Of a stretch of DNA of 39,293 nucleotides, positions 1 through 39,293 are shown in pieces. Each line of letters begins with the position of its first letter. The stretch's first letter is position 1. The stretch covers positions 79,080 through 118,372 of the forward strand of contig CAYXDV010000004.1 in assembly GCA_964463925.1 (NCBI GenBank), given 5' to 3'. The translations under genes were made by a program, and so were the position numbers. This DNA is from an uncultured Gammaproteobacteria bacterium (GTDB lineage: Bacteria; Patescibacteriota; Microgenomatia; UBA12405). The notes under the pieces are model-generated. The model had not been told where the DNA came from, ran no database searches, and saw only the letters and a list, made by a program, of their open reading frames with translations.

Positions 1-474
1 CCCATACATTTTTTACGAAAACTAATTTATCGTTTTTTTGGACTTAATATTCCACTAGATAGCACAATTTATATGGGTGCTCGTTTTTTTAAACCGTCAG
101 GCATAATCCTGGGCCACGATACTTTGATTGGTCAAGATTGCTTTTTAGATGGACGTGCGCCTCTTATAATTGGAGACCATGTGGATATTGCCAGTCAAGT
201 ATTAATCTACAACGATGAACACAACATACATGACCAAGATTTTGCCAACAGTTTTGGATCAGTAAATATCTCCGATTATGTTTTTATTGGCCCCAGAGCT
301 ATTATCTTGCCGGGTGTTAATATTGGCAGCGGGGCTGTTGTTGCCGCTGGAGCCGTAGTTACCAAAGATATTCCAAGTTTTGAAATCTGGGGGGGTGTTC
401 CCGCTAAAAAAATAGGGGATAGGACCCATAAAAAGTTAAATTATCGACTGGGACGACCCATGCTTTTCCACTAA
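1..474 (+). CDS. Hexapeptide-repeat (left-handed beta-helix) acyltransferase, 5'-partial
   Basis: Frame is open from base 1 (PIHFLRKLIYRFFGLNIPLDSTIYM...), so the gene starts left of the window. Hexapeptide repeats VFIGPRAIILPGVNIGSGAVVAAGAVVTKD and C-terminal GGVPAKKI are typical of sugar O-acetyltransferases. Confidence 0.85.
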   Translation, partial: PIHFLRKLIYRFFGLNIPLDSTIYMGARFFKPSGIILGHDTLIGQDCFLDGRAPLIIGDHVDIASQVLIYNDEHNIHDQDFANSFGSVNISDYVFIGPRAIILPGVNIGSGAVVAAGAVVTKDIPSFEIWGGVPAKKIGDRTHKKLNYRLGRPMLFH

Positions 475-477
475 ATC

Positions 478-1008
478 ATGACAAAATTTATCTTCTTATT
501 ATTGCTCTTGTTAAATATCCCTTTGGTTTACTATCTTTTGCAACCCTTTCCTGTAATACCAAATTTAGGACAAGAATTGCAATCGAATCTACCGGGGGAT
601 ACAGTTCAAGTTCCAAATATCAAAGCATTTTTTACCAATTGGAATCGTTCCCAGGTTATTGCTTATTACAAAAGTAATCTGCCAAAACCATATATACTTC
701 TAAACCACCCACCAGAGCGAGCAAAAGAAGTCATTAGAGATGAAATCCAAAGTTACTATTTACAAGAATTTGTTTTTCCGCTAAAAGGATCGGTTTATAT
801 AAACGGTTTTGAATGGAAGAATGATGTTTTCACGCCAGAATCCAGCCGCCTTAAAAACAAAATTCTAGTTGGACAGATGGCCTATGATTCCAAAGTAACA
901 GCCAGATGGTACTCTTCAAGTATATTTGGACGACTTGGAAATTTATTATGCATCGATTTTTGTGTCATATTTTTTATCTACGCTCTTAAAAAAACTTTTC
1001 TTAAATGA
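478..1008 (+). CDS. Hypothetical membrane protein (N- and C-terminal hydrophobic helices)
   Basis: 176 aa ORF tightly packed in the operon (3-nt gap upstream, ATGA overlap downstream). No recognised motif. Confidence 0.7.
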   Translation: MTKFIFLLLLLLNIPLVYYLLQPFPVIPNLGQELQSNLPGDTVQVPNIKAFFTNWNRSQVIAYYKSNLPKPYILLNHPPERAKEVIRDEIQSYYLQEFVFPLKGSVYINGFEWKNDVFTPESSRLKNKILVGQMAYDSKVTARWYSSSIFGRLGNLLCIDFCVIFFIYALKKTFLK

Positions 1009-1856
1009 CAACAAATCCAACCCTATCGATTATCATAATCAACTATAATACGGCAAAAATAACTTTATCTTGTATAAAATCAGTTTATCAAGACTCTGAG
1101 TTAAAAAACGGTAATATCCCGTTTGAAATTATACTAATTGATAATGCTTCTACAGATTCTTCACTACTAGATTTTTCCAAATTAAAATACAACAATTTAA
1201 AAATCATCAAAAATAGTAAAAATTTAGGTTTTGCAAAAGCAAATAATCAGGGACTAAAACAAGCTTTGGGACAATATATATTATTTTTAAACTCCGATAC
1301 TATTATCAATAATTCAGCCATTTCCCAATGCCTTAATTGGCTGTCATCCCATCCGGAAGCAGCCTCTTGTACTGGTCAATTATTAAATTCAGATGGAACC
1401 ATCCAAGCTACTGGTGGCTATTTCCCAAATGCTTTAAATACACTATCATGGCTTGTTCATTTGGATGATCTTCCTTTTTTTAACAAATTTATTAAACCCA
1501 TTCATCCTCATACTCCAACTTTCTATACCAAAGATGCTTTCTATCTCAAAGATCAACAATTAGATTGGTTAACTGGGGCATTTATTATGACCAGAAAAAA
1601 CTTGCTCGATTCTATTACCGGGTTCGATCCATTTTATTTTATGTATGCCGAAGAATTAGAAATGTTCTATAGACTAAAATTGAAATTCCCAAACCTCATC
1701 AACAAGTATCTTGCCGGGCCACGGATTACCCATCTGGGTGGTGCTTCTGGTAATCAATCCAAATATAGTTTAGAAAAAAAAGGTATTTCTGTATTTTTCA
1801 AAAAACACAAACTGCCATTATCCTCATTAGTTAGCCCAATCTTAAATTTATGCTAA
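1005..1856 (+). CDS. Glycosyltransferase family 2
   Basis: IIIINYN, LIDNASTD, NLGFAKANNQG, FLNSDT (DxD-like) and FMYAEE motifs. Confidence 0.9.
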   Translation: MTTNPTLSIIIINYNTAKITLSCIKSVYQDSELKNGNIPFEIILIDNASTDSSLLDFSKLKYNNLKIIKNSKNLGFAKANNQGLKQALGQYILFLNSDTIINNSAISQCLNWLSSHPEAASCTGQLLNSDGTIQATGGYFPNALNTLSWLVHLDDLPFFNKFIKPIHPHTPTFYTKDAFYLKDQQLDWLTGAFIMTRKNLLDSITGFDPFYFMYAEELEMFYRLKLKFPNLINKYLAGPRITHLGGASGNQSKYSLEKKGISVFFKKHKLPLSSLVSPILNLC

Positions 1857-3268
1857 AAAACTTTAATCTTCTTCGAATATCACTGGCAGTTTTAATTTTA
1901 GCAATCCCTTTATATCCAAAATTTCCCATATCAGAAGTATCTGGAACTTATGTTAACTTGCGGCTAGATGACATTATTGTCTTTATCTCAATTTTATTTC
2001 TTGTAATTCATCAACTAAAGTCCAGATTTCCAATCTTTAAGAACAAGTTATTTTTGCTTTTTTTGTCATATTGGTTCGCACTTTTAAGTGCAGTAATTGG
2101 AAGCATAGTTCTACACCAAATCGAAAGACCAGCAATTTTATTGCTAAATGCCTTCAGACGAATTGAGTATATGTCCTTGTTTTTCTTGTCTAGTGCAGCA
2201 GTTAGTAAAAAAGAACATCTCAAAATACCATTTTTATTACTCATAACTGCTTTGCTAGGAGCTGGAACCGTAGGTTTGGGACAAAAATATTTTTCATGGC
2301 CCATTATCTCTACGATGAACCAAGAGTTCTCAAAAGGACAACTACTCTATATGAGTACTTGGACTAGAATTAGCTCTACTTTTGCCGGCCACTATGATTT
2401 GGCGGTCTACACTTCAGTGGCCCTGGTAATTTTAGGTGGTAGTCTTTTTCTCTGTAAAAACCTTTTTTCAAAAATAATTATATTTTTATCTTGGATATCA
2501 ACTTTTTATATTCTAACTCTAACAGCTTCAAGAATTTCTCTATTTGCCTTTTATGCCGGGATGTCATTGTCCTTAGTTTTGATACGAAAGTATTTTTGGA
2601 TCCTGCCATTAACCATTTTAATAATCGCTACCATAGCAACTACTAGCGAGTTAAACCAACGTCTACTTGCAACAGTTCCCGGACTACGAACTAAAATTGC
2701 CATGCTTCTGCCAAAATATACAAGCCCTACTACGCCCGCACCTAACCCAACTCAAATACCAACCCTAGTAACACAAACCCCAATTGCCGTCGTGACTGGC
2801 TTAATTCCAACAGCATATCCAACCCCAATCCGTATTCGACCAGTTTATGAATATCCACCAGTAGATGCAGATGCCGGAGTTGCCAGATCAGGTCAAATTC
2901 GCTTCCAGGTTGAATGGCCAAGGGCAATAAATGCCCTAAAGAAAAACCCAGTTCAGGGAACTGGACCAGGATCGATTACCTTGGCAACTGACAATGATTA
3001 CCTTCGTATATTAGGCGAAACTGGCATCTTTGGTCTAATAACTTTTATTTCGATTTTTGTTTGGTTTTTCTTACAAACTAAGCCGTTTTTATTCTACAAA
3101 CAAACCAACGATCGAAATTATTTAAATTATATTTTTCTTGCTTCAATCTTTACAATGTTTGCCAATGCAGTTTTTATCGATGTTTTTGCAGCAAGCAAAA
3201 TTGCATATTCATTTTGGATCCTAATGGGAATTTACTATCAGAATCTACAATTTTGTAAACATGAATAA
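1850..3268 (+). CDS. O-antigen ligase/polymerase-like polytopic membrane protein
   Basis: About 10-12 hydrophobic segments, RISSTF and LTASR motifs, a large loop ending WPRA...GTGPG...TDNDYLRILGETGIFG (Wzy_C-like), and a Pro/Thr-rich linker in the loop. Confidence 0.75.
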   Translation: MLKNFNLLRISLAVLILAIPLYPKFPISEVSGTYVNLRLDDIIVFISILFLVIHQLKSRFPIFKNKLFLLFLSYWFALLSAVIGSIVLHQIERPAILLLNAFRRIEYMSLFFLSSAAVSKKEHLKIPFLLLITALLGAGTVGLGQKYFSWPIISTMNQEFSKGQLLYMSTWTRISSTFAGHYDLAVYTSVALVILGGSLFLCKNLFSKIIIFLSWISTFYILTLTASRISLFAFYAGMSLSLVLIRKYFWILPLTILIIATIATTSELNQRLLATVPGLRTKIAMLLPKYTSPTTPAPNPTQIPTLVTQTPIAVVTGLIPTAYPTPIRIRPVYEYPPVDADAGVARSGQIRFQVEWPRAINALKKNPVQGTGPGSITLATDNDYLRILGETGIFGLITFISIFVWFFLQTKPFLFYKQTNDRNYLNYIFLASIFTMFANAVFIDVFAASKIAYSFWILMGIYYQNLQFCKHE

Positions 3269-4610
3269 GTATCAAAAAATTGTTTTAGTATTTATTTTAA
3301 TTATCGGAGGTTTACTTCGTCTTTATCATGTCAACTACCCAATTGCCGACTGGCACTCACACAGACAAGCAGACACTGCCAGCGTTACTACAAATATCTT
3401 AAATGGAACTGGCACTTTTTGGTTGCCAACTTATCATGACTTATCAAATGTTCAGTCTGGACAGGAAAACCCAAATGGATATCGGATGGTAGAACTTCCA
3501 ATTTACAACCAAATATCTGCCCAGTTTTCAAAACTCTTTTCGCTTCCCCTGGAAATATCATCACGACTAGTAAATATTATAATTAGCCTTGCAACTGGTT
3601 ATGTTCTGTATCGCACTGTCAAAAATCTATATGTAGTTGTAGTATTTTTGTTCCTACCCTTTAGTATATTTTATAGCAGAGCTATTTTGCCAGAAATCGT
3701 GGCTATTTTTTTTATCAGCTTATCTCTGTATTTTCTACAAAAAAAGTTACCATTTTTGTTTTCTCTTTCGCTTGGATTCGGATTATTGATAAAACCGTTC
3801 GTCGGATTATTGCTTTTTCCAATTTTTGTAGCCCATTTTCTAAGAGTTGAGAATCGAAAAAAAATATTTTATGTTATTTTTTGCTGCATTTTTGCTGCTG
3901 CTCCATTTTTAATGTGGCGTCTACATATCCAAAACTACCCCGCAGGCATTCCTGCTTTTAAATGGCTTTTCCAGCAGGGATTTTCTGGCGAATCATTTGT
4001 AGTCGGAAGACCCTATTGGTTTCGTTGGCTATTCTGGGAAAGGCTCGTCTTACTAATATTAGGACTCCCATTGATTCTTCCTCTTATAATTTCTATCTTT
4101 AAACAAAGAAATTGGCCGTATTTTGCAGGTATTCTATTATATTTTTCAATCATAGCTCGAGGCAACGTACAACACGATTATTATCAAGTTTTAACTCTAC
4201 CTTTTTTAGCAATTCTTGTATCCTACGGCTTACAAAAGCTTCCTAAAATAATATCTATTTCCCTATTAGTCACAAGCATTGTCCTTACACAAAAAAATAT
4301 CTTACCGTACTACAGAATTAATCATCCGCAAATAATCTATGCCGGCTGGAAAACTGACATTCTCACTCCAAAAAACTCTCTGATAATTGCACCATATACC
4401 GGAGATACTGCCTTTTTGTATCAAACCAATCGTTCTGGTTGGCCAACTGAAATGTACAACATTCCCGATTTGTTAAAACAGTTCTCAAATCCGATCTATT
4501 TAGTCTCAGTAAACAATGATACTTACACCAATATGCAAAAAGCAAAATATATCACCACATACGAAGACCAAAATATGATTCTACTAGATTTACGAAAGCC
4601 AAAACTATGA
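3261..4610 (+). CDS. GT-C fold membrane glycosyltransferase (ArnT/PMT-like)
   Basis: Polytopic. N-terminal loop DWHSHRQADT, YSRAILPE, LIKP and HDYY motifs, soluble C-terminal domain. Confidence 0.7.
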   Translation: MNKYQKIVLVFILIIGGLLRLYHVNYPIADWHSHRQADTASVTTNILNGTGTFWLPTYHDLSNVQSGQENPNGYRMVELPIYNQISAQFSKLFSLPLEISSRLVNIIISLATGYVLYRTVKNLYVVVVFLFLPFSIFYSRAILPEIVAIFFISLSLYFLQKKLPFLFSLSLGFGLLIKPFVGLLLFPIFVAHFLRVENRKKIFYVIFCCIFAAAPFLMWRLHIQNYPAGIPAFKWLFQQGFSGESFVVGRPYWFRWLFWERLVLLILGLPLILPLIISIFKQRNWPYFAGILLYFSIIARGNVQHDYYQVLTLPFLAILVSYGLQKLPKIISISLLVTSIVLTQKNILPYYRINHPQIIYAGWKTDILTPKNSLIIAPYTGDTAFLYQTNRSGWPTEMYNIPDLLKQFSNPIYLVSVNNDTYTNMQKAKYITTYEDQNMILLDLRKPKL

Positions 4611-5818
4611 CTAGAAAAAAAATTTTAATGATTACTCCATATCTACCGGCACCATCACAATCAGGCGGCCAAACCAGGTCTTACTACCTTTTAAAAAATC
4701 TACACAAAAATGTAGACATATCTATTATTTGTTTTACACGCAATCAAGTTGGACTTTCACAGCTAAAAAAATTTTGTAAAAAAGTAATTTTAGTTGAACG
4801 AGGAAAGACATGGGATCCTGCAAAAATCCTTAAAACCGGTTTTGGGCCATATCCTTTTTTGGTAAGTAATTACATTTCAAAAAATTTAAAATCCGCCATA
4901 GAAATTGAACTACAAAATGAAAACTATGATCTAATCCACACTGAGTGTTTTTATCTAATGCCAAATATACCAAAAACAGAAATTCCAACTATTTTAGTCG
5001 ATCAAACAATTGAATACGCGGTATACCAACACTACACTGAAAGCCTACCATTCCCAAAGTCAGCTTTTAAACCACTGCTTTATCTTGATGTAGCCAAAAT
5101 AAAATATTGGGAGCAATATTATTGGCAAAAAGCGGATTCGCTAGTTGTTGTTTCCAATGATGATAAAAATGTTGTGAATAAGGACATCAAAAGAACTAGA
5201 GTTGAGATCATCCCCAATGGAGTTGACGAGAAGTATTTGTTAGAAGGCGACAAAATTAGCAAAACTGAGTACCCTTCCATCCTTTTTGGTGTTTCAAATA
5301 TGAAATGGATGCAAAACAGTGAATGCGCCAAACTTTTACTTGACCACATATGGCCAAAAATAAAATCAGAAATACCTAAGGCAAAATTATTTATTATTGG
5401 TAGGCACGCTCCAACAACCTTTTCAAAATACCAAACAGAAGATGTTATTGTTGCAGAAGCCGGAAAAGATGGAACCAAAAATGATCCGATTTCTTATTAT
5501 AAAAGGTGTTGGCTTTTAGTTGCTCCAATTCTTAGCGGTAATGGAACCAGAACTAAATTTTTTGAAGCCATGGCTTGTGGATTACCAATTGTCACTACGC
5601 CACAAGGAATGGAAGGAATTGAAATTACCAACAAACAACATGCCCTAGTGGTCAACCCAGAAGAGATAGCCCAAACCACCATAAAGCTGCTAAAAGACCC
5701 ATTGCAAAGAAAATTCTTGGGTGATAGAGCAAAATTGCTTGTAGCCAAAAAATACACTTGGGCCCAAAGTGCAAAAAAATTATATAAACTTTATCAGTCT
5801 ATTCAAAATCATGAATAA
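4607..5818 (+). CDS. Glycosyltransferase family 4
   Basis: ILMITPYLP...GGQTR N-terminus, IIPNGVD, and KFFEAMACGLPIVTT. Confidence 0.9.
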   Translation: MTRKKILMITPYLPAPSQSGGQTRSYYLLKNLHKNVDISIICFTRNQVGLSQLKKFCKKVILVERGKTWDPAKILKTGFGPYPFLVSNYISKNLKSAIEIELQNENYDLIHTECFYLMPNIPKTEIPTILVDQTIEYAVYQHYTESLPFPKSAFKPLLYLDVAKIKYWEQYYWQKADSLVVVSNDDKNVVNKDIKRTRVEIIPNGVDEKYLLEGDKISKTEYPSILFGVSNMKWMQNSECAKLLLDHIWPKIKSEIPKAKLFIIGRHAPTTFSKYQTEDVIVAEAGKDGTKNDPISYYKRCWLLVAPILSGNGTRTKFFEAMACGLPIVTTPQGMEGIEITNKQHALVVNPEEIAQTTIKLLKDPLQRKFLGDRAKLLVAKKYTWAQSAKKLYKLYQSIQNHE

Positions 5819-6689
5819 TCCAATTTTGAGTTTGATTATTCTCAACTACAACTCGGGCAACTATCTTAAAAAATGTCTAAAAAGTATTGCCAAATCTTCT
5901 CTTCCGGCCTCCCATTACGAGGTAATTGTTGTAGATAATGCTTCAACCGATAGTTCAGCAAACAGCTTGCCTAAACTACCAAATCTAAAAGTAAAAAAGT
6001 TAACAAATAATTTGGGATTTTCCAAAGGAAATAACTTCGGACTTACTGAAATAGCCTCAACAGTTAAATATATATTTTTTCTTAACCCGGATACAGAAAT
6101 TGATTCAGACGCACTAAAAACTTTGATATCAACTTTTTCCAAAAACAAAAAGGTTTCTGCAATTTCACCATATATCACTTTGTATGCCACAAGATCTCTT
6201 CAACCGGAATCCCATCGCAATTTTCCAAACCCCATAAGTTCTCTATTTTATTTTCTAAACCTATCCCACGACAATTATTTATCAACCGCCGATATCAGCA
6301 CAGCTCATCAAATTCCAGCAGGGGTTGGGGCTGCTATTGCAATAAGAAGATCTGCTGGAGAAAAAATAAAATGGTGGGACGAAAGCTACTTTATGTATGG
6401 AGAGGATTTGCAACTATGTTGGAACCTAAAAGAAAACCACCTACAACTTTGGTTTATACCAAATGTAAAAGTTACTCACTACCAGGGAGTTTCTTCAGGC
6501 ATTAAAAGCCACACAAATTCTCTTGCAAACAATCTCGACAAAAAACGCTCTATTCAAGCTAGCACTCAAGCAATGAGGACTTTTTATCAAAAAAATTTAT
6601 CTTCAAAATACCCAAGATTAACAAATTTTATTGTCTATTTTGGGATAAAAATCTTAGAAAAATATCGACTCTGGAAAAAAAGTACATGA
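5811..6689 (+). CDS. Glycosyltransferase family 2
   Basis: LIILNYNS, VVDNASTD, NLGFSKGNN, FLNPDT, FMYGEDLQLC. Start moved to ATG 5811, which overlaps the upstream stop, rather than the track start 5769. Confidence 0.9.
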   Translation: MNNPILSLIILNYNSGNYLKKCLKSIAKSSLPASHYEVIVVDNASTDSSANSLPKLPNLKVKKLTNNLGFSKGNNFGLTEIASTVKYIFFLNPDTEIDSDALKTLISTFSKNKKVSAISPYITLYATRSLQPESHRNFPNPISSLFYFLNLSHDNYLSTADISTAHQIPAGVGAAIAIRRSAGEKIKWWDESYFMYGEDLQLCWNLKENHLQLWFIPNVKVTHYQGVSSGIKSHTNSLANNLDKKRSIQASTQAMRTFYQKNLSSKYPRLTNFIVYFGIKILEKYRLWKKST

Positions 6690-7792
6690 AAATAATTATC
6701 GATGCCAGATTATATGGACCAAAGCATACTGGAATTGGCCGATATGTTGCCAATCTAGTCGACTCAATTTCAAAAACAGATCTATCAAAAAAATATTCAA
6801 TTACCTTATTAATTCATCCAGAAAATTTAGAATATCTACAAAAAAAATATGGCCCAAAGTTTTGCTATCTGACAAGTGATGTTAAGCATTATTCATGGCA
6901 AGAACAAATCTCCCTACCTATACTTCTATATAAACAAAATGCCGATTTGGTCCATTTCACACACTTTAATAAGCCACTCTTTTATTTTAGATCTTCAGTT
7001 ATAACCATCCATGATCTGATCAAAAATTTTTACTATGGTAAAGAGACTACGACAAAGTGGAGTTTTTTATATTGGCCAAAATATTTTATGTATAGAATCT
7101 TTACTTATCTAAACATTAAATTAAATTATATAGTTGTTCCAAGTAACTTTTGGAAAAATTATATAGTTAGCCACTACAATCATCCTGGAAACAAAATCGT
7201 TACCACTTACGAGGCAGTCGACCCTATCTTTCAAACCCAAAAACCTAAAAATCTGGCTGCAAAAAATTATTTAGTCTACACAGGAAATTTGTATCCTCAT
7301 AAAAATCTTCAAATTGTTCTAGTTGCAATAAAAAGCTTTCCAAATCTGTCTTTATATGTAATAACAAAACCAGGTATTTTTTTAGACCGCTTCAAAAGAC
7401 AGATTATAGAAAATAAGCTTTCGATGCAAATAAAGTTTGTAGATTTTCCAACAGATACGGTAGTCAAAAAGATTTATTCATCGGCACTTGCCTTGGTTCA
7501 TCCATCTCTTATGGAAGGTTTTGGCCTAACAGGTTTAGAGGCCATGGCCTCAGGCTGTCCAGTTATATCAAGTAACAGTAGTTGTCTTCCAGAGATTTAT
7601 CAAGACAAAGTTCTATACTTTGAACCAAACGATGCAAACATGTTAATAAAACACATAGAGCTACTGCAAAAAAACAAAAAGATTAGATCAAAGCTTATAA
7701 CAGATGGATACGTGTACCAGAAACATTTTTCTTGGGAAAAAACAGCCAAACAAACACTAGATTTTTATGACCAAATACTTACAAAGAAATAA
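6686..7792 (+). CDS. Glycosyltransferase family 4
   Basis: IIDARL...TGIGRY, YTGNLYPHKN, EGFGLTGLEAMASGCPVISS. Confidence 0.9.
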   Translation: MKIIIDARLYGPKHTGIGRYVANLVDSISKTDLSKKYSITLLIHPENLEYLQKKYGPKFCYLTSDVKHYSWQEQISLPILLYKQNADLVHFTHFNKPLFYFRSSVITIHDLIKNFYYGKETTTKWSFLYWPKYFMYRIFTYLNIKLNYIVVPSNFWKNYIVSHYNHPGNKIVTTYEAVDPIFQTQKPKNLAAKNYLVYTGNLYPHKNLQIVLVAIKSFPNLSLYVITKPGIFLDRFKRQIIENKLSMQIKFVDFPTDTVVKKIYSSALALVHPSLMEGFGLTGLEAMASGCPVISSNSSCLPEIYQDKVLYFEPNDANMLIKHIELLQKNKKIRSKLITDGYVYQKHFSWEKTAKQTLDFYDQILTKK

Positions 7793-8855
7793 CCTAAAGA
7801 TAGCTATTTTTTATGACTGGCTGACAACTTGGGGCGGAGCTGAGAGATTGCTACTTTTACTTCTAAGATACTATCCACAGGCAGACTTGTATACCTCAAC
7901 TTATGCCCCAGAACACACCAAATGGCTCCCTAAAAATATAAATATAAAATACATATGTCAGCTACCAAAGTTTTTGCAAAACAAAGAATCAATTTTGGCT
8001 CCATTCATGCCAATATTTTTAGAAAGATATAACTTTGATAATTATGATGTATTACTATCCATGGGAAGTATTTATCCTCATTGTTTACTAACAAAACCTG
8101 ACACAAGCTATTTGTGTTATCTTCTAACTCCTAATCGCTATTTATACAAACCAAAATCAAAAATTCCAGCTTTTTTTCGCAAGTTAGATTCTATCTATAT
8201 AAAACGTCCTGATCAAATACTCACAATATCTCAGACCACAGCGGCACGTATCAAAGATAATTACCATATTAATCCAAGAATAATTTCACCAGGTGTCGAC
8301 ACTGATTTCTTTGTTCCAGATGTAAAACATTATTCTTCGAATTATTATCTTTGTGTCAGTCGCTTAGTTCCCTACAAAAAGATAGATCTTGCCATCAAAG
8401 CTTGCGGTGAGCTTAATTTACAGTTAAAAATTGTTGGCAAAGGACGTAGTTTTAAAAAATTAAAATTACTTGCCAAACAATACTCAAATATATCTTTTGA
8501 GGGAGAAGTACCAAATTCCGTCTTGCGACAACTTTACCAAAATTGCAAAGGATTAATATCGCCACAATTAGAAGATTTTGGTTTGGCAAATCTAGAAGTT
8601 CAAGCCTGTGGTAAACCAGTTATTGCTTTTAATAAGGGTGGCAATGCAGAAACTATTGTTAATGAAAAAACTGGGGTTTTTTTTAACCAACAAAATATTG
8701 CCAGTTTAAAACAAGCAATATTAGATTTTGAACAAAAAACATTCTCGGTTGCTGATTGCCGCCAGCAAGCATTAAAGTTTAGTGAGAAAAGCTTCATGTT
8801 AAACTTATCAAACACAATTCATGACTCCATCCAAAAGCCTAAAACCACCGGTTAA
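7767..8855 (+). CDS. Glycosyltransferase family 4
   Basis: DWLTTWGGAER, VSRLVPYKKIDL, EDFGLANLEVQACGKPVIA. Confidence 0.9.
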   Translation: MTKYLQRNNLKIAIFYDWLTTWGGAERLLLLLLRYYPQADLYTSTYAPEHTKWLPKNINIKYICQLPKFLQNKESILAPFMPIFLERYNFDNYDVLLSMGSIYPHCLLTKPDTSYLCYLLTPNRYLYKPKSKIPAFFRKLDSIYIKRPDQILTISQTTAARIKDNYHINPRIISPGVDTDFFVPDVKHYSSNYYLCVSRLVPYKKIDLAIKACGELNLQLKIVGKGRSFKKLKLLAKQYSNISFEGEVPNSVLRQLYQNCKGLISPQLEDFGLANLEVQACGKPVIAFNKGGNAETIVNEKTGVFFNQQNIASLKQAILDFEQKTFSVADCRQQALKFSEKSFMLNLSNTIHDSIQKPKTTG

Positions 8856-9507
8856 AAGGATTTTCTACCAACAACGCACTTTTCTATTTCCCATAATAAA
8901 ACGAATTTTGGATATCTTTGGATCTTTATTATTATTTCTTATTTTCTCTCCTCTAATTCTTATAACTGCTCTATGTATAAAAATTTATACCCGTTCTGAT
9001 GTTTTTTTTAAACAGAAAAGGGTAGGGCAAGGGAGTGTCCCTTTCCTTATGTATAAATTTTGCACAATGTACCCAGGAGACAACGATGCCAGATTAAAGA
9101 AATATCCCAATTTATACGAAAAATATAAGAATAATGGTTGGAAACTATCGCTAGATGAAGACCCTAGAATCACACCAATTGGAAAAGTTCTCCGACGTTT
9201 ATCAATTGATGAACTACCACAACTAATAAATGTTTTTAAAGATGAAATGAGCTTGGTTGGACCACGGGCCTACCGAGAAGAAGAATTGCAGGAATATAGC
9301 CGACGATATCCTCATACTCAAAAATATATAGATATAATACGTACAGCAAAGCCGGGAATCACTGGTCTTTGGCAAACATCTGGACGAAATCAATTAAATT
9401 TTGAAGACAGAGCCAAGCTCGATGCTTATTACATAGTCAATCGCTCACTTAGACAAGAAATAATAATTTTGCTTAAAACACCTTTTGCTATGTTTTCTAT
9501 ATGGTAA
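8821..9507 (+). CDS. Priming undecaprenyl-phosphate sugar phosphotransferase (Bac_transf, WcaJ/CpsE-like C-terminal domain)
   Basis: KRILDI, KFCTM, DPRITPIGKVLRRLSIDELPQLINV, MSLVGPR, KPGITGLWQ. Confidence 0.92.
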   Translation: MTPSKSLKPPVKRIFYQQRTFLFPIIKRILDIFGSLLLFLIFSPLILITALCIKIYTRSDVFFKQKRVGQGSVPFLMYKFCTMYPGDNDARLKKYPNLYEKYKNNGWKLSLDEDPRITPIGKVLRRLSIDELPQLINVFKDEMSLVGPRAYREEELQEYSRRYPHTQKYIDIIRTAKPGITGLWQTSGRNQLNFEDRAKLDAYYIVNRSLRQEIIILLKTPFAMFSIW

Positions 9508-9536
9508 ATTGGCCATTTCTTCTATAAACTAAATTT

Positions 9537-11543
9537 ATGCAAAACCCATTTGACAAGAATTCGTCACCAGAAGATATTATTTCCACTCCTAAACTAAGCT
9601 CAATTTTTGACAAATCAACAAACAAGCCAACTATCCCCGTCAAAAAAACATCAAAGCTCAAAACTTTCTTTAAAATCGCATCTTTATCTCTTTTGGTTTT
9701 ACTACTGTTAACGAGCGTGGCTGGTTTTTACCTCTATCAAGAGGCATATAAACCATATCAAGAATTCTCACAAAAATTACAGCAAACCTTGGCACTTCAA
9801 CCAAAGGTAAAAGAAGCTATTGCCAGTAAGGATTTAAACAAGATTAAACTCCAGTTAGAAGAATTAAAACAAGCCAAAGAATCTCTTCAAACTTCTTATC
9901 AAAAGTTTTCCAAATTCAGCAAGCTTCCAAAAATTAAAGACTATTATCAAGACGGAGAAGAAGCCTTTAATATTGCCGACCAATCTTTTGATGCATCCAA
10001 CATAATCTTAACTGCGATTGCTCCTTACCAAGACTTTCTTGGATTAACCGGAGGTCTGGCTAGTAAAAAAACAGAAACTGCAGAAGACAGAATTGCTTTT
10101 TTGACTCAATCAGTCGAAGGTATTGTTCCTTATTTTGATCAACTGGAAACCAAATTATCCAATATTGAAACATCTTTAAATAAAATAGATGCGACTCGTT
10201 ATCCCGAAGAATTTAAAGGCCTAAAAATACAATCTAATTTATTACAAGTAAAACAAGAAGTAGCCCAGATTCATCAGTTTTTACAGGAGGGAAAGCCAAT
10301 TCTAACCAAAACATCATGGTTACTTGGAAAAGACAAGCCTAGAACTTATCTGCTTCTTTTCCAAAACGATGCTGAGCTGAGACCGACAGGTGGTTTCTGG
10401 ACTGCTTATGGTACTCTAAAAGTTGATAAGGGCAAAATCACTCCAATTTCTTCCAGCAATATTTACGATCTAGACACAAAGTTCAACAGCACCATACCAG
10501 CTCCAAGACCTATTAAAAGCTATCACATTAATGTGCCATATTGGTATGTCCGTGATATGAATCTATCACCTGACTTTCCAACTAGTGTGAAAAACTTTAT
10601 AGATGCCTACAATAAAGTCTACAAGAACGACCCCTTTGATGCTGTTGTTGCAATCACCACAAAACCTGTAGTTGATTTAATCAAAGTTATTGGGAGAGTT
10701 GGAGTTCCAGGTTGGGGTAACTTTACTCCAGATCCAGACAAACGCTGTGACGGCTGTCCAAATGTTTTATACCAAATGCTATGGCTAGCTGGTAAACCCA
10801 GAAACTATGTTGATAATGATAGAAAAGGATTCTTGGGCCCTCTAATGCACTCAATCCTGGCTAATGCCATGGGATCGCCTAAAGAAAAAATGGGGCCTCT
10901 AATGTCAGCCATGCTTGAAAATGTGAATCAGAAAAACATTTTGATGTATTTTAAGGATCCAGAAATGCAAAAGGCTGCAGAGCTTGCCAATATCGCTGGC
11001 ACGGTTACTCAAACAACAAACAATACTGATTACATAATGTTGGTTGATGCAAATATGAGTAGTGCTAAGACTAATTTATTCCTAACTCAAAAAATTAGAC
11101 ATGAAATTATTAGTCAGAATGGTCAAGTTCAACACAAAATAACAATAACTTATACTAATCCATCAAAAGCTAGTAATTGCAATTTGGAAAAAGGGGATAT
11201 TTGTCTGAATGCTCCAAAGTATCGTGATTGGTTCAGATTTTATGTACCCACCAACTCCAAATTAGATAAAATGACTGGTTCCGAAGTTGATCCACTAACA
11301 TACGAGGAAAGCGGAAAAACTGTTTTTGAAGGTTTTTATGGCAATAAGTATCCGCTTTACGCCCAAAGTAGCACTAAAACTAGCATACAATATACTAGTA
11401 CAGTTCCAGCCTCCAAAGACTATACTTTGTTGATTCAAAAGCAGCCAGGTGCCAAAGCTGCCGAATATCAATTGGTGGTCAACGGCGAAGACTATGATAC
11501 TTTTATGCTTACGGCCGATAAAACCATCAAACTGGCCTTGTGA
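9537..11543 (+). CDS. DUF4012-family membrane-anchored protein
   Basis: Single TM helix, long coiled region, then YLLLFQNDAELRPTGGF and RDMNLSPDFPTS, which I recognise as DUF4012-like. These proteins often sit at glycan loci. Confidence 0.75.
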   Translation: MQNPFDKNSSPEDIISTPKLSSIFDKSTNKPTIPVKKTSKLKTFFKIASLSLLVLLLLTSVAGFYLYQEAYKPYQEFSQKLQQTLALQPKVKEAIASKDLNKIKLQLEELKQAKESLQTSYQKFSKFSKLPKIKDYYQDGEEAFNIADQSFDASNIILTAIAPYQDFLGLTGGLASKKTETAEDRIAFLTQSVEGIVPYFDQLETKLSNIETSLNKIDATRYPEEFKGLKIQSNLLQVKQEVAQIHQFLQEGKPILTKTSWLLGKDKPRTYLLLFQNDAELRPTGGFWTAYGTLKVDKGKITPISSSNIYDLDTKFNSTIPAPRPIKSYHINVPYWYVRDMNLSPDFPTSVKNFIDAYNKVYKNDPFDAVVAITTKPVVDLIKVIGRVGVPGWGNFTPDPDKRCDGCPNVLYQMLWLAGKPRNYVDNDRKGFLGPLMHSILANAMGSPKEKMGPLMSAMLENVNQKNILMYFKDPEMQKAAELANIAGTVTQTTNNTDYIMLVDANMSSAKTNLFLTQKIRHEIISQNGQVQHKITITYTNPSKASNCNLEKGDICLNAPKYRDWFRFYVPTNSKLDKMTGSEVDPLTYEESGKTVFEGFYGNKYPLYAQSSTKTSIQYTSTVPASKDYTLLIQKQPGAKAAEYQLVVNGEDYDTFMLTADKTIKLAL

Positions 11544-12094
11544 TAGTAAATGACAAAGCCATAGTTTTAAGCTTAAAAAAGACGGCTGAATTGGATTTAA
11601 ATATTTCGTTATATTGCCTTAAATTAGGAAAAATCTACGCAAAAGCAAAAGGAGCATCAAAAATTACTAGTAGTAGATTAAGTACTTTACAGGCAGGAAA
11701 TACTATCCAAGTTTATATTTATGAAAAAAATTCGATTCATTGGATCTCTCAAACAAAATCAATATCTAGCTTTTTAACAAAAAGCAAAAGCTTGACTCAG
11801 GTGAATTTATTATTCTATTTATTGGAATTCTGTCATCGAATTATTCCAGCATCCCAAGCGAATAATTTAGTGTTTTCTCAGATCGAAGAAGCCATTCAGG
11901 CAATCGATAACAACCAGATTGGTAAATTTATCCAAAAGGAAATCAATATTGTTAATCTACTTGGCTACGGTACCCCAAGTTCAGTTAGTCAGGCAGTTAC
12001 AAATCGTGATGCAAAGCAGGCTCATCATCTACTTAAAAATTATATTGAGTCAATATTGGAACGTCCTCTTGAAAGCCAAAAGTTATTTAGTTAA
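11540..12094 (+). CDS. recO: DNA repair protein RecO
   Basis: N-terminal AIVL...GKIYAKAKGASKITSSR OB-fold pattern, 184 aa, GTG start. Sits upstream of glycyl-tRNA synthetase, a common synteny. Confidence 0.75.
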   Translation: MIVNDKAIVLSLKKTAELDLNISLYCLKLGKIYAKAKGASKITSSRLSTLQAGNTIQVYIYEKNSIHWISQTKSISSFLTKSKSLTQVNLLFYLLEFCHRIIPASQANNLVFSQIEEAIQAIDNNQIGKFIQKEINIVNLLGYGTPSSVSQAVTNRDAKQAHHLLKNYIESILERPLESQKLFS

Positions 12095-12111
12095 TTATCA
12101 AAAATTAACTA

Positions 12112-12141
12112 TTGTCCAACATTGGCTGCTTAGTTTATAAT
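12112..12141 (+). promoter_or_regulatory. Sigma70-type promoter for the T-box/glyQS transcript
   Basis: TTGTCC (12112-12117), 18 nt, TATAAT (12136-12141), ending 7 nt before Stem I of the T-box. Confidence 0.65.
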
Positions 12142-12148
12142 TCTATGC

Positions 12149-12248
12149 TACGGCTATGACAGAGTTGGCATCCTCGAGCTGTAAAAACAAGTGGTTTATT
12201 GCTTAAGCAGTAAACAATTAGGGTGGAACCATCCGATATTCGGATCCC
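12149..12248 (+). ncRNA. Glycine T-box riboswitch leader (minimal architecture)
   Basis: Stem I: TACGGC/GCTGTA, K-turn-like TATGA/GA, GAG/CTC closing a loop containing GGC-A. Stem III: GTTTATTGC-TTAA-GCAGTAAAC. T-box motif AATTAGGGTGGAACC. Antiterminator: GGG-TGGAACC-ATCCG-ATATT-CGGAT-CCC. Directly upstream of glyQS. Confidence 0.85.
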
Positions 12249-12274
12249 TTTATTAATAATTATTAATAAAAATT

Positions 12275-13591
12275 ATGGTTCAAAATCAAGAAGACAAAGT
12301 TTCCAAAATAGTTTCGCTGTGCAAACGCAGAGGTATCATTTTTCAAAATTCTGAAATATATGGGGGAGTTCAAGGATTTTACGATTATGGTCCCATAGGC
12401 TCTCTGATGAAATACAACTGGAAGAATTTATGGTGGAAGGATAATGTTATAAAGCGCAGAGATGTTGTTGGAATCGACGGGACAATTATTACTCACCCAA
12501 AAGTTTGGGAAGCCTCAGGACATGTAAAGAACTTTGGCGATGAGCTAGTAGAATGCAAATCCTGTCATCAACGTTTCCGACCTGATTTAATAAATTTTGC
12601 CAAAGAATGCCCAGAATGTGGAGGCGAATTCACAAATCCAAAGAAATTCAATATTTTATTTCACACCGAAATAGGTGTAATTGAGGGTGAAAAAATTCCT
12701 GCCTATCTTCGCGGAGAAGCTTGCCAAACTATATATCTAGATTTCAAAAATATCATTGATTCTTGCCGTGTCAAAATACCTTTTGGCATTGCCCAGATCG
12801 GCAAAGCCTTTCGTAATGAAATTACACCAAAAAACTTTCTTTATCGTACTCGCGAATTTGAACAATGGGACGTGCAATATTTTGTTCACCCGTCAGAAAT
12901 GGATAAGTGGTACGAATATTGGAAAGAAAATCGAATGTCTTGGTACCAAAATTTATTTAACGATAAAAATAGTCTACGTTTTAGACAGCATGCTCAAGAT
13001 GAACTTGCATTTTATGCCCAAAAGGCGTTTGATATTGAATATAATGCCCCTTGGGGTTGGGCAGAAATGGAGGGTATTCATTGGCGCTCGGACTACGATT
13101 TATCCCAGCATTCAAAATTTAGTGGTCAGGATCTAGCTTACAAAGACCCATTAACTCAAGAAAAATACCTACCATGGATTGTGGAAACTTCAGGCGGAGT
13201 TGATAGGGGGTTCTTTTTTCTATTGCTAGATGCATATCGGGAAGATAAATTGGAAAACGGAGAAATTCGTACTTGGTTGCAAATAAATCCAAAGCTTTCC
13301 GCCTACAAATTAGCAATCTTCCCACTAGCCAGCAATAAGCCAGAGCTAATAAGCAAATCAGAAGAAATTTATAGTCAGCTAGCTGATAAATATTCAGTAG
13401 ATTATGATGATAGCAGTAGTATAGGGAAAAAATATCGACGACAAGACGAAATAGGGACGCCCTGGTGTTTGGTAGTTGATTATCAAACTCTTGAAGACAA
13501 CACTGTTTCCATCCGTGATCGCGACACCATGGAACAAATCCGTATAAAAGCTGGAGAGGTTGACGGTTGGTTATCCAATAAGCTAAAGTAA
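12275..13591 (+). CDS. glyQS: Glycine--tRNA ligase, alpha2 (eukaryote/archaea-like) class II type
   Basis: LCKRRG..FQNSEIYGG, YLRGEACQ, GKAFRNEITP, RTREFEQ, ELAFYA, ETSGGVDR, and anticodon-binding IGKKYRRQDEIGTP. Confidence 0.95.
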   Translation: MVQNQEDKVSKIVSLCKRRGIIFQNSEIYGGVQGFYDYGPIGSLMKYNWKNLWWKDNVIKRRDVVGIDGTIITHPKVWEASGHVKNFGDELVECKSCHQRFRPDLINFAKECPECGGEFTNPKKFNILFHTEIGVIEGEKIPAYLRGEACQTIYLDFKNIIDSCRVKIPFGIAQIGKAFRNEITPKNFLYRTREFEQWDVQYFVHPSEMDKWYEYWKENRMSWYQNLFNDKNSLRFRQHAQDELAFYAQKAFDIEYNAPWGWAEMEGIHWRSDYDLSQHSKFSGQDLAYKDPLTQEKYLPWIVETSGGVDRGFFFLLLDAYREDKLENGEIRTWLQINPKLSAYKLAIFPLASNKPELISKSEEIYSQLADKYSVDYDDSSSIGKKYRRQDEIGTPWCLVVDYQTLEDNTVSIRDRDTMEQIRIKAGEVDGWLSNKLK

Positions 13592-13594
13592 GCA

Positions 13595-14098
13595 ATGAAA
13601 AAAATATATTTGATTCTACTGGCTTCTGGCTTATTTCTCACTGCATGTTCTGCAACTGGTTCAAAATCAAGTCCAACTGTAACTCCAACACCAATTCAAA
13701 AAAAGAATAAGCTAACTGAAATCATCTTTGACAACCCACCGCAAATTTCCTTAACTCCCAGGACTGATGGTCATGAGTTAAAATTGAAAATTGCCCAAAT
13801 TCCAGCATCTATTACAAAGCTTGAATATGAACTTTTGTACAAAGCCATAGACGGCAAAACTGAAATAGAAAAAGGCCTAGGAGATACTGTCAACAATCCT
13901 GGCCTCTCCATGGAGCGTGATCTGCTTTTGGGAACATCAAGCTGTACAAATGGCTGTAAGTACAAATATGATGACGGCGTAAGTAGTGGAAGTATAAAAA
14001 TTACCTATCTTACAAATAATAATGAAGTAAATGTTTATGAATCTTCGTGGACTCTAAGTAAAGTGGGGGGCAAATTCTCGGTCAAGCTTGAAAAATAA
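13595..14098 (+). CDS. Putative lipoprotein
   Basis: MKK + hydrophobic stretch + LTAC lipobox, followed by an SPTVTPTP linker. Confidence 0.7.
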   Translation: MKKIYLILLASGLFLTACSATGSKSSPTVTPTPIQKKNKLTEIIFDNPPQISLTPRTDGHELKLKIAQIPASITKLEYELLYKAIDGKTEIEKGLGDTVNNPGLSMERDLLLGTSSCTNGCKYKYDDGVSSGSIKITYLTNNNEVNVYESSWTLSKVGGKFSVKLEK

Positions 14099-14100
14099 AC

Positions 14101-14967
14101 ATGCCCACAGCCCACTATCCCGTTTTAAAAGAAGAAGTAGTTAGTTTACTAAGTTCTCGCTTACCCGCTGGAACAACGATAATTGACGGAACACTGGGAA
14201 ATGCTGGTCACAGTATCGCCCTAGCACAGGAAAAATACCACATCATCGGTCTTGACCGAAACCTACAAAGCCTAAATCAGGCAAAATTAAATATTGCAAA
14301 TTACAAAGATTACATCTCTGTTTATCAAGACAACTTCACAAATTTTCCAAACTATTTTCCACACAATCCAAAAGCAATTCTTTTAGACTTAGGACTATCT
14401 ATTTCTCAATTAAAAGACTATGATCTTGGCTTATCTTTTAGTGACGACAGTCTAGACATGCGCCTTGATACAAAAACAAAAACCACAGCAAAAGACCTTG
14501 TAAACGATTTGCCTGTATTGGAGCTTTCAAATATTATAGGGAAGTTGTCTCAGGAAAAGCTTAGCCAACCAATTGCCAAAAATATTGTAAAATTCAGAAC
14601 AAACCAGCCGATAATAAGCGCCAAGCAGCTTGCACAAATAGTCAGTGACACATACGAGGAATATCACCAAATCAGCAAATTGCATCCTGCCACAAAAACT
14701 TTTTTAGCCTTAAAAATAATCGTAAATCAAGAAATAGAAAATCTAAAATTATTTCTCCAGAATACATTGTCAGCACCTAATGGCTTTTTAGTAGCCATTA
14801 TTACATTTCATTCAACCGAAGACCGCATAGTAAAAAACTTTTTAAGAGAAAACAAAAGTCAACTTCAGATAGAAAAAGCAATTTTTCCAAACAAAAATGA
14901 AATTGCACAAAATCCTCCAAGTAGATCAGCAATTCTTAGAAGTTATATAATCAAATCATGTCTTTAA
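14101..14967 (+). CDS. rsmH: 16S rRNA m4C1402 methyltransferase RsmH (MraW)
   Basis: HYPVL, DGTLGNAGHS, LLDLGLS, LDMRLD, HPATKTF, ITFHSTEDRIVK, NPPSRSAILR. Confidence 0.93.
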   Translation: MPTAHYPVLKEEVVSLLSSRLPAGTTIIDGTLGNAGHSIALAQEKYHIIGLDRNLQSLNQAKLNIANYKDYISVYQDNFTNFPNYFPHNPKAILLDLGLSISQLKDYDLGLSFSDDSLDMRLDTKTKTTAKDLVNDLPVLELSNIIGKLSQEKLSQPIAKNIVKFRTNQPIISAKQLAQIVSDTYEEYHQISKLHPATKTFLALKIIVNQEIENLKLFLQNTLSAPNGFLVAIITFHSTEDRIVKNFLRENKSQLQIEKAIFPNKNEIAQNPPSRSAILRSYIIKSCL

Positions 14968-16292
14968 AACAAAAAATTCCAATCCTACAAAAATTAACCA
15001 ACATTTTTATACACCTACCAAGAAGTATTTTTTGGAATATTAAATATGGTTTTCCAAGCCGTGACATGACCTTAATAGGAATTACCGGAACCGACGGAAA
15101 AACAACTACCACCATACTTACACACCAACTGCTTAAGAATTATGGACTAAAAGTTGGACTGATAAGTACTTTAGGGGCCAAGATTGAAGATGAATTCATT
15201 ACAACAGGACTACACACTACTTCTCCCAATCCTGCGACAATTCAACGCCTGCTGTACCAAATGAAAAAAGCAGGCCTAACACATGTCGTTCTAGAAGTAA
15301 CTTCACACGCACTAGATCAATATCGTTATTGGGGCTGCAAATTTCAAGTTGGAGTCTTTACCAATCTTGCCCAAGAACATTTAGACTATCACAAAAATAT
15401 GGACAAGTATTTGCTTGCAAAATCAAAACTATTGAAACAATGCACCTTTCCTATTGCCAATTTTGATAGTCCATTTTTTTCTAAGTTAAAAAAGATAGTG
15501 GGCAGAAAAATCTTGACATTTGGATTCAATCAGGGAGCAGATATTTTAGCAAGTGATTTAGTCTTGAATTCCAACAAATTAACTTTCAATGTAAAGAACC
15601 AAACTTTTTATACTAATAGTCCTTTTGCCTATCAGGCATACAACATACTCGCAGCACTAGCAATTTCAAATTATTTGAACATACCAGAACCAATTTTGCA
15701 GCAAACAATTGAGCATTTTCCAGAAACCAAGGGAAGGCGTGAAGAGATCTCAAATGATTTAGGCATACATTGTATTGTCGATTTTGCCCACACTCCACAA
15801 GCTCTCGAGAATACGCTCAATAGCCTTAGGATAACTAATCCAGATAACAAAATTATCACAGTGTTTGGGGCCACCGGAGGTCGTGATCCGGGAAAACGTC
15901 CCAAAATGGGTCAAATAGTTTCAGAGTTGTCTAACATCACCATAATTACTTCAGATGATACTCGAAACGAAAAAATAGAAAACATAGCATCACAAATTGA
16001 GTCAGGTATCGGAAAGGAAGTTCAGAAAATATCTTTTAGTCAAAAAATACCAAATAAAAAAGAGTTGCAAAATGCTAAAAATTACCTAAAAAACGGACAT
16101 ATATACACTTTTATACCAAATAGACAAGATGCAATTACTACGGCAATTTTGTTGGCACAAAAAGGAGATGTGGTAATTGCCTGTGGCAAAGGACACGAAC
16201 AAACAATACTCTTGGGTGAAACAGAATACCCCTGGTCGGAATCAGAAGCAATTCGCACTGGTTTGAATATCCGTCAAAATAGTCTAAAATAG
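14958..16292 (+). CDS. murE: Mur ligase, MurE type (UDP-MurNAc-dipeptide:amino acid ligase)
   Basis: GITGTDGKTTT, HTTSP, LEVTSH, HLDYH, VDFAHTP, GGRD..KRPKMG, GKGHE. Confidence 0.9.
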   Translation: MSLKQKIPILQKLTNIFIHLPRSIFWNIKYGFPSRDMTLIGITGTDGKTTTTILTHQLLKNYGLKVGLISTLGAKIEDEFITTGLHTTSPNPATIQRLLYQMKKAGLTHVVLEVTSHALDQYRYWGCKFQVGVFTNLAQEHLDYHKNMDKYLLAKSKLLKQCTFPIANFDSPFFSKLKKIVGRKILTFGFNQGADILASDLVLNSNKLTFNVKNQTFYTNSPFAYQAYNILAALAISNYLNIPEPILQQTIEHFPETKGRREEISNDLGIHCIVDFAHTPQALENTLNSLRITNPDNKIITVFGATGGRDPGKRPKMGQIVSELSNITIITSDDTRNEKIENIASQIESGIGKEVQKISFSQKIPNKKELQNAKNYLKNGHIYTFIPNRQDAITTAILLAQKGDVVIACGKGHEQTILLGETEYPWSESEAIRTGLNIRQNSLK

Positions 16293-16296
16293 GTCT

Positions 16297-17331
16297 ATGA
16301 TCCATTTGTATCTCGGACTTCTTTTGGTGTCATTTTTGCTAACTAGTATTTTTGTGATCCCATTCATTAACTTACTTTATAAACTAAAATTCCAGCGCCA
16401 AGCACAAACCACGCTTGATTTTCAAAATAAACGTACACCCATTTTTGATAAATTTCATGCCAAAAAGGCAGGAACCCCAGTTGGCGGTGGATTACTAATA
16501 ATCATCTCTGTATGCGTCCTATTTTTGCTTATTTTTCCGCTTCTAGGCGTAGGTAAAATTTTTGTTAGCTCCAACTACAAAATAGGCCAAGAACTTTTAG
16601 TAATTTTCTACACTTTTCTTAGTTTTGGCTTGATTGGTTTATATGATGATGTTTTAAAGTTCTTCGGTTTTCAGAAAACTGGGTTTTTTGGTCTTAGAAT
16701 GCGCCATAAATTAGTACTGCAGTTAGCAGCTGCTTTCGTTACATCCCTTGGGTTGTATCGAATTTTAGGAATTGATTTTGTATATATACCTTTTTTGGGT
16801 CCCCTGAATTTAGGCCCAATATATTTACCTTTTGCCACACTCCTAATTGTTACTTTTGCTAACTTCTTCAATATTACTGATGGGCTCGACGGTTTATCAT
16901 GTGGTCTTCTAACTATTTCACTTTTTGCTTTTTGGGTTTTGGCGGGCAATTCCCTAGACACGCCAATCTCGATTTTCTTATCTCTTTGGATTGGAGCTAT
17001 TGTTGCTTTTTTATATTTTAATGTATCGCCAGCTCGTATCTGGTTGGGAGATGTAGGCGCCCTATCTTTTGGAAGTACTTTTGCAGTTATTGCCCTTCTT
17101 CTTGGCAAGGTTGTTCCGCTTCTTATTGTTGGAATACCATTTATCGTAGAAGGTGGTAGTAGTTTTATTCAAATTCTAAGTAAAAAGTACCTAAAACGGA
17201 AGTTATTCCCAGCCGCACCAATTCATTTAACAATGCAGCATCTTGGTTGGGAAGAATCAAAAATTGTGTTCAGGGCCTGGTTGGTAGCGATAATATTATC
17301 AATTTTTGCTCTATGGTTGGGCCTAAATTAA
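16297..17331 (+). CDS. mraY: Phospho-N-acetylmuramoyl-pentapeptide transferase
   Basis: KAGTPVGGG, GLYDD, NITDGLDGL, FNVSPARIWLGDVG, APIH. Confidence 0.93.
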   Translation: MIHLYLGLLLVSFLLTSIFVIPFINLLYKLKFQRQAQTTLDFQNKRTPIFDKFHAKKAGTPVGGGLLIIISVCVLFLLIFPLLGVGKIFVSSNYKIGQELLVIFYTFLSFGLIGLYDDVLKFFGFQKTGFFGLRMRHKLVLQLAAAFVTSLGLYRILGIDFVYIPFLGPLNLGPIYLPFATLLIVTFANFFNITDGLDGLSCGLLTISLFAFWVLAGNSLDTPISIFLSLWIGAIVAFLYFNVSPARIWLGDVGALSFGSTFAVIALLLGKVVPLLIVGIPFIVEGGSSFIQILSKKYLKRKLFPAAPIHLTMQHLGWEESKIVFRAWLVAIILSIFALWLGLN

Positions 17332-18008
17332 GTAGTTATCTTGACTTCTATTTAGGTATACCATACTGGCGCAATCAAGTTGATCAAGATGGAACAATCA
17401 AAAAAGAAGGTCCTTTTGCTGGAAAGGGTAGTCCCCTTGAAATAGAATATGCCAACAAATGTTCTGCCTTCCAAGAGAAGATCCAGTTGTCAGAATTAAA
17501 CACAGAAGAGATACACAATTTGCAGAAAAAATACCAAATCGGTGTCGACTGCGGCGGCTTAGTATATAACTTGCTAGAGGCACATGCCCAAGACAATGGT
17601 TTTCCTGGAATCTATTATTACATAACAGGTATGTGGCGGGGAGTAAAAAGAAATGGAGTTAGATCAGTATACGCCACCAATTTTGCAGACTCTAAAAATA
17701 GCAAAAAAATCTTAGAAATTGAAAATGCTCAAACCGGGGATTTAATATGCCTTTTGGGTAAAGATGGTACTGGACATGTAATTTTCATTCTCGATAATCA
17801 AAAGGATATCTTAAACTGTATTCAGTCTTCTTCAGAAACTAGTTCAAAACAGGTTCACAAGTTTCAGATTTATATCACTAATCCAGAAAGTAATATAGCC
17901 AAGCAAGACTGGAGAATAGTCGATTCAAATGGTAACAATTTCTTAGATCTTTTTGACCTAGAAAATGAAATAACTGGAATTTACCGGCCCCTTTTTCTAT
18001 GTCATTAA
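17313..18008 (+). CDS. Papain-fold cysteine hydrolase, NlpC/P60-like
   Basis: GIPY, GVDCGGLV (candidate catalytic Cys), GDLI and GHVIFI (candidate His). Start placed at ATG 17313 because the track start overlaps mraY by 85 nt. Confidence 0.6.
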   Translation: MVGPKLSSYLDFYLGIPYWRNQVDQDGTIKKEGPFAGKGSPLEIEYANKCSAFQEKIQLSELNTEEIHNLQKKYQIGVDCGGLVYNLLEAHAQDNGFPGIYYYITGMWRGVKRNGVRSVYATNFADSKNSKKILEIENAQTGDLICLLGKDGTGHVIFILDNQKDILNCIQSSSETSSKQVHKFQIYITNPESNIAKQDWRIVDSNGNNFLDLFDLENEITGIYRPLFLCH

Positions 18009-18706
18009 AATTATATACCCAACAGCAGGTTGCAGAAATTTGTAAGCCAGTTTTTGAAGAATTTTCCATAGATTCAAATTTTATGGCAAACCGTATGTGT
18101 GGGCTAACCACATGTGCAAATTTGATTAATAATCTCTATCAGACAACTTTATTACCATTAGAAAAACTACCTACCATATTAAACATTCTGCTAAAGTACA
18201 ACAACCAAGCCCACCTCTCTAAAGGAAAACTTACTGATCCGGGAACTTTTAAAAGTTTTGATAGTGAAGGTAATATGTTCCACAATGCTGCTATTTGTAT
18301 TTTTGAAGCCGCCAATTTAGCTTGGTTGCCAATTTTTAACCCAGATAATCCACAAAATGTCTATTCTTTATTAGACGAAAAAACAAATTTATTCTTATCC
18401 ATAAATAATCAACGATTCAATGGTTCCAGACATCTAGTTTGCTTAACCAGGGATTATCTAATTGATCCAGAATCATCTCAACCACAATCAGGCTACCAAG
18501 AATTTCTAAACAAATACTGGGTAAATTGGAGCAGTGTTTTAGTATCCACTAGCAAAATAAATATAGACAAAATTCCAAGCGATATTAAAATAAAACCAGT
18601 TTTTGAAACAGAAAAAGATATATTAAACAATCCTCCCGGAACCATTCCCTGGCCAGCTTTCATACCAAGTATTATTGTAAAAGAAATATCTAATGTCCTC
18701 CGTTAA
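17999..18706 (+). CDS. Putative papain-fold (C39-like) cysteine peptidase
   Basis: MCGLTTCANL (Cys-Gly followed by helix) and RHLVCL...YLIDP (His, Asp-Pro) have C39-like spacing. Overlaps both neighbours. Confidence 0.45.
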   Translation: MSLKLYTQQQVAEICKPVFEEFSIDSNFMANRMCGLTTCANLINNLYQTTLLPLEKLPTILNILLKYNNQAHLSKGKLTDPGTFKSFDSEGNMFHNAAICIFEAANLAWLPIFNPDNPQNVYSLLDEKTNLFLSINNQRFNGSRHLVCLTRDYLIDPESSQPQSGYQEFLNKYWVNWSSVLVSTSKINIDKIPSDIKIKPVFETEKDILNNPPGTIPWPAFIPSIIVKEISNVLR

Positions 18707-19802
18707 CCCCAAAACTATGATTATTACCGGAACCCATCAAAGTCCAGTAGTTGAACTCATTAGATTGCTTAAACAGGACATTGAATACGATTGGAATGTC
18801 ATTTTTGTTGGTCGAAAATATAACTCCGTCAAAAGCACTATTGTTTCCACAGAATATGATTTGATGAAGCAGTTAAATGTTAAATTTATAGCTATAAATT
18901 CAATAAAATACGATCGACACAGTATCCTGAATACACTATATGGGCTGCCACATTTTTTTACATCCCTATTTGTTAGCTATCAAATTTTATCTCAATTCAA
19001 ACCTTCTTTAATAGTTTCAACTGGGGGATATATATCTATTCCAATTCTTTTTGTAGGAAAATTAATGGGTATCCCGTCTATAATTCATGAACAAACACTA
19101 ACAGAAAGTTTGTCTACAAGACTAGCTAAATATTTTGTTACTAAAATTGCCCTTTCTTTTGACACACCAAAACAAAAACAAAGTCTGCCTTCAGAAAAAA
19201 CTGTAGTTACTGGCAATTTAATAAGGCAAGAGATTCTGCAAAAACCTTCTAATAATCCAACAAAACAATGGTTTGACAAACCAAAACCAATAATATTTAT
19301 TGTCGGTGGCAACCAAGGCAGTTTGTTTATTAACAAAATAGTCTTGAAATTGGCTCCAGTCTTGGGAAAAAAATATAATATCGTTCACCAAACTGGAAAA
19401 CTCGACTTTCCAAATGTTTCTACGGCCACTGCTGACTATCGATCTTTTTACCGCTGTTTTGAATACATCCCGCTAGACCAAATGACATATTTGCTTCATG
19501 CTGCCAAAACTATCATTAGTCGTTCTGGAGCCAATATTTGTCAGGAATTGGTGGCTCTAAATAAGAAGGCAGTTTTAATTCCCCTACCAAAATCACAGCA
19601 AAACGAACAGGAGCTAAACGCTCAATGGGCCCAGCATCAGTTACCGAGCCAAATCATCATTTTGGATGAAAAAACTACAAATTCACAAACTCTGTTAAAT
19701 GCTATTAATCGTCTGTTTAATGTAACACCCTCTTTTCAAAAAACCACCAATGTCCAAGGTAGTACTAAATTTTTAAAATTAATTCACGAAGTAATTCGCT
19801 AA
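18693..19802 (+). CDS. murG: Lipid II GlcNAc transferase MurG
   Basis: GGYISIP, IHEQ, VTGNLIR, GGNQGS, SRSGAN, EQELNA. The N-terminal glycine loop is degenerate (TGTHQSP). Confidence 0.88.
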   Translation: MSSVNPKTMIITGTHQSPVVELIRLLKQDIEYDWNVIFVGRKYNSVKSTIVSTEYDLMKQLNVKFIAINSIKYDRHSILNTLYGLPHFFTSLFVSYQILSQFKPSLIVSTGGYISIPILFVGKLMGIPSIIHEQTLTESLSTRLAKYFVTKIALSFDTPKQKQSLPSEKTVVTGNLIRQEILQKPSNNPTKQWFDKPKPIIFIVGGNQGSLFINKIVLKLAPVLGKKYNIVHQTGKLDFPNVSTATADYRSFYRCFEYIPLDQMTYLLHAAKTIISRSGANICQELVALNKKAVLIPLPKSQQNEQELNAQWAQHQLPSQIIILDEKTTNSQTLLNAINRLFNVTPSFQKTTNVQGSTKFLKLIHEVIR

Positions 19803-19830
19803 TTTGAATAGGATTTTGTAGAATATAACC

Positions 19831-21027
19831 ATGCAATCAAGGTTAATAAAAGGTCTCGATATTGGGTCAAGCAAAATTACTCTAATTGTAGGGCAGTATT
19901 ATCCAGAGGAAGACAAGCTAAATATAGTCGGTGTAGCTTCTACCTCTAGTCTCGGCTTCAAAAAAGGGCAGTTGACTAACCCAGAACAAGCTACTCAAAA
20001 CCTGAAACAACTCAAAAACTCTGTCGAAAGGATGGTTGGAACTAAGATTGATTCGGTTCATTTGGCAATAACTAACCCTTCAATTGAAACTATGGTTACT
20101 ACATCTAGCCTACTTCTTGGAAATGTCAGTAGAGAAGTAACCATTACCGATAAACAAAAGATAATCGAATCTAGTACACCCTATGATCTCTCCTCAGAAA
20201 AAAGTATTATCCACTTACTACCACAACAGTTTTCGCTCGACAATCAAACAGAAATTCTAGATCCGATTGGTATGCTTGGCCAAAGGCTCGGTGTTGCCAG
20301 CACCATCGTCTTGGCTAATTCCAACCAAATTACTAATCTAAAAAAAATTCTGAATCTTAGTGGCTTGAATGTCGACACCATATCCTATGCCGGTTATTCT
20401 GCCAGTTTTGCCGCTCTAAATACTACAGACAAAGAACTTGGAGTAGCTCTTGTCGATATCGGCGGGCATGAAACCAGCGTAACTGTGTTTCAAAACCAAG
20501 CTCTGACTCAAGCTTTTGTTGTTCCAGTCGGCGGAAGTCATATAACCAACGATTTGGCCATTGGACTAAGGCTAACTTTAGAAGAAGCAGAGCAACTAAA
20601 ACAGCAACTATCTACATATTTACCAGAACAAGAAGAAATAGATCTAAATGGCCGTAAAGTTAATCTTTCTACCGCCGTAAACGGCATTATCAAACCTAGA
20701 CTAGAAGATTTGTTTTTATTAATCCAACAAAAATTAAATACTAATCTAAACTCTAATAACTTAAACTCTGGATTGATATTTTCCGGAGGCGGTAGTCAAA
20801 GCCCAAACTGTCTACCAATTGCCAATAAAATATTACAGCTTCCAGTACGACTGGGAACAATAGATAATGTTGGTGGTTTGGTCGAAGATATTCAATCTCC
20901 TGGCTTTTTATCCTCGCTTGGACTAATACGTCAACATATTCATAGTTCTGCGCCAAACACTAAATCTGGAAGCAAAGATAGCCTTTTTACAACAATAAAA
21001 AAATTAGCAATTTCTCTTTTACCTTAA
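19831..21027 (+). CDS. ftsA: Cell division protein FtsA
   Basis: GLDIGSSKI, LVDIGGHETS, PVGGSHITNDL, IFSGGGS; directly upstream of ftsZ. Confidence 0.92.
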   Translation: MQSRLIKGLDIGSSKITLIVGQYYPEEDKLNIVGVASTSSLGFKKGQLTNPEQATQNLKQLKNSVERMVGTKIDSVHLAITNPSIETMVTTSSLLLGNVSREVTITDKQKIIESSTPYDLSSEKSIIHLLPQQFSLDNQTEILDPIGMLGQRLGVASTIVLANSNQITNLKKILNLSGLNVDTISYAGYSASFAALNTTDKELGVALVDIGGHETSVTVFQNQALTQAFVVPVGGSHITNDLAIGLRLTLEEAEQLKQQLSTYLPEQEEIDLNGRKVNLSTAVNGIIKPRLEDLFLLIQQKLNTNLNSNNLNSGLIFSGGGSQSPNCLPIANKILQLPVRLGTIDNVGGLVEDIQSPGFLSSLGLIRQHIHSSAPNTKSGSKDSLFTTIKKLAISLLP

Positions 21028-21028
21028 T

Positions 21029-22132
21029 ATGGGATTAATCAAAACTTTATCTGGTCAGTTTGCAAAAATAAAAGTAATAGGAGTTGGTGGCGGAGGAAAT
21101 AATGCCATAAATTCCATGATTGTCGATGGACAAATCCAAGGCGTTGATTTTGTAGCTATAAATACAGATTCTCAAGATTTGCTGCATAGCCAAGCCCCAA
21201 TAAAAGTTCAAATTGGAGAAAAATTAACTCGTGGTCTTGGCTCCGGAGGCAAGCCACAGATTGGTCAAAAGGCGGCCGAAGAATCACGTGAACGAATTAA
21301 AGAACTGCTAGCAGGAACTGATATGGTTTTTATCGCTGGTGGCATGGGTGGGGGAACCTGTACTGGAGCAGCACCAGTTGTTGCACAAATTGCCAAAAAA
21401 GAGTTGGGAATTTTAACAATTGCTGTTGTCACTAAGCCATTCTTCTTTGAAGGCACTCATCGCATGACTAATGCTGAAGAAGGTCTACTAAACTTAAAAC
21501 AAAATGTCGATGCCCTAATTGTAATCCCTAATCAAAAAGTCATGGATATTGTCAGTAATGATCAAGATATGCCAATAGAACAGGCTTTTAAGTTAGCAGA
21601 TTCAGTTTTAACAAAAGGTACCAAAGCCATAGCCGATATTATAACTTTACCAGGGCACATTAACCTTGATTTTGCAGACATCCGTTCAGTCATGAGCGAT
21701 GCCGGTAGCGCTCTTATGGGTGTGGGTGAAGCAGAAGGCGAAAACAGAGCCACCAAAGCAATCCAGGATGCCATCCATTCGCCATTGGTTGAAGTAGATA
21801 TAAATGGTGCTCGTGGGGTTTTAATAAATGTAGCTGGTGGACACGATCTTGGTATGAAAGAGGTCGCCCAAGCCTCAGAAATAATCAGGGAACAAGCTTC
21901 TGCTGATGCCAATATTATTTTTGGTACAACCATAGATGATTCTCTAAATGGAAAAATTAAAGTTACCGTCATTGCTACTGGATTTGACGACTCCAAAATA
22001 AAGCGCCCGCAAACAACACAAATGACTACTCAAAATCAAACAAGTACTAAGTATAATTTAAACAATCTACCAGATGGATTAGAAATAGAAACAGAATATG
22101 ACATACCATCGTTTCTCAAACGACAACAATAA
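21029..22132 (+). CDS. ftsZ: Cell division protein FtsZ
   Basis: GVGGGGNNA, GMGGGTCTGAAP tubulin signature, NLDFAD, C-terminal DIPSFLKRQ. Confidence 0.98.
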   Translation: MGLIKTLSGQFAKIKVIGVGGGGNNAINSMIVDGQIQGVDFVAINTDSQDLLHSQAPIKVQIGEKLTRGLGSGGKPQIGQKAAEESRERIKELLAGTDMVFIAGGMGGGTCTGAAPVVAQIAKKELGILTIAVVTKPFFFEGTHRMTNAEEGLLNLKQNVDALIVIPNQKVMDIVSNDQDMPIEQAFKLADSVLTKGTKAIADIITLPGHINLDFADIRSVMSDAGSALMGVGEAEGENRATKAIQDAIHSPLVEVDINGARGVLINVAGGHDLGMKEVAQASEIIREQASADANIIFGTTIDDSLNGKIKVTVIATGFDDSKIKRPQTTQMTTQNQTSTKYNLNNLPDGLEIETEYDIPSFLKRQQ

Positions 22133-22156
22133 CCTGATATAATCACACATAAGCTT

Positions 22157-24937
22157 ATGTATTTCCCAGATCTTCCATCACAACCAGATTTTTCTAAATT
22201 AGAAAACCGAATTTTAGAGTGGTGGTACAAACAAGGAATAGATAAACAGTATTTAAAAAGAAACATCAATTCAGAAAAGACTTTTTCATTTATTGATGGA
22301 CCAATTACAGCCAATGGGTCAATGGGTGTTCACCACGCTCGAGGTAGAACATTAAAAGATGTTTTTCAACGTTTCAAAAATTCAAGTGGCTACTCTCAAA
22401 GATTTCAAAATGGGTTTGATTGCCAAGGTTTATGGGTTGAAGTTGAAGTCGAAAAAGAACAAGGATTTAACTCAAAAAAAGATATCCAAAATTTTGGACT
22501 TGAAAATTTTACAAAATCTTGCCTGGCACGCGTAGAAAAGTTTAGTCATATACAAACTGAACAGTCTAAACGACTGGGAATGTTTATGGACTGGGACAAT
22601 TCATACTATACCAACTCTCAAAGCAATAATCTTTACATTTGGCATTTTTTGAAACTAGTCTGGCAAAAAGGGTGGTTGGTTAAACGCAAATCTGCCACGA
22701 CCTGGTGTCCTCGTTGTGAAACTGGGCTTTCACAACATGAAGAAGCTGATGGCTATAAAGAAATTCAGGACCAGTCAGTATATTTAAAATTCAGGCTTAG
22801 TTCCAAATCAAACGAATATTTACTTGCCTGGACAACCACTCCGTGGACTTTACCAGCAAATGTCTTGCTGGCAATCAATACCAAACATCAATACGTCAAA
22901 GTAAGGCACAATAATGAAATTTTATATCTTGCCGAAGAATCAGCAAAAAGACTCGGTTTCAGTGAATACGAGTTGATTGATGCAAATATGTTTTTAGACC
23001 AACCATACGATTCCTTATACAATATTCCAGCGCAACATCAAATAAAACATTATATTACCCAATGGGACGAAGTTGATCCAAGTGAGGGGACTGGAATTGT
23101 ACATATTGCACCTGGATGTGGCCAAGAAGACTATATCTTAGGCAAAAAATTAAAATCTGATATGCCTTCTCCACTTGACGAAAGTGGACATTTCATAGAA
23201 GGTTATGCAAATTTAACTGGATCTTATGCCCATAACGTAGCTCCAGAAATTTTCAAATATCTAGAATCGATAAATTCGTTATTTAAAATTGAACCAATTA
23301 CACACCGCTACCCACATTGTTGGCGTTGTAAGACTAAATGCTTATTTCGTCTAGAAGACAGTTGGTACATCAGCTCAGACAAGATTAGGCCCCACATGAA
23401 GGCTGCTGCTCAAAGAGTAAATTGGCATCCAAAGTATGTAGGGCGTCGCATGCAAAATTGGCTGGATTCTATGGAAGATTGGATGATAAGTCGAAAAAGA
23501 TTTTATGGACTTGCCCTTCCATTTTATGAATGTGAGTGTAATGAATTAACGGTGATTGGTAGCAAAGAAGAATTAAAGTCCCAAGCAATTAACCCAGAAC
23601 TAGTAGATACCCTACCATCACTTCACCGACCTTGGATTGATCAAATAGTTATCAAATGTCCCCATTGTGGCAAAAAAGTTTCTCGAGTGTCTGATGTTGG
23701 AGATTGCTGGCTAGATGCAGGTGTTGTGCCATTCTCAACTTTAAAGTATTTAGAAGACAGAGCTTATTGGGAAAAATGGTTTCCAGCAGATCTTGTACTT
23801 GAGATGATTGAGCAAGTCAGGCTCTGGTTTTACTCAATGCTTTTTTTCAGTGTTACTTTCGAAAACACTTATCCTTATAAAAACGTAGTAGCCCACGCTG
23901 AAGTCAGAGATGAAAAAGGCGAAAAAATGAGTAAAACCAAAAAAAATGGCATAGCTTTCGACGATGCTATAAACCAAATGGGCGCCGATGCTATGCGCTG
24001 GCTATATTGCCAACAAAAACCACACACAAATGTCAATTTTGGCTACAACATTGCCAATCAGGTTAAACGTGGATTTTTCTTAACTTTATGGAATTCCTAT
24101 CGCTTTTTCACTCAGCATGCCAATCTTGAGTCTTGGAGTCCAAAGGATGGTGATACTTTGGACACAAAAAATATATTAGATAGTTGGATATTGTCTCGAT
24201 TAACTTCTACTATTGTGCAAACAGAACATTATCTTAATAAGTTCAACACTTCTAAGACTACTGAAACTATAGAATTATTTATCAATGATTTATCTACTTG
24301 GTACATACGTCGAAGTCGAGATCGCAACGATAATATGGCTATTTTGTACTATATATTTCACACATTATCCAAATTGTTAGCACCCTTTGTCCCATTTTTG
24401 TCCGAAGAAATATATCAAAATCTACAAGGGCTTGATATAGAAAAAAGCACCACATCAGTCCACACTCAATCTTGGCCAGTTGCAGACAAAAAATTCATCA
24501 ATTCTGATTTAGAAACACAAATGGAAATAGCCAGAAAAATTTGTCAGGCCATTCACTTTCAAAGGCAACAGTCAAATATGCCAATTAGACAGCCACTTGC
24601 TAAAGCAACTATCAATTGCCCCGCCACACTTTCCAATGAAATCATAAATATAATCCAAGAGGAAACTAACATAAAAAATATCAAACTCATTAAACAAGGT
24701 TCCGAAGTAGAGGCAATTTTGGATACTAAATTAACGGAAGAGTTGCTTGCAGAAGGGGAGTACAGAACTTTATTGCGCAGTATTCAAAGTCTACGTAGAG
24801 ATCGAGGTCTTCTACTCACTGACCGAATTAAAATAACTGCTCCATCATGGCCAAAGACCTTTGAAGATCAGCTTCTAAAAAAAACCTTAGCAAATAGTAT
24901 CACTCAGGGAAATATCTTGTCCATTCAGGTCGAATAG
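22157..24937 (+). CDS. ileS: Isoleucine--tRNA ligase, type 2-like, with GVHH signature
   Basis: DGPITANGSMGVHH, GFDCQGLWVE, WTTTPWTLPAN, GTGIVHIAP, DWMISRKR, KMSKT, WYIRRSR. Confidence 0.95.
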   Translation: MYFPDLPSQPDFSKLENRILEWWYKQGIDKQYLKRNINSEKTFSFIDGPITANGSMGVHHARGRTLKDVFQRFKNSSGYSQRFQNGFDCQGLWVEVEVEKEQGFNSKKDIQNFGLENFTKSCLARVEKFSHIQTEQSKRLGMFMDWDNSYYTNSQSNNLYIWHFLKLVWQKGWLVKRKSATTWCPRCETGLSQHEEADGYKEIQDQSVYLKFRLSSKSNEYLLAWTTTPWTLPANVLLAINTKHQYVKVRHNNEILYLAEESAKRLGFSEYELIDANMFLDQPYDSLYNIPAQHQIKHYITQWDEVDPSEGTGIVHIAPGCGQEDYILGKKLKSDMPSPLDESGHFIEGYANLTGSYAHNVAPEIFKYLESINSLFKIEPITHRYPHCWRCKTKCLFRLEDSWYISSDKIRPHMKAAAQRVNWHPKYVGRRMQNWLDSMEDWMISRKRFYGLALPFYECECNELTVIGSKEELKSQAINPELVDTLPSLHRPWIDQIVIKCPHCGKKVSRVSDVGDCWLDAGVVPFSTLKYLEDRAYWEKWFPADLVLEMIEQVRLWFYSMLFFSVTFENTYPYKNVVAHAEVRDEKGEKMSKTKKNGIAFDDAINQMGADAMRWLYCQQKPHTNVNFGYNIANQVKRGFFLTLWNSYRFFTQHANLESWSPKDGDTLDTKNILDSWILSRLTSTIVQTEHYLNKFNTSKTTETIELFINDLSTWYIRRSRDRNDNMAILYYIFHTLSKLLAPFVPFLSEEIYQNLQGLDIEKSTTSVHTQSWPVADKKFINSDLETQMEIARKICQAIHFQRQQSNMPIRQPLAKATINCPATLSNEIINIIQEETNIKNIKLIKQGSEVEAILDTKLTEELLAEGEYRTLLRSIQSLRRDRGLLLTDRIKITAPSWPKTFEDQLLKKTLANSITQGNILSIQVE

Positions 24938-24940
24938 CAA

Positions 24941-25921
24941 ATGGTTGAAACCATTGTTGCCCTACTTCTGTTGTTCATATTAAATGTTTTAATGATGTTT
25001 TCAACTGCTCCATCTTCGGTTGTAAAACAAATCATTTCTTGGATTATAGGAATTGCATGTTTTTGGTGGGGCAAACAAATATCTCATCGTCTAAACTCAC
25101 GCTTAAAAATAATAATATTCGCATCTTCTTGTTTTTTATTGTTGTTACCAATCCTTAGCGGATTATCTATTCGTGGGTCTAGTCGTTGGCTCTCTTTTGG
25201 CCCAGCTAGTTTGCAGCCAACAGAAATAGTAAGACCTTGGCTTTTGCTTTTGGTTGCCAATACTACACACCCAGAAATTATATTATTACCAACTCTAATA
25301 ACTGCAGCTCAACCAGATTTAAGCAGTGCTCTTTCAATACTGCTGTTAGCCCTGCCATGTATCTTTTACTACAAACATTTACAGAGAATAGCTATCGTAT
25401 CAGGAATATTGTTACTATTAATATCGCCTTTGGTTTGGAAATTTGGTATTAAACAATACCAAAAGGATCGTATCCTCACCTTTATATATCCTTCTTCAGA
25501 TCCTAAAGGAAAAGGATACAATGTAATCCAGTCGCAAATTGCCGTTGGTTCTGGTGGTTTATTTGGTAAAGGTTTTAGGCAGGGGACTCAGATACAGTTA
25601 AAATTCCTACCAGAAAAACATACCGATTTTATCTTCGCCTCATTGTCTGAAGAACTAGGTTTAGTTGGAGTAGGAATATTATTTTTTGCCTACTATTTAC
25701 TTTTAAATTCAATCTTAAAAAAAATATCTTCTTTTGCTACTCAAGAACAGCAAATTTTCGGCTGGGGACTGTTTATATATCTATGGTCACAAATCATTGC
25801 CAATGTGGGTATGAATTTAGGTATCCTACCAGTCAGTGGACTACCCCTTCCATTTATTTCTCTGGGCGGTTCTTCCATTATGGCCTTACTTCTTTCACTT
25901 GGCATCCTGCATTCTAGCTGA
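24941..25921 (+). CDS. rodA: SEDS-family peptidoglycan polymerase (RodA/FtsW)
   Basis: GSSRW, QPTE, QSQIAVGSGGLFGKG, LPEKHTDFIF, GLPLPFISLGGSS. At 326 aa it is short. RodA versus FtsW cannot be resolved here. Confidence 0.8.
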   Translation: MVETIVALLLLFILNVLMMFSTAPSSVVKQIISWIIGIACFWWGKQISHRLNSRLKIIIFASSCFLLLLPILSGLSIRGSSRWLSFGPASLQPTEIVRPWLLLLVANTTHPEIILLPTLITAAQPDLSSALSILLLALPCIFYYKHLQRIAIVSGILLLLISPLVWKFGIKQYQKDRILTFIYPSSDPKGKGYNVIQSQIAVGSGGLFGKGFRQGTQIQLKFLPEKHTDFIFASLSEELGLVGVGILFFAYYLLLNSILKKISSFATQEQQIFGWGLFIYLWSQIIANVGMNLGILPVSGLPLPFISLGGSSIMALLLSLGILHSS

Positions 25922-25923
25922 TA

Positions 25924-25932
25924 TGATATAAT
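25924..25932 (+). promoter_or_regulatory. Extended -10 promoter (TGaTATAAT), leaderless rplU-rpmA transcript
   Basis: TGATATAAT ends 7 nt before the rplU ATG at 25940. No SD sequence. Confidence 0.55.
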
Positions 25933-25939
25933 CATTCCT

Positions 25940-26257
25940 ATGAAATATGCGGTAATTTCCTTATCTGGCAGTCAATACAAAGTTGTTGAAGACCAAGTTT
26001 TGACCGTTTCCCACATTGAAAATGAAGTTGATTCAAAAATAGTAAATAACGAAGTTTTGATGTTTGCAGATGATAAGGATGTGCAAGTGGGAACACCTTT
26101 TTTGACCAATGCTTCCGTTGAATTAAAGGTTATAAAACATTTCCAAGGTCCAAAACTTGATGTATTCAAGTACAAAGCTAAATCTCGCTATCGTAAAAGC
26201 CACGGTCATCGTGACCAGCTGACACAACTACAAGTTACAAAATTAATCTCAAAGTAA
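25940..26257 (+). CDS. rplU: 50S ribosomal protein L21
   Basis: YAVISLSGSQYKV, KYKAKSRYRKSHGHR. Confidence 0.95.
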   Translation: MKYAVISLSGSQYKVVEDQVLTVSHIENEVDSKIVNNEVLMFADDKDVQVGTPFLTNASVELKVIKHFQGPKLDVFKYKAKSRYRKSHGHRDQLTQLQVTKLISK

Positions 26258-26263
26258 TCTTCC

Positions 26264-26515
26264 ATGGCACATACAAAGTCACAAGGTAAAACAAATCAGA
26301 AAGCTAACCGACCAGGGCAAAGACGAGGTCTTAAAATTTCTGGAGGACAAAAAGTAAACATTGGACAGATTATTTTGCGCCAGGTAGGATCAAAAACTCA
26401 TGCTGGTTTAGGAGCAGCCTTTGGCAAAGATTGGACTATCTATGCTTTAAAACCAGGGATTGTCAGATTTTTTCGCAGATACGGAAAACAATTTGTTGGA
26501 GTCTTTAAAGCCTAG
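26264..26515 (+). CDS. rpmA: 50S ribosomal protein L27
   Basis: MAHTKSQG...GLK..GGQ.V..GQIILRQ.G..HAG; follows rplU. Confidence 0.95.
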   Translation: MAHTKSQGKTNQKANRPGQRRGLKISGGQKVNIGQIILRQVGSKTHAGLGAAFGKDWTIYALKPGIVRFFRRYGKQFVGVFKA

Positions 26516-26548
26516 TTTTCACAGGCGTTTTCATGCTAGGATTAATGC

Positions 26549-27415
26549 ATGAAACAAATACTGCAACTGCCAACTAATCAGCTGGAACCAAACCCACTAC
26601 AACCACGGGGACAGATAAATCTTGATTCTTTACTAGATCTAATAAACTCCATAAAAGAGCATGGGATCTTGGAGCCACTAATAGTAGCTAAAACACCTGC
26701 AGGCTATCAAATAATAGCTGGCGAACGACGTTGGCGTGCAGCAAGAGCCCTTAAGCTGGAATTTGTTCCTGCTATCGTAAAAGAAACAAATCCTCAGCAA
26801 ATGCTTGAAATGGCAATAGTTGAGAATCTGCAACGAAAGGATCTGAATCCAATTGAACGGGCCAAAGCATTCTCACGCCTTCGCTCTGAATTTGGTTATG
26901 AAAACCCAGAAATAGCCAAAAGAATGGGAAAGAGTCTACCTTATGTTATCAATGTTTTGAAACTACTAACCTTACCAGATGCCATTAAAGATGGTCTTTT
27001 GTCGGGATTGATTACAGAAGGACATGCGCGTGCACTCTCTGGAGTTGCCGATACCAGACTCATAATTGAAGCATATAAAATTGTTTTGAAAGAAAAGGCA
27101 TCGGTGCGCAGAACTGAGGAAATTGCCAGAAGAATGCGTAAAAAAATTGAACAAGGGGAAGTGCCTATTACAAAAGAAAATCTACCGCTTTTTCTAAAAT
27201 CAAAGTTAGATGATATTTCCAATGATATGCAGAATCTGTTTACAAGTTCAAATACCAAAGTCAAAGTCGCTCAAACCAATGTAATTACAAAAGTAACTTT
27301 TCAATTTAGAGGCACTCAAGATGACCGATTCAATCAACTAAAAACACTATATTCTGGTTTAACAGGCAAAGAAATACTTAAAGATGAGTTTGAGGAGTTA
27401 GCCCCAAAACATTGA
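26549..27415 (+). CDS. parB: ParB/Spo0J chromosome partitioning protein
   Basis: NPLQPR, GILEPL, IIAGERRWRA (CTP-binding box), VENLQRKDLNPIE, HTH region, GHARAL. Confidence 0.92.
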   Translation: MKQILQLPTNQLEPNPLQPRGQINLDSLLDLINSIKEHGILEPLIVAKTPAGYQIIAGERRWRAARALKLEFVPAIVKETNPQQMLEMAIVENLQRKDLNPIERAKAFSRLRSEFGYENPEIAKRMGKSLPYVINVLKLLTLPDAIKDGLLSGLITEGHARALSGVADTRLIIEAYKIVLKEKASVRRTEEIARRMRKKIEQGEVPITKENLPLFLKSKLDDISNDMQNLFTSSNTKVKVAQTNVITKVTFQFRGTQDDRFNQLKTLYSGLTGKEILKDEFEELAPKH

Positions 27416-27959
27416 CCGGCCAATATCGGAAAAACGCCTTTCCAATTATCAAATCTTTTTTGATAGGACCAAATTCACGACCATCACGAGAATGAGAACG
27501 GTTATCCCCCATAGGTAGATACATCCCATCAGGAATTGTCATTTCGATACCTTCCTTTAGATAAGTTCCCGGTTCAGTTACATAGTCTTTTGGTAAAAAT
27601 GAATTATCAATCATATTCCCATTTACGTATACTTGGTTTTCCCTAACCATCACCTTATCGCCAGGCAAGCCAATGATTCGCTTAATATATTCGCACCCGT
27701 CAACTGCACAAGGCTCACTCGGCGGAGCTTTAAAAACTATTACATCCCCACGTTTTGGTAGGCCCATTTGATAAGACAATTTATCAGTCAGTAAATACTC
27801 CTTGTCTTTAAAAGTGGGAAACATTGAACTACCTTTTACTTCATTTGGTTGTACTAAAAACAAATACACCAAGACAAACAAGGATAGGGCCAAAACAATA
27901 GATTGCACGAATTCCAAAATTAAATTACCGATAAATCCACTTTGCTTAATTAAGTTCAT
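27378..27959 (-). CDS. lepB: Signal peptidase I
   Basis: VKGSSMFPT (Ser), YIKRIIGLPGD (Lys), MGDNRSHSRDGR. Start placed at ATG 27959, 6 nt after a TATACT -10 element. Confidence 0.93.
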   Translation of the reverse strand: MNLIKQSGFIGNLILEFVQSIVLALSLFVLVYLFLVQPNEVKGSSMFPTFKDKEYLLTDKLSYQMGLPKRGDVIVFKAPPSEPCAVDGCEYIKRIIGLPGDKVMVRENQVYVNGNMIDNSFLPKDYVTEPGTYLKEGIEMTIPDGMYLPMGDNRSHSRDGREFGPIKKDLIIGKAFFRYWPVNVLGLTPQTHL

Positions 27960-28004
27960 GTAATCAGTATATATGCAACTGTTATAATTAGCTACCGGCA
28001 ATCA

Positions 28005-28077
28005 GGTTGTTTAGCTCAGTTGGTAGAGCATTCCGTTCACATCGGAAAGGTCGCAGGTCCGAGTCCTGCAACAACCA
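28005..28077 (+). tRNA. tRNA-Val (anticodon CAC)
   Basis: Acceptor GGTTGTT/AACAACC, D arm GCTC/GAGC, anticodon arm TTCCG-TTCACAT-CGGAA, T arm GCAGG-TCCGAGT-CCTGC, discriminator A. CCA is not encoded. Extended -10 TGTTATAAT at 27980-27988. Confidence 0.95.
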
Positions 28078-29704
28078 CTTCCAACATTTTTACTCTTTTC
28101 CACAAAGATGCAAAATCCCCACTTTTGTATAAGTTATCAATCTCTCTACCCCAATTGCTTGCCAATTCAATTTCTTGTTTTTCATACATATCTAATTTGT
28201 GGTGCAACAACCAGGTATATATCTTTTTAACATGTGCTTTTCCAACAACTAAATATGCTTTGGCAGCCGATTGACTAATCGGTAAAACATCTGGAGTTAA
28301 ATGATATAGATCTTCCAAAATTGACCAGGATACTGCTTTCTCTTTCGATTTATTACTAAATTCATAAGTCCATCTTAAAGTTTGCAACCAATTTTTCTTT
28401 TCGGCAGCTTTGTAGGCTTGATCGAGATTGTTATCCCCTAAATATGTTTTATGAAGATTTTTTAACTTTAGTTTAATGATTTCCCATAGTTGATTATTAC
28501 TTTCCTGATCCAAAACTAAACTATTTCCAATAACCCGATAACTCAAATTTATAACTTGCCCCTTTGATATTGTTCCCTCATATTTTTCCCACACATTTGG
28601 CGAATCATGATAGCTTGCAAAGACATGAAAAGCACCATTTCCAGTTCCGACTACCTTAAGTTTACATTTATCATCATTTTTCAAAATAGGGAAACTAACA
28701 AAGCCAAATTTGTCCGATGTCTTTGTCAAATATCCAGTACAGTCAACTTCCAAATACGCGGGTGAACCAATAAAAAATACTGCTCCATTTTCTGTAGGAT
28801 CTTCATTTTGTTTCAAAATAGCAAGTGGTCTCAATTGCAATTCATTCATAATGTTATTGACAGACAAATCTACCATTTTTCGATGTGTAGCTTGAAGTTG
28901 GATAAAACTATCACCACTTATTTTTGCACTTGTAGTTAGAATTGTTCCATCACCGTCAGCATATTCATATCCATCAAAGCTTCCATCTCCCCACTTGTTC
29001 AAAACCTTATCAACCAAATCTTGTTCTGATAGTAAAACCCTTGATTTTGTCTCAGCTCCAGAAGCAACCCTTGCAGACAAAAATGGAAATATATTGCTAA
29101 CTTCTAAATTTCTGCCAATTATGTAATCATTCTTGTAAGTCAAAGATGCAAGCGGAAGCTGTTGGCCATTTTTCTTCACAAAATCAAACGTTGGCGATAT
29201 ATCCTTTAAAACTGGCATAACCGTTCTGACTGTTTCTATGTCGCTACTATACTTAATTCTCCAGGTTTGAAACAGCAAATTTGTCATCAAACTTTGTAAA
29301 CTAAATTTATCGTAGTCAATTACTTTACCACCTGCCCACGCTTCATAAGCACTGACAACTCCAGAATGTGGACTGCCAAGGGTGATTAATTTGAGCAGTC
29401 GTGGATCCATATGGTATTGAACCCAATCTCTAGCAACCAAACCTCCAAGAGAATGGCCAATCAAAACAAATTTATCCTCAGGTCCCGTTTTCTGTACAAT
29501 AAAATTATTCAAATTATTCTGAATCTCTAAAATGTTCTTGCGCCAATCATAATTCCAAACAAATAAGTCAACCCCTTCTCTGTAACCATTATTAACAAAA
29601 GCCTCAACTAAGTTATCATAATCATGAACAAAAGGTGTCATTTCCCAATCTTTAGGCAAAACGTTTAGATTATATATCATAGCCTCGCTATTCCAACTTC
29701 CACC
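28037..29704 (-). pseudogene. Alpha/beta-hydrolase (lipase/PGAP1-like), 3' part, interrupted by the integrated element
   Basis: GHSLGG nucleophile elbow, ITLGSPHSG, DGDGTI, late His. The frame continues upstream of Met 29680 as G-G-S-W-N-S-E-A-M up to the junction. The missing N-terminal part is at 39239-39293. Confidence 0.85.
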
Positions 29705-29726
29705 AAAACCTTGGAACTAGTTACAA
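29689..29726. mobile_element. Left attachment junction of the serine-recombinase element
   Basis: Host half (TA)TTCCAACTTCCA, core CC at 29703-29704, element half AAAACC + TTGGAACTAGTTACAA (29711-29726). Confidence 0.85.
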
Positions 29727-30974
29727 CAAAATTGTGAAGTATACTATTACCCTAAAATCAGGTAATAATAAATTTTTAATCAATAAAAAAACTAGTTGTT
29801 TTAATTTGCAAGACAAACAAAAATTTTCAATTTACAATGAGATTGCAAAAAAAACCTACCAAACATTATGAAGAGATAAACCCGTAAGTTAGATAAAATC
29901 TAATATTAAAACCAAATTCAAAATATATTGCAAAATAAATTAATTTTAGGCAACAATTTATCCTATAACACTTGCCAAACAGCATTTAAGTCTGTTAAAC
30001 TAAAAATAGATAAGGATATTATTCCAAAGATTGAGATTTAGATCGGGCAAAGATATTTACCCAACTACGAGGAGTTTATGAGTAGTATAAAGCCGTGCAA
30101 AACGGCATAGCTGAAAGGATTATCAAATTTAATCTCAATCGACTAGGAATAAGTTAAACTGGGCTGTGCTTTCCATTAAGCCATCAAATAGTGGACTATA
30201 TCTCAAGGAAAGACCCGATGAAATTTAAGGAATATCTGAAGTAGAAGCAATATTCTGTCATCCAAAGAGGCTAAAAAAGCTTAGAGAATGACCCTTAGTG
30301 TTGTAGGAAGGGACTCTCTCCGCCACTGGCGTGATGTAACAACACCGTTAAGAAACCCAATGGGGGCAGGGGGGCCGTATCTAATCTTAGGAAAGTTGTA
30401 ATTGGTTGGATGTTGAGCGAATGAAATGAGCGAGACGGCATAAGAGTAGTTTGAGATTGGTAGAGATTAGCGCCCATTTCCTGGCTAGGAAAGAGGGTTG
30501 GGGTGACAGATCGAATAAATCCCCTCAGGGATTTAATTACTATATCTATTATTTCTTGCTTTCTTTTGTTTCTTTTCTTTACCGCATTTTTACCAGGCTC
30601 TGTCATTTGAGAACTCTGTCGAAGTCAGCTACAGTGAGGATTATTGATATCCGTAGGTCGGACAATGTGACTCCCCATAAAAGTTAATGTCGCCATTAAA
30701 ATTGAAAAAATTTTAAGGGGGTCAAAAAATCTTTCAAAAGATTAAAAATTAATTAAAAAATGGTTAAAAATATTCACAAAATATCAGATTTATTAATAAT
30801 AATTGCCTTGTTTCTCATGATATTCAGACTTTTAAGCTGCTAATTTGTGCAACCTTGAAACTGAATATTTGTTGGAAAGTTAGATTTTAACTGCGCCGTT
30901 AAAATTAGGTGGTGAGTGTATCTTTGCTCGGAAAATAGTTATTGGTAGACGCGTTTCTGAAATTAGAGGGGGTA

Positions 30975-31949
30975 TTAATAGTTTTTGTATTCCTTTTCAA
31001 TTTCAACTCGAATCTCTTCAATCATTTTCTTGTCAGAATCACTGGTAATAAAGTTTGAAGGTATAGTTTCAGAACTGGTATTAATGATGAATTTGGCATA
31101 GCCTTCATCATTTTTGCCTATTTCTTGATAATCCCAAAAATCTTCAATGGCCAAGGAAATTATTTCTTCAAGTGTGGTGTCTTTATCTTTTAGGATTTTT
31201 CTGCGATAAGTATCTCGTTCTGAGATGTTTTTCAGATAATAAGATGAAGATGATAATCCATCTCTCTGATATTTTCCTTCCTTCCAAGTAAGGATGATGG
31301 TATGGCCTGGAGCATTGGCATGACAAAACCATCCTCTTCCACTTTCCCATGAGTCATCTGTCACCATAATGTTATCTGTTCCTCCATTGGTTGATTCGGA
31401 TACCCAGACATTGGCATATTTATACCCTTCCACTTTTGGCAGATCGGGAAACATATCTTTCACTTCGCCGTTAACAATTTGAAAAACTGATTGTCCATGA
31501 CAGTTCCAGCAGTTGCCGTAATTGGCATGTTGGATAATTAATTCAGGGATTCCATCCTTATTGATGTCTTTAATTTTTACACTGTCAAACATTTCATCTT
31601 CCATGGAAAAGATTATTTTCTCCTGATCTTTGTCGTCGACTTTTGTTAAGAGAAAAACTCTTGGCAAATTATCATCATCACTGGGACACTCAAAAGTCAT
31701 CCAGTTATATTTTTCATTTTTCCAAACTAATCGTCCTCCGTCATCTTGTTTGACAGAAATTCGTCGATCATTTTGTTGGCAAAGCTTAATTGTCTCAGCA
31801 GTGCAGTCAAACGCTGATTGTGAAGGCTCTGGTGAAGCCGCAGGAATATTATTATCGGTCTGTTGTCTGTTAAGTTTGAAGAAAATCAGGAATACAGAAA
31901 CAACCAAGATTGAAAGAATTATAAGATTGTTTTTGTTTAGCTTTTTCAT
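30975..31949 (-). CDS. Membrane-anchored extracellular protein with a Dx[DN]xDG Ca-binding-like motif
   Basis: N-terminal TM helix, low-complexity linker, DINKDGIPELII, several Cys including CWNCH. Confidence 0.75.
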   Translation of the reverse strand: MKKLNKNNLIILSILVVSVFLIFFKLNRQQTDNNIPAASPEPSQSAFDCTAETIKLCQQNDRRISVKQDDGGRLVWKNEKYNWMTFECPSDDDNLPRVFLLTKVDDKDQEKIIFSMEDEMFDSVKIKDINKDGIPELIIQHANYGNCWNCHGQSVFQIVNGEVKDMFPDLPKVEGYKYANVWVSESTNGGTDNIMVTDDSWESGRGWFCHANAPGHTIILTWKEGKYQRDGLSSSSYYLKNISERDTYRRKILKDKDTTLEEIISLAIEDFWDYQEIGKNDEGYAKFIINTSSETIPSNFITSDSDKKMIEEIRVEIEKEYKNY

Positions 31950-32251
31950 TGGAATTTTGGACTGCCCAAAATATTTGATGTTGGTCTATTTTTATTATCC
32001 CCCTCAAAATAGTTTTTGCCAAAGTAGATAACAAACATGTAGAGAATGTAAAATCCGATTGATCTGGCAATGTAGGAAGAAGGGTTTGGAATTTTAATGT
32101 CACATGTTTGGGTGCAGGGATCAGAATAGCAAAATTTATCGGACTGGCAAGTTCTGAAACTGACAAGACTAGACACTAAAGAAATAATGATGATAAAAAT
32201 GAAAGCTCCTGATTGCTTGTTCATTTTTTGATGATTCCTATCTTCTCCCAA
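31946..32251 (-). CDS. Small hypothetical membrane protein (2 TM, Cys-rich loop)
   Basis: Two hydrophobic helices flank CQSDKFCYSDPCTQTC. ATGA overlap with the downstream gene. True start may be the second Met. Confidence 0.55.
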   Translation of the reverse strand: MGEDRNHQKMNKQSGAFIFIIIISLVSSLVSFRTCQSDKFCYSDPCTQTCDIKIPNPSSYIARSIGFYILYMFVIYFGKNYFEGDNKNRPTSNILGSPKFQ

Positions 32252-32673
32252 ATGTTTTTGTAACTGACTGGTTTTCCATATTTATTGCCTTCATCAACAC
32301 TTATTGAAAAGGCAAGGTAAAGAAAATAAATGAAACTCATTAATCCGCCAATACCTTTATCGATTGATGACAAGACAAACAAAACAAAAGCGATAATAAT
32401 TGGGACTGCCCAAGACTGATTAAGGTCGTGGTGTCTTCGAATTAAAATTGAAATTGATAAAAATCCTGAGACAACAAACGGAGCAACAATAAAAAACAAA
32501 GAAAGTATCCCTGAAGTGGAAAGCATAAGACCAAAAATAGTATCAATCAACGATACAATCGCCCATAAAACAAAAATCGGTATCCAAATAATAATCGGAG
32601 TGAGAATAATGGCAATAACAAAGTCTTTTCTTGAAAGCCTATCTTTGAAGTTTATTTTCATAGTTTTGACCAT
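32221..32673 (-). CDS. DUF805-family membrane protein
   Basis: FKDRLSRKDF N-terminus, ISILIRRHHDLNQS, C-terminal GNKYG. Confidence 0.75.
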   Translation of the reverse strand: MVKTMKINFKDRLSRKDFVIAIILTPIIIWIPIFVLWAIVSLIDTIFGLMLSTSGILSLFFIVAPFVVSGFLSISILIRRHHDLNQSWAVPIIIAFVLFVLSSIDKGIGGLMSFIYFLYLAFSISVDEGNKYGKPVSYKNIWEKIGIIKK

Positions 32674-32724
32674 CTTGAGTTTGGTTTTAATTTGCCTCTC
32701 ATGTGGTTATTTTTAACTAAATTA

Positions 32725-32743
32725 TACACTATCGTGTAGTGTA
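32725..32743. promoter_or_regulatory. Palindromic operator between divergent DUF805 and XRE genes
   Basis: TACACTA-TCGTG-TAGTGTA, a perfect 7-bp inverted repeat, overlapping a minus-strand TATAAT (32726-32721). Confidence 0.6.
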
Positions 32744-32774
32744 GGAAGCCAAATAAAATCATAAGATTGGGTTA

Positions 32775-32987
32775 ATGTTATCGAAAGAAAGCTTATCTAA
32801 AAAATTTGGGAACAGATTGAGAGAGGAAATGGGATCCATGAGTCAAGAAGCTTTGGCGGTGAAGTCGGGTTTACATGTCAACTATATCGGCAGACTTGAG
32901 CGCGGCGAAGCTTGTCCTTCGATTTATGCCGTCTACAAAATTGCCTTGGCTTTGAAAATTAAACCGAGTGAATTATTGGAATTATAA
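32775..32987 (+). CDS. XRE-family HTH regulator (R-M controller C-protein-like)
   Basis: [28 protein letters not shown]...KIALAL pattern, 70 aa. Confidence 0.88.
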
Positions 32988-32997
32988 TTTTTGTTCC

Positions 32998-34608
32998 TTA
33001 CAGATACGCCAGATTCCAACATTTGTTTAATGCCTCAAAAATCTTTTGCATTTCTTTTTCAAATTCATCTTTAGATATTGATTGTGCAACTTCACGGGCA
33101 TAAATTATTTTTCCATTCTGAATTTTATCCAGCTCTTTGACTTCGTCTGCTGTTTTCTTCCATCCTTTTGGGTAATATTCCTCAATTGAGTCAGTTGGTA
33201 ATTCAAAAAATTGCCCTTGAGAAGTAAGATGACTATAATCGGTCAAAAATTTTTGTTTATCTTTCTCCTTTTCTGGAGATGGCCTATCAATCAGTATTAT
33301 TAATCTATCCTTATATATTGGCGACATCTTTCCTATTGGACAATAAACTTTATTTATCGCATCCATTGATTTGCTTTGTTTTTTAATATCTCCCTCTGCA
33401 AAAATAACCTGAATTTGCGGTTTATCAGAATAAAACCTTTTTATGATATTCACAATAAATTGTTCATCACTTTTACCTTCAACTATCAAAAAATTTCTTG
33501 GCAACAGCAAATCTGAAGGACTTCCTCCTAACAGATCATATATAACCGACATTTTATCTATTCCAGAAACATCATCAATATTTGTTATTCCACCAATCTT
33601 TTCTACTTTGAATATTTTTTGGCAATCATTGTCGTCCGTTACCAAGACTGAAGAATGAGTGTTGACAAAGACCTGATCTGTTTCACAAATATCCAAAAGC
33701 GCTTTTTTAAGTGCTCTTTGGGCTGATGGATGCAGATGCAGTTCTGCTTCGTCAATTAAGAATAAAAATGAACCTCCGCCACTCTGCTCTTTTCGGTAAT
33801 CAGCAAAAGCCTGAATAATCGACAACATTATTGCCCTTTGCATTCCATCGCCTTTTTCTTCAGCTTTTGTTTCTATTCCATCGTTAACTGTAGTGTCAAA
33901 ACTCTTAAGCAAATCGCCGAACTCTGGTGGGTTAACCCCAAACTTAACACTAGTTCCATCTGGAAACTGTTTTTGGAGATAGATTTCTACTTTTGATCCA
34001 AGTTTATTCAGCTCCTTTCTTACCTCAGAATTTTCATCATCAAATAGTTTTGAAAATTTATCTCTGAAATCTGAATATTCTGATGAGTTTTCAATAATTG
34101 TAGTCAAAACTCCTGATAGCATTATCCCAATTGGATTTCTGTCTTTATATTTTGAAACATCGTCCAGTCTTATTTTAGTATTGATATATTCAAGCTTAGG
34201 TAAAAATTCATTAATTGCAGTGTCTAGTCCTGATGGATTTCCTTTATCCACCTCACCAACAAAATATTTTCTCTTGTGATCGTTAGCACTACTCTTGATG
34301 ACTGAAAACGAAGTTGACTCTCCTAGTAAAGTTTTTATTTTTGTTTTATTGGCATCAGTCGTTAATTTCTCGATGTCTGATTCTAAAACCTCATCGAAAA
34401 ACAATTCAACTTCAATTATGTTTGAAGCTATTTTGTTAAAATGCTCATCGGCAGATGATGATTTGGCGTTATAAAACCATTCAATTGCTTCAAAAAAATT
34501 TGTTTTACCATGGTTATTTTGCCCAACAAAAACATTAAATCTGGCGGTTTCTATTGTCTTGTTTTGAATTGATCGATAATTTTGAACCCTTACTTTTGAT
34601 ATTTTCAT
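32998..34608 (-). CDS. OLD-family ATP-dependent endonuclease (ABC ATPase + TOPRIM)
   Basis: MKISKVRVQNYRSI, Walker A GQNNHGKT, ABC signature KGDGMQR, Walker B LIDEAELHLHP, H-loop NTHS, TOPRIM LIVEGKSDE and ILID. Start placed at ATG 34608. Confidence 0.88.
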   Translation of the reverse strand: MKISKVRVQNYRSIQNKTIETARFNVFVGQNNHGKTNFFEAIEWFYNAKSSSADEHFNKIASNIIEVELFFDEVLESDIEKLTTDANKTKIKTLLGESTSFSVIKSSANDHKRKYFVGEVDKGNPSGLDTAINEFLPKLEYINTKIRLDDVSKYKDRNPIGIMLSGVLTTIIENSSEYSDFRDKFSKLFDDENSEVRKELNKLGSKVEIYLQKQFPDGTSVKFGVNPPEFGDLLKSFDTTVNDGIETKAEEKGDGMQRAIMLSIIQAFADYRKEQSGGGSFLFLIDEAELHLHPSAQRALKKALLDICETDQVFVNTHSSVLVTDDNDCQKIFKVEKIGGITNIDDVSGIDKMSVIYDLLGGSPSDLLLPRNFLIVEGKSDEQFIVNIIKRFYSDKPQIQVIFAEGDIKKQSKSMDAINKVYCPIGKMSPIYKDRLIILIDRPSPEKEKDKQKFLTDYSHLTSQGQFFELPTDSIEEYYPKGWKKTADEVKELDKIQNGKIIYAREVAQSISKDEFEKEMQKIFEALNKCWNLAYL

Positions 34609-34672
34609 TGTTAAAAATAAGAAAATATATCTCAATTATATCCGTAAAATCAACTGAAATAAGGCATCAAAA

Positions 34673-35818
34673 TTATTCCGTTTCTTCTGTTTCTTCCGCA
34701 AATGAGTCAAATGATCCAATTCTTGCAAAATCTACACTGTATTTTCCTTCACTGTGCTTGTAAATAACAACACTATCTATGCCTAAGTTTTCAAGCTTTT
34801 CATAAGTTAGCAACTCACCATCTTTAAGGCTCATCACATTTCTCAATATCCATTCACCAAGTCGAGAGTTTGGGTCTGACATTAAAGCTTTTCGGTTATC
34901 CTGACAAAGTTTTGCGCTCATTGTTGATCCGTCAGGCAGTTCCAAATCAAATTTGGTTTCTCTGCCTGGAAAGAAATCGGGGTATGATTTATGAACCCAT
35001 GAGGGAATTTTAAGATAGACTTCGCTCATATTCCTTGGCCTCCCTCCGGCATTCCACTGATTTAATCCGCTTTTTTCAGGAACGAATCTTTCACCTGTTT
35101 TTTTATCAATAGAGAACAGTGGTAAAAAGACATGAGGAGCCTCTCTAATTGGGGCAAAGACTATATCTCTTACGGACTCGTTAAACATTTTGTCTAGCGC
35201 TTCAAAAGGATCCGTTATTATTTTCACAGGAAAGTCCATTAAAAAACCGTCTGCAACAAACTGCTCAAAAAGGGTACTTTTAGATATGTTGAATCCGTAA
35301 TTATTGATGCCATCATCAAATCTGATGGTATTTCTTGCGCATATCACATTTTTGATTTGTTCAATCCTGACCAAATCCATTTTTGTTTCAAACACATGAA
35401 TTTTGCCTTTTGATCTTGTGACACAGTGATAAATCATATCTTCAAGTCCATAGGCACGGCGAGCAAACTCAATTCTCTGATTTCTGAGTTCGGCTACTTT
35501 TATAATCTTTTGATCTGAATCAAGGCCCTTAAAAGCATCAAGTTCCCGATTAAATTCGGCGACCTTCTCAAAACTTTTTCCATTTTTATGAAGAAATGTT
35601 TTTATTCCGACACCGACTTTGTCTTTTGAGGCATCAATGGATGTATCATGGCGGGATAAATTTTCTGCCTTAAATGATTTACAGAACAGATTTTCAACAA
35701 GCCTATACCCTAAATATGGCTCTGGGCTATCAGAAAACAGGTTCGACAAAGACCCAGCGGCTTTGAGCATGCGCTCATAATATTCTTTCTTTTTTTCTTC
35801 CTGTTTATTAATAAACAT
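34673..35818 (-). CDS. Type II restriction endonuclease, NgoFVII-family-like
   Basis: Immediately downstream of a C5 methyltransferase (2-nt gap). SIDASKDKVGVGIKTF is a PD-(D/E)xK-like motif. The family assignment comes from my recollection of the SLSNLFSDS..PYL.YR..EN.FC pattern. Confidence 0.7.
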   Translation of the reverse strand: MFINKQEEKKKEYYERMLKAAGSLSNLFSDSPEPYLGYRLVENLFCKSFKAENLSRHDTSIDASKDKVGVGIKTFLHKNGKSFEKVAEFNRELDAFKGLDSDQKIIKVAELRNQRIEFARRAYGLEDMIYHCVTRSKGKIHVFETKMDLVRIEQIKNVICARNTIRFDDGINNYGFNISKSTLFEQFVADGFLMDFPVKIITDPFEALDKMFNESVRDIVFAPIREAPHVFLPLFSIDKKTGERFVPEKSGLNQWNAGGRPRNMSEVYLKIPSWVHKSYPDFFPGRETKFDLELPDGSTMSAKLCQDNRKALMSDPNSRLGEWILRNVMSLKDGELLTYEKLENLGIDSVVIYKHSEGKYSVDFARIGSFDSFAEETEETE

Positions 35819-35820
35819 AG

Positions 35821-36801
35821 TTAATCCATCGCCTTTTTAATATTTTCGGCAATTCTCTTGATTACCGGAACAACTACCGAGTTTCCCATTTGAGTATAAA
35901 GCTTTGATAAAGCTATGCCACTTGGCAGTTTAATGTCATCAAACCCCATAATTCTGGCACATTCAAGAGGTGTGAGTTTTCTTATTCCATGATTATCTTT
36001 TATAATCGGCACATTATGCCCCCCTTGACCCATATTTGCCGTTAAAGTAGGACAAACGCCTTTTTTATTCTCGCGCAAATAAACTCTTCTCCATTGATAT
36101 ACAGATCCTTTTTCAATATCCTGGCTTTTCAGCTTTTCAAAAAGCGGTTTGTTGTTGTAATAAAATTTTTCATCAACTTTGTTTTCAAGAAGGTCAGTGA
36201 CATTTTTTGTCAAATTTATCGGCTTTGGAAATTCAAACCTATCTGCAATTTTTTTGTCCTTAAAACCCACAATATAAATTCTCTCCCTATTTTGGGGAAT
36301 ATTGCCATATTCCATGCTGTTAAGGACTTTGTACTTGATATGATAGCCAAGGTTTTCAAGAGTCTTTTTGATTACATTAAAGGTTTTGCCGTCATCATGA
36401 TTTTCCAGATTTTTTACATTTTCAAGCAAAAATCCTTTTGGACTAGTTTCTCTTAATATTCTTTCTATCTCAAAAAAAAGGTTTCCTCTTCCTTTGGGAT
36501 CATTGAATCCATGTCTGTACCCTGCAATCGAAAAAGCCTGGCAGGGAAATCCTGAAAGTAAAAAATCATATTCGGGAATTTCACTGGATTTTACTTCCCT
36601 GATATCTTTGACTGTAAGCTTCACACCTTTAGAATTCAGATCGTATGTATACTTGCATGCAGGCTCAAAATCGTTGGCAAAAACAGCCTCAAAAGCTCCA
36701 GTTGATTCAAATCCTTTTCTTATTCCGCCAATTCCGGCGAAAAGATCAATTGTTCTTATTTTCTTTTTTTGCATATTTCTCTTTGTAGGCTTGAAACGCA
36801 T
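35821..36801 (-). CDS. dcm: DNA (cytosine-5)-methyltransferase
   Basis: Motif I DLFAGIGG, IV GFPCQ, VI ENVKNL, VIII PQNRERIYIVG, IX RKLTPLEC, X GNSV. True start may be ATG 36774. Confidence 0.95.
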   Translation of the reverse strand: MRFKPTKRNMQKKKIRTIDLFAGIGGIRKGFESTGAFEAVFANDFEPACKYTYDLNSKGVKLTVKDIREVKSSEIPEYDFLLSGFPCQAFSIAGYRHGFNDPKGRGNLFFEIERILRETSPKGFLLENVKNLENHDDGKTFNVIKKTLENLGYHIKYKVLNSMEYGNIPQNRERIYIVGFKDKKIADRFEFPKPINLTKNVTDLLENKVDEKFYYNNKPLFEKLKSQDIEKGSVYQWRRVYLRENKKGVCPTLTANMGQGGHNVPIIKDNHGIRKLTPLECARIMGFDDIKLPSGIALSKLYTQMGNSVVVPVIKRIAENIKKAMD

Positions 36802-37169
36802 GTCTCAAGATTGTTTCTGATGTCATGTTCCCAGAAACGAAGAACCTTAATATTATTATTACACAGCTTTTGGTTTATTTCGGCATCTCTTTTAACATTT
36901 CCCTTTATCTTTTTATTCCAATAATCATTTCCGGATTTTGGCTTTTTGAAACATTTTGGGCATTTATGCCAAAAACATCCATCAATAAATACAGCTATTC
37001 TGGCTTTAGGGAAGAAAACATCAGGTTTTCCAATAATTTTAGAAGTTAAACGGTATCCTCTTATGCAATTTTTCCAAATAGCTTTTCTAAAAGCGATTTC
37101 CGGCTTGGTATTTTTGGATTTTATCTGGGACATGCAATGGCTTCTCTGGCCCTTAGTCATATTGTCCAT
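36756..37169 (-). CDS. vsr: Very-short-patch repair endonuclease
   Basis: RSHCMSQIKSKNTKPE, GKPD, AVFIDGCFWH.C..C, YWNKKI..NVKRD, LRFWEH. Confidence 0.93.
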   Translation of the reverse strand: MDNMTKGQRSHCMSQIKSKNTKPEIAFRKAIWKNCIRGYRLTSKIIGKPDVFFPKARIAVFIDGCFWHKCPKCFKKPKSGNDYWNKKIKGNVKRDAEINQKLCNNNIKVLRFWEHDIRNNLETCVSSLQREICKKRK

Positions 37170-37175
37170 AATTAA

Positions 37176-37388
37176 TTATGGCTCATTTTTTTTGTTTTGG
37201 AAGGTATCATTTCGTGTTTTATTCGGTTGCAATAAATTATTTTTGCTTTCGCTCGGTCTGGTTATTAAATCAAAAAGCTTCAAAAAACTCTCTGCCTCGA
37301 TTCTAGCTTTTTCAAAACTAATTTCTCCACATTTTTCCCTGTAGATTTCTTGAAACTCTTTAACTGCTTCATCTGGTAGAAATGACAT
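37176..37388 (-). CDS. Small helical hypothetical protein
   Basis: 70 aa amphipathic (DEAVKEFQEIYREKCGEISFEKARIEAESFLKLFDLI). TATAAT lies 5 nt upstream of the ATG. Confidence 0.6.
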   Translation of the reverse strand: MSFLPDEAVKEFQEIYREKCGEISFEKARIEAESFLKLFDLITRPSESKNNLLQPNKTRNDTFQNKKNEP

Positions 37389-37404
37389 ACCTTATTATAA
37401 GGTA
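37388..37404. promoter_or_regulatory. Palindrome/divergent promoter between two small ORFs
   Basis: TACCTTAT-T-ATAAGGTA fills most of the 25-nt gap between the divergent start codons. Confidence 0.55.
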
Positions 37405-37413
37405 GGATTAATT

Positions 37414-37581
37414 ATGGATGTTAAGAAAGCTCGAGAAATACTTGGAAAGGAAAGCAATAAATACGATGACGGCCAAATTCTTGAATTCATCAATACGGCA
37501 AAACTACTCTCAAATATTGCAATTGAAGAAATTCAAAAGATTATAAAGGAGGAATCAAAATGGCTTCTGAAGAAAAAATAA
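37414..37581 (+). CDS. Small helical hypothetical protein (55 aa, not in the ORF track)
   Basis: MDVKKAREILGKESNKYDDGQILEFINTAKLLSNIAIEEIQKIIKEESKWLLKKK. TAGGAT lies 5 nt upstream. Located just upstream of the recombinase. Confidence 0.65.
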   Translation: MDVKKAREILGKESNKYDDGQILEFINTAKLLSNIAIEEIQKIIKEESKWLLKKK

Positions 37582-37664
37582 CAGTTTTGAACTAGCTTGG
37601 AATAAATAACTCATTTATTAAAACATTATAACTCAAGGATAGTAACCAAGCGTTATAATAATCT

Positions 37665-39257
37665 ATGGCTACAACAAAACAAGCAGCTGCTTATCTCCGC
37701 GTTAGTACAGACGGACAAGATACTCGGTCACAAAGAAGCAAAATTGAAGAATATGCACAAGCCAATAACTACATTGTAGAAAAATGGTTTGTTGACGAGG
37801 CACTTTCTGGAACACTAGACGATAGGCCAGCTTTACTAGAACTTAAGGAATGGGTCCCAAATAATACAGGCAAGTCAATCCTTATGGTCGGTATCGATAG
37901 ATTGGCTCGAGACTTTACTATTTATGCCGATTTTTCAAAATTATTTCTCGATCATCAAGTTGATGCCGTATATCTTAATTGTCCAAAAATAGGGGAGCCG
38001 AGCATTGATACTTTACTTCAAAACATCCTTGCAGCCTTCGCCGCATATGAAAAAGATGTTATAAGAGACCGACTAAACCGGGGAAAACTATTCAAAATTA
38101 AAAACGGAATAATATCTGCAGGAGGTCCATCATTATTTGGCTACAAATTCCGAACTATTATCCATTCCACAGGTAAAAAAGACAAATTTTACGAAATAAA
38201 TGAACCAGAAGCAGAAATAGTCAGAATAATTTTTAACATGTTATTGTCAGGCAGATACAAAACACAAACCATCGGAAGAGAGTTGACGCGCATTAAAACA
38301 CTAAATAGGTCAGGAACCTGTAGGTGGCCATCAACTAGTATAAGGAGCCTGTTAACTAATACCACTTATATGGGGGAATATCGATATGGAAAGACAAAAA
38401 TGTCAGGAACAGGAAAAAACAGAAAAGAAATACCAAGAGCAATAGAAGAACAAATTAAGGTTAAGGTTCCGGCTATTATCAACCCCAAAGATTTTGAAAA
38501 AGCACAAGTCATTCTTGCTAAACTAGCCAGAGGTGATGGTGGTAGAACTAGTAAAAAACACTCCTATCTGCTTTCTGGATTGATAAAATGTGGCAAATGT
38601 ACTCATTGTTATTCGGGTTACAAAAGAGATTCAAAGAAAATAAAAGATAAATGGTTTTATTATCGATGCAACTCAATAAATAAGTACAACGCCGAAGGAA
38701 AACATGTATCTTGTGGCAATCATTCAATTGGTGGAAATATGGCTGAATCAGCAATTTGGAATGTACTAGTTGAGATATTAACCGACCCTAAAAAAATCCA
38801 TGAAAAACCAGAAAAAAAGAAGAATGAAGAGAGACGCATGGAATTAGCTGGAGAATATGTGGCTGTCAACAAACAGTTAAATGGTTTTGATGAGGAAGAA
38901 AACAGGATAATGAAAGCCTTTGGTAAAGGCCTTTTTACAGAGGAACAAGTGATTAGATATAAAAAGGAACTAAATGATGAAATGATTCTGCTTAACCAGA
39001 AAAGAAAAGAACTAATAGATCAGATGTACATTTACTCAATGGAATTTGCACAGTTAGAACTTGATCCTGTTCCAACAAAAGAAGAACTGCAAAACTATTC
39101 ATACGAAAACAAAGGTTATATGATTCAAAAATACATTTCAGAAATACGAGTCCTTCCCACCAATCCTCAGCAATTAGAGATCACTTTTAACCTGCCAGTT
39201 AAACCAAAGACTGTTATTGTAACAAGTTCCAACTCGCCCCTAAACCAGGAAGAATAA
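37665..39257 (+). CDS. Large serine recombinase (integrase)
   Basis: YLRVS (catalytic Ser14), DRLAR, recombinase domain, zinc ribbon LLSGLIKCGKC...YYRC...SC, coiled coil. The ORF runs across the right junction. Confidence 0.95.
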   Translation: MATTKQAAAYLRVSTDGQDTRSQRSKIEEYAQANNYIVEKWFVDEALSGTLDDRPALLELKEWVPNNTGKSILMVGIDRLARDFTIYADFSKLFLDHQVDAVYLNCPKIGEPSIDTLLQNILAAFAAYEKDVIRDRLNRGKLFKIKNGIISAGGPSLFGYKFRTIIHSTGKKDKFYEINEPEAEIVRIIFNMLLSGRYKTQTIGRELTRIKTLNRSGTCRWPSTSIRSLLTNTTYMGEYRYGKTKMSGTGKNRKEIPRAIEEQIKVKVPAIINPKDFEKAQVILAKLARGDGGRTSKKHSYLLSGLIKCGKCTHCYSGYKRDSKKIKDKWFYYRCNSINKYNAEGKHVSCGNHSIGGNMAESAIWNVLVEILTDPKKIHEKPEKKKNEERRMELAGEYVAVNKQLNGFDEEENRIMKAFGKGLFTEEQVIRYKKELNDEMILLNQKRKELIDQMYIYSMEFAQLELDPVPTKEELQNYSYENKGYMIQKYISEIRVLPTNPQQLEITFNLPVKPKTVIVTSSNSPLNQEE

Positions 39258-39260
39258 CTA
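39217..39260. mobile_element. Right attachment junction
   Basis: Element arm TTGTAACAAGTTCCAA (39217-39232) + CTCGCC, core CC at 39239-39240, then host TAAACCAGGAAGAATAAC. Confidence 0.85.
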
Positions 39261-39293
39261 TTTTGGGTTTAATCGGTACTGCGGTAGGAGATG
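39239..39293 (-). pseudogene. 5' part of the interrupted alpha/beta-hydrolase (continues beyond the window)
   Basis: Minus strand reads SPTAVPIKPKIVILPGLG, a Pro/Thr linker followed by the PG.G oxyanion-region motif that the 28037-29704 fragment lacks. Confidence 0.85.

Follow-up and report, generated by a model that had tools for sequence, protein, structure and literature searches.

We identify in the leader of glyS, in an ultra-small bacterium of the Shapirobacteria (Microgenomates group, CPR), what we take to be a genuine, glycine-specific minimal T-box riboswitch that controls glyS, with translation initiation as its most likely output; we put the probability of this reading at about 0.7. 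The leader occupies the 180-nt gap between a recO-like gene and glyS in the window, the stretch of 39,293 nucleotides that was analysed as a whole. The original prediction, made from the letters alone, had proposed a streamlined glycyl T-box in a CPR-like genome, and both the sensor and the kind of genome are upheld by the present analysis. The T-box sensor itself is well supported, and its place in the broad T-box family appears clear, with every sequence-level feature of the family present and the Rfam score alone lying below threshold. Going by sequence, what would be new is a glycine T-box with this minimal layout in a translational form, the T-box family itself being known.

Anatomy of the leader

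The element starts, and is composed of parts, as originally predicted, but ends at 12249 rather than at 12248 (Table 1). Its 5' half is a Stem I of 35 nt, in which the predicted pairing of TACGGC with GCTGTA and the K-turn-like TATGA/GA motif were both found. The upper helix is only 2-4 bp long and ambiguous in register: the GAG/CUC pairing first suggested is one option, but the homologues and the covariance model favour A12161-U12174 and G12162-C12173, after which comes an A-C mismatch. Whichever register is taken, the GGC specifier stays in an end loop of 6-8 nt, so that its assignment, with the A that follows, to the terminal loop holds. The 3' half begins with the short A-rich linker and the 9-bp Stem III of the original prediction, and the last five nucleotides of the linker form the RRRNG purine motif, which is described as preceding Stem III in a passage of PMC7778990 that cites Li et al. 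2019. After Stem I the window proceeds to RRRNG with neither a Stem II nor a Stem IIA/B, because the 10-nt linker is too short to hold one. In the T-box helix, the window's AGGGUGGAACCAUC agrees with the T-box consensus AGGGUGGNACCGCG at 11 of 14 positions, and the UGGA of the 7-nt bulge is the presumed pairing site for the 3'-NCCA end of the tRNA. U73 is usual in bacterial tRNA-Gly, and the A at the variable position of the bulge fits U73; ARAGORN, run on the window and on 54 related loci, detected no gene for tRNA-Gly. In one of the related leaders described below, L014, the bulge has UGGG instead.

Table 1. Coordinates of the leader, its parts and the flanking features in the window
Feature	Position	Strand	Description and basis
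recO-like gene	11540-12094		Upstream border of the 180-nt gap
Sigma-70-type promoter	12112-12141	+	TTGTCC (12112-12117), 18-nt spacer, TATAAT (12136-12141); 10/12 consensus matches
Minimal T-box element	12149-12249	+	About 100 nt
Stem I, ultrashort	12149-12183	+	Basal helix, K-turn-type loop, short upper helix, terminal loop
Stem I basal helix	12149-12154 x 12178-12183	+	UACGGC x GCUGUA; 6 bp, one G-U
K-turn-type asymmetric loop	12155-12159, 12176-12177	+	UAU-GA facing GA
Specifier and next base	12167-12170	+	GGC (glycine codon, 12167-12169) and A12170; terminal loop UUGGCA(U)
Linker	12184-12193	+	AAAACAAGUG; 10 nt, A-rich; last 5 nt AAGUG (12189-12193) = RRRNG purine motif
Stem III	12194-12215	+	GUUUAUUGC (12194-12202) x GCAGUAAAC (12207-12215); 9 bp, loop UUAA; AA (12216-12217) next
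T-box discriminator helix	12220-12249	+	AGGG[UGGAACC]AUCCGA-UAU-UCGGAUCCCU; Rfam alignment to GGGUGGUACC...CCCU; covariation; covariance model
T-box helix A1	12220-12223 x 12246-12249	+	AGGG x CCCU
T-box bulge	12224-12230	+	UGGAACC, 7 nt
T-box helix A2	12231-12236 x 12240-12245	+	AUCCGA x UCGGAU; loop UAU
GAACC, 3' part of bulge	12226-12230	+	Predicted 5' strand of OFF-state helix; overlaps G and A of UGGA
A/U-only hairpin	12249-12270	+	UUUAUUAAU-AAUU-AUUAAUAAA; between T-box helix and start codon
Start codon and GGUUC	12275-12281	+	AUG 12275-12277; GGUUC 12277-12281, predicted 3' strand of OFF-state helix
glyS	12275-13591	+	Alpha2-type (single-chain) glycine--tRNA ligase, 438 aa; Pfam; NF003211, 558 bits; TIGR00389 glyS_dimeric, 459 bits

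The downstream glycyl-tRNA synthetase gene noted at the outset proves to be an alpha2-type glyS and is most likely the gene under T-box control. From the position of the promoter, transcription is predicted to start at about 12147-12149, that is, at the foot of Stem I. A long Stem I drawing on positions 12095-12148 was considered and rejected: the promoter lies there, the covarying 5' strand of the hairpin abuts the loop, and in the relatives the -10 box stands directly 5' of Stem I. There is indeed no space for a long Stem I, since the promoter ends 7 nt before the short one. The prediction that the leader would be without both a long Stem I and Stem II is thus borne out by the length of the linker and the position of the promoter, and the same layout recurs in 11 relatives. 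Four wastewater metatranscriptomes contain contigs that are 100% identical over the leader region, at low depth and with DNA carry-over possible. One of these (12206-12644), which is shallow and may contain DNA, joins the leader to the glyS coding region, and further contigs, which may likewise contain DNA, run from the 3' end of recO into the leader; none of the contigs over the leader gives transcript ends. Allowing for such carry-over, this shows that RNA libraries contain the organism and the leader region, and that there is read-through RNA.

Conservation and covariation in related leaders

Searching with the GlyRS protein, in a genome scan and a metagenome scan (one each), we obtained 160 loci. 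Among those of the Shapirobacteria type (67-86% GlyRS identity) we found 11 more distinct leaders with the layout of the window (L002, L004, L005, L009, L011, L014, L016, L021, L082, L086 and L117). All 12 leaders have a -10-like hexamer (TATAAT, TAAAAT, TACAAT, TAAACT or TAACAT) 6-13 nt 5' of Stem I. The GGC is identical throughout, followed by A in 10 leaders and by U in the other two, and preceded by U in 10. In a hand-curated alignment, the unchanging elements are this GGC, the AAG-G motif, the AA after Stem III and the GGUGGxACC...CxCU of the T-box helix. The K-turn signature is kept in 10 of the 12, one of which (L086) has UA in place of GA on the 3' side; the exceptions are L009, with a continuous helix, and L021, in which the motif is degenerate. 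The linker between Stem I and Stem III, at 10 nt in the window, varies from 9 to 20 nt in the relatives.

The main count of base pairs was made on the hand alignment of the 12 leaders, which was fitted by eye to the structure. Here, 98.7% of the alignment cells fall in standard pairs and compensatory changes occur at 26 of the 32 pairs, values for pairing and compensation that were reached by none of 500 shuffles; sliding the partners by 1-3 columns lowers the pairing to 38-51%. The compensatory pairs are spread over the basal helix (5/6) and upper helix (4/5) of Stem I, Stem III (9/9) and A2 (7/8), with A1 conserved, and on this alignment all five helices covary. RNAalifold, applied to a model-made alignment, recovers all five helices unaided, with compensatory changes at 23 of 26 pairs. 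MAFFT followed by RNAalifold on the raw leaders missed Stem I because of register shifts of 1-2 nt.

A covariance model built from the 11 relatives with the window left out (R2) has a single match in the 39-kb window, at 12149-12249, over its full length (72.1 bits, E 3.7e-14), and the 72 bits of the window lie in the middle of the range of scores among the members of the model. With the Rfam T-box model RF00230, the match covers Stem III together with the T-box helix and scores 35.4 bits (E 1.4e-6, 281 nt searched in E-value mode), and there is no match at the leader when the gathering threshold of 93 bits is applied. The leaders of the relatives score 34-50 bits against the same threshold, with only the 3' half aligning meaningfully; the alignment of Rfam's "Stem I/II" at the window's site lies over recO and the promoter, where it has no meaning. 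Leaders scoring 34-50 bits would probably have been missed by earlier catalogues, and as these examples show, T-boxes of the CPR are missed systematically.

The expression platform

In the 11 relatives, no terminator in the form of a GC-rich hairpin followed by a U-run was found. Instead, the 3' strand of their T-box helix, often along with the end of A2, can pair alternatively with a downstream segment. In nine of the leaders this segment contains a Shine-Dalgarno-like AGG, 4-10 nt ahead of the start codon and within -14 to -4, as in the pairing CCCUAAAAAUUA/UAAUUUUUAAGG, and the paired sequences vary by lineage (CCUAUAAAAU/AUUUUAUAGG, CCCUAGAGAU/AUUUUUAGGG, CCUAAAUUAUA/UAUAAUUUAGG). In the two leaders with no AGG, L011 and L014, the partner of the T-box 3' strand is the AUG start codon (UCGUCU/AGAUGA and UACGU/ACGUA, respectively). 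In all 12 leaders, the sequestered element is predicted to open up when the T-box helix is set as in a mimic of the ON state, its probability of being unpaired going from 0.00-0.43 in the free fold to 0.38-0.97; the accessibility of the whole region from -14 to +6 shifts modestly between the states, and only the specific sequestered element changes clearly. The relatives clearly have the sequence for a mutually exclusive helix that takes up a portion of the T-box helix, and their alternative pairing, which is seen in the sequences, points to a putative regulatory role in translational control. SD-like motifs are otherwise scarce in these genomes: they precede just 3 of the window's 34 ORFs and 2 of 38 ORFs in leaderless relatives, and the neighbors of glyS in the T-box loci are mostly devoid of them.

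The leader in the window has neither a Shine-Dalgarno sequence nor an AGG before the AUG of glyS, and a model in which it sequesters such an element is accordingly ruled out. The place of the relatives' sequestrator is taken by an A/U-only hairpin, which is without their CC:GG base and does not include the CCC of the T-box helix. Rather, at minimum free energy the 3' domain is predicted to fold into a three-way junction, whose closing helix pairs GAACC from the bulge with GGUUC, positions +3 to +7 of glyS. This OFF fold, at -14.5 kcal/mol, is predicted to be more stable by 2.6 kcal/mol than the fold with the T-box helix forced (-11.9 kcal/mol), a gap similar to the 1.3-2.4 kcal/mol computed for L002, L004, L086 and L117. 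For GGUUC, the predicted probability of being unpaired goes from 0.02 to 0.97 once the T-box helix is imposed with the bulge left free. This behavior is matched by 1-10% of shuffles of the sequence downstream, a range set by the choice of null model and of measure, and the helix, which is 5 bp long, was chosen after the fold had been seen; the modelling is accordingly suggestive of the start-codon helix GAACC:GGUUC as the OFF element of the window. As for the antiterminator with the bulge TGGAACC that was originally proposed, the helix and its bulge are present, but with relatives that are free of terminators it is probably an antisequestrator acting in translational control.

Taken as a mechanism, the transcript would begin at the foot of the 35-nt Stem I, whose end loop, resembling an anticodon loop, would offer GGC-A to the GCC anticodon of tRNA-Gly. 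The 10-nt linker would lead straight to the discriminator, comprising the RRRNG motif, Stem III, the AA and the T-box helix, in which the UGGA bulge would pair with the free 3'-NCCA end of an uncharged tRNA. The tRNA would be held by just two contacts, one at the anticodon and one at the 3' end, as we infer from the absence of both the distal T-loop platform and Stem II or IIA/B. In the window, the start site would then vie with uncharged tRNA for one set of nucleotides in the bulge. The fuller proposal, that the glyS leaders of Shapirobacteria are two-contact translational T-boxes and that in this one the tRNA 3' end and GGUUC compete directly for G12226 and A12227, is put forward tentatively, and we regard it as possible while thinking it rather doubtful. 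If true, such direct competition at the bulge would require no separate anti-anti element.

An otherwise identical sensor could instead act by transcription attenuation, with the A2 hairpin AUCCGAUAUUCGGAU (12231-12245) and the CCCUUUAUUAAU that follows it serving as a weak intrinsic terminator. This is the only terminator-like site that a consensus scan picked up in 11900-12500 (one found, 0.4 expected), and another glycine T-box with a minimal Stem I, L150, clearly has an intrinsic terminator. However, the hairpin is just 6 bp long with three G-C pairs, three C residues precede the U-rich tract, and the U-richness is that of one strand of the A/U hairpin. The A2 hairpin is, moreover, present whether the fold is ON or OFF and would thus not be removed by binding of tRNA, and the weak hairpin followed by CCCUUUAUU does not compete with the T-box helix. 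With terminators in none of the 11 relatives and one RNA contig reading across the site, we consider attenuation unlikely and favor control of translation initiation.

Distribution and probable loss of the riboswitch

In a GlyRS tree, T-box leaders are scattered over 11 of 46 distinct Shapirobacteria-type loci, a distribution that needs 8 changes, of which at least two are forced by well-supported branches. Most of the other loci have a TATAAT with an ATG 6-7 nt later, and so a leaderless glyS mRNA, often with the recO-glyS synteny kept; the nearest GlyRS relative of the window (L001/L081, 85-86% identity) is among the leaderless ones, with no T-box. The scattered distribution fits repeated loss of an ancestral riboswitch, and in sister lineages the scattered substitution of a leaderless promoter for the riboswitch would represent a clear regulatory loss in reduced genomes.

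The same pattern is the chief argument for the notion that the window itself holds a decaying T-box, in which the sensor is still recognizable, the platform has been lost along with the CC:GG base of the sequestrator, and glyS is no longer regulated in this genome. The T-box has been gained or lost at least twice, and probably about eight times, among these loci; most relatives, including the closest, have the promoter TATAAT-N6-7-ATG in place of the leader; and the AGG partner of the nine relatives is missing here. Yet this AT-rich genome has every helix, the GGC specifier, the RRRNG and AA motifs and the UGGA bulge intact, and the score of the window against the model of its relatives sits amidst those of the members. 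An alternative OFF helix does exist, with a comparable energy gap, and L011 and L014, which are also without an SD sequence, would sequester the AUG directly. Decay hence strikes us as improbable, and a functional translational T-box as the better account of the leader. Lastly, chance resemblance, or some other RNA element such as a structure in the 3' UTR of recO, has in its favor the shortfall of the Rfam score from the gathering threshold (35.4 vs 93 bits), but is effectively refuted by the conservation and covariation in 12 leaders, the leave-one-out match (E 3.7e-14) and the RNAalifold result, with an invariant glycine codon standing ahead of a gene for a glycine tRNA ligase and a promoter separating recO from the element.

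Relationship to known T-boxes

Current structural accounts hold that a T-box needs either the distal platform of Stem I, which contacts the tRNA elbow, or Stem II/IIA-B, which buttresses the codon-anticodon helix. T-boxes with a short Stem I compensate by means of Stem II/IIA-B, and glycine T-boxes, which are without Stem II, use the elbow contact (PMC7583486, PMC11297988). The latter can dispense with Stem II/IIA-B since the GGC:GCC pairing is strong, and in the translational ileS T-boxes, which have an intermediate or ultrashort Stem I, the integrity of Stem II/IIA-B is essential (PMC7583486, PMC11297988, PMC11404447, PMC12990946). Translational switches can also manage without fast capture of the elbow (PMC7583486). 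Published reasoning of this kind hints that both devices might be dispensable together (PMC7583486), and the Shapirobacteria leaders would be natural examples of that combination. The contrast first drawn between Firmicute and actinobacterial T-boxes agrees with these reviews, and each sub-architecture that has been described, be it the Firmicute glyQS type or the actinobacterial class II, differs from the present leaders, as judged from their sequences, in one defining domain. We found no T-box without both the elbow platform and Stem II described in the literature, and nothing relevant on T-boxes in Patescibacteria or the CPR or on minimal or translational glycine variants, which leaves standing the suggestion that the layout is undescribed.

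First, with the glycine T-boxes of Bacillota (glyQS/glyQ/glyS), such as those of Bacillus subtilis, Geobacillus kaustophilus and Oceanobacillus iheyensis and of the Clostridial loci retrieved here (L045, L075, L071, L038 and L058), the leaders share a GGN specifier with a following purine, a K-turn at the base of Stem I, the absence of Stem II, a flexible linker, the succession of RRRNG, Stem III and AA, the helix with the UGGA bulge and a glycyl-tRNA synthetase gene as target. They differ in that Stem I measures 35 nt rather than about 85-90 nt, and that the AG bulge and distal loop, which in Bacillota make up the interdigitated T-loops stacking against the elbow of the tRNA, are missing. The specifier is in a terminal hairpin loop, as opposed to an internal S-turn loop in Bacillota, and the relatives' leaders have no intrinsic terminator, with the predicted output being a sequestrator of the SD or AUG. 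The Clostridial glyS leaders, which came out of the same search and tools and serve as a positive control, are canonical glycine T-boxes of 175-184 nt with a full long Stem I, carrying AGUA, AGAGA, a distal GGUGNAA loop and GAA-GGN-A, and also have A at the variable position of the bulge. RF00230 gives them 74-105 bits, in contrast to the 34-50 bits of the Shapirobacteria leaders. They are matched over the full length of the minimal model as well, and were for that reason considered as further minimal T-boxes; Rfam shows them to be canonical leaders of 175-184 nt, and the full-length matches are mis-fits in which the Stem I of the model is laid over the descending strand of the long one.

Second, the actinobacterial ileS T-boxes (Mycobacterium tuberculosis and M. 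smegmatis; TBDB class II) resemble the present leaders in having a short Stem I with no elbow platform, a canonical discriminator and, as predicted here from sequence, translational control by a sequestrator and an antisequestrator. Translational ileS T-boxes of Actinobacteria with an intermediate or ultrashort Stem I were reportedly described by Sherwood and colleagues in 2015. Unlike these, the window has a linker of 10 nt in place of Stem II, which bears an S-turn, and of the Stem IIA/B pseudoknot, a GGC rather than an AUC specifier and no SD sequence to sequester, and belongs to another phylum. At about 100 nt, the Shapirobacteria leaders would constitute a minimal system in which to study how short an RNA can be and still read both the identity and the charging state of a tRNA, and could offer a compact scaffold for engineered tRNA sensors.

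Third, a genuinely minimal Stem I, AGC-AAU-GA-C-GGA[ACUGGCAA]CUCC-U-GA-GC, occurs at one more locus of our search, L150, whose GlyRS shows 46% identity. Like the Shapirobacteria leaders, L150 has a canonical discriminator, no Stem II and a GGC-A at the apex of its K-turn hairpin, lies 5' of glyS and scores below the Rfam threshold. Its platform is a classical terminator, CCCUGUGC...GCACAG followed by U8, together with a Shine-Dalgarno sequence; in this it stands apart from the Shapirobacteria relatives, in which there is no such terminator and the 3' strand of the T-box helix can pair with the AGG or the AUG.

Apparently leaderless relatives and the isoleucine gene

Most Shapirobacteria-type glyS genes have a TATAAT element followed 6-7 nt on by the ATG (~20 nt before glyS). 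Among the loci recovered by GlyRS protein searches, this arrangement is seen in L001, L003, L006, L007, L010, L012, L013, L015, L017-L020, L022, L023, L026 and many of L081-L124, and the glyS mRNAs of these loci look leaderless in terms of their upstream sequence. The recO-glyS synteny is common to these and the T-box-bearing loci, and it appears that the riboswitch has been deleted on several occasions among Shapirobacteria-type glyS loci. In the window, an SD-like motif precedes only 3 of the 34 ORFs that are 120 aa or longer, and several operon-first genes (e.g. those at 37665, 14958 and 16297) have a -10-like hexamer no more than 16 nt from the ATG. Translation initiation in this genome appears to proceed largely without Shine-Dalgarno pairing. 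The classical target of T-boxes with a short Stem I is ileS. The window ileS is preceded by ATATAAT and a leader of only ~15 nt, and therefore carries no T-box.

Structural variants of the minimal leader

In five relatives that share the minimal layout, the Stem III loop is enlarged and includes a conserved AACUGGAAU-like motif (AUUGGAU in L005). Within this motif lies a further UGGA, identical to the tetranucleotide of the tRNA-binding bulge. The window Stem III loop is UUAA, without such a motif. In another relative, L011, the A2 helix accommodates a 21-nt insertion forming its own small hairpin (CGUUU-CGUGC-AAACG), reminiscent of stem Sa, which is inserted in the glyS T-boxes of staphylococci. 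In the more distant locus L150, a minimal K-turn Stem I (apical loop ACUGGCAA) occurs together with a strong SD and an intrinsic terminator of the classical kind (U8); hence, the same minimal sensor also exists with a transcriptional output.

Coordinates of the ileS gene and of variant glyS leader elements
Feature	Location	Strand	Remarks
Isoleucine--tRNA ligase gene (ileS)	window 22157-24937	+	TIGR00392, 684 bits
L150 glyS leader	L150:797-940		metagenome contig; GlyRS 46% identical
Enlarged Stem III loop	L002:1410-1425		
Enlarged Stem III loop	L016:1394-1410		
Enlarged Stem III loop	L082:901-914		
Enlarged Stem III loop	L117:639-651		
Enlarged Stem III loop	L005:1413-1424		
A2 helix insertion	L011:1433-1453		

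Taxonomic labels and public RNA data

Several TPA MAGs labelled 'uncultured Gammaproteobacteria bacterium' (L002, L003, L004, L008, L010, L011, L018, L022, L026) are plainly Shapirobacteria-like in their GlyRS (68-81% identity), recO synteny and leaders, and these labels look wrong. Four wastewater metatranscriptomes from 2024 (X1-X4) contain contigs of the window organism that match sequence within window 11900-12900 at 100% identity; accordingly, public expression data exist for this uncultured CPR bacterium.

Follow-up and report, generated by a model that had tools for sequence, protein, structure and literature searches.

A Defence Island Probably Mobilized by Its Own Large Serine Recombinase into a Secreted Lipase-Like Gene of a Patescibacteria Bacterium

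Overview

A 9.5-kb island carrying anti-phage defence genes interrupts a gene for a secreted lipase-like enzyme, into which it was probably moved by its own large serine recombinase (LSR). The host is a tiny-genome Patescibacteria bacterium, and the stretch of its DNA analysed here, referred to as the window, is 39,293 nucleotides long. The integrated element occupies positions 29705–39240 (9,536 bp if only one copy of the core is included), with attL and attR as its edges, and lies within the invariant P-G-x-G-x-S-W codons of an LCAT/lipase-like hydrolase gene. It is absent from conspecific contigs in runs X1, X4, and X5. The analysis establishes the anatomy of the element, its crossover position, the existence of empty alleles, its horizontal spread, and the recurrence of insertions at one site. 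A sequence-only reading of the window had also proposed that excision toggles the hydrolase, for which no evidence emerged in this analysis.

The Interrupted Hydrolase Gene

The element had been read as splitting a gene for a lipase-like alpha/beta hydrolase whose frame becomes whole again after precise excision. Both parts of this reading were borne out by frame joining and by an intact homologue. Joining minus-strand positions 39293–39241 to 29704–28037 yields a single open frame, ...SPTAVPIKPKIVILPGLGGSWNSEAMIYNLN..., and the 855-aa homologue P0002 has ...VFVKPKVIILPGLGGSWNSEAMIYNLSVLPKDWEMTPFVHDY... at the joint. P0002 is 65% identical and syntenic, and reads KPKVIILPGLGGSWNSEAMIYNL uninterrupted across the joint; its locus (L002) shares with the window the order GT2 - hydrolase - S26 peptidase - ParB - L27 - L21.

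The 3′ part of the gene (28037–29704, minus strand) begins at the core and reaches the stop after 555 codons. It includes the catalytic motifs GHSLGG, GDGT, and H as well as a beta-sandwich, and its C-terminal domain is helical. This part is 65% identical to residues 300–855 of P0002 and matches LCAT (3e-10), Palm_thioest, PGAP1, and Abhydrolase_1 in Pfam; its longest ATG-started open reading frame (ORF) is 28037–29680 (547 aa, P0001). The 5′ part is seen directly in the source genome as its last 17 codons only (39241–39293, minus strand), as the window ends 53 nt after attR. These codons read SPTAVPIKPKIVILPGL-G and match the linker and strand beta-1 of P0002. As integrated, the 5′ fragment reads through into the element as ...PGLGASWNLLQ*. 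Exact look-up of the window’s hydrolase fragment and a search with the N-terminal fragment as query both returned no match.

The target is predicted to be an LCAT-like or lipase-type alpha/beta hydrolase with a Ser-Asp-His triad and a GxSxG elbow, in which GHSLGG, GDGT, and H do not vary among 50 homologues. In the structure model of P0002 (mean pLDDT 86.9), the catalytic domain matches the Bacillus licheniformis lipase BlEst2 (PDB 6wpx/6wpy). In the protein, a Pro/Thr linker connects a CBM66-like lectin domain to the lipase-like alpha/beta domain. The target-loop motif occurs in 111 of 120 homologues and is invariant in an alignment of 50.

Short homologues of ~540–560 aa were considered as further LSR-split genes, and this was rejected for P0042, the only one whose locus was read (P0098, on an 8.2-kb contig, was left out), as it carries a frameshift in an A9 run with neither element nor scar. 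P0013, P0074, P0084, and P0094 lie on contigs of ~1.8–2.5 kb, whose ends probably truncate them.

The P0042 frameshift breaks the same gene in another species independently of the element, which hints that on/off variation of the gene may itself be selected. In its boldest form, this idea would make the hydrolase a contingency locus of Patescibacteria, turned off and on in the population by reversible insertion and excision through a dedicated LSR clade and, in other species, by poly-A slippage. A defence island and a phage-like element would then both have taken over the LSR module since occupation of the gene pays, through a change in the cell surface or in host interaction that might, for instance, keep out further infections. 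The secreted enzyme may take lipids or sugars from the host cell. Such a scenario is considered quite unlikely.

Attachment Sites and Crossover Point

The rebuilt attP reads, on the plus strand, TTGTAACAAGTTCCAA-CTCGCC-CC-AAAACC-TTGGAACTAGTTACAA. As anticipated from the window, its outer arms match at 15 of 16 positions and a non-palindromic CC lies at the exact centre, a geometry of the LSR type. The same geometry occurs in the elements at L005 and L011, with TTGTAAC at −22 to −16 from the central GG on the gene strand, and its presence in all three elements is not due to chance.

The attL site (29678–29730) consists of the host B′ arm (29678–29702), CC (29703–29704), and the element P arm (29705–29730, AAAACCTTGGAACTAGTTACAA...). 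The attR site (39213–39266) consists of the element P′ arm (39213–39238, ...TTGTAACAAGTTCCAACTCGCC), CC (39239–39240), and the host B arm (39241–39266). Contigs with an empty site show one mismatch versus attL and three versus attR, and the crossover is therefore placed in the CC at 29703–29704/39239–39240, the centre of the attP dyad. This placement is based on mismatch counts, in which the differing letters were counted rather than displayed, together with the L002 sequence. Crossover within the shared TTCCAACT or AAACC blocks was rejected on the same counts. The inner P′ arm encodes GASWN, the commonest host version of the motif. An integrase/attB/attP set could be derived from sequence alone, as had been claimed.

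The Large Serine Recombinase

The recombinase is a 530-aa protein encoded at 37665–39257 on the plus strand. Its description as an intact LSR holds, with full-length matches to the models of the Resolvase, Recombinase, and Zn_ribbon domains (PF00239, 2.9e-25; PF07508, 3.4e-17; PF13408, 9e-10). For instance, PF00239 aligns with residues 7–148 over model positions 1–143 of 145, and a YLRVSTDGQ motif is present. The enzyme is probably still active. Among solved structures, the SPbeta integrase YokA/SprA is the closest (7e-12, alignment residues 46–450). The best NCBIfam model is XisF (2.2e-29), but with a score of 102.8 against a cut-off of 375, the LSR falls well short of membership in that family.

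The LSR frame crosses the P′ arm and the core, and its stop lies 17 nt inside host DNA. The possibility that the tail swapped in this way is a conserved domain was rejected, since the circle-form tails are 50, 71, and 19 residues longer and show no conservation past the arm. Exact look-up of the window LSR gave no match, IMG/VR contained no relative, and a scan of JGI metagenomes returned only a 1.2-kb fragment.

Family searches and comparison with relatives identified no recombination directionality factor (excision factor) in the element. Upstream of the integrase (37176–37581) are two divergent small ORFs, of 70 aa (37176–37388, minus strand) and 55 aa (37414–37581, plus strand), which have no family matches, are 77% and 72% identical in L005, and do not occur in the phage-like relatives. 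The element offers no other candidate for an excision factor or regulator.

Related Elements at the Same Site

Homologous LSRs, 53–89% identical to that of the window, were found at four other loci in the same gene family and at the same motif, in agreement with the earlier proposal. Their identities are 61% (L001), 89% (L005/L006), 56% (L007/L008), and 53% (L009–L012), and each adjoins a 241–257-aa N-terminal hydrolase fragment ending in PG[LF]G[AG]S. A more distant LSR, P0131 (38% identical), retains the GTTGTAACAA arm, while its target seems to be another one.

Two kinds of cargo accompany these recombinases. Three of the loci carry unrelated phage- or plasmid-like cargo of ~15.6 kb. For example, L011 has a complete 15,572-bp element between two gene halves, followed by S26 peptidase - ParB - L27. 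In contrast, L005 has the same defence cargo as the window, and its positions 592–11420 share 80–83% nucleotide identity with the window element in two blocks. The element proteins of these two loci are 87–95% identical while their host hydrolases are only 40% identical, which indicates horizontal spread. A further variant is represented in a contig from run X6, where attL of this type is joined to a window-like hydrolase.

These independent occurrences bear on whether the junctions could be chimeras, formed when a metagenome assembly wrongly linked a mobile element to a chromosome. The short 53-nt margin beyond attR, and the use of assembled sequence for the window itself, leave some room for such an artefact. 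Against it, independent assemblies in ENA, NCBI, and Logan contigs show the same architecture (L001, L005–L012), single contigs contain both junctions in L005 and L011, the X6 contig crosses an attL of this type, and the junctions fall exactly at the dyad-centred dinucleotide. An artefact of assembly is therefore hardly credible.

The Defence Cargo

Judged by family matches, the island is predicted to encode a type II restriction–modification (RM) system accompanied by Vsr and a controller protein. It also has genes for an OLD-family nuclease, a DUF805 protein, and a putative secreted protein that matches no known family. The RM genes are all on the minus strand: a putative NgoFVII-like type II restriction endonuclease (34673–35818; PADLOC REase_II, 1.3e-103; PF20731), a C5-cytosine DNA methyltransferase (35821–36801; PF00145, 7.5e-89; TIGR00675, 1.1e-100), and a Vsr very-short-patch repair endonuclease (36756–37169; PF03852, 2.9e-23). 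Exact look-up of the methyltransferase gave no match. An HTH_3, C-protein-like controller is predicted at 32775–32987 on the plus strand (PF01381, 7.3e-13; PADLOC Control_protein, 9.8e-14). Adjacent methyltransferase and endonuclease genes plus another defence gene, as found here, characterize a defence island (PADLOC MTase_II, 2.3e-115).

The second defence gene encodes a putative OLD-family ATPase-nuclease (32998–34635, minus strand; PADLOC Old, 1.8e-61; AAA_15, 3.1e-31). Its slot is a swappable module, as L005 has there a 624-aa AAA_15 protein (24% identical) and DUF4238. Two further cargo genes on the minus strand encode a DUF805 membrane protein (32221–32673; PF05656, 6.9e-13) and a protein of 324 aa (30975–31949). 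The latter has a hydrophobic anchor or signal at its N-terminus, is 88% identical in L005, and has no match in Pfam, PADLOC, PHROG, or NCBIfam.

Between attL and these genes is a 1.25-kb stretch with no convincing ORF (29731–30974). It includes a G+C-richer patch (0.44) at 30300–30599 and is conserved in L005. A structured RNA was considered for this stretch and rejected, with no Rfam match and no excess folding energy (z-scores of +0.9 and +0.4).

Empty and Occupied Alleles

The predicted empty site is present in near-identical contigs from three public wastewater runs, X1 and X4 (RNA) and X5 (DNA). These contigs align with the window as far as 29710 and continue with AGGAAGAATAACTATTTTGGG (= 39248 onward); they also align from 39227, upstream of which they read ...ACGTTTAGATTATATATCATAGCCTCGCTA (= 29661–29690). 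They show 0–1 mismatches to the flanks. As the occupied flanks are essentially identical to those of the empty alleles, the insertion is recent.

An immobile remnant, that is, a decayed prophage or island with the hydrolase a dead pseudogene in the source strain, would account for family searches finding no transfer, packaging, or replication genes in the 9.5-kb island, and for the unseen circle junction. Such decay is, however, highly improbable. The LSR matches its three domain models over their full length, the att arms are intact and symmetric, and a close copy occupies the same site in a host with a much diverged hydrolase. Moreover, another variant is joined to a window-like hydrolase in X6, and the flanks are those of a recent insertion.

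The element might instead be a reversible gene switch, excising and re-integrating often or on signal and so toggling the secreted lipase-like enzyme, as with comK and spsM. The perfect frame after excision, the intact gene halves at every occupied locus, the intact LSR, and the homopolymer frameshift in another species, which fits a contingency locus, are compatible with this explanation. Empty and occupied alleles with near-identical flanks also fit frequent reversible excision equally well, and thus leave some room for a switch-like dynamic. Intact halves, however, would be expected anyway following a recent insertion. The circle (attP) junction, for which a search had been suggested, did not appear as a back-joint in any of the four runs aligned to 28000–39293, and no recognisable directionality factor was found in the element, the small ORFs beside the LSR being missing from the phage-like relatives. 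Nor is the element kept up species-wide, as would characterize a switch element: all conspecific contigs found (in runs X1, X4, and X5, of essentially the same strain as the source) have the empty site, and in the public runs searched at most 6% of the element’s words were matched, in X16 and X21 only. Finally, the cargo consists of selfish defence genes with no tie to the hydrolase. Taken together, a switch is unlikely. With its proteins much better conserved than the host hydrolases, the element is better regarded as a recently moving selfish element than as a domesticated, species-wide switch.

Comparison with Known Gene-Interrupting Elements

In Listeria, the serine-integrase phages A118 and phi10403S reside in the coding gene comK, and their reversible excision has been proposed as a switch (active lysogeny). 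Excision without lysis has been shown experimentally there, whereas no excision product was seen for the window element. Staphylococcus aureus phage L54a inserts into the lipase gene geh and abolishes the secreted lipase, a case of negative lysogenic conversion. Its target is likewise the coding sequence of a secreted lipase, but L54a is a full phage with a tyrosine integrase and has no sequence relation to the window element.

In Bacillus subtilis, SPbeta with SprA (YokA) and SprB is an LSR element in the coding gene spsM, which is rebuilt by precise excision (PMC5499854). Although SprA is the nearest solved structure to the window LSR, the sequence relation is distant. SPbeta is also a 134-kb phage whose excision is controlled by sporulation and whose directionality factor is known, in contrast to a 9.5-kb defence island with no directionality factor identified and a non-sporulating host. 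The skin element, with SpoIVCA, is an LSR-bounded element that splits sigK in B. subtilis and C. difficile and restores it upon excision (PMC5025042). Skin is domesticated, largely immobile, species-fixed, and excised in a terminal cell, whereas the window element is rare, strain-specific, and spreading between distant hosts. XisF, the excision recombinase of the Anabaena fdxN element, also acts on a gene-interrupting element, although the match of the window LSR to its model falls below the cut-off. A search of the available literature found no paper combining Patescibacteria, prophage, and serine recombinase.

Proposed Mechanism and Significance

In the proposed mechanism, the LSR would bind an attP of ~46–50 bp with two imperfectly symmetric arms and pair it with an attB within the codons for a loop of the secreted hydrolase, the invariant P-G-[LFM]-G-[AG]-S-W-N. 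Strand exchange would occur at the CC dinucleotide in the centre, which reads GG on the gene strand. Integration would part the export and lectin portion from the catalytic portion, so that the secreted enzyme would be lost while the element is present, and precise attL × attR recombination would restore the frame. The loss of the hydrolase is probably collateral or tolerated, and excision would appear to serve the element’s own mobility rather than a host-controlled switch. Since the motif codons are conserved, the target would be recognisable in hosts whose hydrolases are only 28–65% identical. The LSR clade (≥53% identity) is probably dedicated to this site across divergent Patescibacteria and has at least two kinds of cargo that are unrelated to each other, namely the RM/Vsr/OLD island and the 15.6-kb phage- or plasmid-like element.

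To our knowledge, Microgenomates-type Patescibacteria have almost no genetic tools. Durrant et al. in 2023 reportedly mined LSR/att sets computationally for genome engineering, and the present set is similar in that attB and attP were deduced from integration boundaries and the LSR is specific for one conserved host gene. The fully specified integrase, attP, and attB are a candidate genetic tool for these bacteria, with attB in a conserved, syntenic gene of many species. The element also illustrates how an integrase can stay useful in very divergent hosts by aiming at the codons of an invariant catalytic-loop motif, and how one portable recombination module can transport defence genes in one case and a phage-like genome in another. 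Should excision turn out to be frequent, no gene-interrupting switch would have been described earlier in these episymbionts, and the enzyme concerned likely acts on the host.

The interrupted hydrolase gene

In the last 11 kb of the window, the minus-strand ORF at 28037-29680 encodes 547 residues of an alpha/beta hydrolase (Pfam LCAT, Palm_thioest and PGAP1). A block of genes of another type follows, with a recombinase gene at its end, and the 53 bases 3' of that gene, read on the minus strand, give SPTAVPIKPKIVILPGLG. Joining 39293-39241 to 29704-28037 on that strand yields a single open frame, ...KPKIVILPGLGGSWNSEAMIYNLN.... As a protein query, the joined hydrolase retrieved 250 relatives at E <= 0.001; the best 120 of these are mostly 750-855 aa long, and several bear the source names Shapirobacteria, Woesebacteria or "Patescibacteria group". 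The closest of those listed, P0002 (855 aa, 65% identical), is uninterrupted across the joint (...VFVKPKVIILPGLGGSWNSEAMIYNLSVLPKDWEMTPFVHDY...), and its locus, L002, shares the gene neighbourhood of the window (glycosyltransferase, hydrolase, S26 signal peptidase, ParB, L27 and L21). Open frame, intact homologue and synteny together bear out the sequence-only reading, in which an element splits a lipase-like gene whose halves join in frame, and show that the split is real. The staphylococcal lipase gene is likewise the integration site of phage L54a, which the window element resembles in its effect on a lipase gene.

On the plus strand, a tRNA-Val(CAC) gene (28005-28078) lies opposite the final 14 codons of the minus-strand hydrolase ORF. 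Since the C-terminal peptide ...MLEVVVAGLGPATFPM is common to the window hydrolase and P0002, the ORF runs through the tRNA-gene antisense in both.

Across 50 aligned homologues, P-G-x-G-x-S-W, GHS-x-GG, D552 (in GDGTV) and H574 are all invariant. The form PG[LMF]G[AGTV]SWN occurs in 111 of the 120 best-listed homologues, most commonly as PGLGASWN. A structure model of P0002 (mean pLDDT 86.9) predicts five parts: a signal/anchor helix; a beta-sandwich resembling the carbohydrate-binding module CBM66 (4b1m, E 1e-10); a disordered Pro/Thr linker; an alpha/beta domain matching the Bacillus licheniformis lipase BlEst2 (6wpx/6wpy); and a second beta-sandwich followed by a helical tail. In the model, the insertion point falls directly behind strand beta-1 of the catalytic domain, by analogy within the oxyanion loop. 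With this layout, the insertion parts the export and lectin region from the catalytic region.

Empty sites and point of exchange

Public wastewater runs contain contigs with 0-1 differences to 28000-29700. The metatranscriptome runs X1 and X4 and the DNA run X5 each contain a contig that matches up to 29710 and then continues with AGGAAGAATAACTATTTTGGGTTTAATCGG, corresponding to 39248 onward; the same contigs match from 39227, with the sequence of 29661-29690 directly before. The empty site that had been predicted is thus present in all three runs. Every conspecific contig found carries it, and the element is almost absent from the public runs searched.

On the plus strand, attL reads ...CTATTCCAACTTCCA-CC-AAAACCTTGGAACTAGTTACAA and attR reads TTGTAACAAGTTCCAACTCGCC-CC-TAAACCAGGAAG.... 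The attB and attP junctions are CTATTCCAACTTCCACCTAAACCAGGAAG and GTTCCAACTCGCCCCAAAACCTTGGAAC, respectively. The outer arms of the reconstructed attP match at 15 of 16 positions, symmetric about CC, which reproduces the attP first proposed; the same geometry is seen in L005 and L011, two loci with relatives of the large serine recombinase (LSR). In both of these complete elements (15,572 bp in L011), TTGTAAC lies at -22..-16 from the central GG on the gene strand. The core of an LSR site must be non-palindromic for orientation to be set, as CC is.

As TTCCAACTnnCnCCnAAACC is common to attL and attR, the exchange point is ambiguous from sequence alone. The two sites differ at four positions (29699, 29700, 29702 and 29705), and a 151-nt X1 contig shows exactly one difference to the attL side and three to the attR side. 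If a single exchange is assumed, these counts mean host sequence up to 29702 and from 39241 onward, and place the crossover inside the CC at 29703-29704 / 39239-39240, a placement that rests on difference counts rather than on the letters themselves. It is supported by L002, whose 3' side has GGTGGAAGT, of the attL type. Read on the gene strand, the inner P' arm (GGGGCGAGTTGGAAC) codes for GASWN, the version most frequent among hosts, and at this arm the attB and attP of L005 agree fully for 14 bp.

The element and its cargo

The element (29705-39240) is 9,536 bp long. Its left end is a 1.25-kb stretch without clear genes (29731-30974), with a G+C-richer patch at 30300-30599 (0.44 vs about 0.33) and 80% identity to L005, including blocks at 90-95%. 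This stretch has no Rfam match and no excess folding energy; it may serve as an origin or in regulation, or encode an RNA not yet described. The cargo comprises an anchored or secreted 324-aa protein without known family, a DUF805 membrane protein, an HTH controller protein, an OLD-family ATPase-nuclease (32998-34635; PADLOC Old, 1.8e-61), a type II endonuclease (1.3e-103), a C5 methyltransferase and Vsr; the element also holds two small divergent ORFs. The 9,536 bp showed no recognisable genes for replication, packaging or transfer. The element is a defence island carrying its own integrase.

The recombinase (37665-39257, plus strand, 530 aa; Resolvase, Recombinase and Zn_ribbon_recom) is an LSR family member in every respect testable on sequence. 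Throughout the family, the recombinase ORF runs across the att core (in the window, 39225-39257 with 29705-29871), so that the predicted circle forms are longer than the integrated ones: 580 vs 530 aa in the window, 602 vs 531 in L005 and 575 vs 556 in L011. Conservation of the extra tails ends at the attP arm.

Relatives at the same site

All LSR relatives with at least 53% identity and a readable 3' flank adjoin a 241-257-aa minus-strand ORF, the N-terminal part of the hydrolase family, that stops at PG[LF]G[AG]S. The check proposed in the sequence-only reading thus finds homologous LSRs in the same gene family, and at the same motif: L005/L006 (89% LSR identity), L001 (61%), L007/L008 (56%) and L009/L010 (53%).

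In L011, the L009 contig read further, the whole arrangement is visible: N-fragment, LSR, ~14 kb of unknown genes, a 535-aa C-fragment, S26 peptidase, ParB and L27. The 15.6-kb element (L011:960-16545) has the same LSR/att module and almost exclusively unknown genes, among them those for 1049-aa and 405-aa proteins and a DnaD/O-like replication initiator (PHROGs). Its genes have no Pfam matches, and it may represent a small phage or plasmid of a type not yet described from Patescibacteria; relatives occur in L001 and L007. The LSR is the only gene that such elements have in common with the window island.

L005 holds the same island, apart from a replaced OLD module, at 80-83% nucleotide and 87-95% protein identity. 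The hydrolases of the two hosts share only 40% identity, and in a further run, X6, a window-like hydrolase is joined to an L005-like left end. Together with the same-motif loci, this shows that integration of the module has been repeated and recent, in distant hosts but at a single motif.

At the exchanged position, a DUF4238 gene and a different 624-aa AAA_15 ATPase (L005:3987-6740) replace the OLD-family gene, in islands otherwise 80-95% identical; it looks like a defence-gene swap hotspot. L001 (DATIKJ010000043.1), labelled a Spirochaetia MAG, has its split hydrolase, GT2 and flippase in synteny with L007 and L009, both Patescibacteria loci, and has probably been mis-binned. A more distant LSR (38% identical; L016:3760-3824) keeps the outer arm GTTGTAACAA beside a post-core flank unlike the hydrolase motif, and this deeper clade probably targets another site.

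Mobility or switch

Gene-interrupting LSR elements include SPbeta/SprA in spsM (PMC5499854) and skin/SpoIVCA in sigK (PMC5025042). The window element works like both; for the regulated-switch class it is only a candidate. That its excision toggles the hydrolase seems improbable: excision is predicted to restore the gene, the LSR looks intact and the same gene is broken by an A9-run frameshift in another species, but the circle junction sought at the suggestion of the sequence-only reading was found in none of the runs holding related elements. Host control is further opposed by the rarity of the element beside uniformly empty conspecific contigs, by a selfish cargo and by the lack of a nameable directionality factor. 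Moreover, the flanks do not differ from the empty alleles; the insertion is therefore recent, and the intact gene halves carry no weight for a switch. Most likely, this is element mobility of the ordinary kind, with loss of the enzyme collateral or tolerated.

In the other species (L013:9106-11677, also L014 and L015), the orthologous hydrolase occurs as 301-aa and 558-aa ORFs without an inserted element. A frameshift within an A9 run (GTTAAAAAAAAAGATT), located 20 nt 5' of the codons for PGMGASWN, breaks the gene in two; it is identical in 14 contigs (NCBI, ENA, Logan) and may reflect phase variation or slippage during transcription.

The literature searched contained no paper linking Patescibacteria, prophages and serine recombinases. 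Of interest are the clade-wide aim of the LSRs at an invariant motif, the service of one LSR/att module to two cargoes, and, for a bacterial group without genetic tools, a ready-made candidate set of att sites and integrase.

Follow-up and report, generated by a model that had tools for sequence, protein, structure and literature searches.

Serine integrases are valued in genome engineering because nothing but the pairing of sites and an RDF determines their direction. The locus described here raises the question of what it means for such an enzyme when its gene runs across its own attachment site. The window, a stretch of 39,293 nt, carries an island whose large serine recombinase (LSR) gene continues through the recombination core into host DNA. 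A sequence-only reading had proposed that integration swaps the C-terminus of the enzyme, and that two isoforms could set directionality or stability, perhaps replacing or supplementing an RDF. The architecture part of this proposal is firmly shown and is useful: the site overlaps the gene, exchange takes place at a CC dinucleotide, and the integrated and free states encode different protein ends. In contrast, a role in directionality or stability, or as an RDF, is neither shown nor, on balance, favoured.

Insertion of the island into a hydrolase gene

The island spans 29705-39240 (9.5 kb; Table 1) and is an integrative, LSR-mobilised element that encodes an OLD-family ATPase, a DUF805 protein and a restriction system of the Vsr-Dcm-REase type. 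Its left end is gene-free over roughly 1.3 kb, and an Rfam search over 29500-31100 returned nothing significant. The same cargo and an orthologous host gene are present at two related loci whose LSRs are 89% identical (L001 and L002). The host is probably a member of the Patescibacteria.

The insertion disrupts an LCAT/PGAP1-like hydrolase gene. When the host flanks (39293-39241 and 29704-28037) are joined, they give a single open frame (...KPKIVILPGLGGSWNSEAMIYN...), and the insertion point is the part of this gene that encodes the PGLGxSW motif. At three related loci (L001, L005 and L092), a minus-strand ORF of 241-257 aa occupies the position of the N-terminal part of the host gene.

Table 1. 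Coordinates of the island features, att sites and flanking host gene in the window.
Feature	Position	Strand	Remarks
C-terminal part of split host gene (LCAT/PGAP1-like alpha/beta hydrolase)	28037-29704	-	Pfam LCAT, PGAP1, Abhydrolase_1
Crossover CC in attL	29703-29704	.	empty-site contigs join 29704 to 39241
Circle-only LSR tail, 55 codons + TGA	29704-29871	+	in the LSR frame only after excision
attP P' half-site	29705-29727	.	inner 13 nt + outer motif TAGTTACAAC; inverted repeat with 39216-39240
OLD-family ATPase	32998-34635	-	Pfam, PADLOC
NgoFVII-like type II REase	34673-35818	-	Pfam, PADLOC
C5 DNA methylase	35821-36801	-	Pfam, PADLOC
Vsr	36756-37169	-	Pfam, PADLOC
Two divergent small ORFs, 5' of LSR	37176-37581	70 aa on -, 55 aa on +	ORF list
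LSR ORF, integrated form	37665-39257	+	530 aa; Pfam domains, AF2
attP P half-site, inside LSR ORF	39216-39240	.	ATTGTAACAA + GTTCCAACTCGCC + CC; encodes ...IVTSSNSP
Crossover CC in attR	39239-39240	.	inverted-repeat centre; empty-site contigs
Host-encoded end of integrated LSR (rest of LNQEE + TAA)	39241-39257	+	antisense to host codons V-I-L-P-G-L
N-terminal part of split host gene, start	39241-39293	-	runs off window

The att sites were located by eye and with a script; an automated repeat search had missed the short att repeat. Two arms, TTGTAACAAGTTCCAA (39217-39232) and TTGGAACTAGTTACAA (29711-29726), are complementary at 15 of 16 positions and flank a 14-nt spacer, the midpoint of which falls within the CC that had been named as the core, between 39239 and 39240. 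The rebuilt attP is 48 bp long (ATTGTAACAA-N28-TAGTTACAAC) and forms an imperfect inverted repeat with CC at its centre.

Contigs that carry an empty site were obtained from independent public runs, specifically one metagenome (X1, DNA) and two metatranscriptomes from wastewater (X2 and X4, RNA). All three join 29704 to 39241. At the left junction these contigs match the window up to 29710, with one mismatch, and then read AGGAAGAATAACTATTTTGGG; at the right junction they match from 39227, with three mismatches, and read ...ATCATAGCCTCGCTA before it. An attB of the form ...GCTATTCCAACTTCCA-CC-TAAACCAGGAAGAATAAC... fits these mismatch counts. The insertion is precise and conservative, with an empty attB demonstrable in the three contigs and an open frame across the joined flanks. 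Exchange is confined to CC, because the bases next to it are not the same in attL as in attR, and those of the empty site are the host version on both sides.

A crossover in the shared TTCCAACT was also considered and is excluded: the empty site keeps the host TCCA to the left of CC and the host T to the right. Both candidate points have the same offset (9536 nt), so the reading frame of the tail is the same for either one, just as the sequence-only reading had maintained.

Integrase gene in the integrated and free states

The LSR has a Resolvase domain (PF00239, residues 7-148, E = 2.9e-25), a Recombinase domain (PF07508, 182-285) and a Zn_ribbon_recom domain (PF13408, 302-368) according to Pfam. 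Its catalytic motif is YLRVSTDGQ, in which R12 and S14 are invariant among 71 sequences. An AF2 model based on the alignment of these 71 sequences has a mean pLDDT of 83, compared with 34 when a single sequence is used instead of the alignment. This model includes long coiled-coil helices (residues 381-420 and 426-458) and a final hairpin; no strand past residue 512 is modelled with confidence. Judged by its domain content, the 530-aa form is a complete enzyme that holds every conserved LSR domain, since 61 more distant family members end at a median of 12 residues past the last conserved block or strand.

Translation of the ORF confirmed that the LSR frame crosses the CC at 39239-39240 and that the last five of its 530 residues are host-encoded, with the protein ending in ...VTSSNSP-LNQEE (that is, ...KPKTVIVTSSNSP-LNQEE) before the stop codon. 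On the excised circle, the frame that continues the P codon runs from 29704 through QNLGTSYNKIVKYTITLKSGNNKFLINKKTSCFNLQDKQKFSIYNEIAKKTYQTL to a TGA at 29869-29871, which yields a protein of 525 + 55 = 580 aa. This 55-aa tail into 29705-29871, also described in the earlier reading, was recovered both by direct reading and by a script that joins the element ends only, which returned a single open frame across the circle junction. A separate gene spanning the circle junction was sought on either strand and rejected; only a 37-codon stop-to-stop stretch on the minus strand, without function signals, is present there.

The left half of attP coincides with the last eight LSR codons, and codons 517-525 carry the letters of the attP site (ATTGTAACAAGTTCC...). 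These last eight codons would do double duty as coding sequence and as predicted binding site, a dual constraint that ties the residues I/V-V-T to the predicted binding motif GTAACA. In the 71-sequence AF2 model, the attP-encoded stretch (residues 513-533) has pLDDT values below 50. We infer that the enzyme tolerates the overlap by having the attP-encoded residues in a disordered C-terminal linker after residue 512. On integration, the host supplies the end of the LSR and its stop codon, whereas the frame of a free copy runs past the right half-site to the first in-frame stop.

Comparison of the LSR gene with that of L001 reveals 46, 25 and 201 differences at the three codon positions (74% third-position), with pN of 0.05 and pS of 0.63, indicating strong purifying selection. 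This selection on an intact ORF argues against the possibility that the island is a fossil that no longer excises, such that the circle is never made and the tail exists on paper only. The retention of both att halves, a precise empty site in near-identical strains, and the occurrence of relatives as unintegrated attP forms argue in the same direction. What speaks for a fossil is that the element, its circular junction and its LSR (including the LSR 3' half, the tail and any junction-crossing RNA) were found in none of the public sequencing runs searched, and that no RDF was identified. We consider a fossil element extremely unlikely.

Among 5.8 billion protein clusters, only 10 relatives share at least 37% identity with this LSR (range 37-89%), and the att core lies inside the LSR ORF in all 10. 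The finding that would have spoken against the earlier proposal, that homologous LSRs stop before att, was not obtained. Because the layout occurs in 10 of 10 relatives, it is, as judged from these loci, a trait of the LSR clade. Collection scans yielded three loci from genomes and two from metagenomes. In the protein alignment of the relatives, conservation extends as far as ...(I/V)VT-x-(D/N)NSP and is lost abruptly thereafter, a break for which the DNA accounts. The codons of the invariant V519 and T520 correspond to the outer motif GTAACA in all relatives, and the att pattern of the family is ATTGTAACAA-N28-TTGTTACAAT (10 + 28 + 10 bp, with a dinucleotide at the centre). The P' half-site is near-identical in L001 and has the same architecture in L003 and L094.

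Two of the 10 relatives read through an intact attP within the ORF, namely ATTGTAACAATTAATAACTCGCC-CC-AAGTAGTAGAACCTTGTTACAAT in L003/L004 (P0007, 557 aa) and ATTGTAACAAGAGACAAGGACTC-GG-GAGACCATGTTCGTTGTTACAAG in L094 (P0010, 556 aa). In the others, the ORF terminates in host DNA, which provides the final 4-16 residues and the stop codon of integrated copies (LNQEE in the window). In four of them (L001, L095, L007 and L092), the left arm is followed by host CC(N)AAxCCAGG..., which represents the same hydrolase motif, and the LSR of L096 ends in other host DNA. At L100 the core has the opposite orientation with respect to the gene, and the LSR reads into the host gene in the sense direction. 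L005/L006 have a full attP-like site and, 13 bp on, a second left arm that leads into host DNA, which looks like a tandem arrangement or a remnant. At L009 (LSR about 83% identical) the left part is different and larger, and attL lies beyond the 10 kb examined. Farther away, two LSRs of about 27% identity (P0028 and P0024) terminate within the host gene ychF, at its 5' end, and viral contigs carry only distant LSRs, with at most 38% identity over short segments.

This layout has practical consequences. An ORF that exits its element, with homology that stops at the core, can serve as a marker for finding attP and attB computationally. Furthermore, the recorded 'C-terminus' of such integrases is host sequence, which calls for caution in annotation.

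Comparison with known systems

In its domain set, with resolvase, recombinase and zinc ribbon domains plus a coiled coil, the island enzyme resembles the canonical LSRs (A118/LI, phiC31, Bxb1, TP901-1, SPbeta SprA and SV1). It likewise uses an attP of about 48 bp, an imperfect inverted repeat centred on a dinucleotide, and an attB in a host gene. For the serine integrases described in the literature searched, attP is located in intergenic DNA beside int (PMC4068962), whereas here the left half-site of attP is int coding sequence.

The closest parallel is offered by the Myxococcus phage Mx8, in which attP lies within the integrase gene and integration converts intP to intX, with a new 3' end and a changed C-terminus; the product is described as still active with altered properties (Tojo et al., 1996; Magrini et al., 1999, both as cited in PMC6070905). 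Here, too, the attP core is in the integrase ORF and the free and integrated C-termini differ. However, Mx8 Int is a tyrosine recombinase with sites in the tRNA-Asp region, whereas the present enzyme is a serine recombinase with a 2-bp core whose predicted forms differ only in their last 5 (integrated) or 55 (free) residues. Because the enzyme is a serine rather than a tyrosine recombinase, the island LSR is an analogue of the Mx8-type converted integrase and not a member of that group.

A related arrangement is known from the mycobacteriophages BPs/Brujita and the corynephage CyranoPS, where attP is in the 3' end of the repressor gene and integration removes a degradation tag whose effect is proven (PMC4557955; bioRxiv 10.64898/2026.10.29.762952). 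As at our locus, attP is at the 3' end of a gene, and free and integrated genomes encode different C-termini; the swap in those phages acts as a state sensor. In contrast, it is the recombinase itself that is crossed here and the swapped piece is not conserved, so that the features defining integration-dependent immunity are not those of this island.

Archaeal viruses with integrases of the SSV1 type likewise carry a gene that is complete only on the circle, with attP within it. In SSV1, int is divided into two large pieces. Pleolipoviruses have a CDS that spans attP (PMC7911831). The genes concerned in these two groups encode tyrosine recombinases or are CDSs of unknown function, whereas all conserved domains of the island LSR stay intact in the integrated form. 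Finally, Tn4451 and Tn4453 are also mobilised by an LSR, and their circular joint changes the expression of their own recombinase, as it places a new promoter in front of tnpX (Lyras and Rood, 2000, as cited in PMC13023037). That change affects the 5' side of tnpX, whereas the 3' coding end is changed here. The principle is known from Mx8, BPs-like repressors and the pleolipovirus CDS, and the serine-integrase version appears to be without a published case: none with attP inside int was found in the literature searched, although absence there is no proof.

Constraint on the circle-only tail

The suspicion that an open run of 55 codons exceeds chance was borne out. Runs of at least 55 open codons arose with P = 0.008 in 5000 dinucleotide shuffles, or 0.016 with the attP arm fixed, and frames +1 and +2 contain 3 and 8 stops over the span of the tail. 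Corresponding values are 0.001-0.004 for L001 (77 codons), which is related to the window and not independent of it. The 39 codons of L003 give 0.09-0.17 and the 31 codons of L094 give 0.08-0.12; Fisher's method applied to three lineages yields about 0.01. Within codons 1-22, the window and L001 differ by nine changes, six of which are synonymous (nominal P = 0.004), in a stretch that was picked post hoc and has nine of its codons in the attP arm.

Open runs beyond chance in every free or rebuilt form, together with the synonymous bias in codons 1-22, point towards a functional isoform switch. In such a switch the tail would be a fast-evolving C-terminal module, either a degron or a peptide extending to the hinge between zinc ribbon and coiled coil where RDFs act. 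The free enzyme would then be integration-only or short-lived, and the 530-aa enzyme would differ from it in directionality or stability. The AF2 model is consistent with this proposal in that it predicts a strand (residues 532-541) after the final hairpin, with low confidence in the tail, and the tail starts in a strand-like, alternating manner in all four lineages (KIVKYTITL, FKYIVRVNV, EFTIKKIVK). Moreover, C-terminal fusions of RDFs are reported to reprogram the direction of serine integrases, which suggests that the C-terminus can reach the control site (PMC5737554; PMC12286644), and the swapped C-terminus of the Mx8 integrase alters its activity (PMC6070905).

In contrast, comparison between lineages argues against such a switch. 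The four tails are not conserved; they have 55, 77, 39 and 31 residues and share only (S/C)Y(N/K), which is forced by the attP right arm xGTTACAAx. Over 47 ungapped codons, tail differences between the window and L001 number 9, 11 and 12 by codon position, with no third-position excess, and pN is 0.18 (0.05 for the LSR gene); these are the only two close sequences that cover the tail, and the power of the comparison is low. Against L001, pN/pS in the tail frame shows no advantage over that in frame +2, and alignment of the two tails requires a 1-nt indel near codon 47. A related contig (X7) matches 29679-29738 and 29958-30100, with 229 unrelated nt in between, and the matches of three others begin at 29958 or later (X6, X8 and X9, the last at 29996). 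By these alignments, the distal tail is the most variable stretch of the region and is replaced in a relative. The coding conservation that the sequence-only reading had proposed as a check is largely absent.

Structure prediction of the tail, proposed at the same time, gave a model of low confidence, with block-mean pLDDT values of about 35-57 in the 71-sequence model. The codon-usage score of the tail frame (0.22) is near the gene mean (0.25) and above those of frames +1 and +2 (0.13 and 0.15), but the score does not discriminate, because the A-rich composition lifts all three frames. The C-terminus of the tail (...KKTYQTL) has no ssrA-like end.

The location of the extension also bears on its possible function. 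It argues against a simple built-in RDF, since the extension belongs to the enzyme of the free circle, which must integrate, and not to the integrated one, which must excise; LSRs already integrate unaided. If functional, the tail would have to be an excision inhibitor or a degron, which we regard as unlikely. Overall, an isoform switch appears rather improbable. A more specific version, in which the tail is a rapidly evolving intramolecular control peptide that restricts the enzyme to attP x attB recombination or promotes its turnover, and whose absence permits low-level RDF-free excision, is more doubtful still. If it were true, directionality would be written into gene topology in this clade and perhaps in many other core-crossing LSRs. 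For the question of whether an extended C-terminus influences the direction or stability of LSRs, the clade is a natural experiment.

An open frame with little constraint on its sequence would also be expected if read-through served expression, with the crossing of attP coupling the integrase to the left end of the element, either to the next gene or to a conserved noncoding region of roughly 1 kb. The read-through ORF of L003 stops 10 nt before the next gene on the same strand, and a conserved gene-free region starts about 90 nt past the tail stop in the window and in L001. However, no plus-strand gene follows the tail stop in the window, and a promoter-like sequence within the tail DNA (AAGACA-N17-TACAAT) could itself serve the downstream region. 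We judge this explanation very unlikely.

Our preferred reading, which we hold to be probable, is that of an island LSR whose attP overlaps its 3' end and whose tail is mostly tolerated, weakly constrained read-through. The tail would most likely be a tolerated appendix, with any constraint limited to about the first 12-22 codons and arising largely from the DNA site. If the tail is inert, the overlap would represent compact-genome economy in a small defence island.

Excision of the island, if any, would probably depend on a separate factor, perhaps a product of the small ORFs upstream of the LSR gene, whose presence as a potential source of an RDF is a further point against an isoform switch. 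These two ORFs have no family match in Pfam or PADLOC, and no match to an RDF family; they are candidate regulators or a candidate RDF. The region that contains them is 78.5% identical at the nucleotide level to that of L096, even though the LSRs of the two loci are only about 37% identical.

Promoters and small reading frames ahead of the integrase gene

Putative promoters of the large serine recombinase (LSR) gene were located in the window and at four loci that carry related LSRs (L001, L003, L094 and L096; see table). In each of these five cases the predicted -10 element ends about 5 nt ahead of the ATG, and the promoters look leaderless. Among the relatives, the -10 element of the LSR gene reads TGTTACAAT and is identical to the outer motif of the attP arm. 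Furthermore, the arrangement TTGTAACAA-N16/17-TGTTACAAT is present at the LSR promoters of L094 and L096, which hints that the integrase might bind its own promoter.

Upstream of the LSR gene, the window has two small ORFs (70 aa and 55 aa) in divergent orientation. This stretch is 78.5% identical at the nucleotide level to its counterpart in L096, whereas the LSRs of these loci are only about 37% identical. Judged by sequence comparison, the pair is a probable mobile regulatory cassette, and it is a candidate source of the recombination directionality factor. In several relatives, a resolvase-like small ORF of 131-152 aa is found directly upstream of, or overlapping, the LSR start; this ORF is absent from the window.

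Coordinates of features in the window and at loci with related LSRs
Feature	Window	Related loci
Putative LSR promoter	37630-37667	L001 about 9800-9843; L003 about 2300-2348; L094 520-565; L096 1755-1800
Divergent small-ORF pair	37176-37581	L096 306-587
Resolvase-like small ORF		L094 570-986; L096 1806-2228; L097/L098 2254-2712; L009 10082-10383
LSR end within ychF		L097/L098 4616-4650; L099 4589-4647
Inverted att core		L100 1925-1975
attP-like site within LSR 3′ end		L005 (= L006) 11530-11640
Match to uninterrupted host hydrolase gene	29300-29710 and 39227-39293	
Gene-free stretch at island left end	29958-30975	L001 about 830-1857

Insertion sites of related recombinases

More distant LSRs (L097/L098 and L099; about 27% identity) end within the P-loop-coding 5′ end of the host gene ychF, and the element end appears to provide a new start for this gene. 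L098 and L099 also have an HTH_17 (Xis-like) ORF ahead of the LSR gene. L100 (56% identity) has its att core in the opposite orientation to the LSR gene. The L100 ORF enters the host hydrolase motif in the sense direction instead of antisense, and this LSR clade therefore inserts in either orientation relative to its own gene.

The integrated relative L005, which is equivalent to L006, carries a complete attP-like site with a palindromic GC centre within the LSR 3′ end. A further left arm lies 13 bp past this site and is joined to the host arm; the LSR therefore reads through both to give a 36-residue tail. The double site resembles a tandem or a remnant.

The island left end and the host gene

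At its left end the island has a conserved, gene-free stretch of ~1 kb, and no genes are called in the L001 equivalent of this stretch. Sequences from run X6 share 95-99% identity with stretches within 29958-30588, and L094 has 127 nt in common with this region at 84% identity. In contigs from X7-X9, the match to the window starts at 29958 or 29996, and the DNA immediately before 29958 differs. The region contains hairpins with compensatory-looking changes and has no match in Rfam; it may be a noncoding RNA or an origin.

Contigs from the wastewater metatranscriptome runs X2-X4 carry the host hydrolase gene without interruption. This target thus seems to be expressed in strains without the island, with DNA carry-over as a possible alternative source of these contigs. 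Loci L007, L008 and L009 share the LSR clade and host-gene context of the window, and their records name Spirochaetia, Pseudomonadales and Candidatus Shapirobacteria, respectively. As names for Patescibacteria-like DNA, Spirochaetia and Pseudomonadales look like mistakes of binning or taxonomy.
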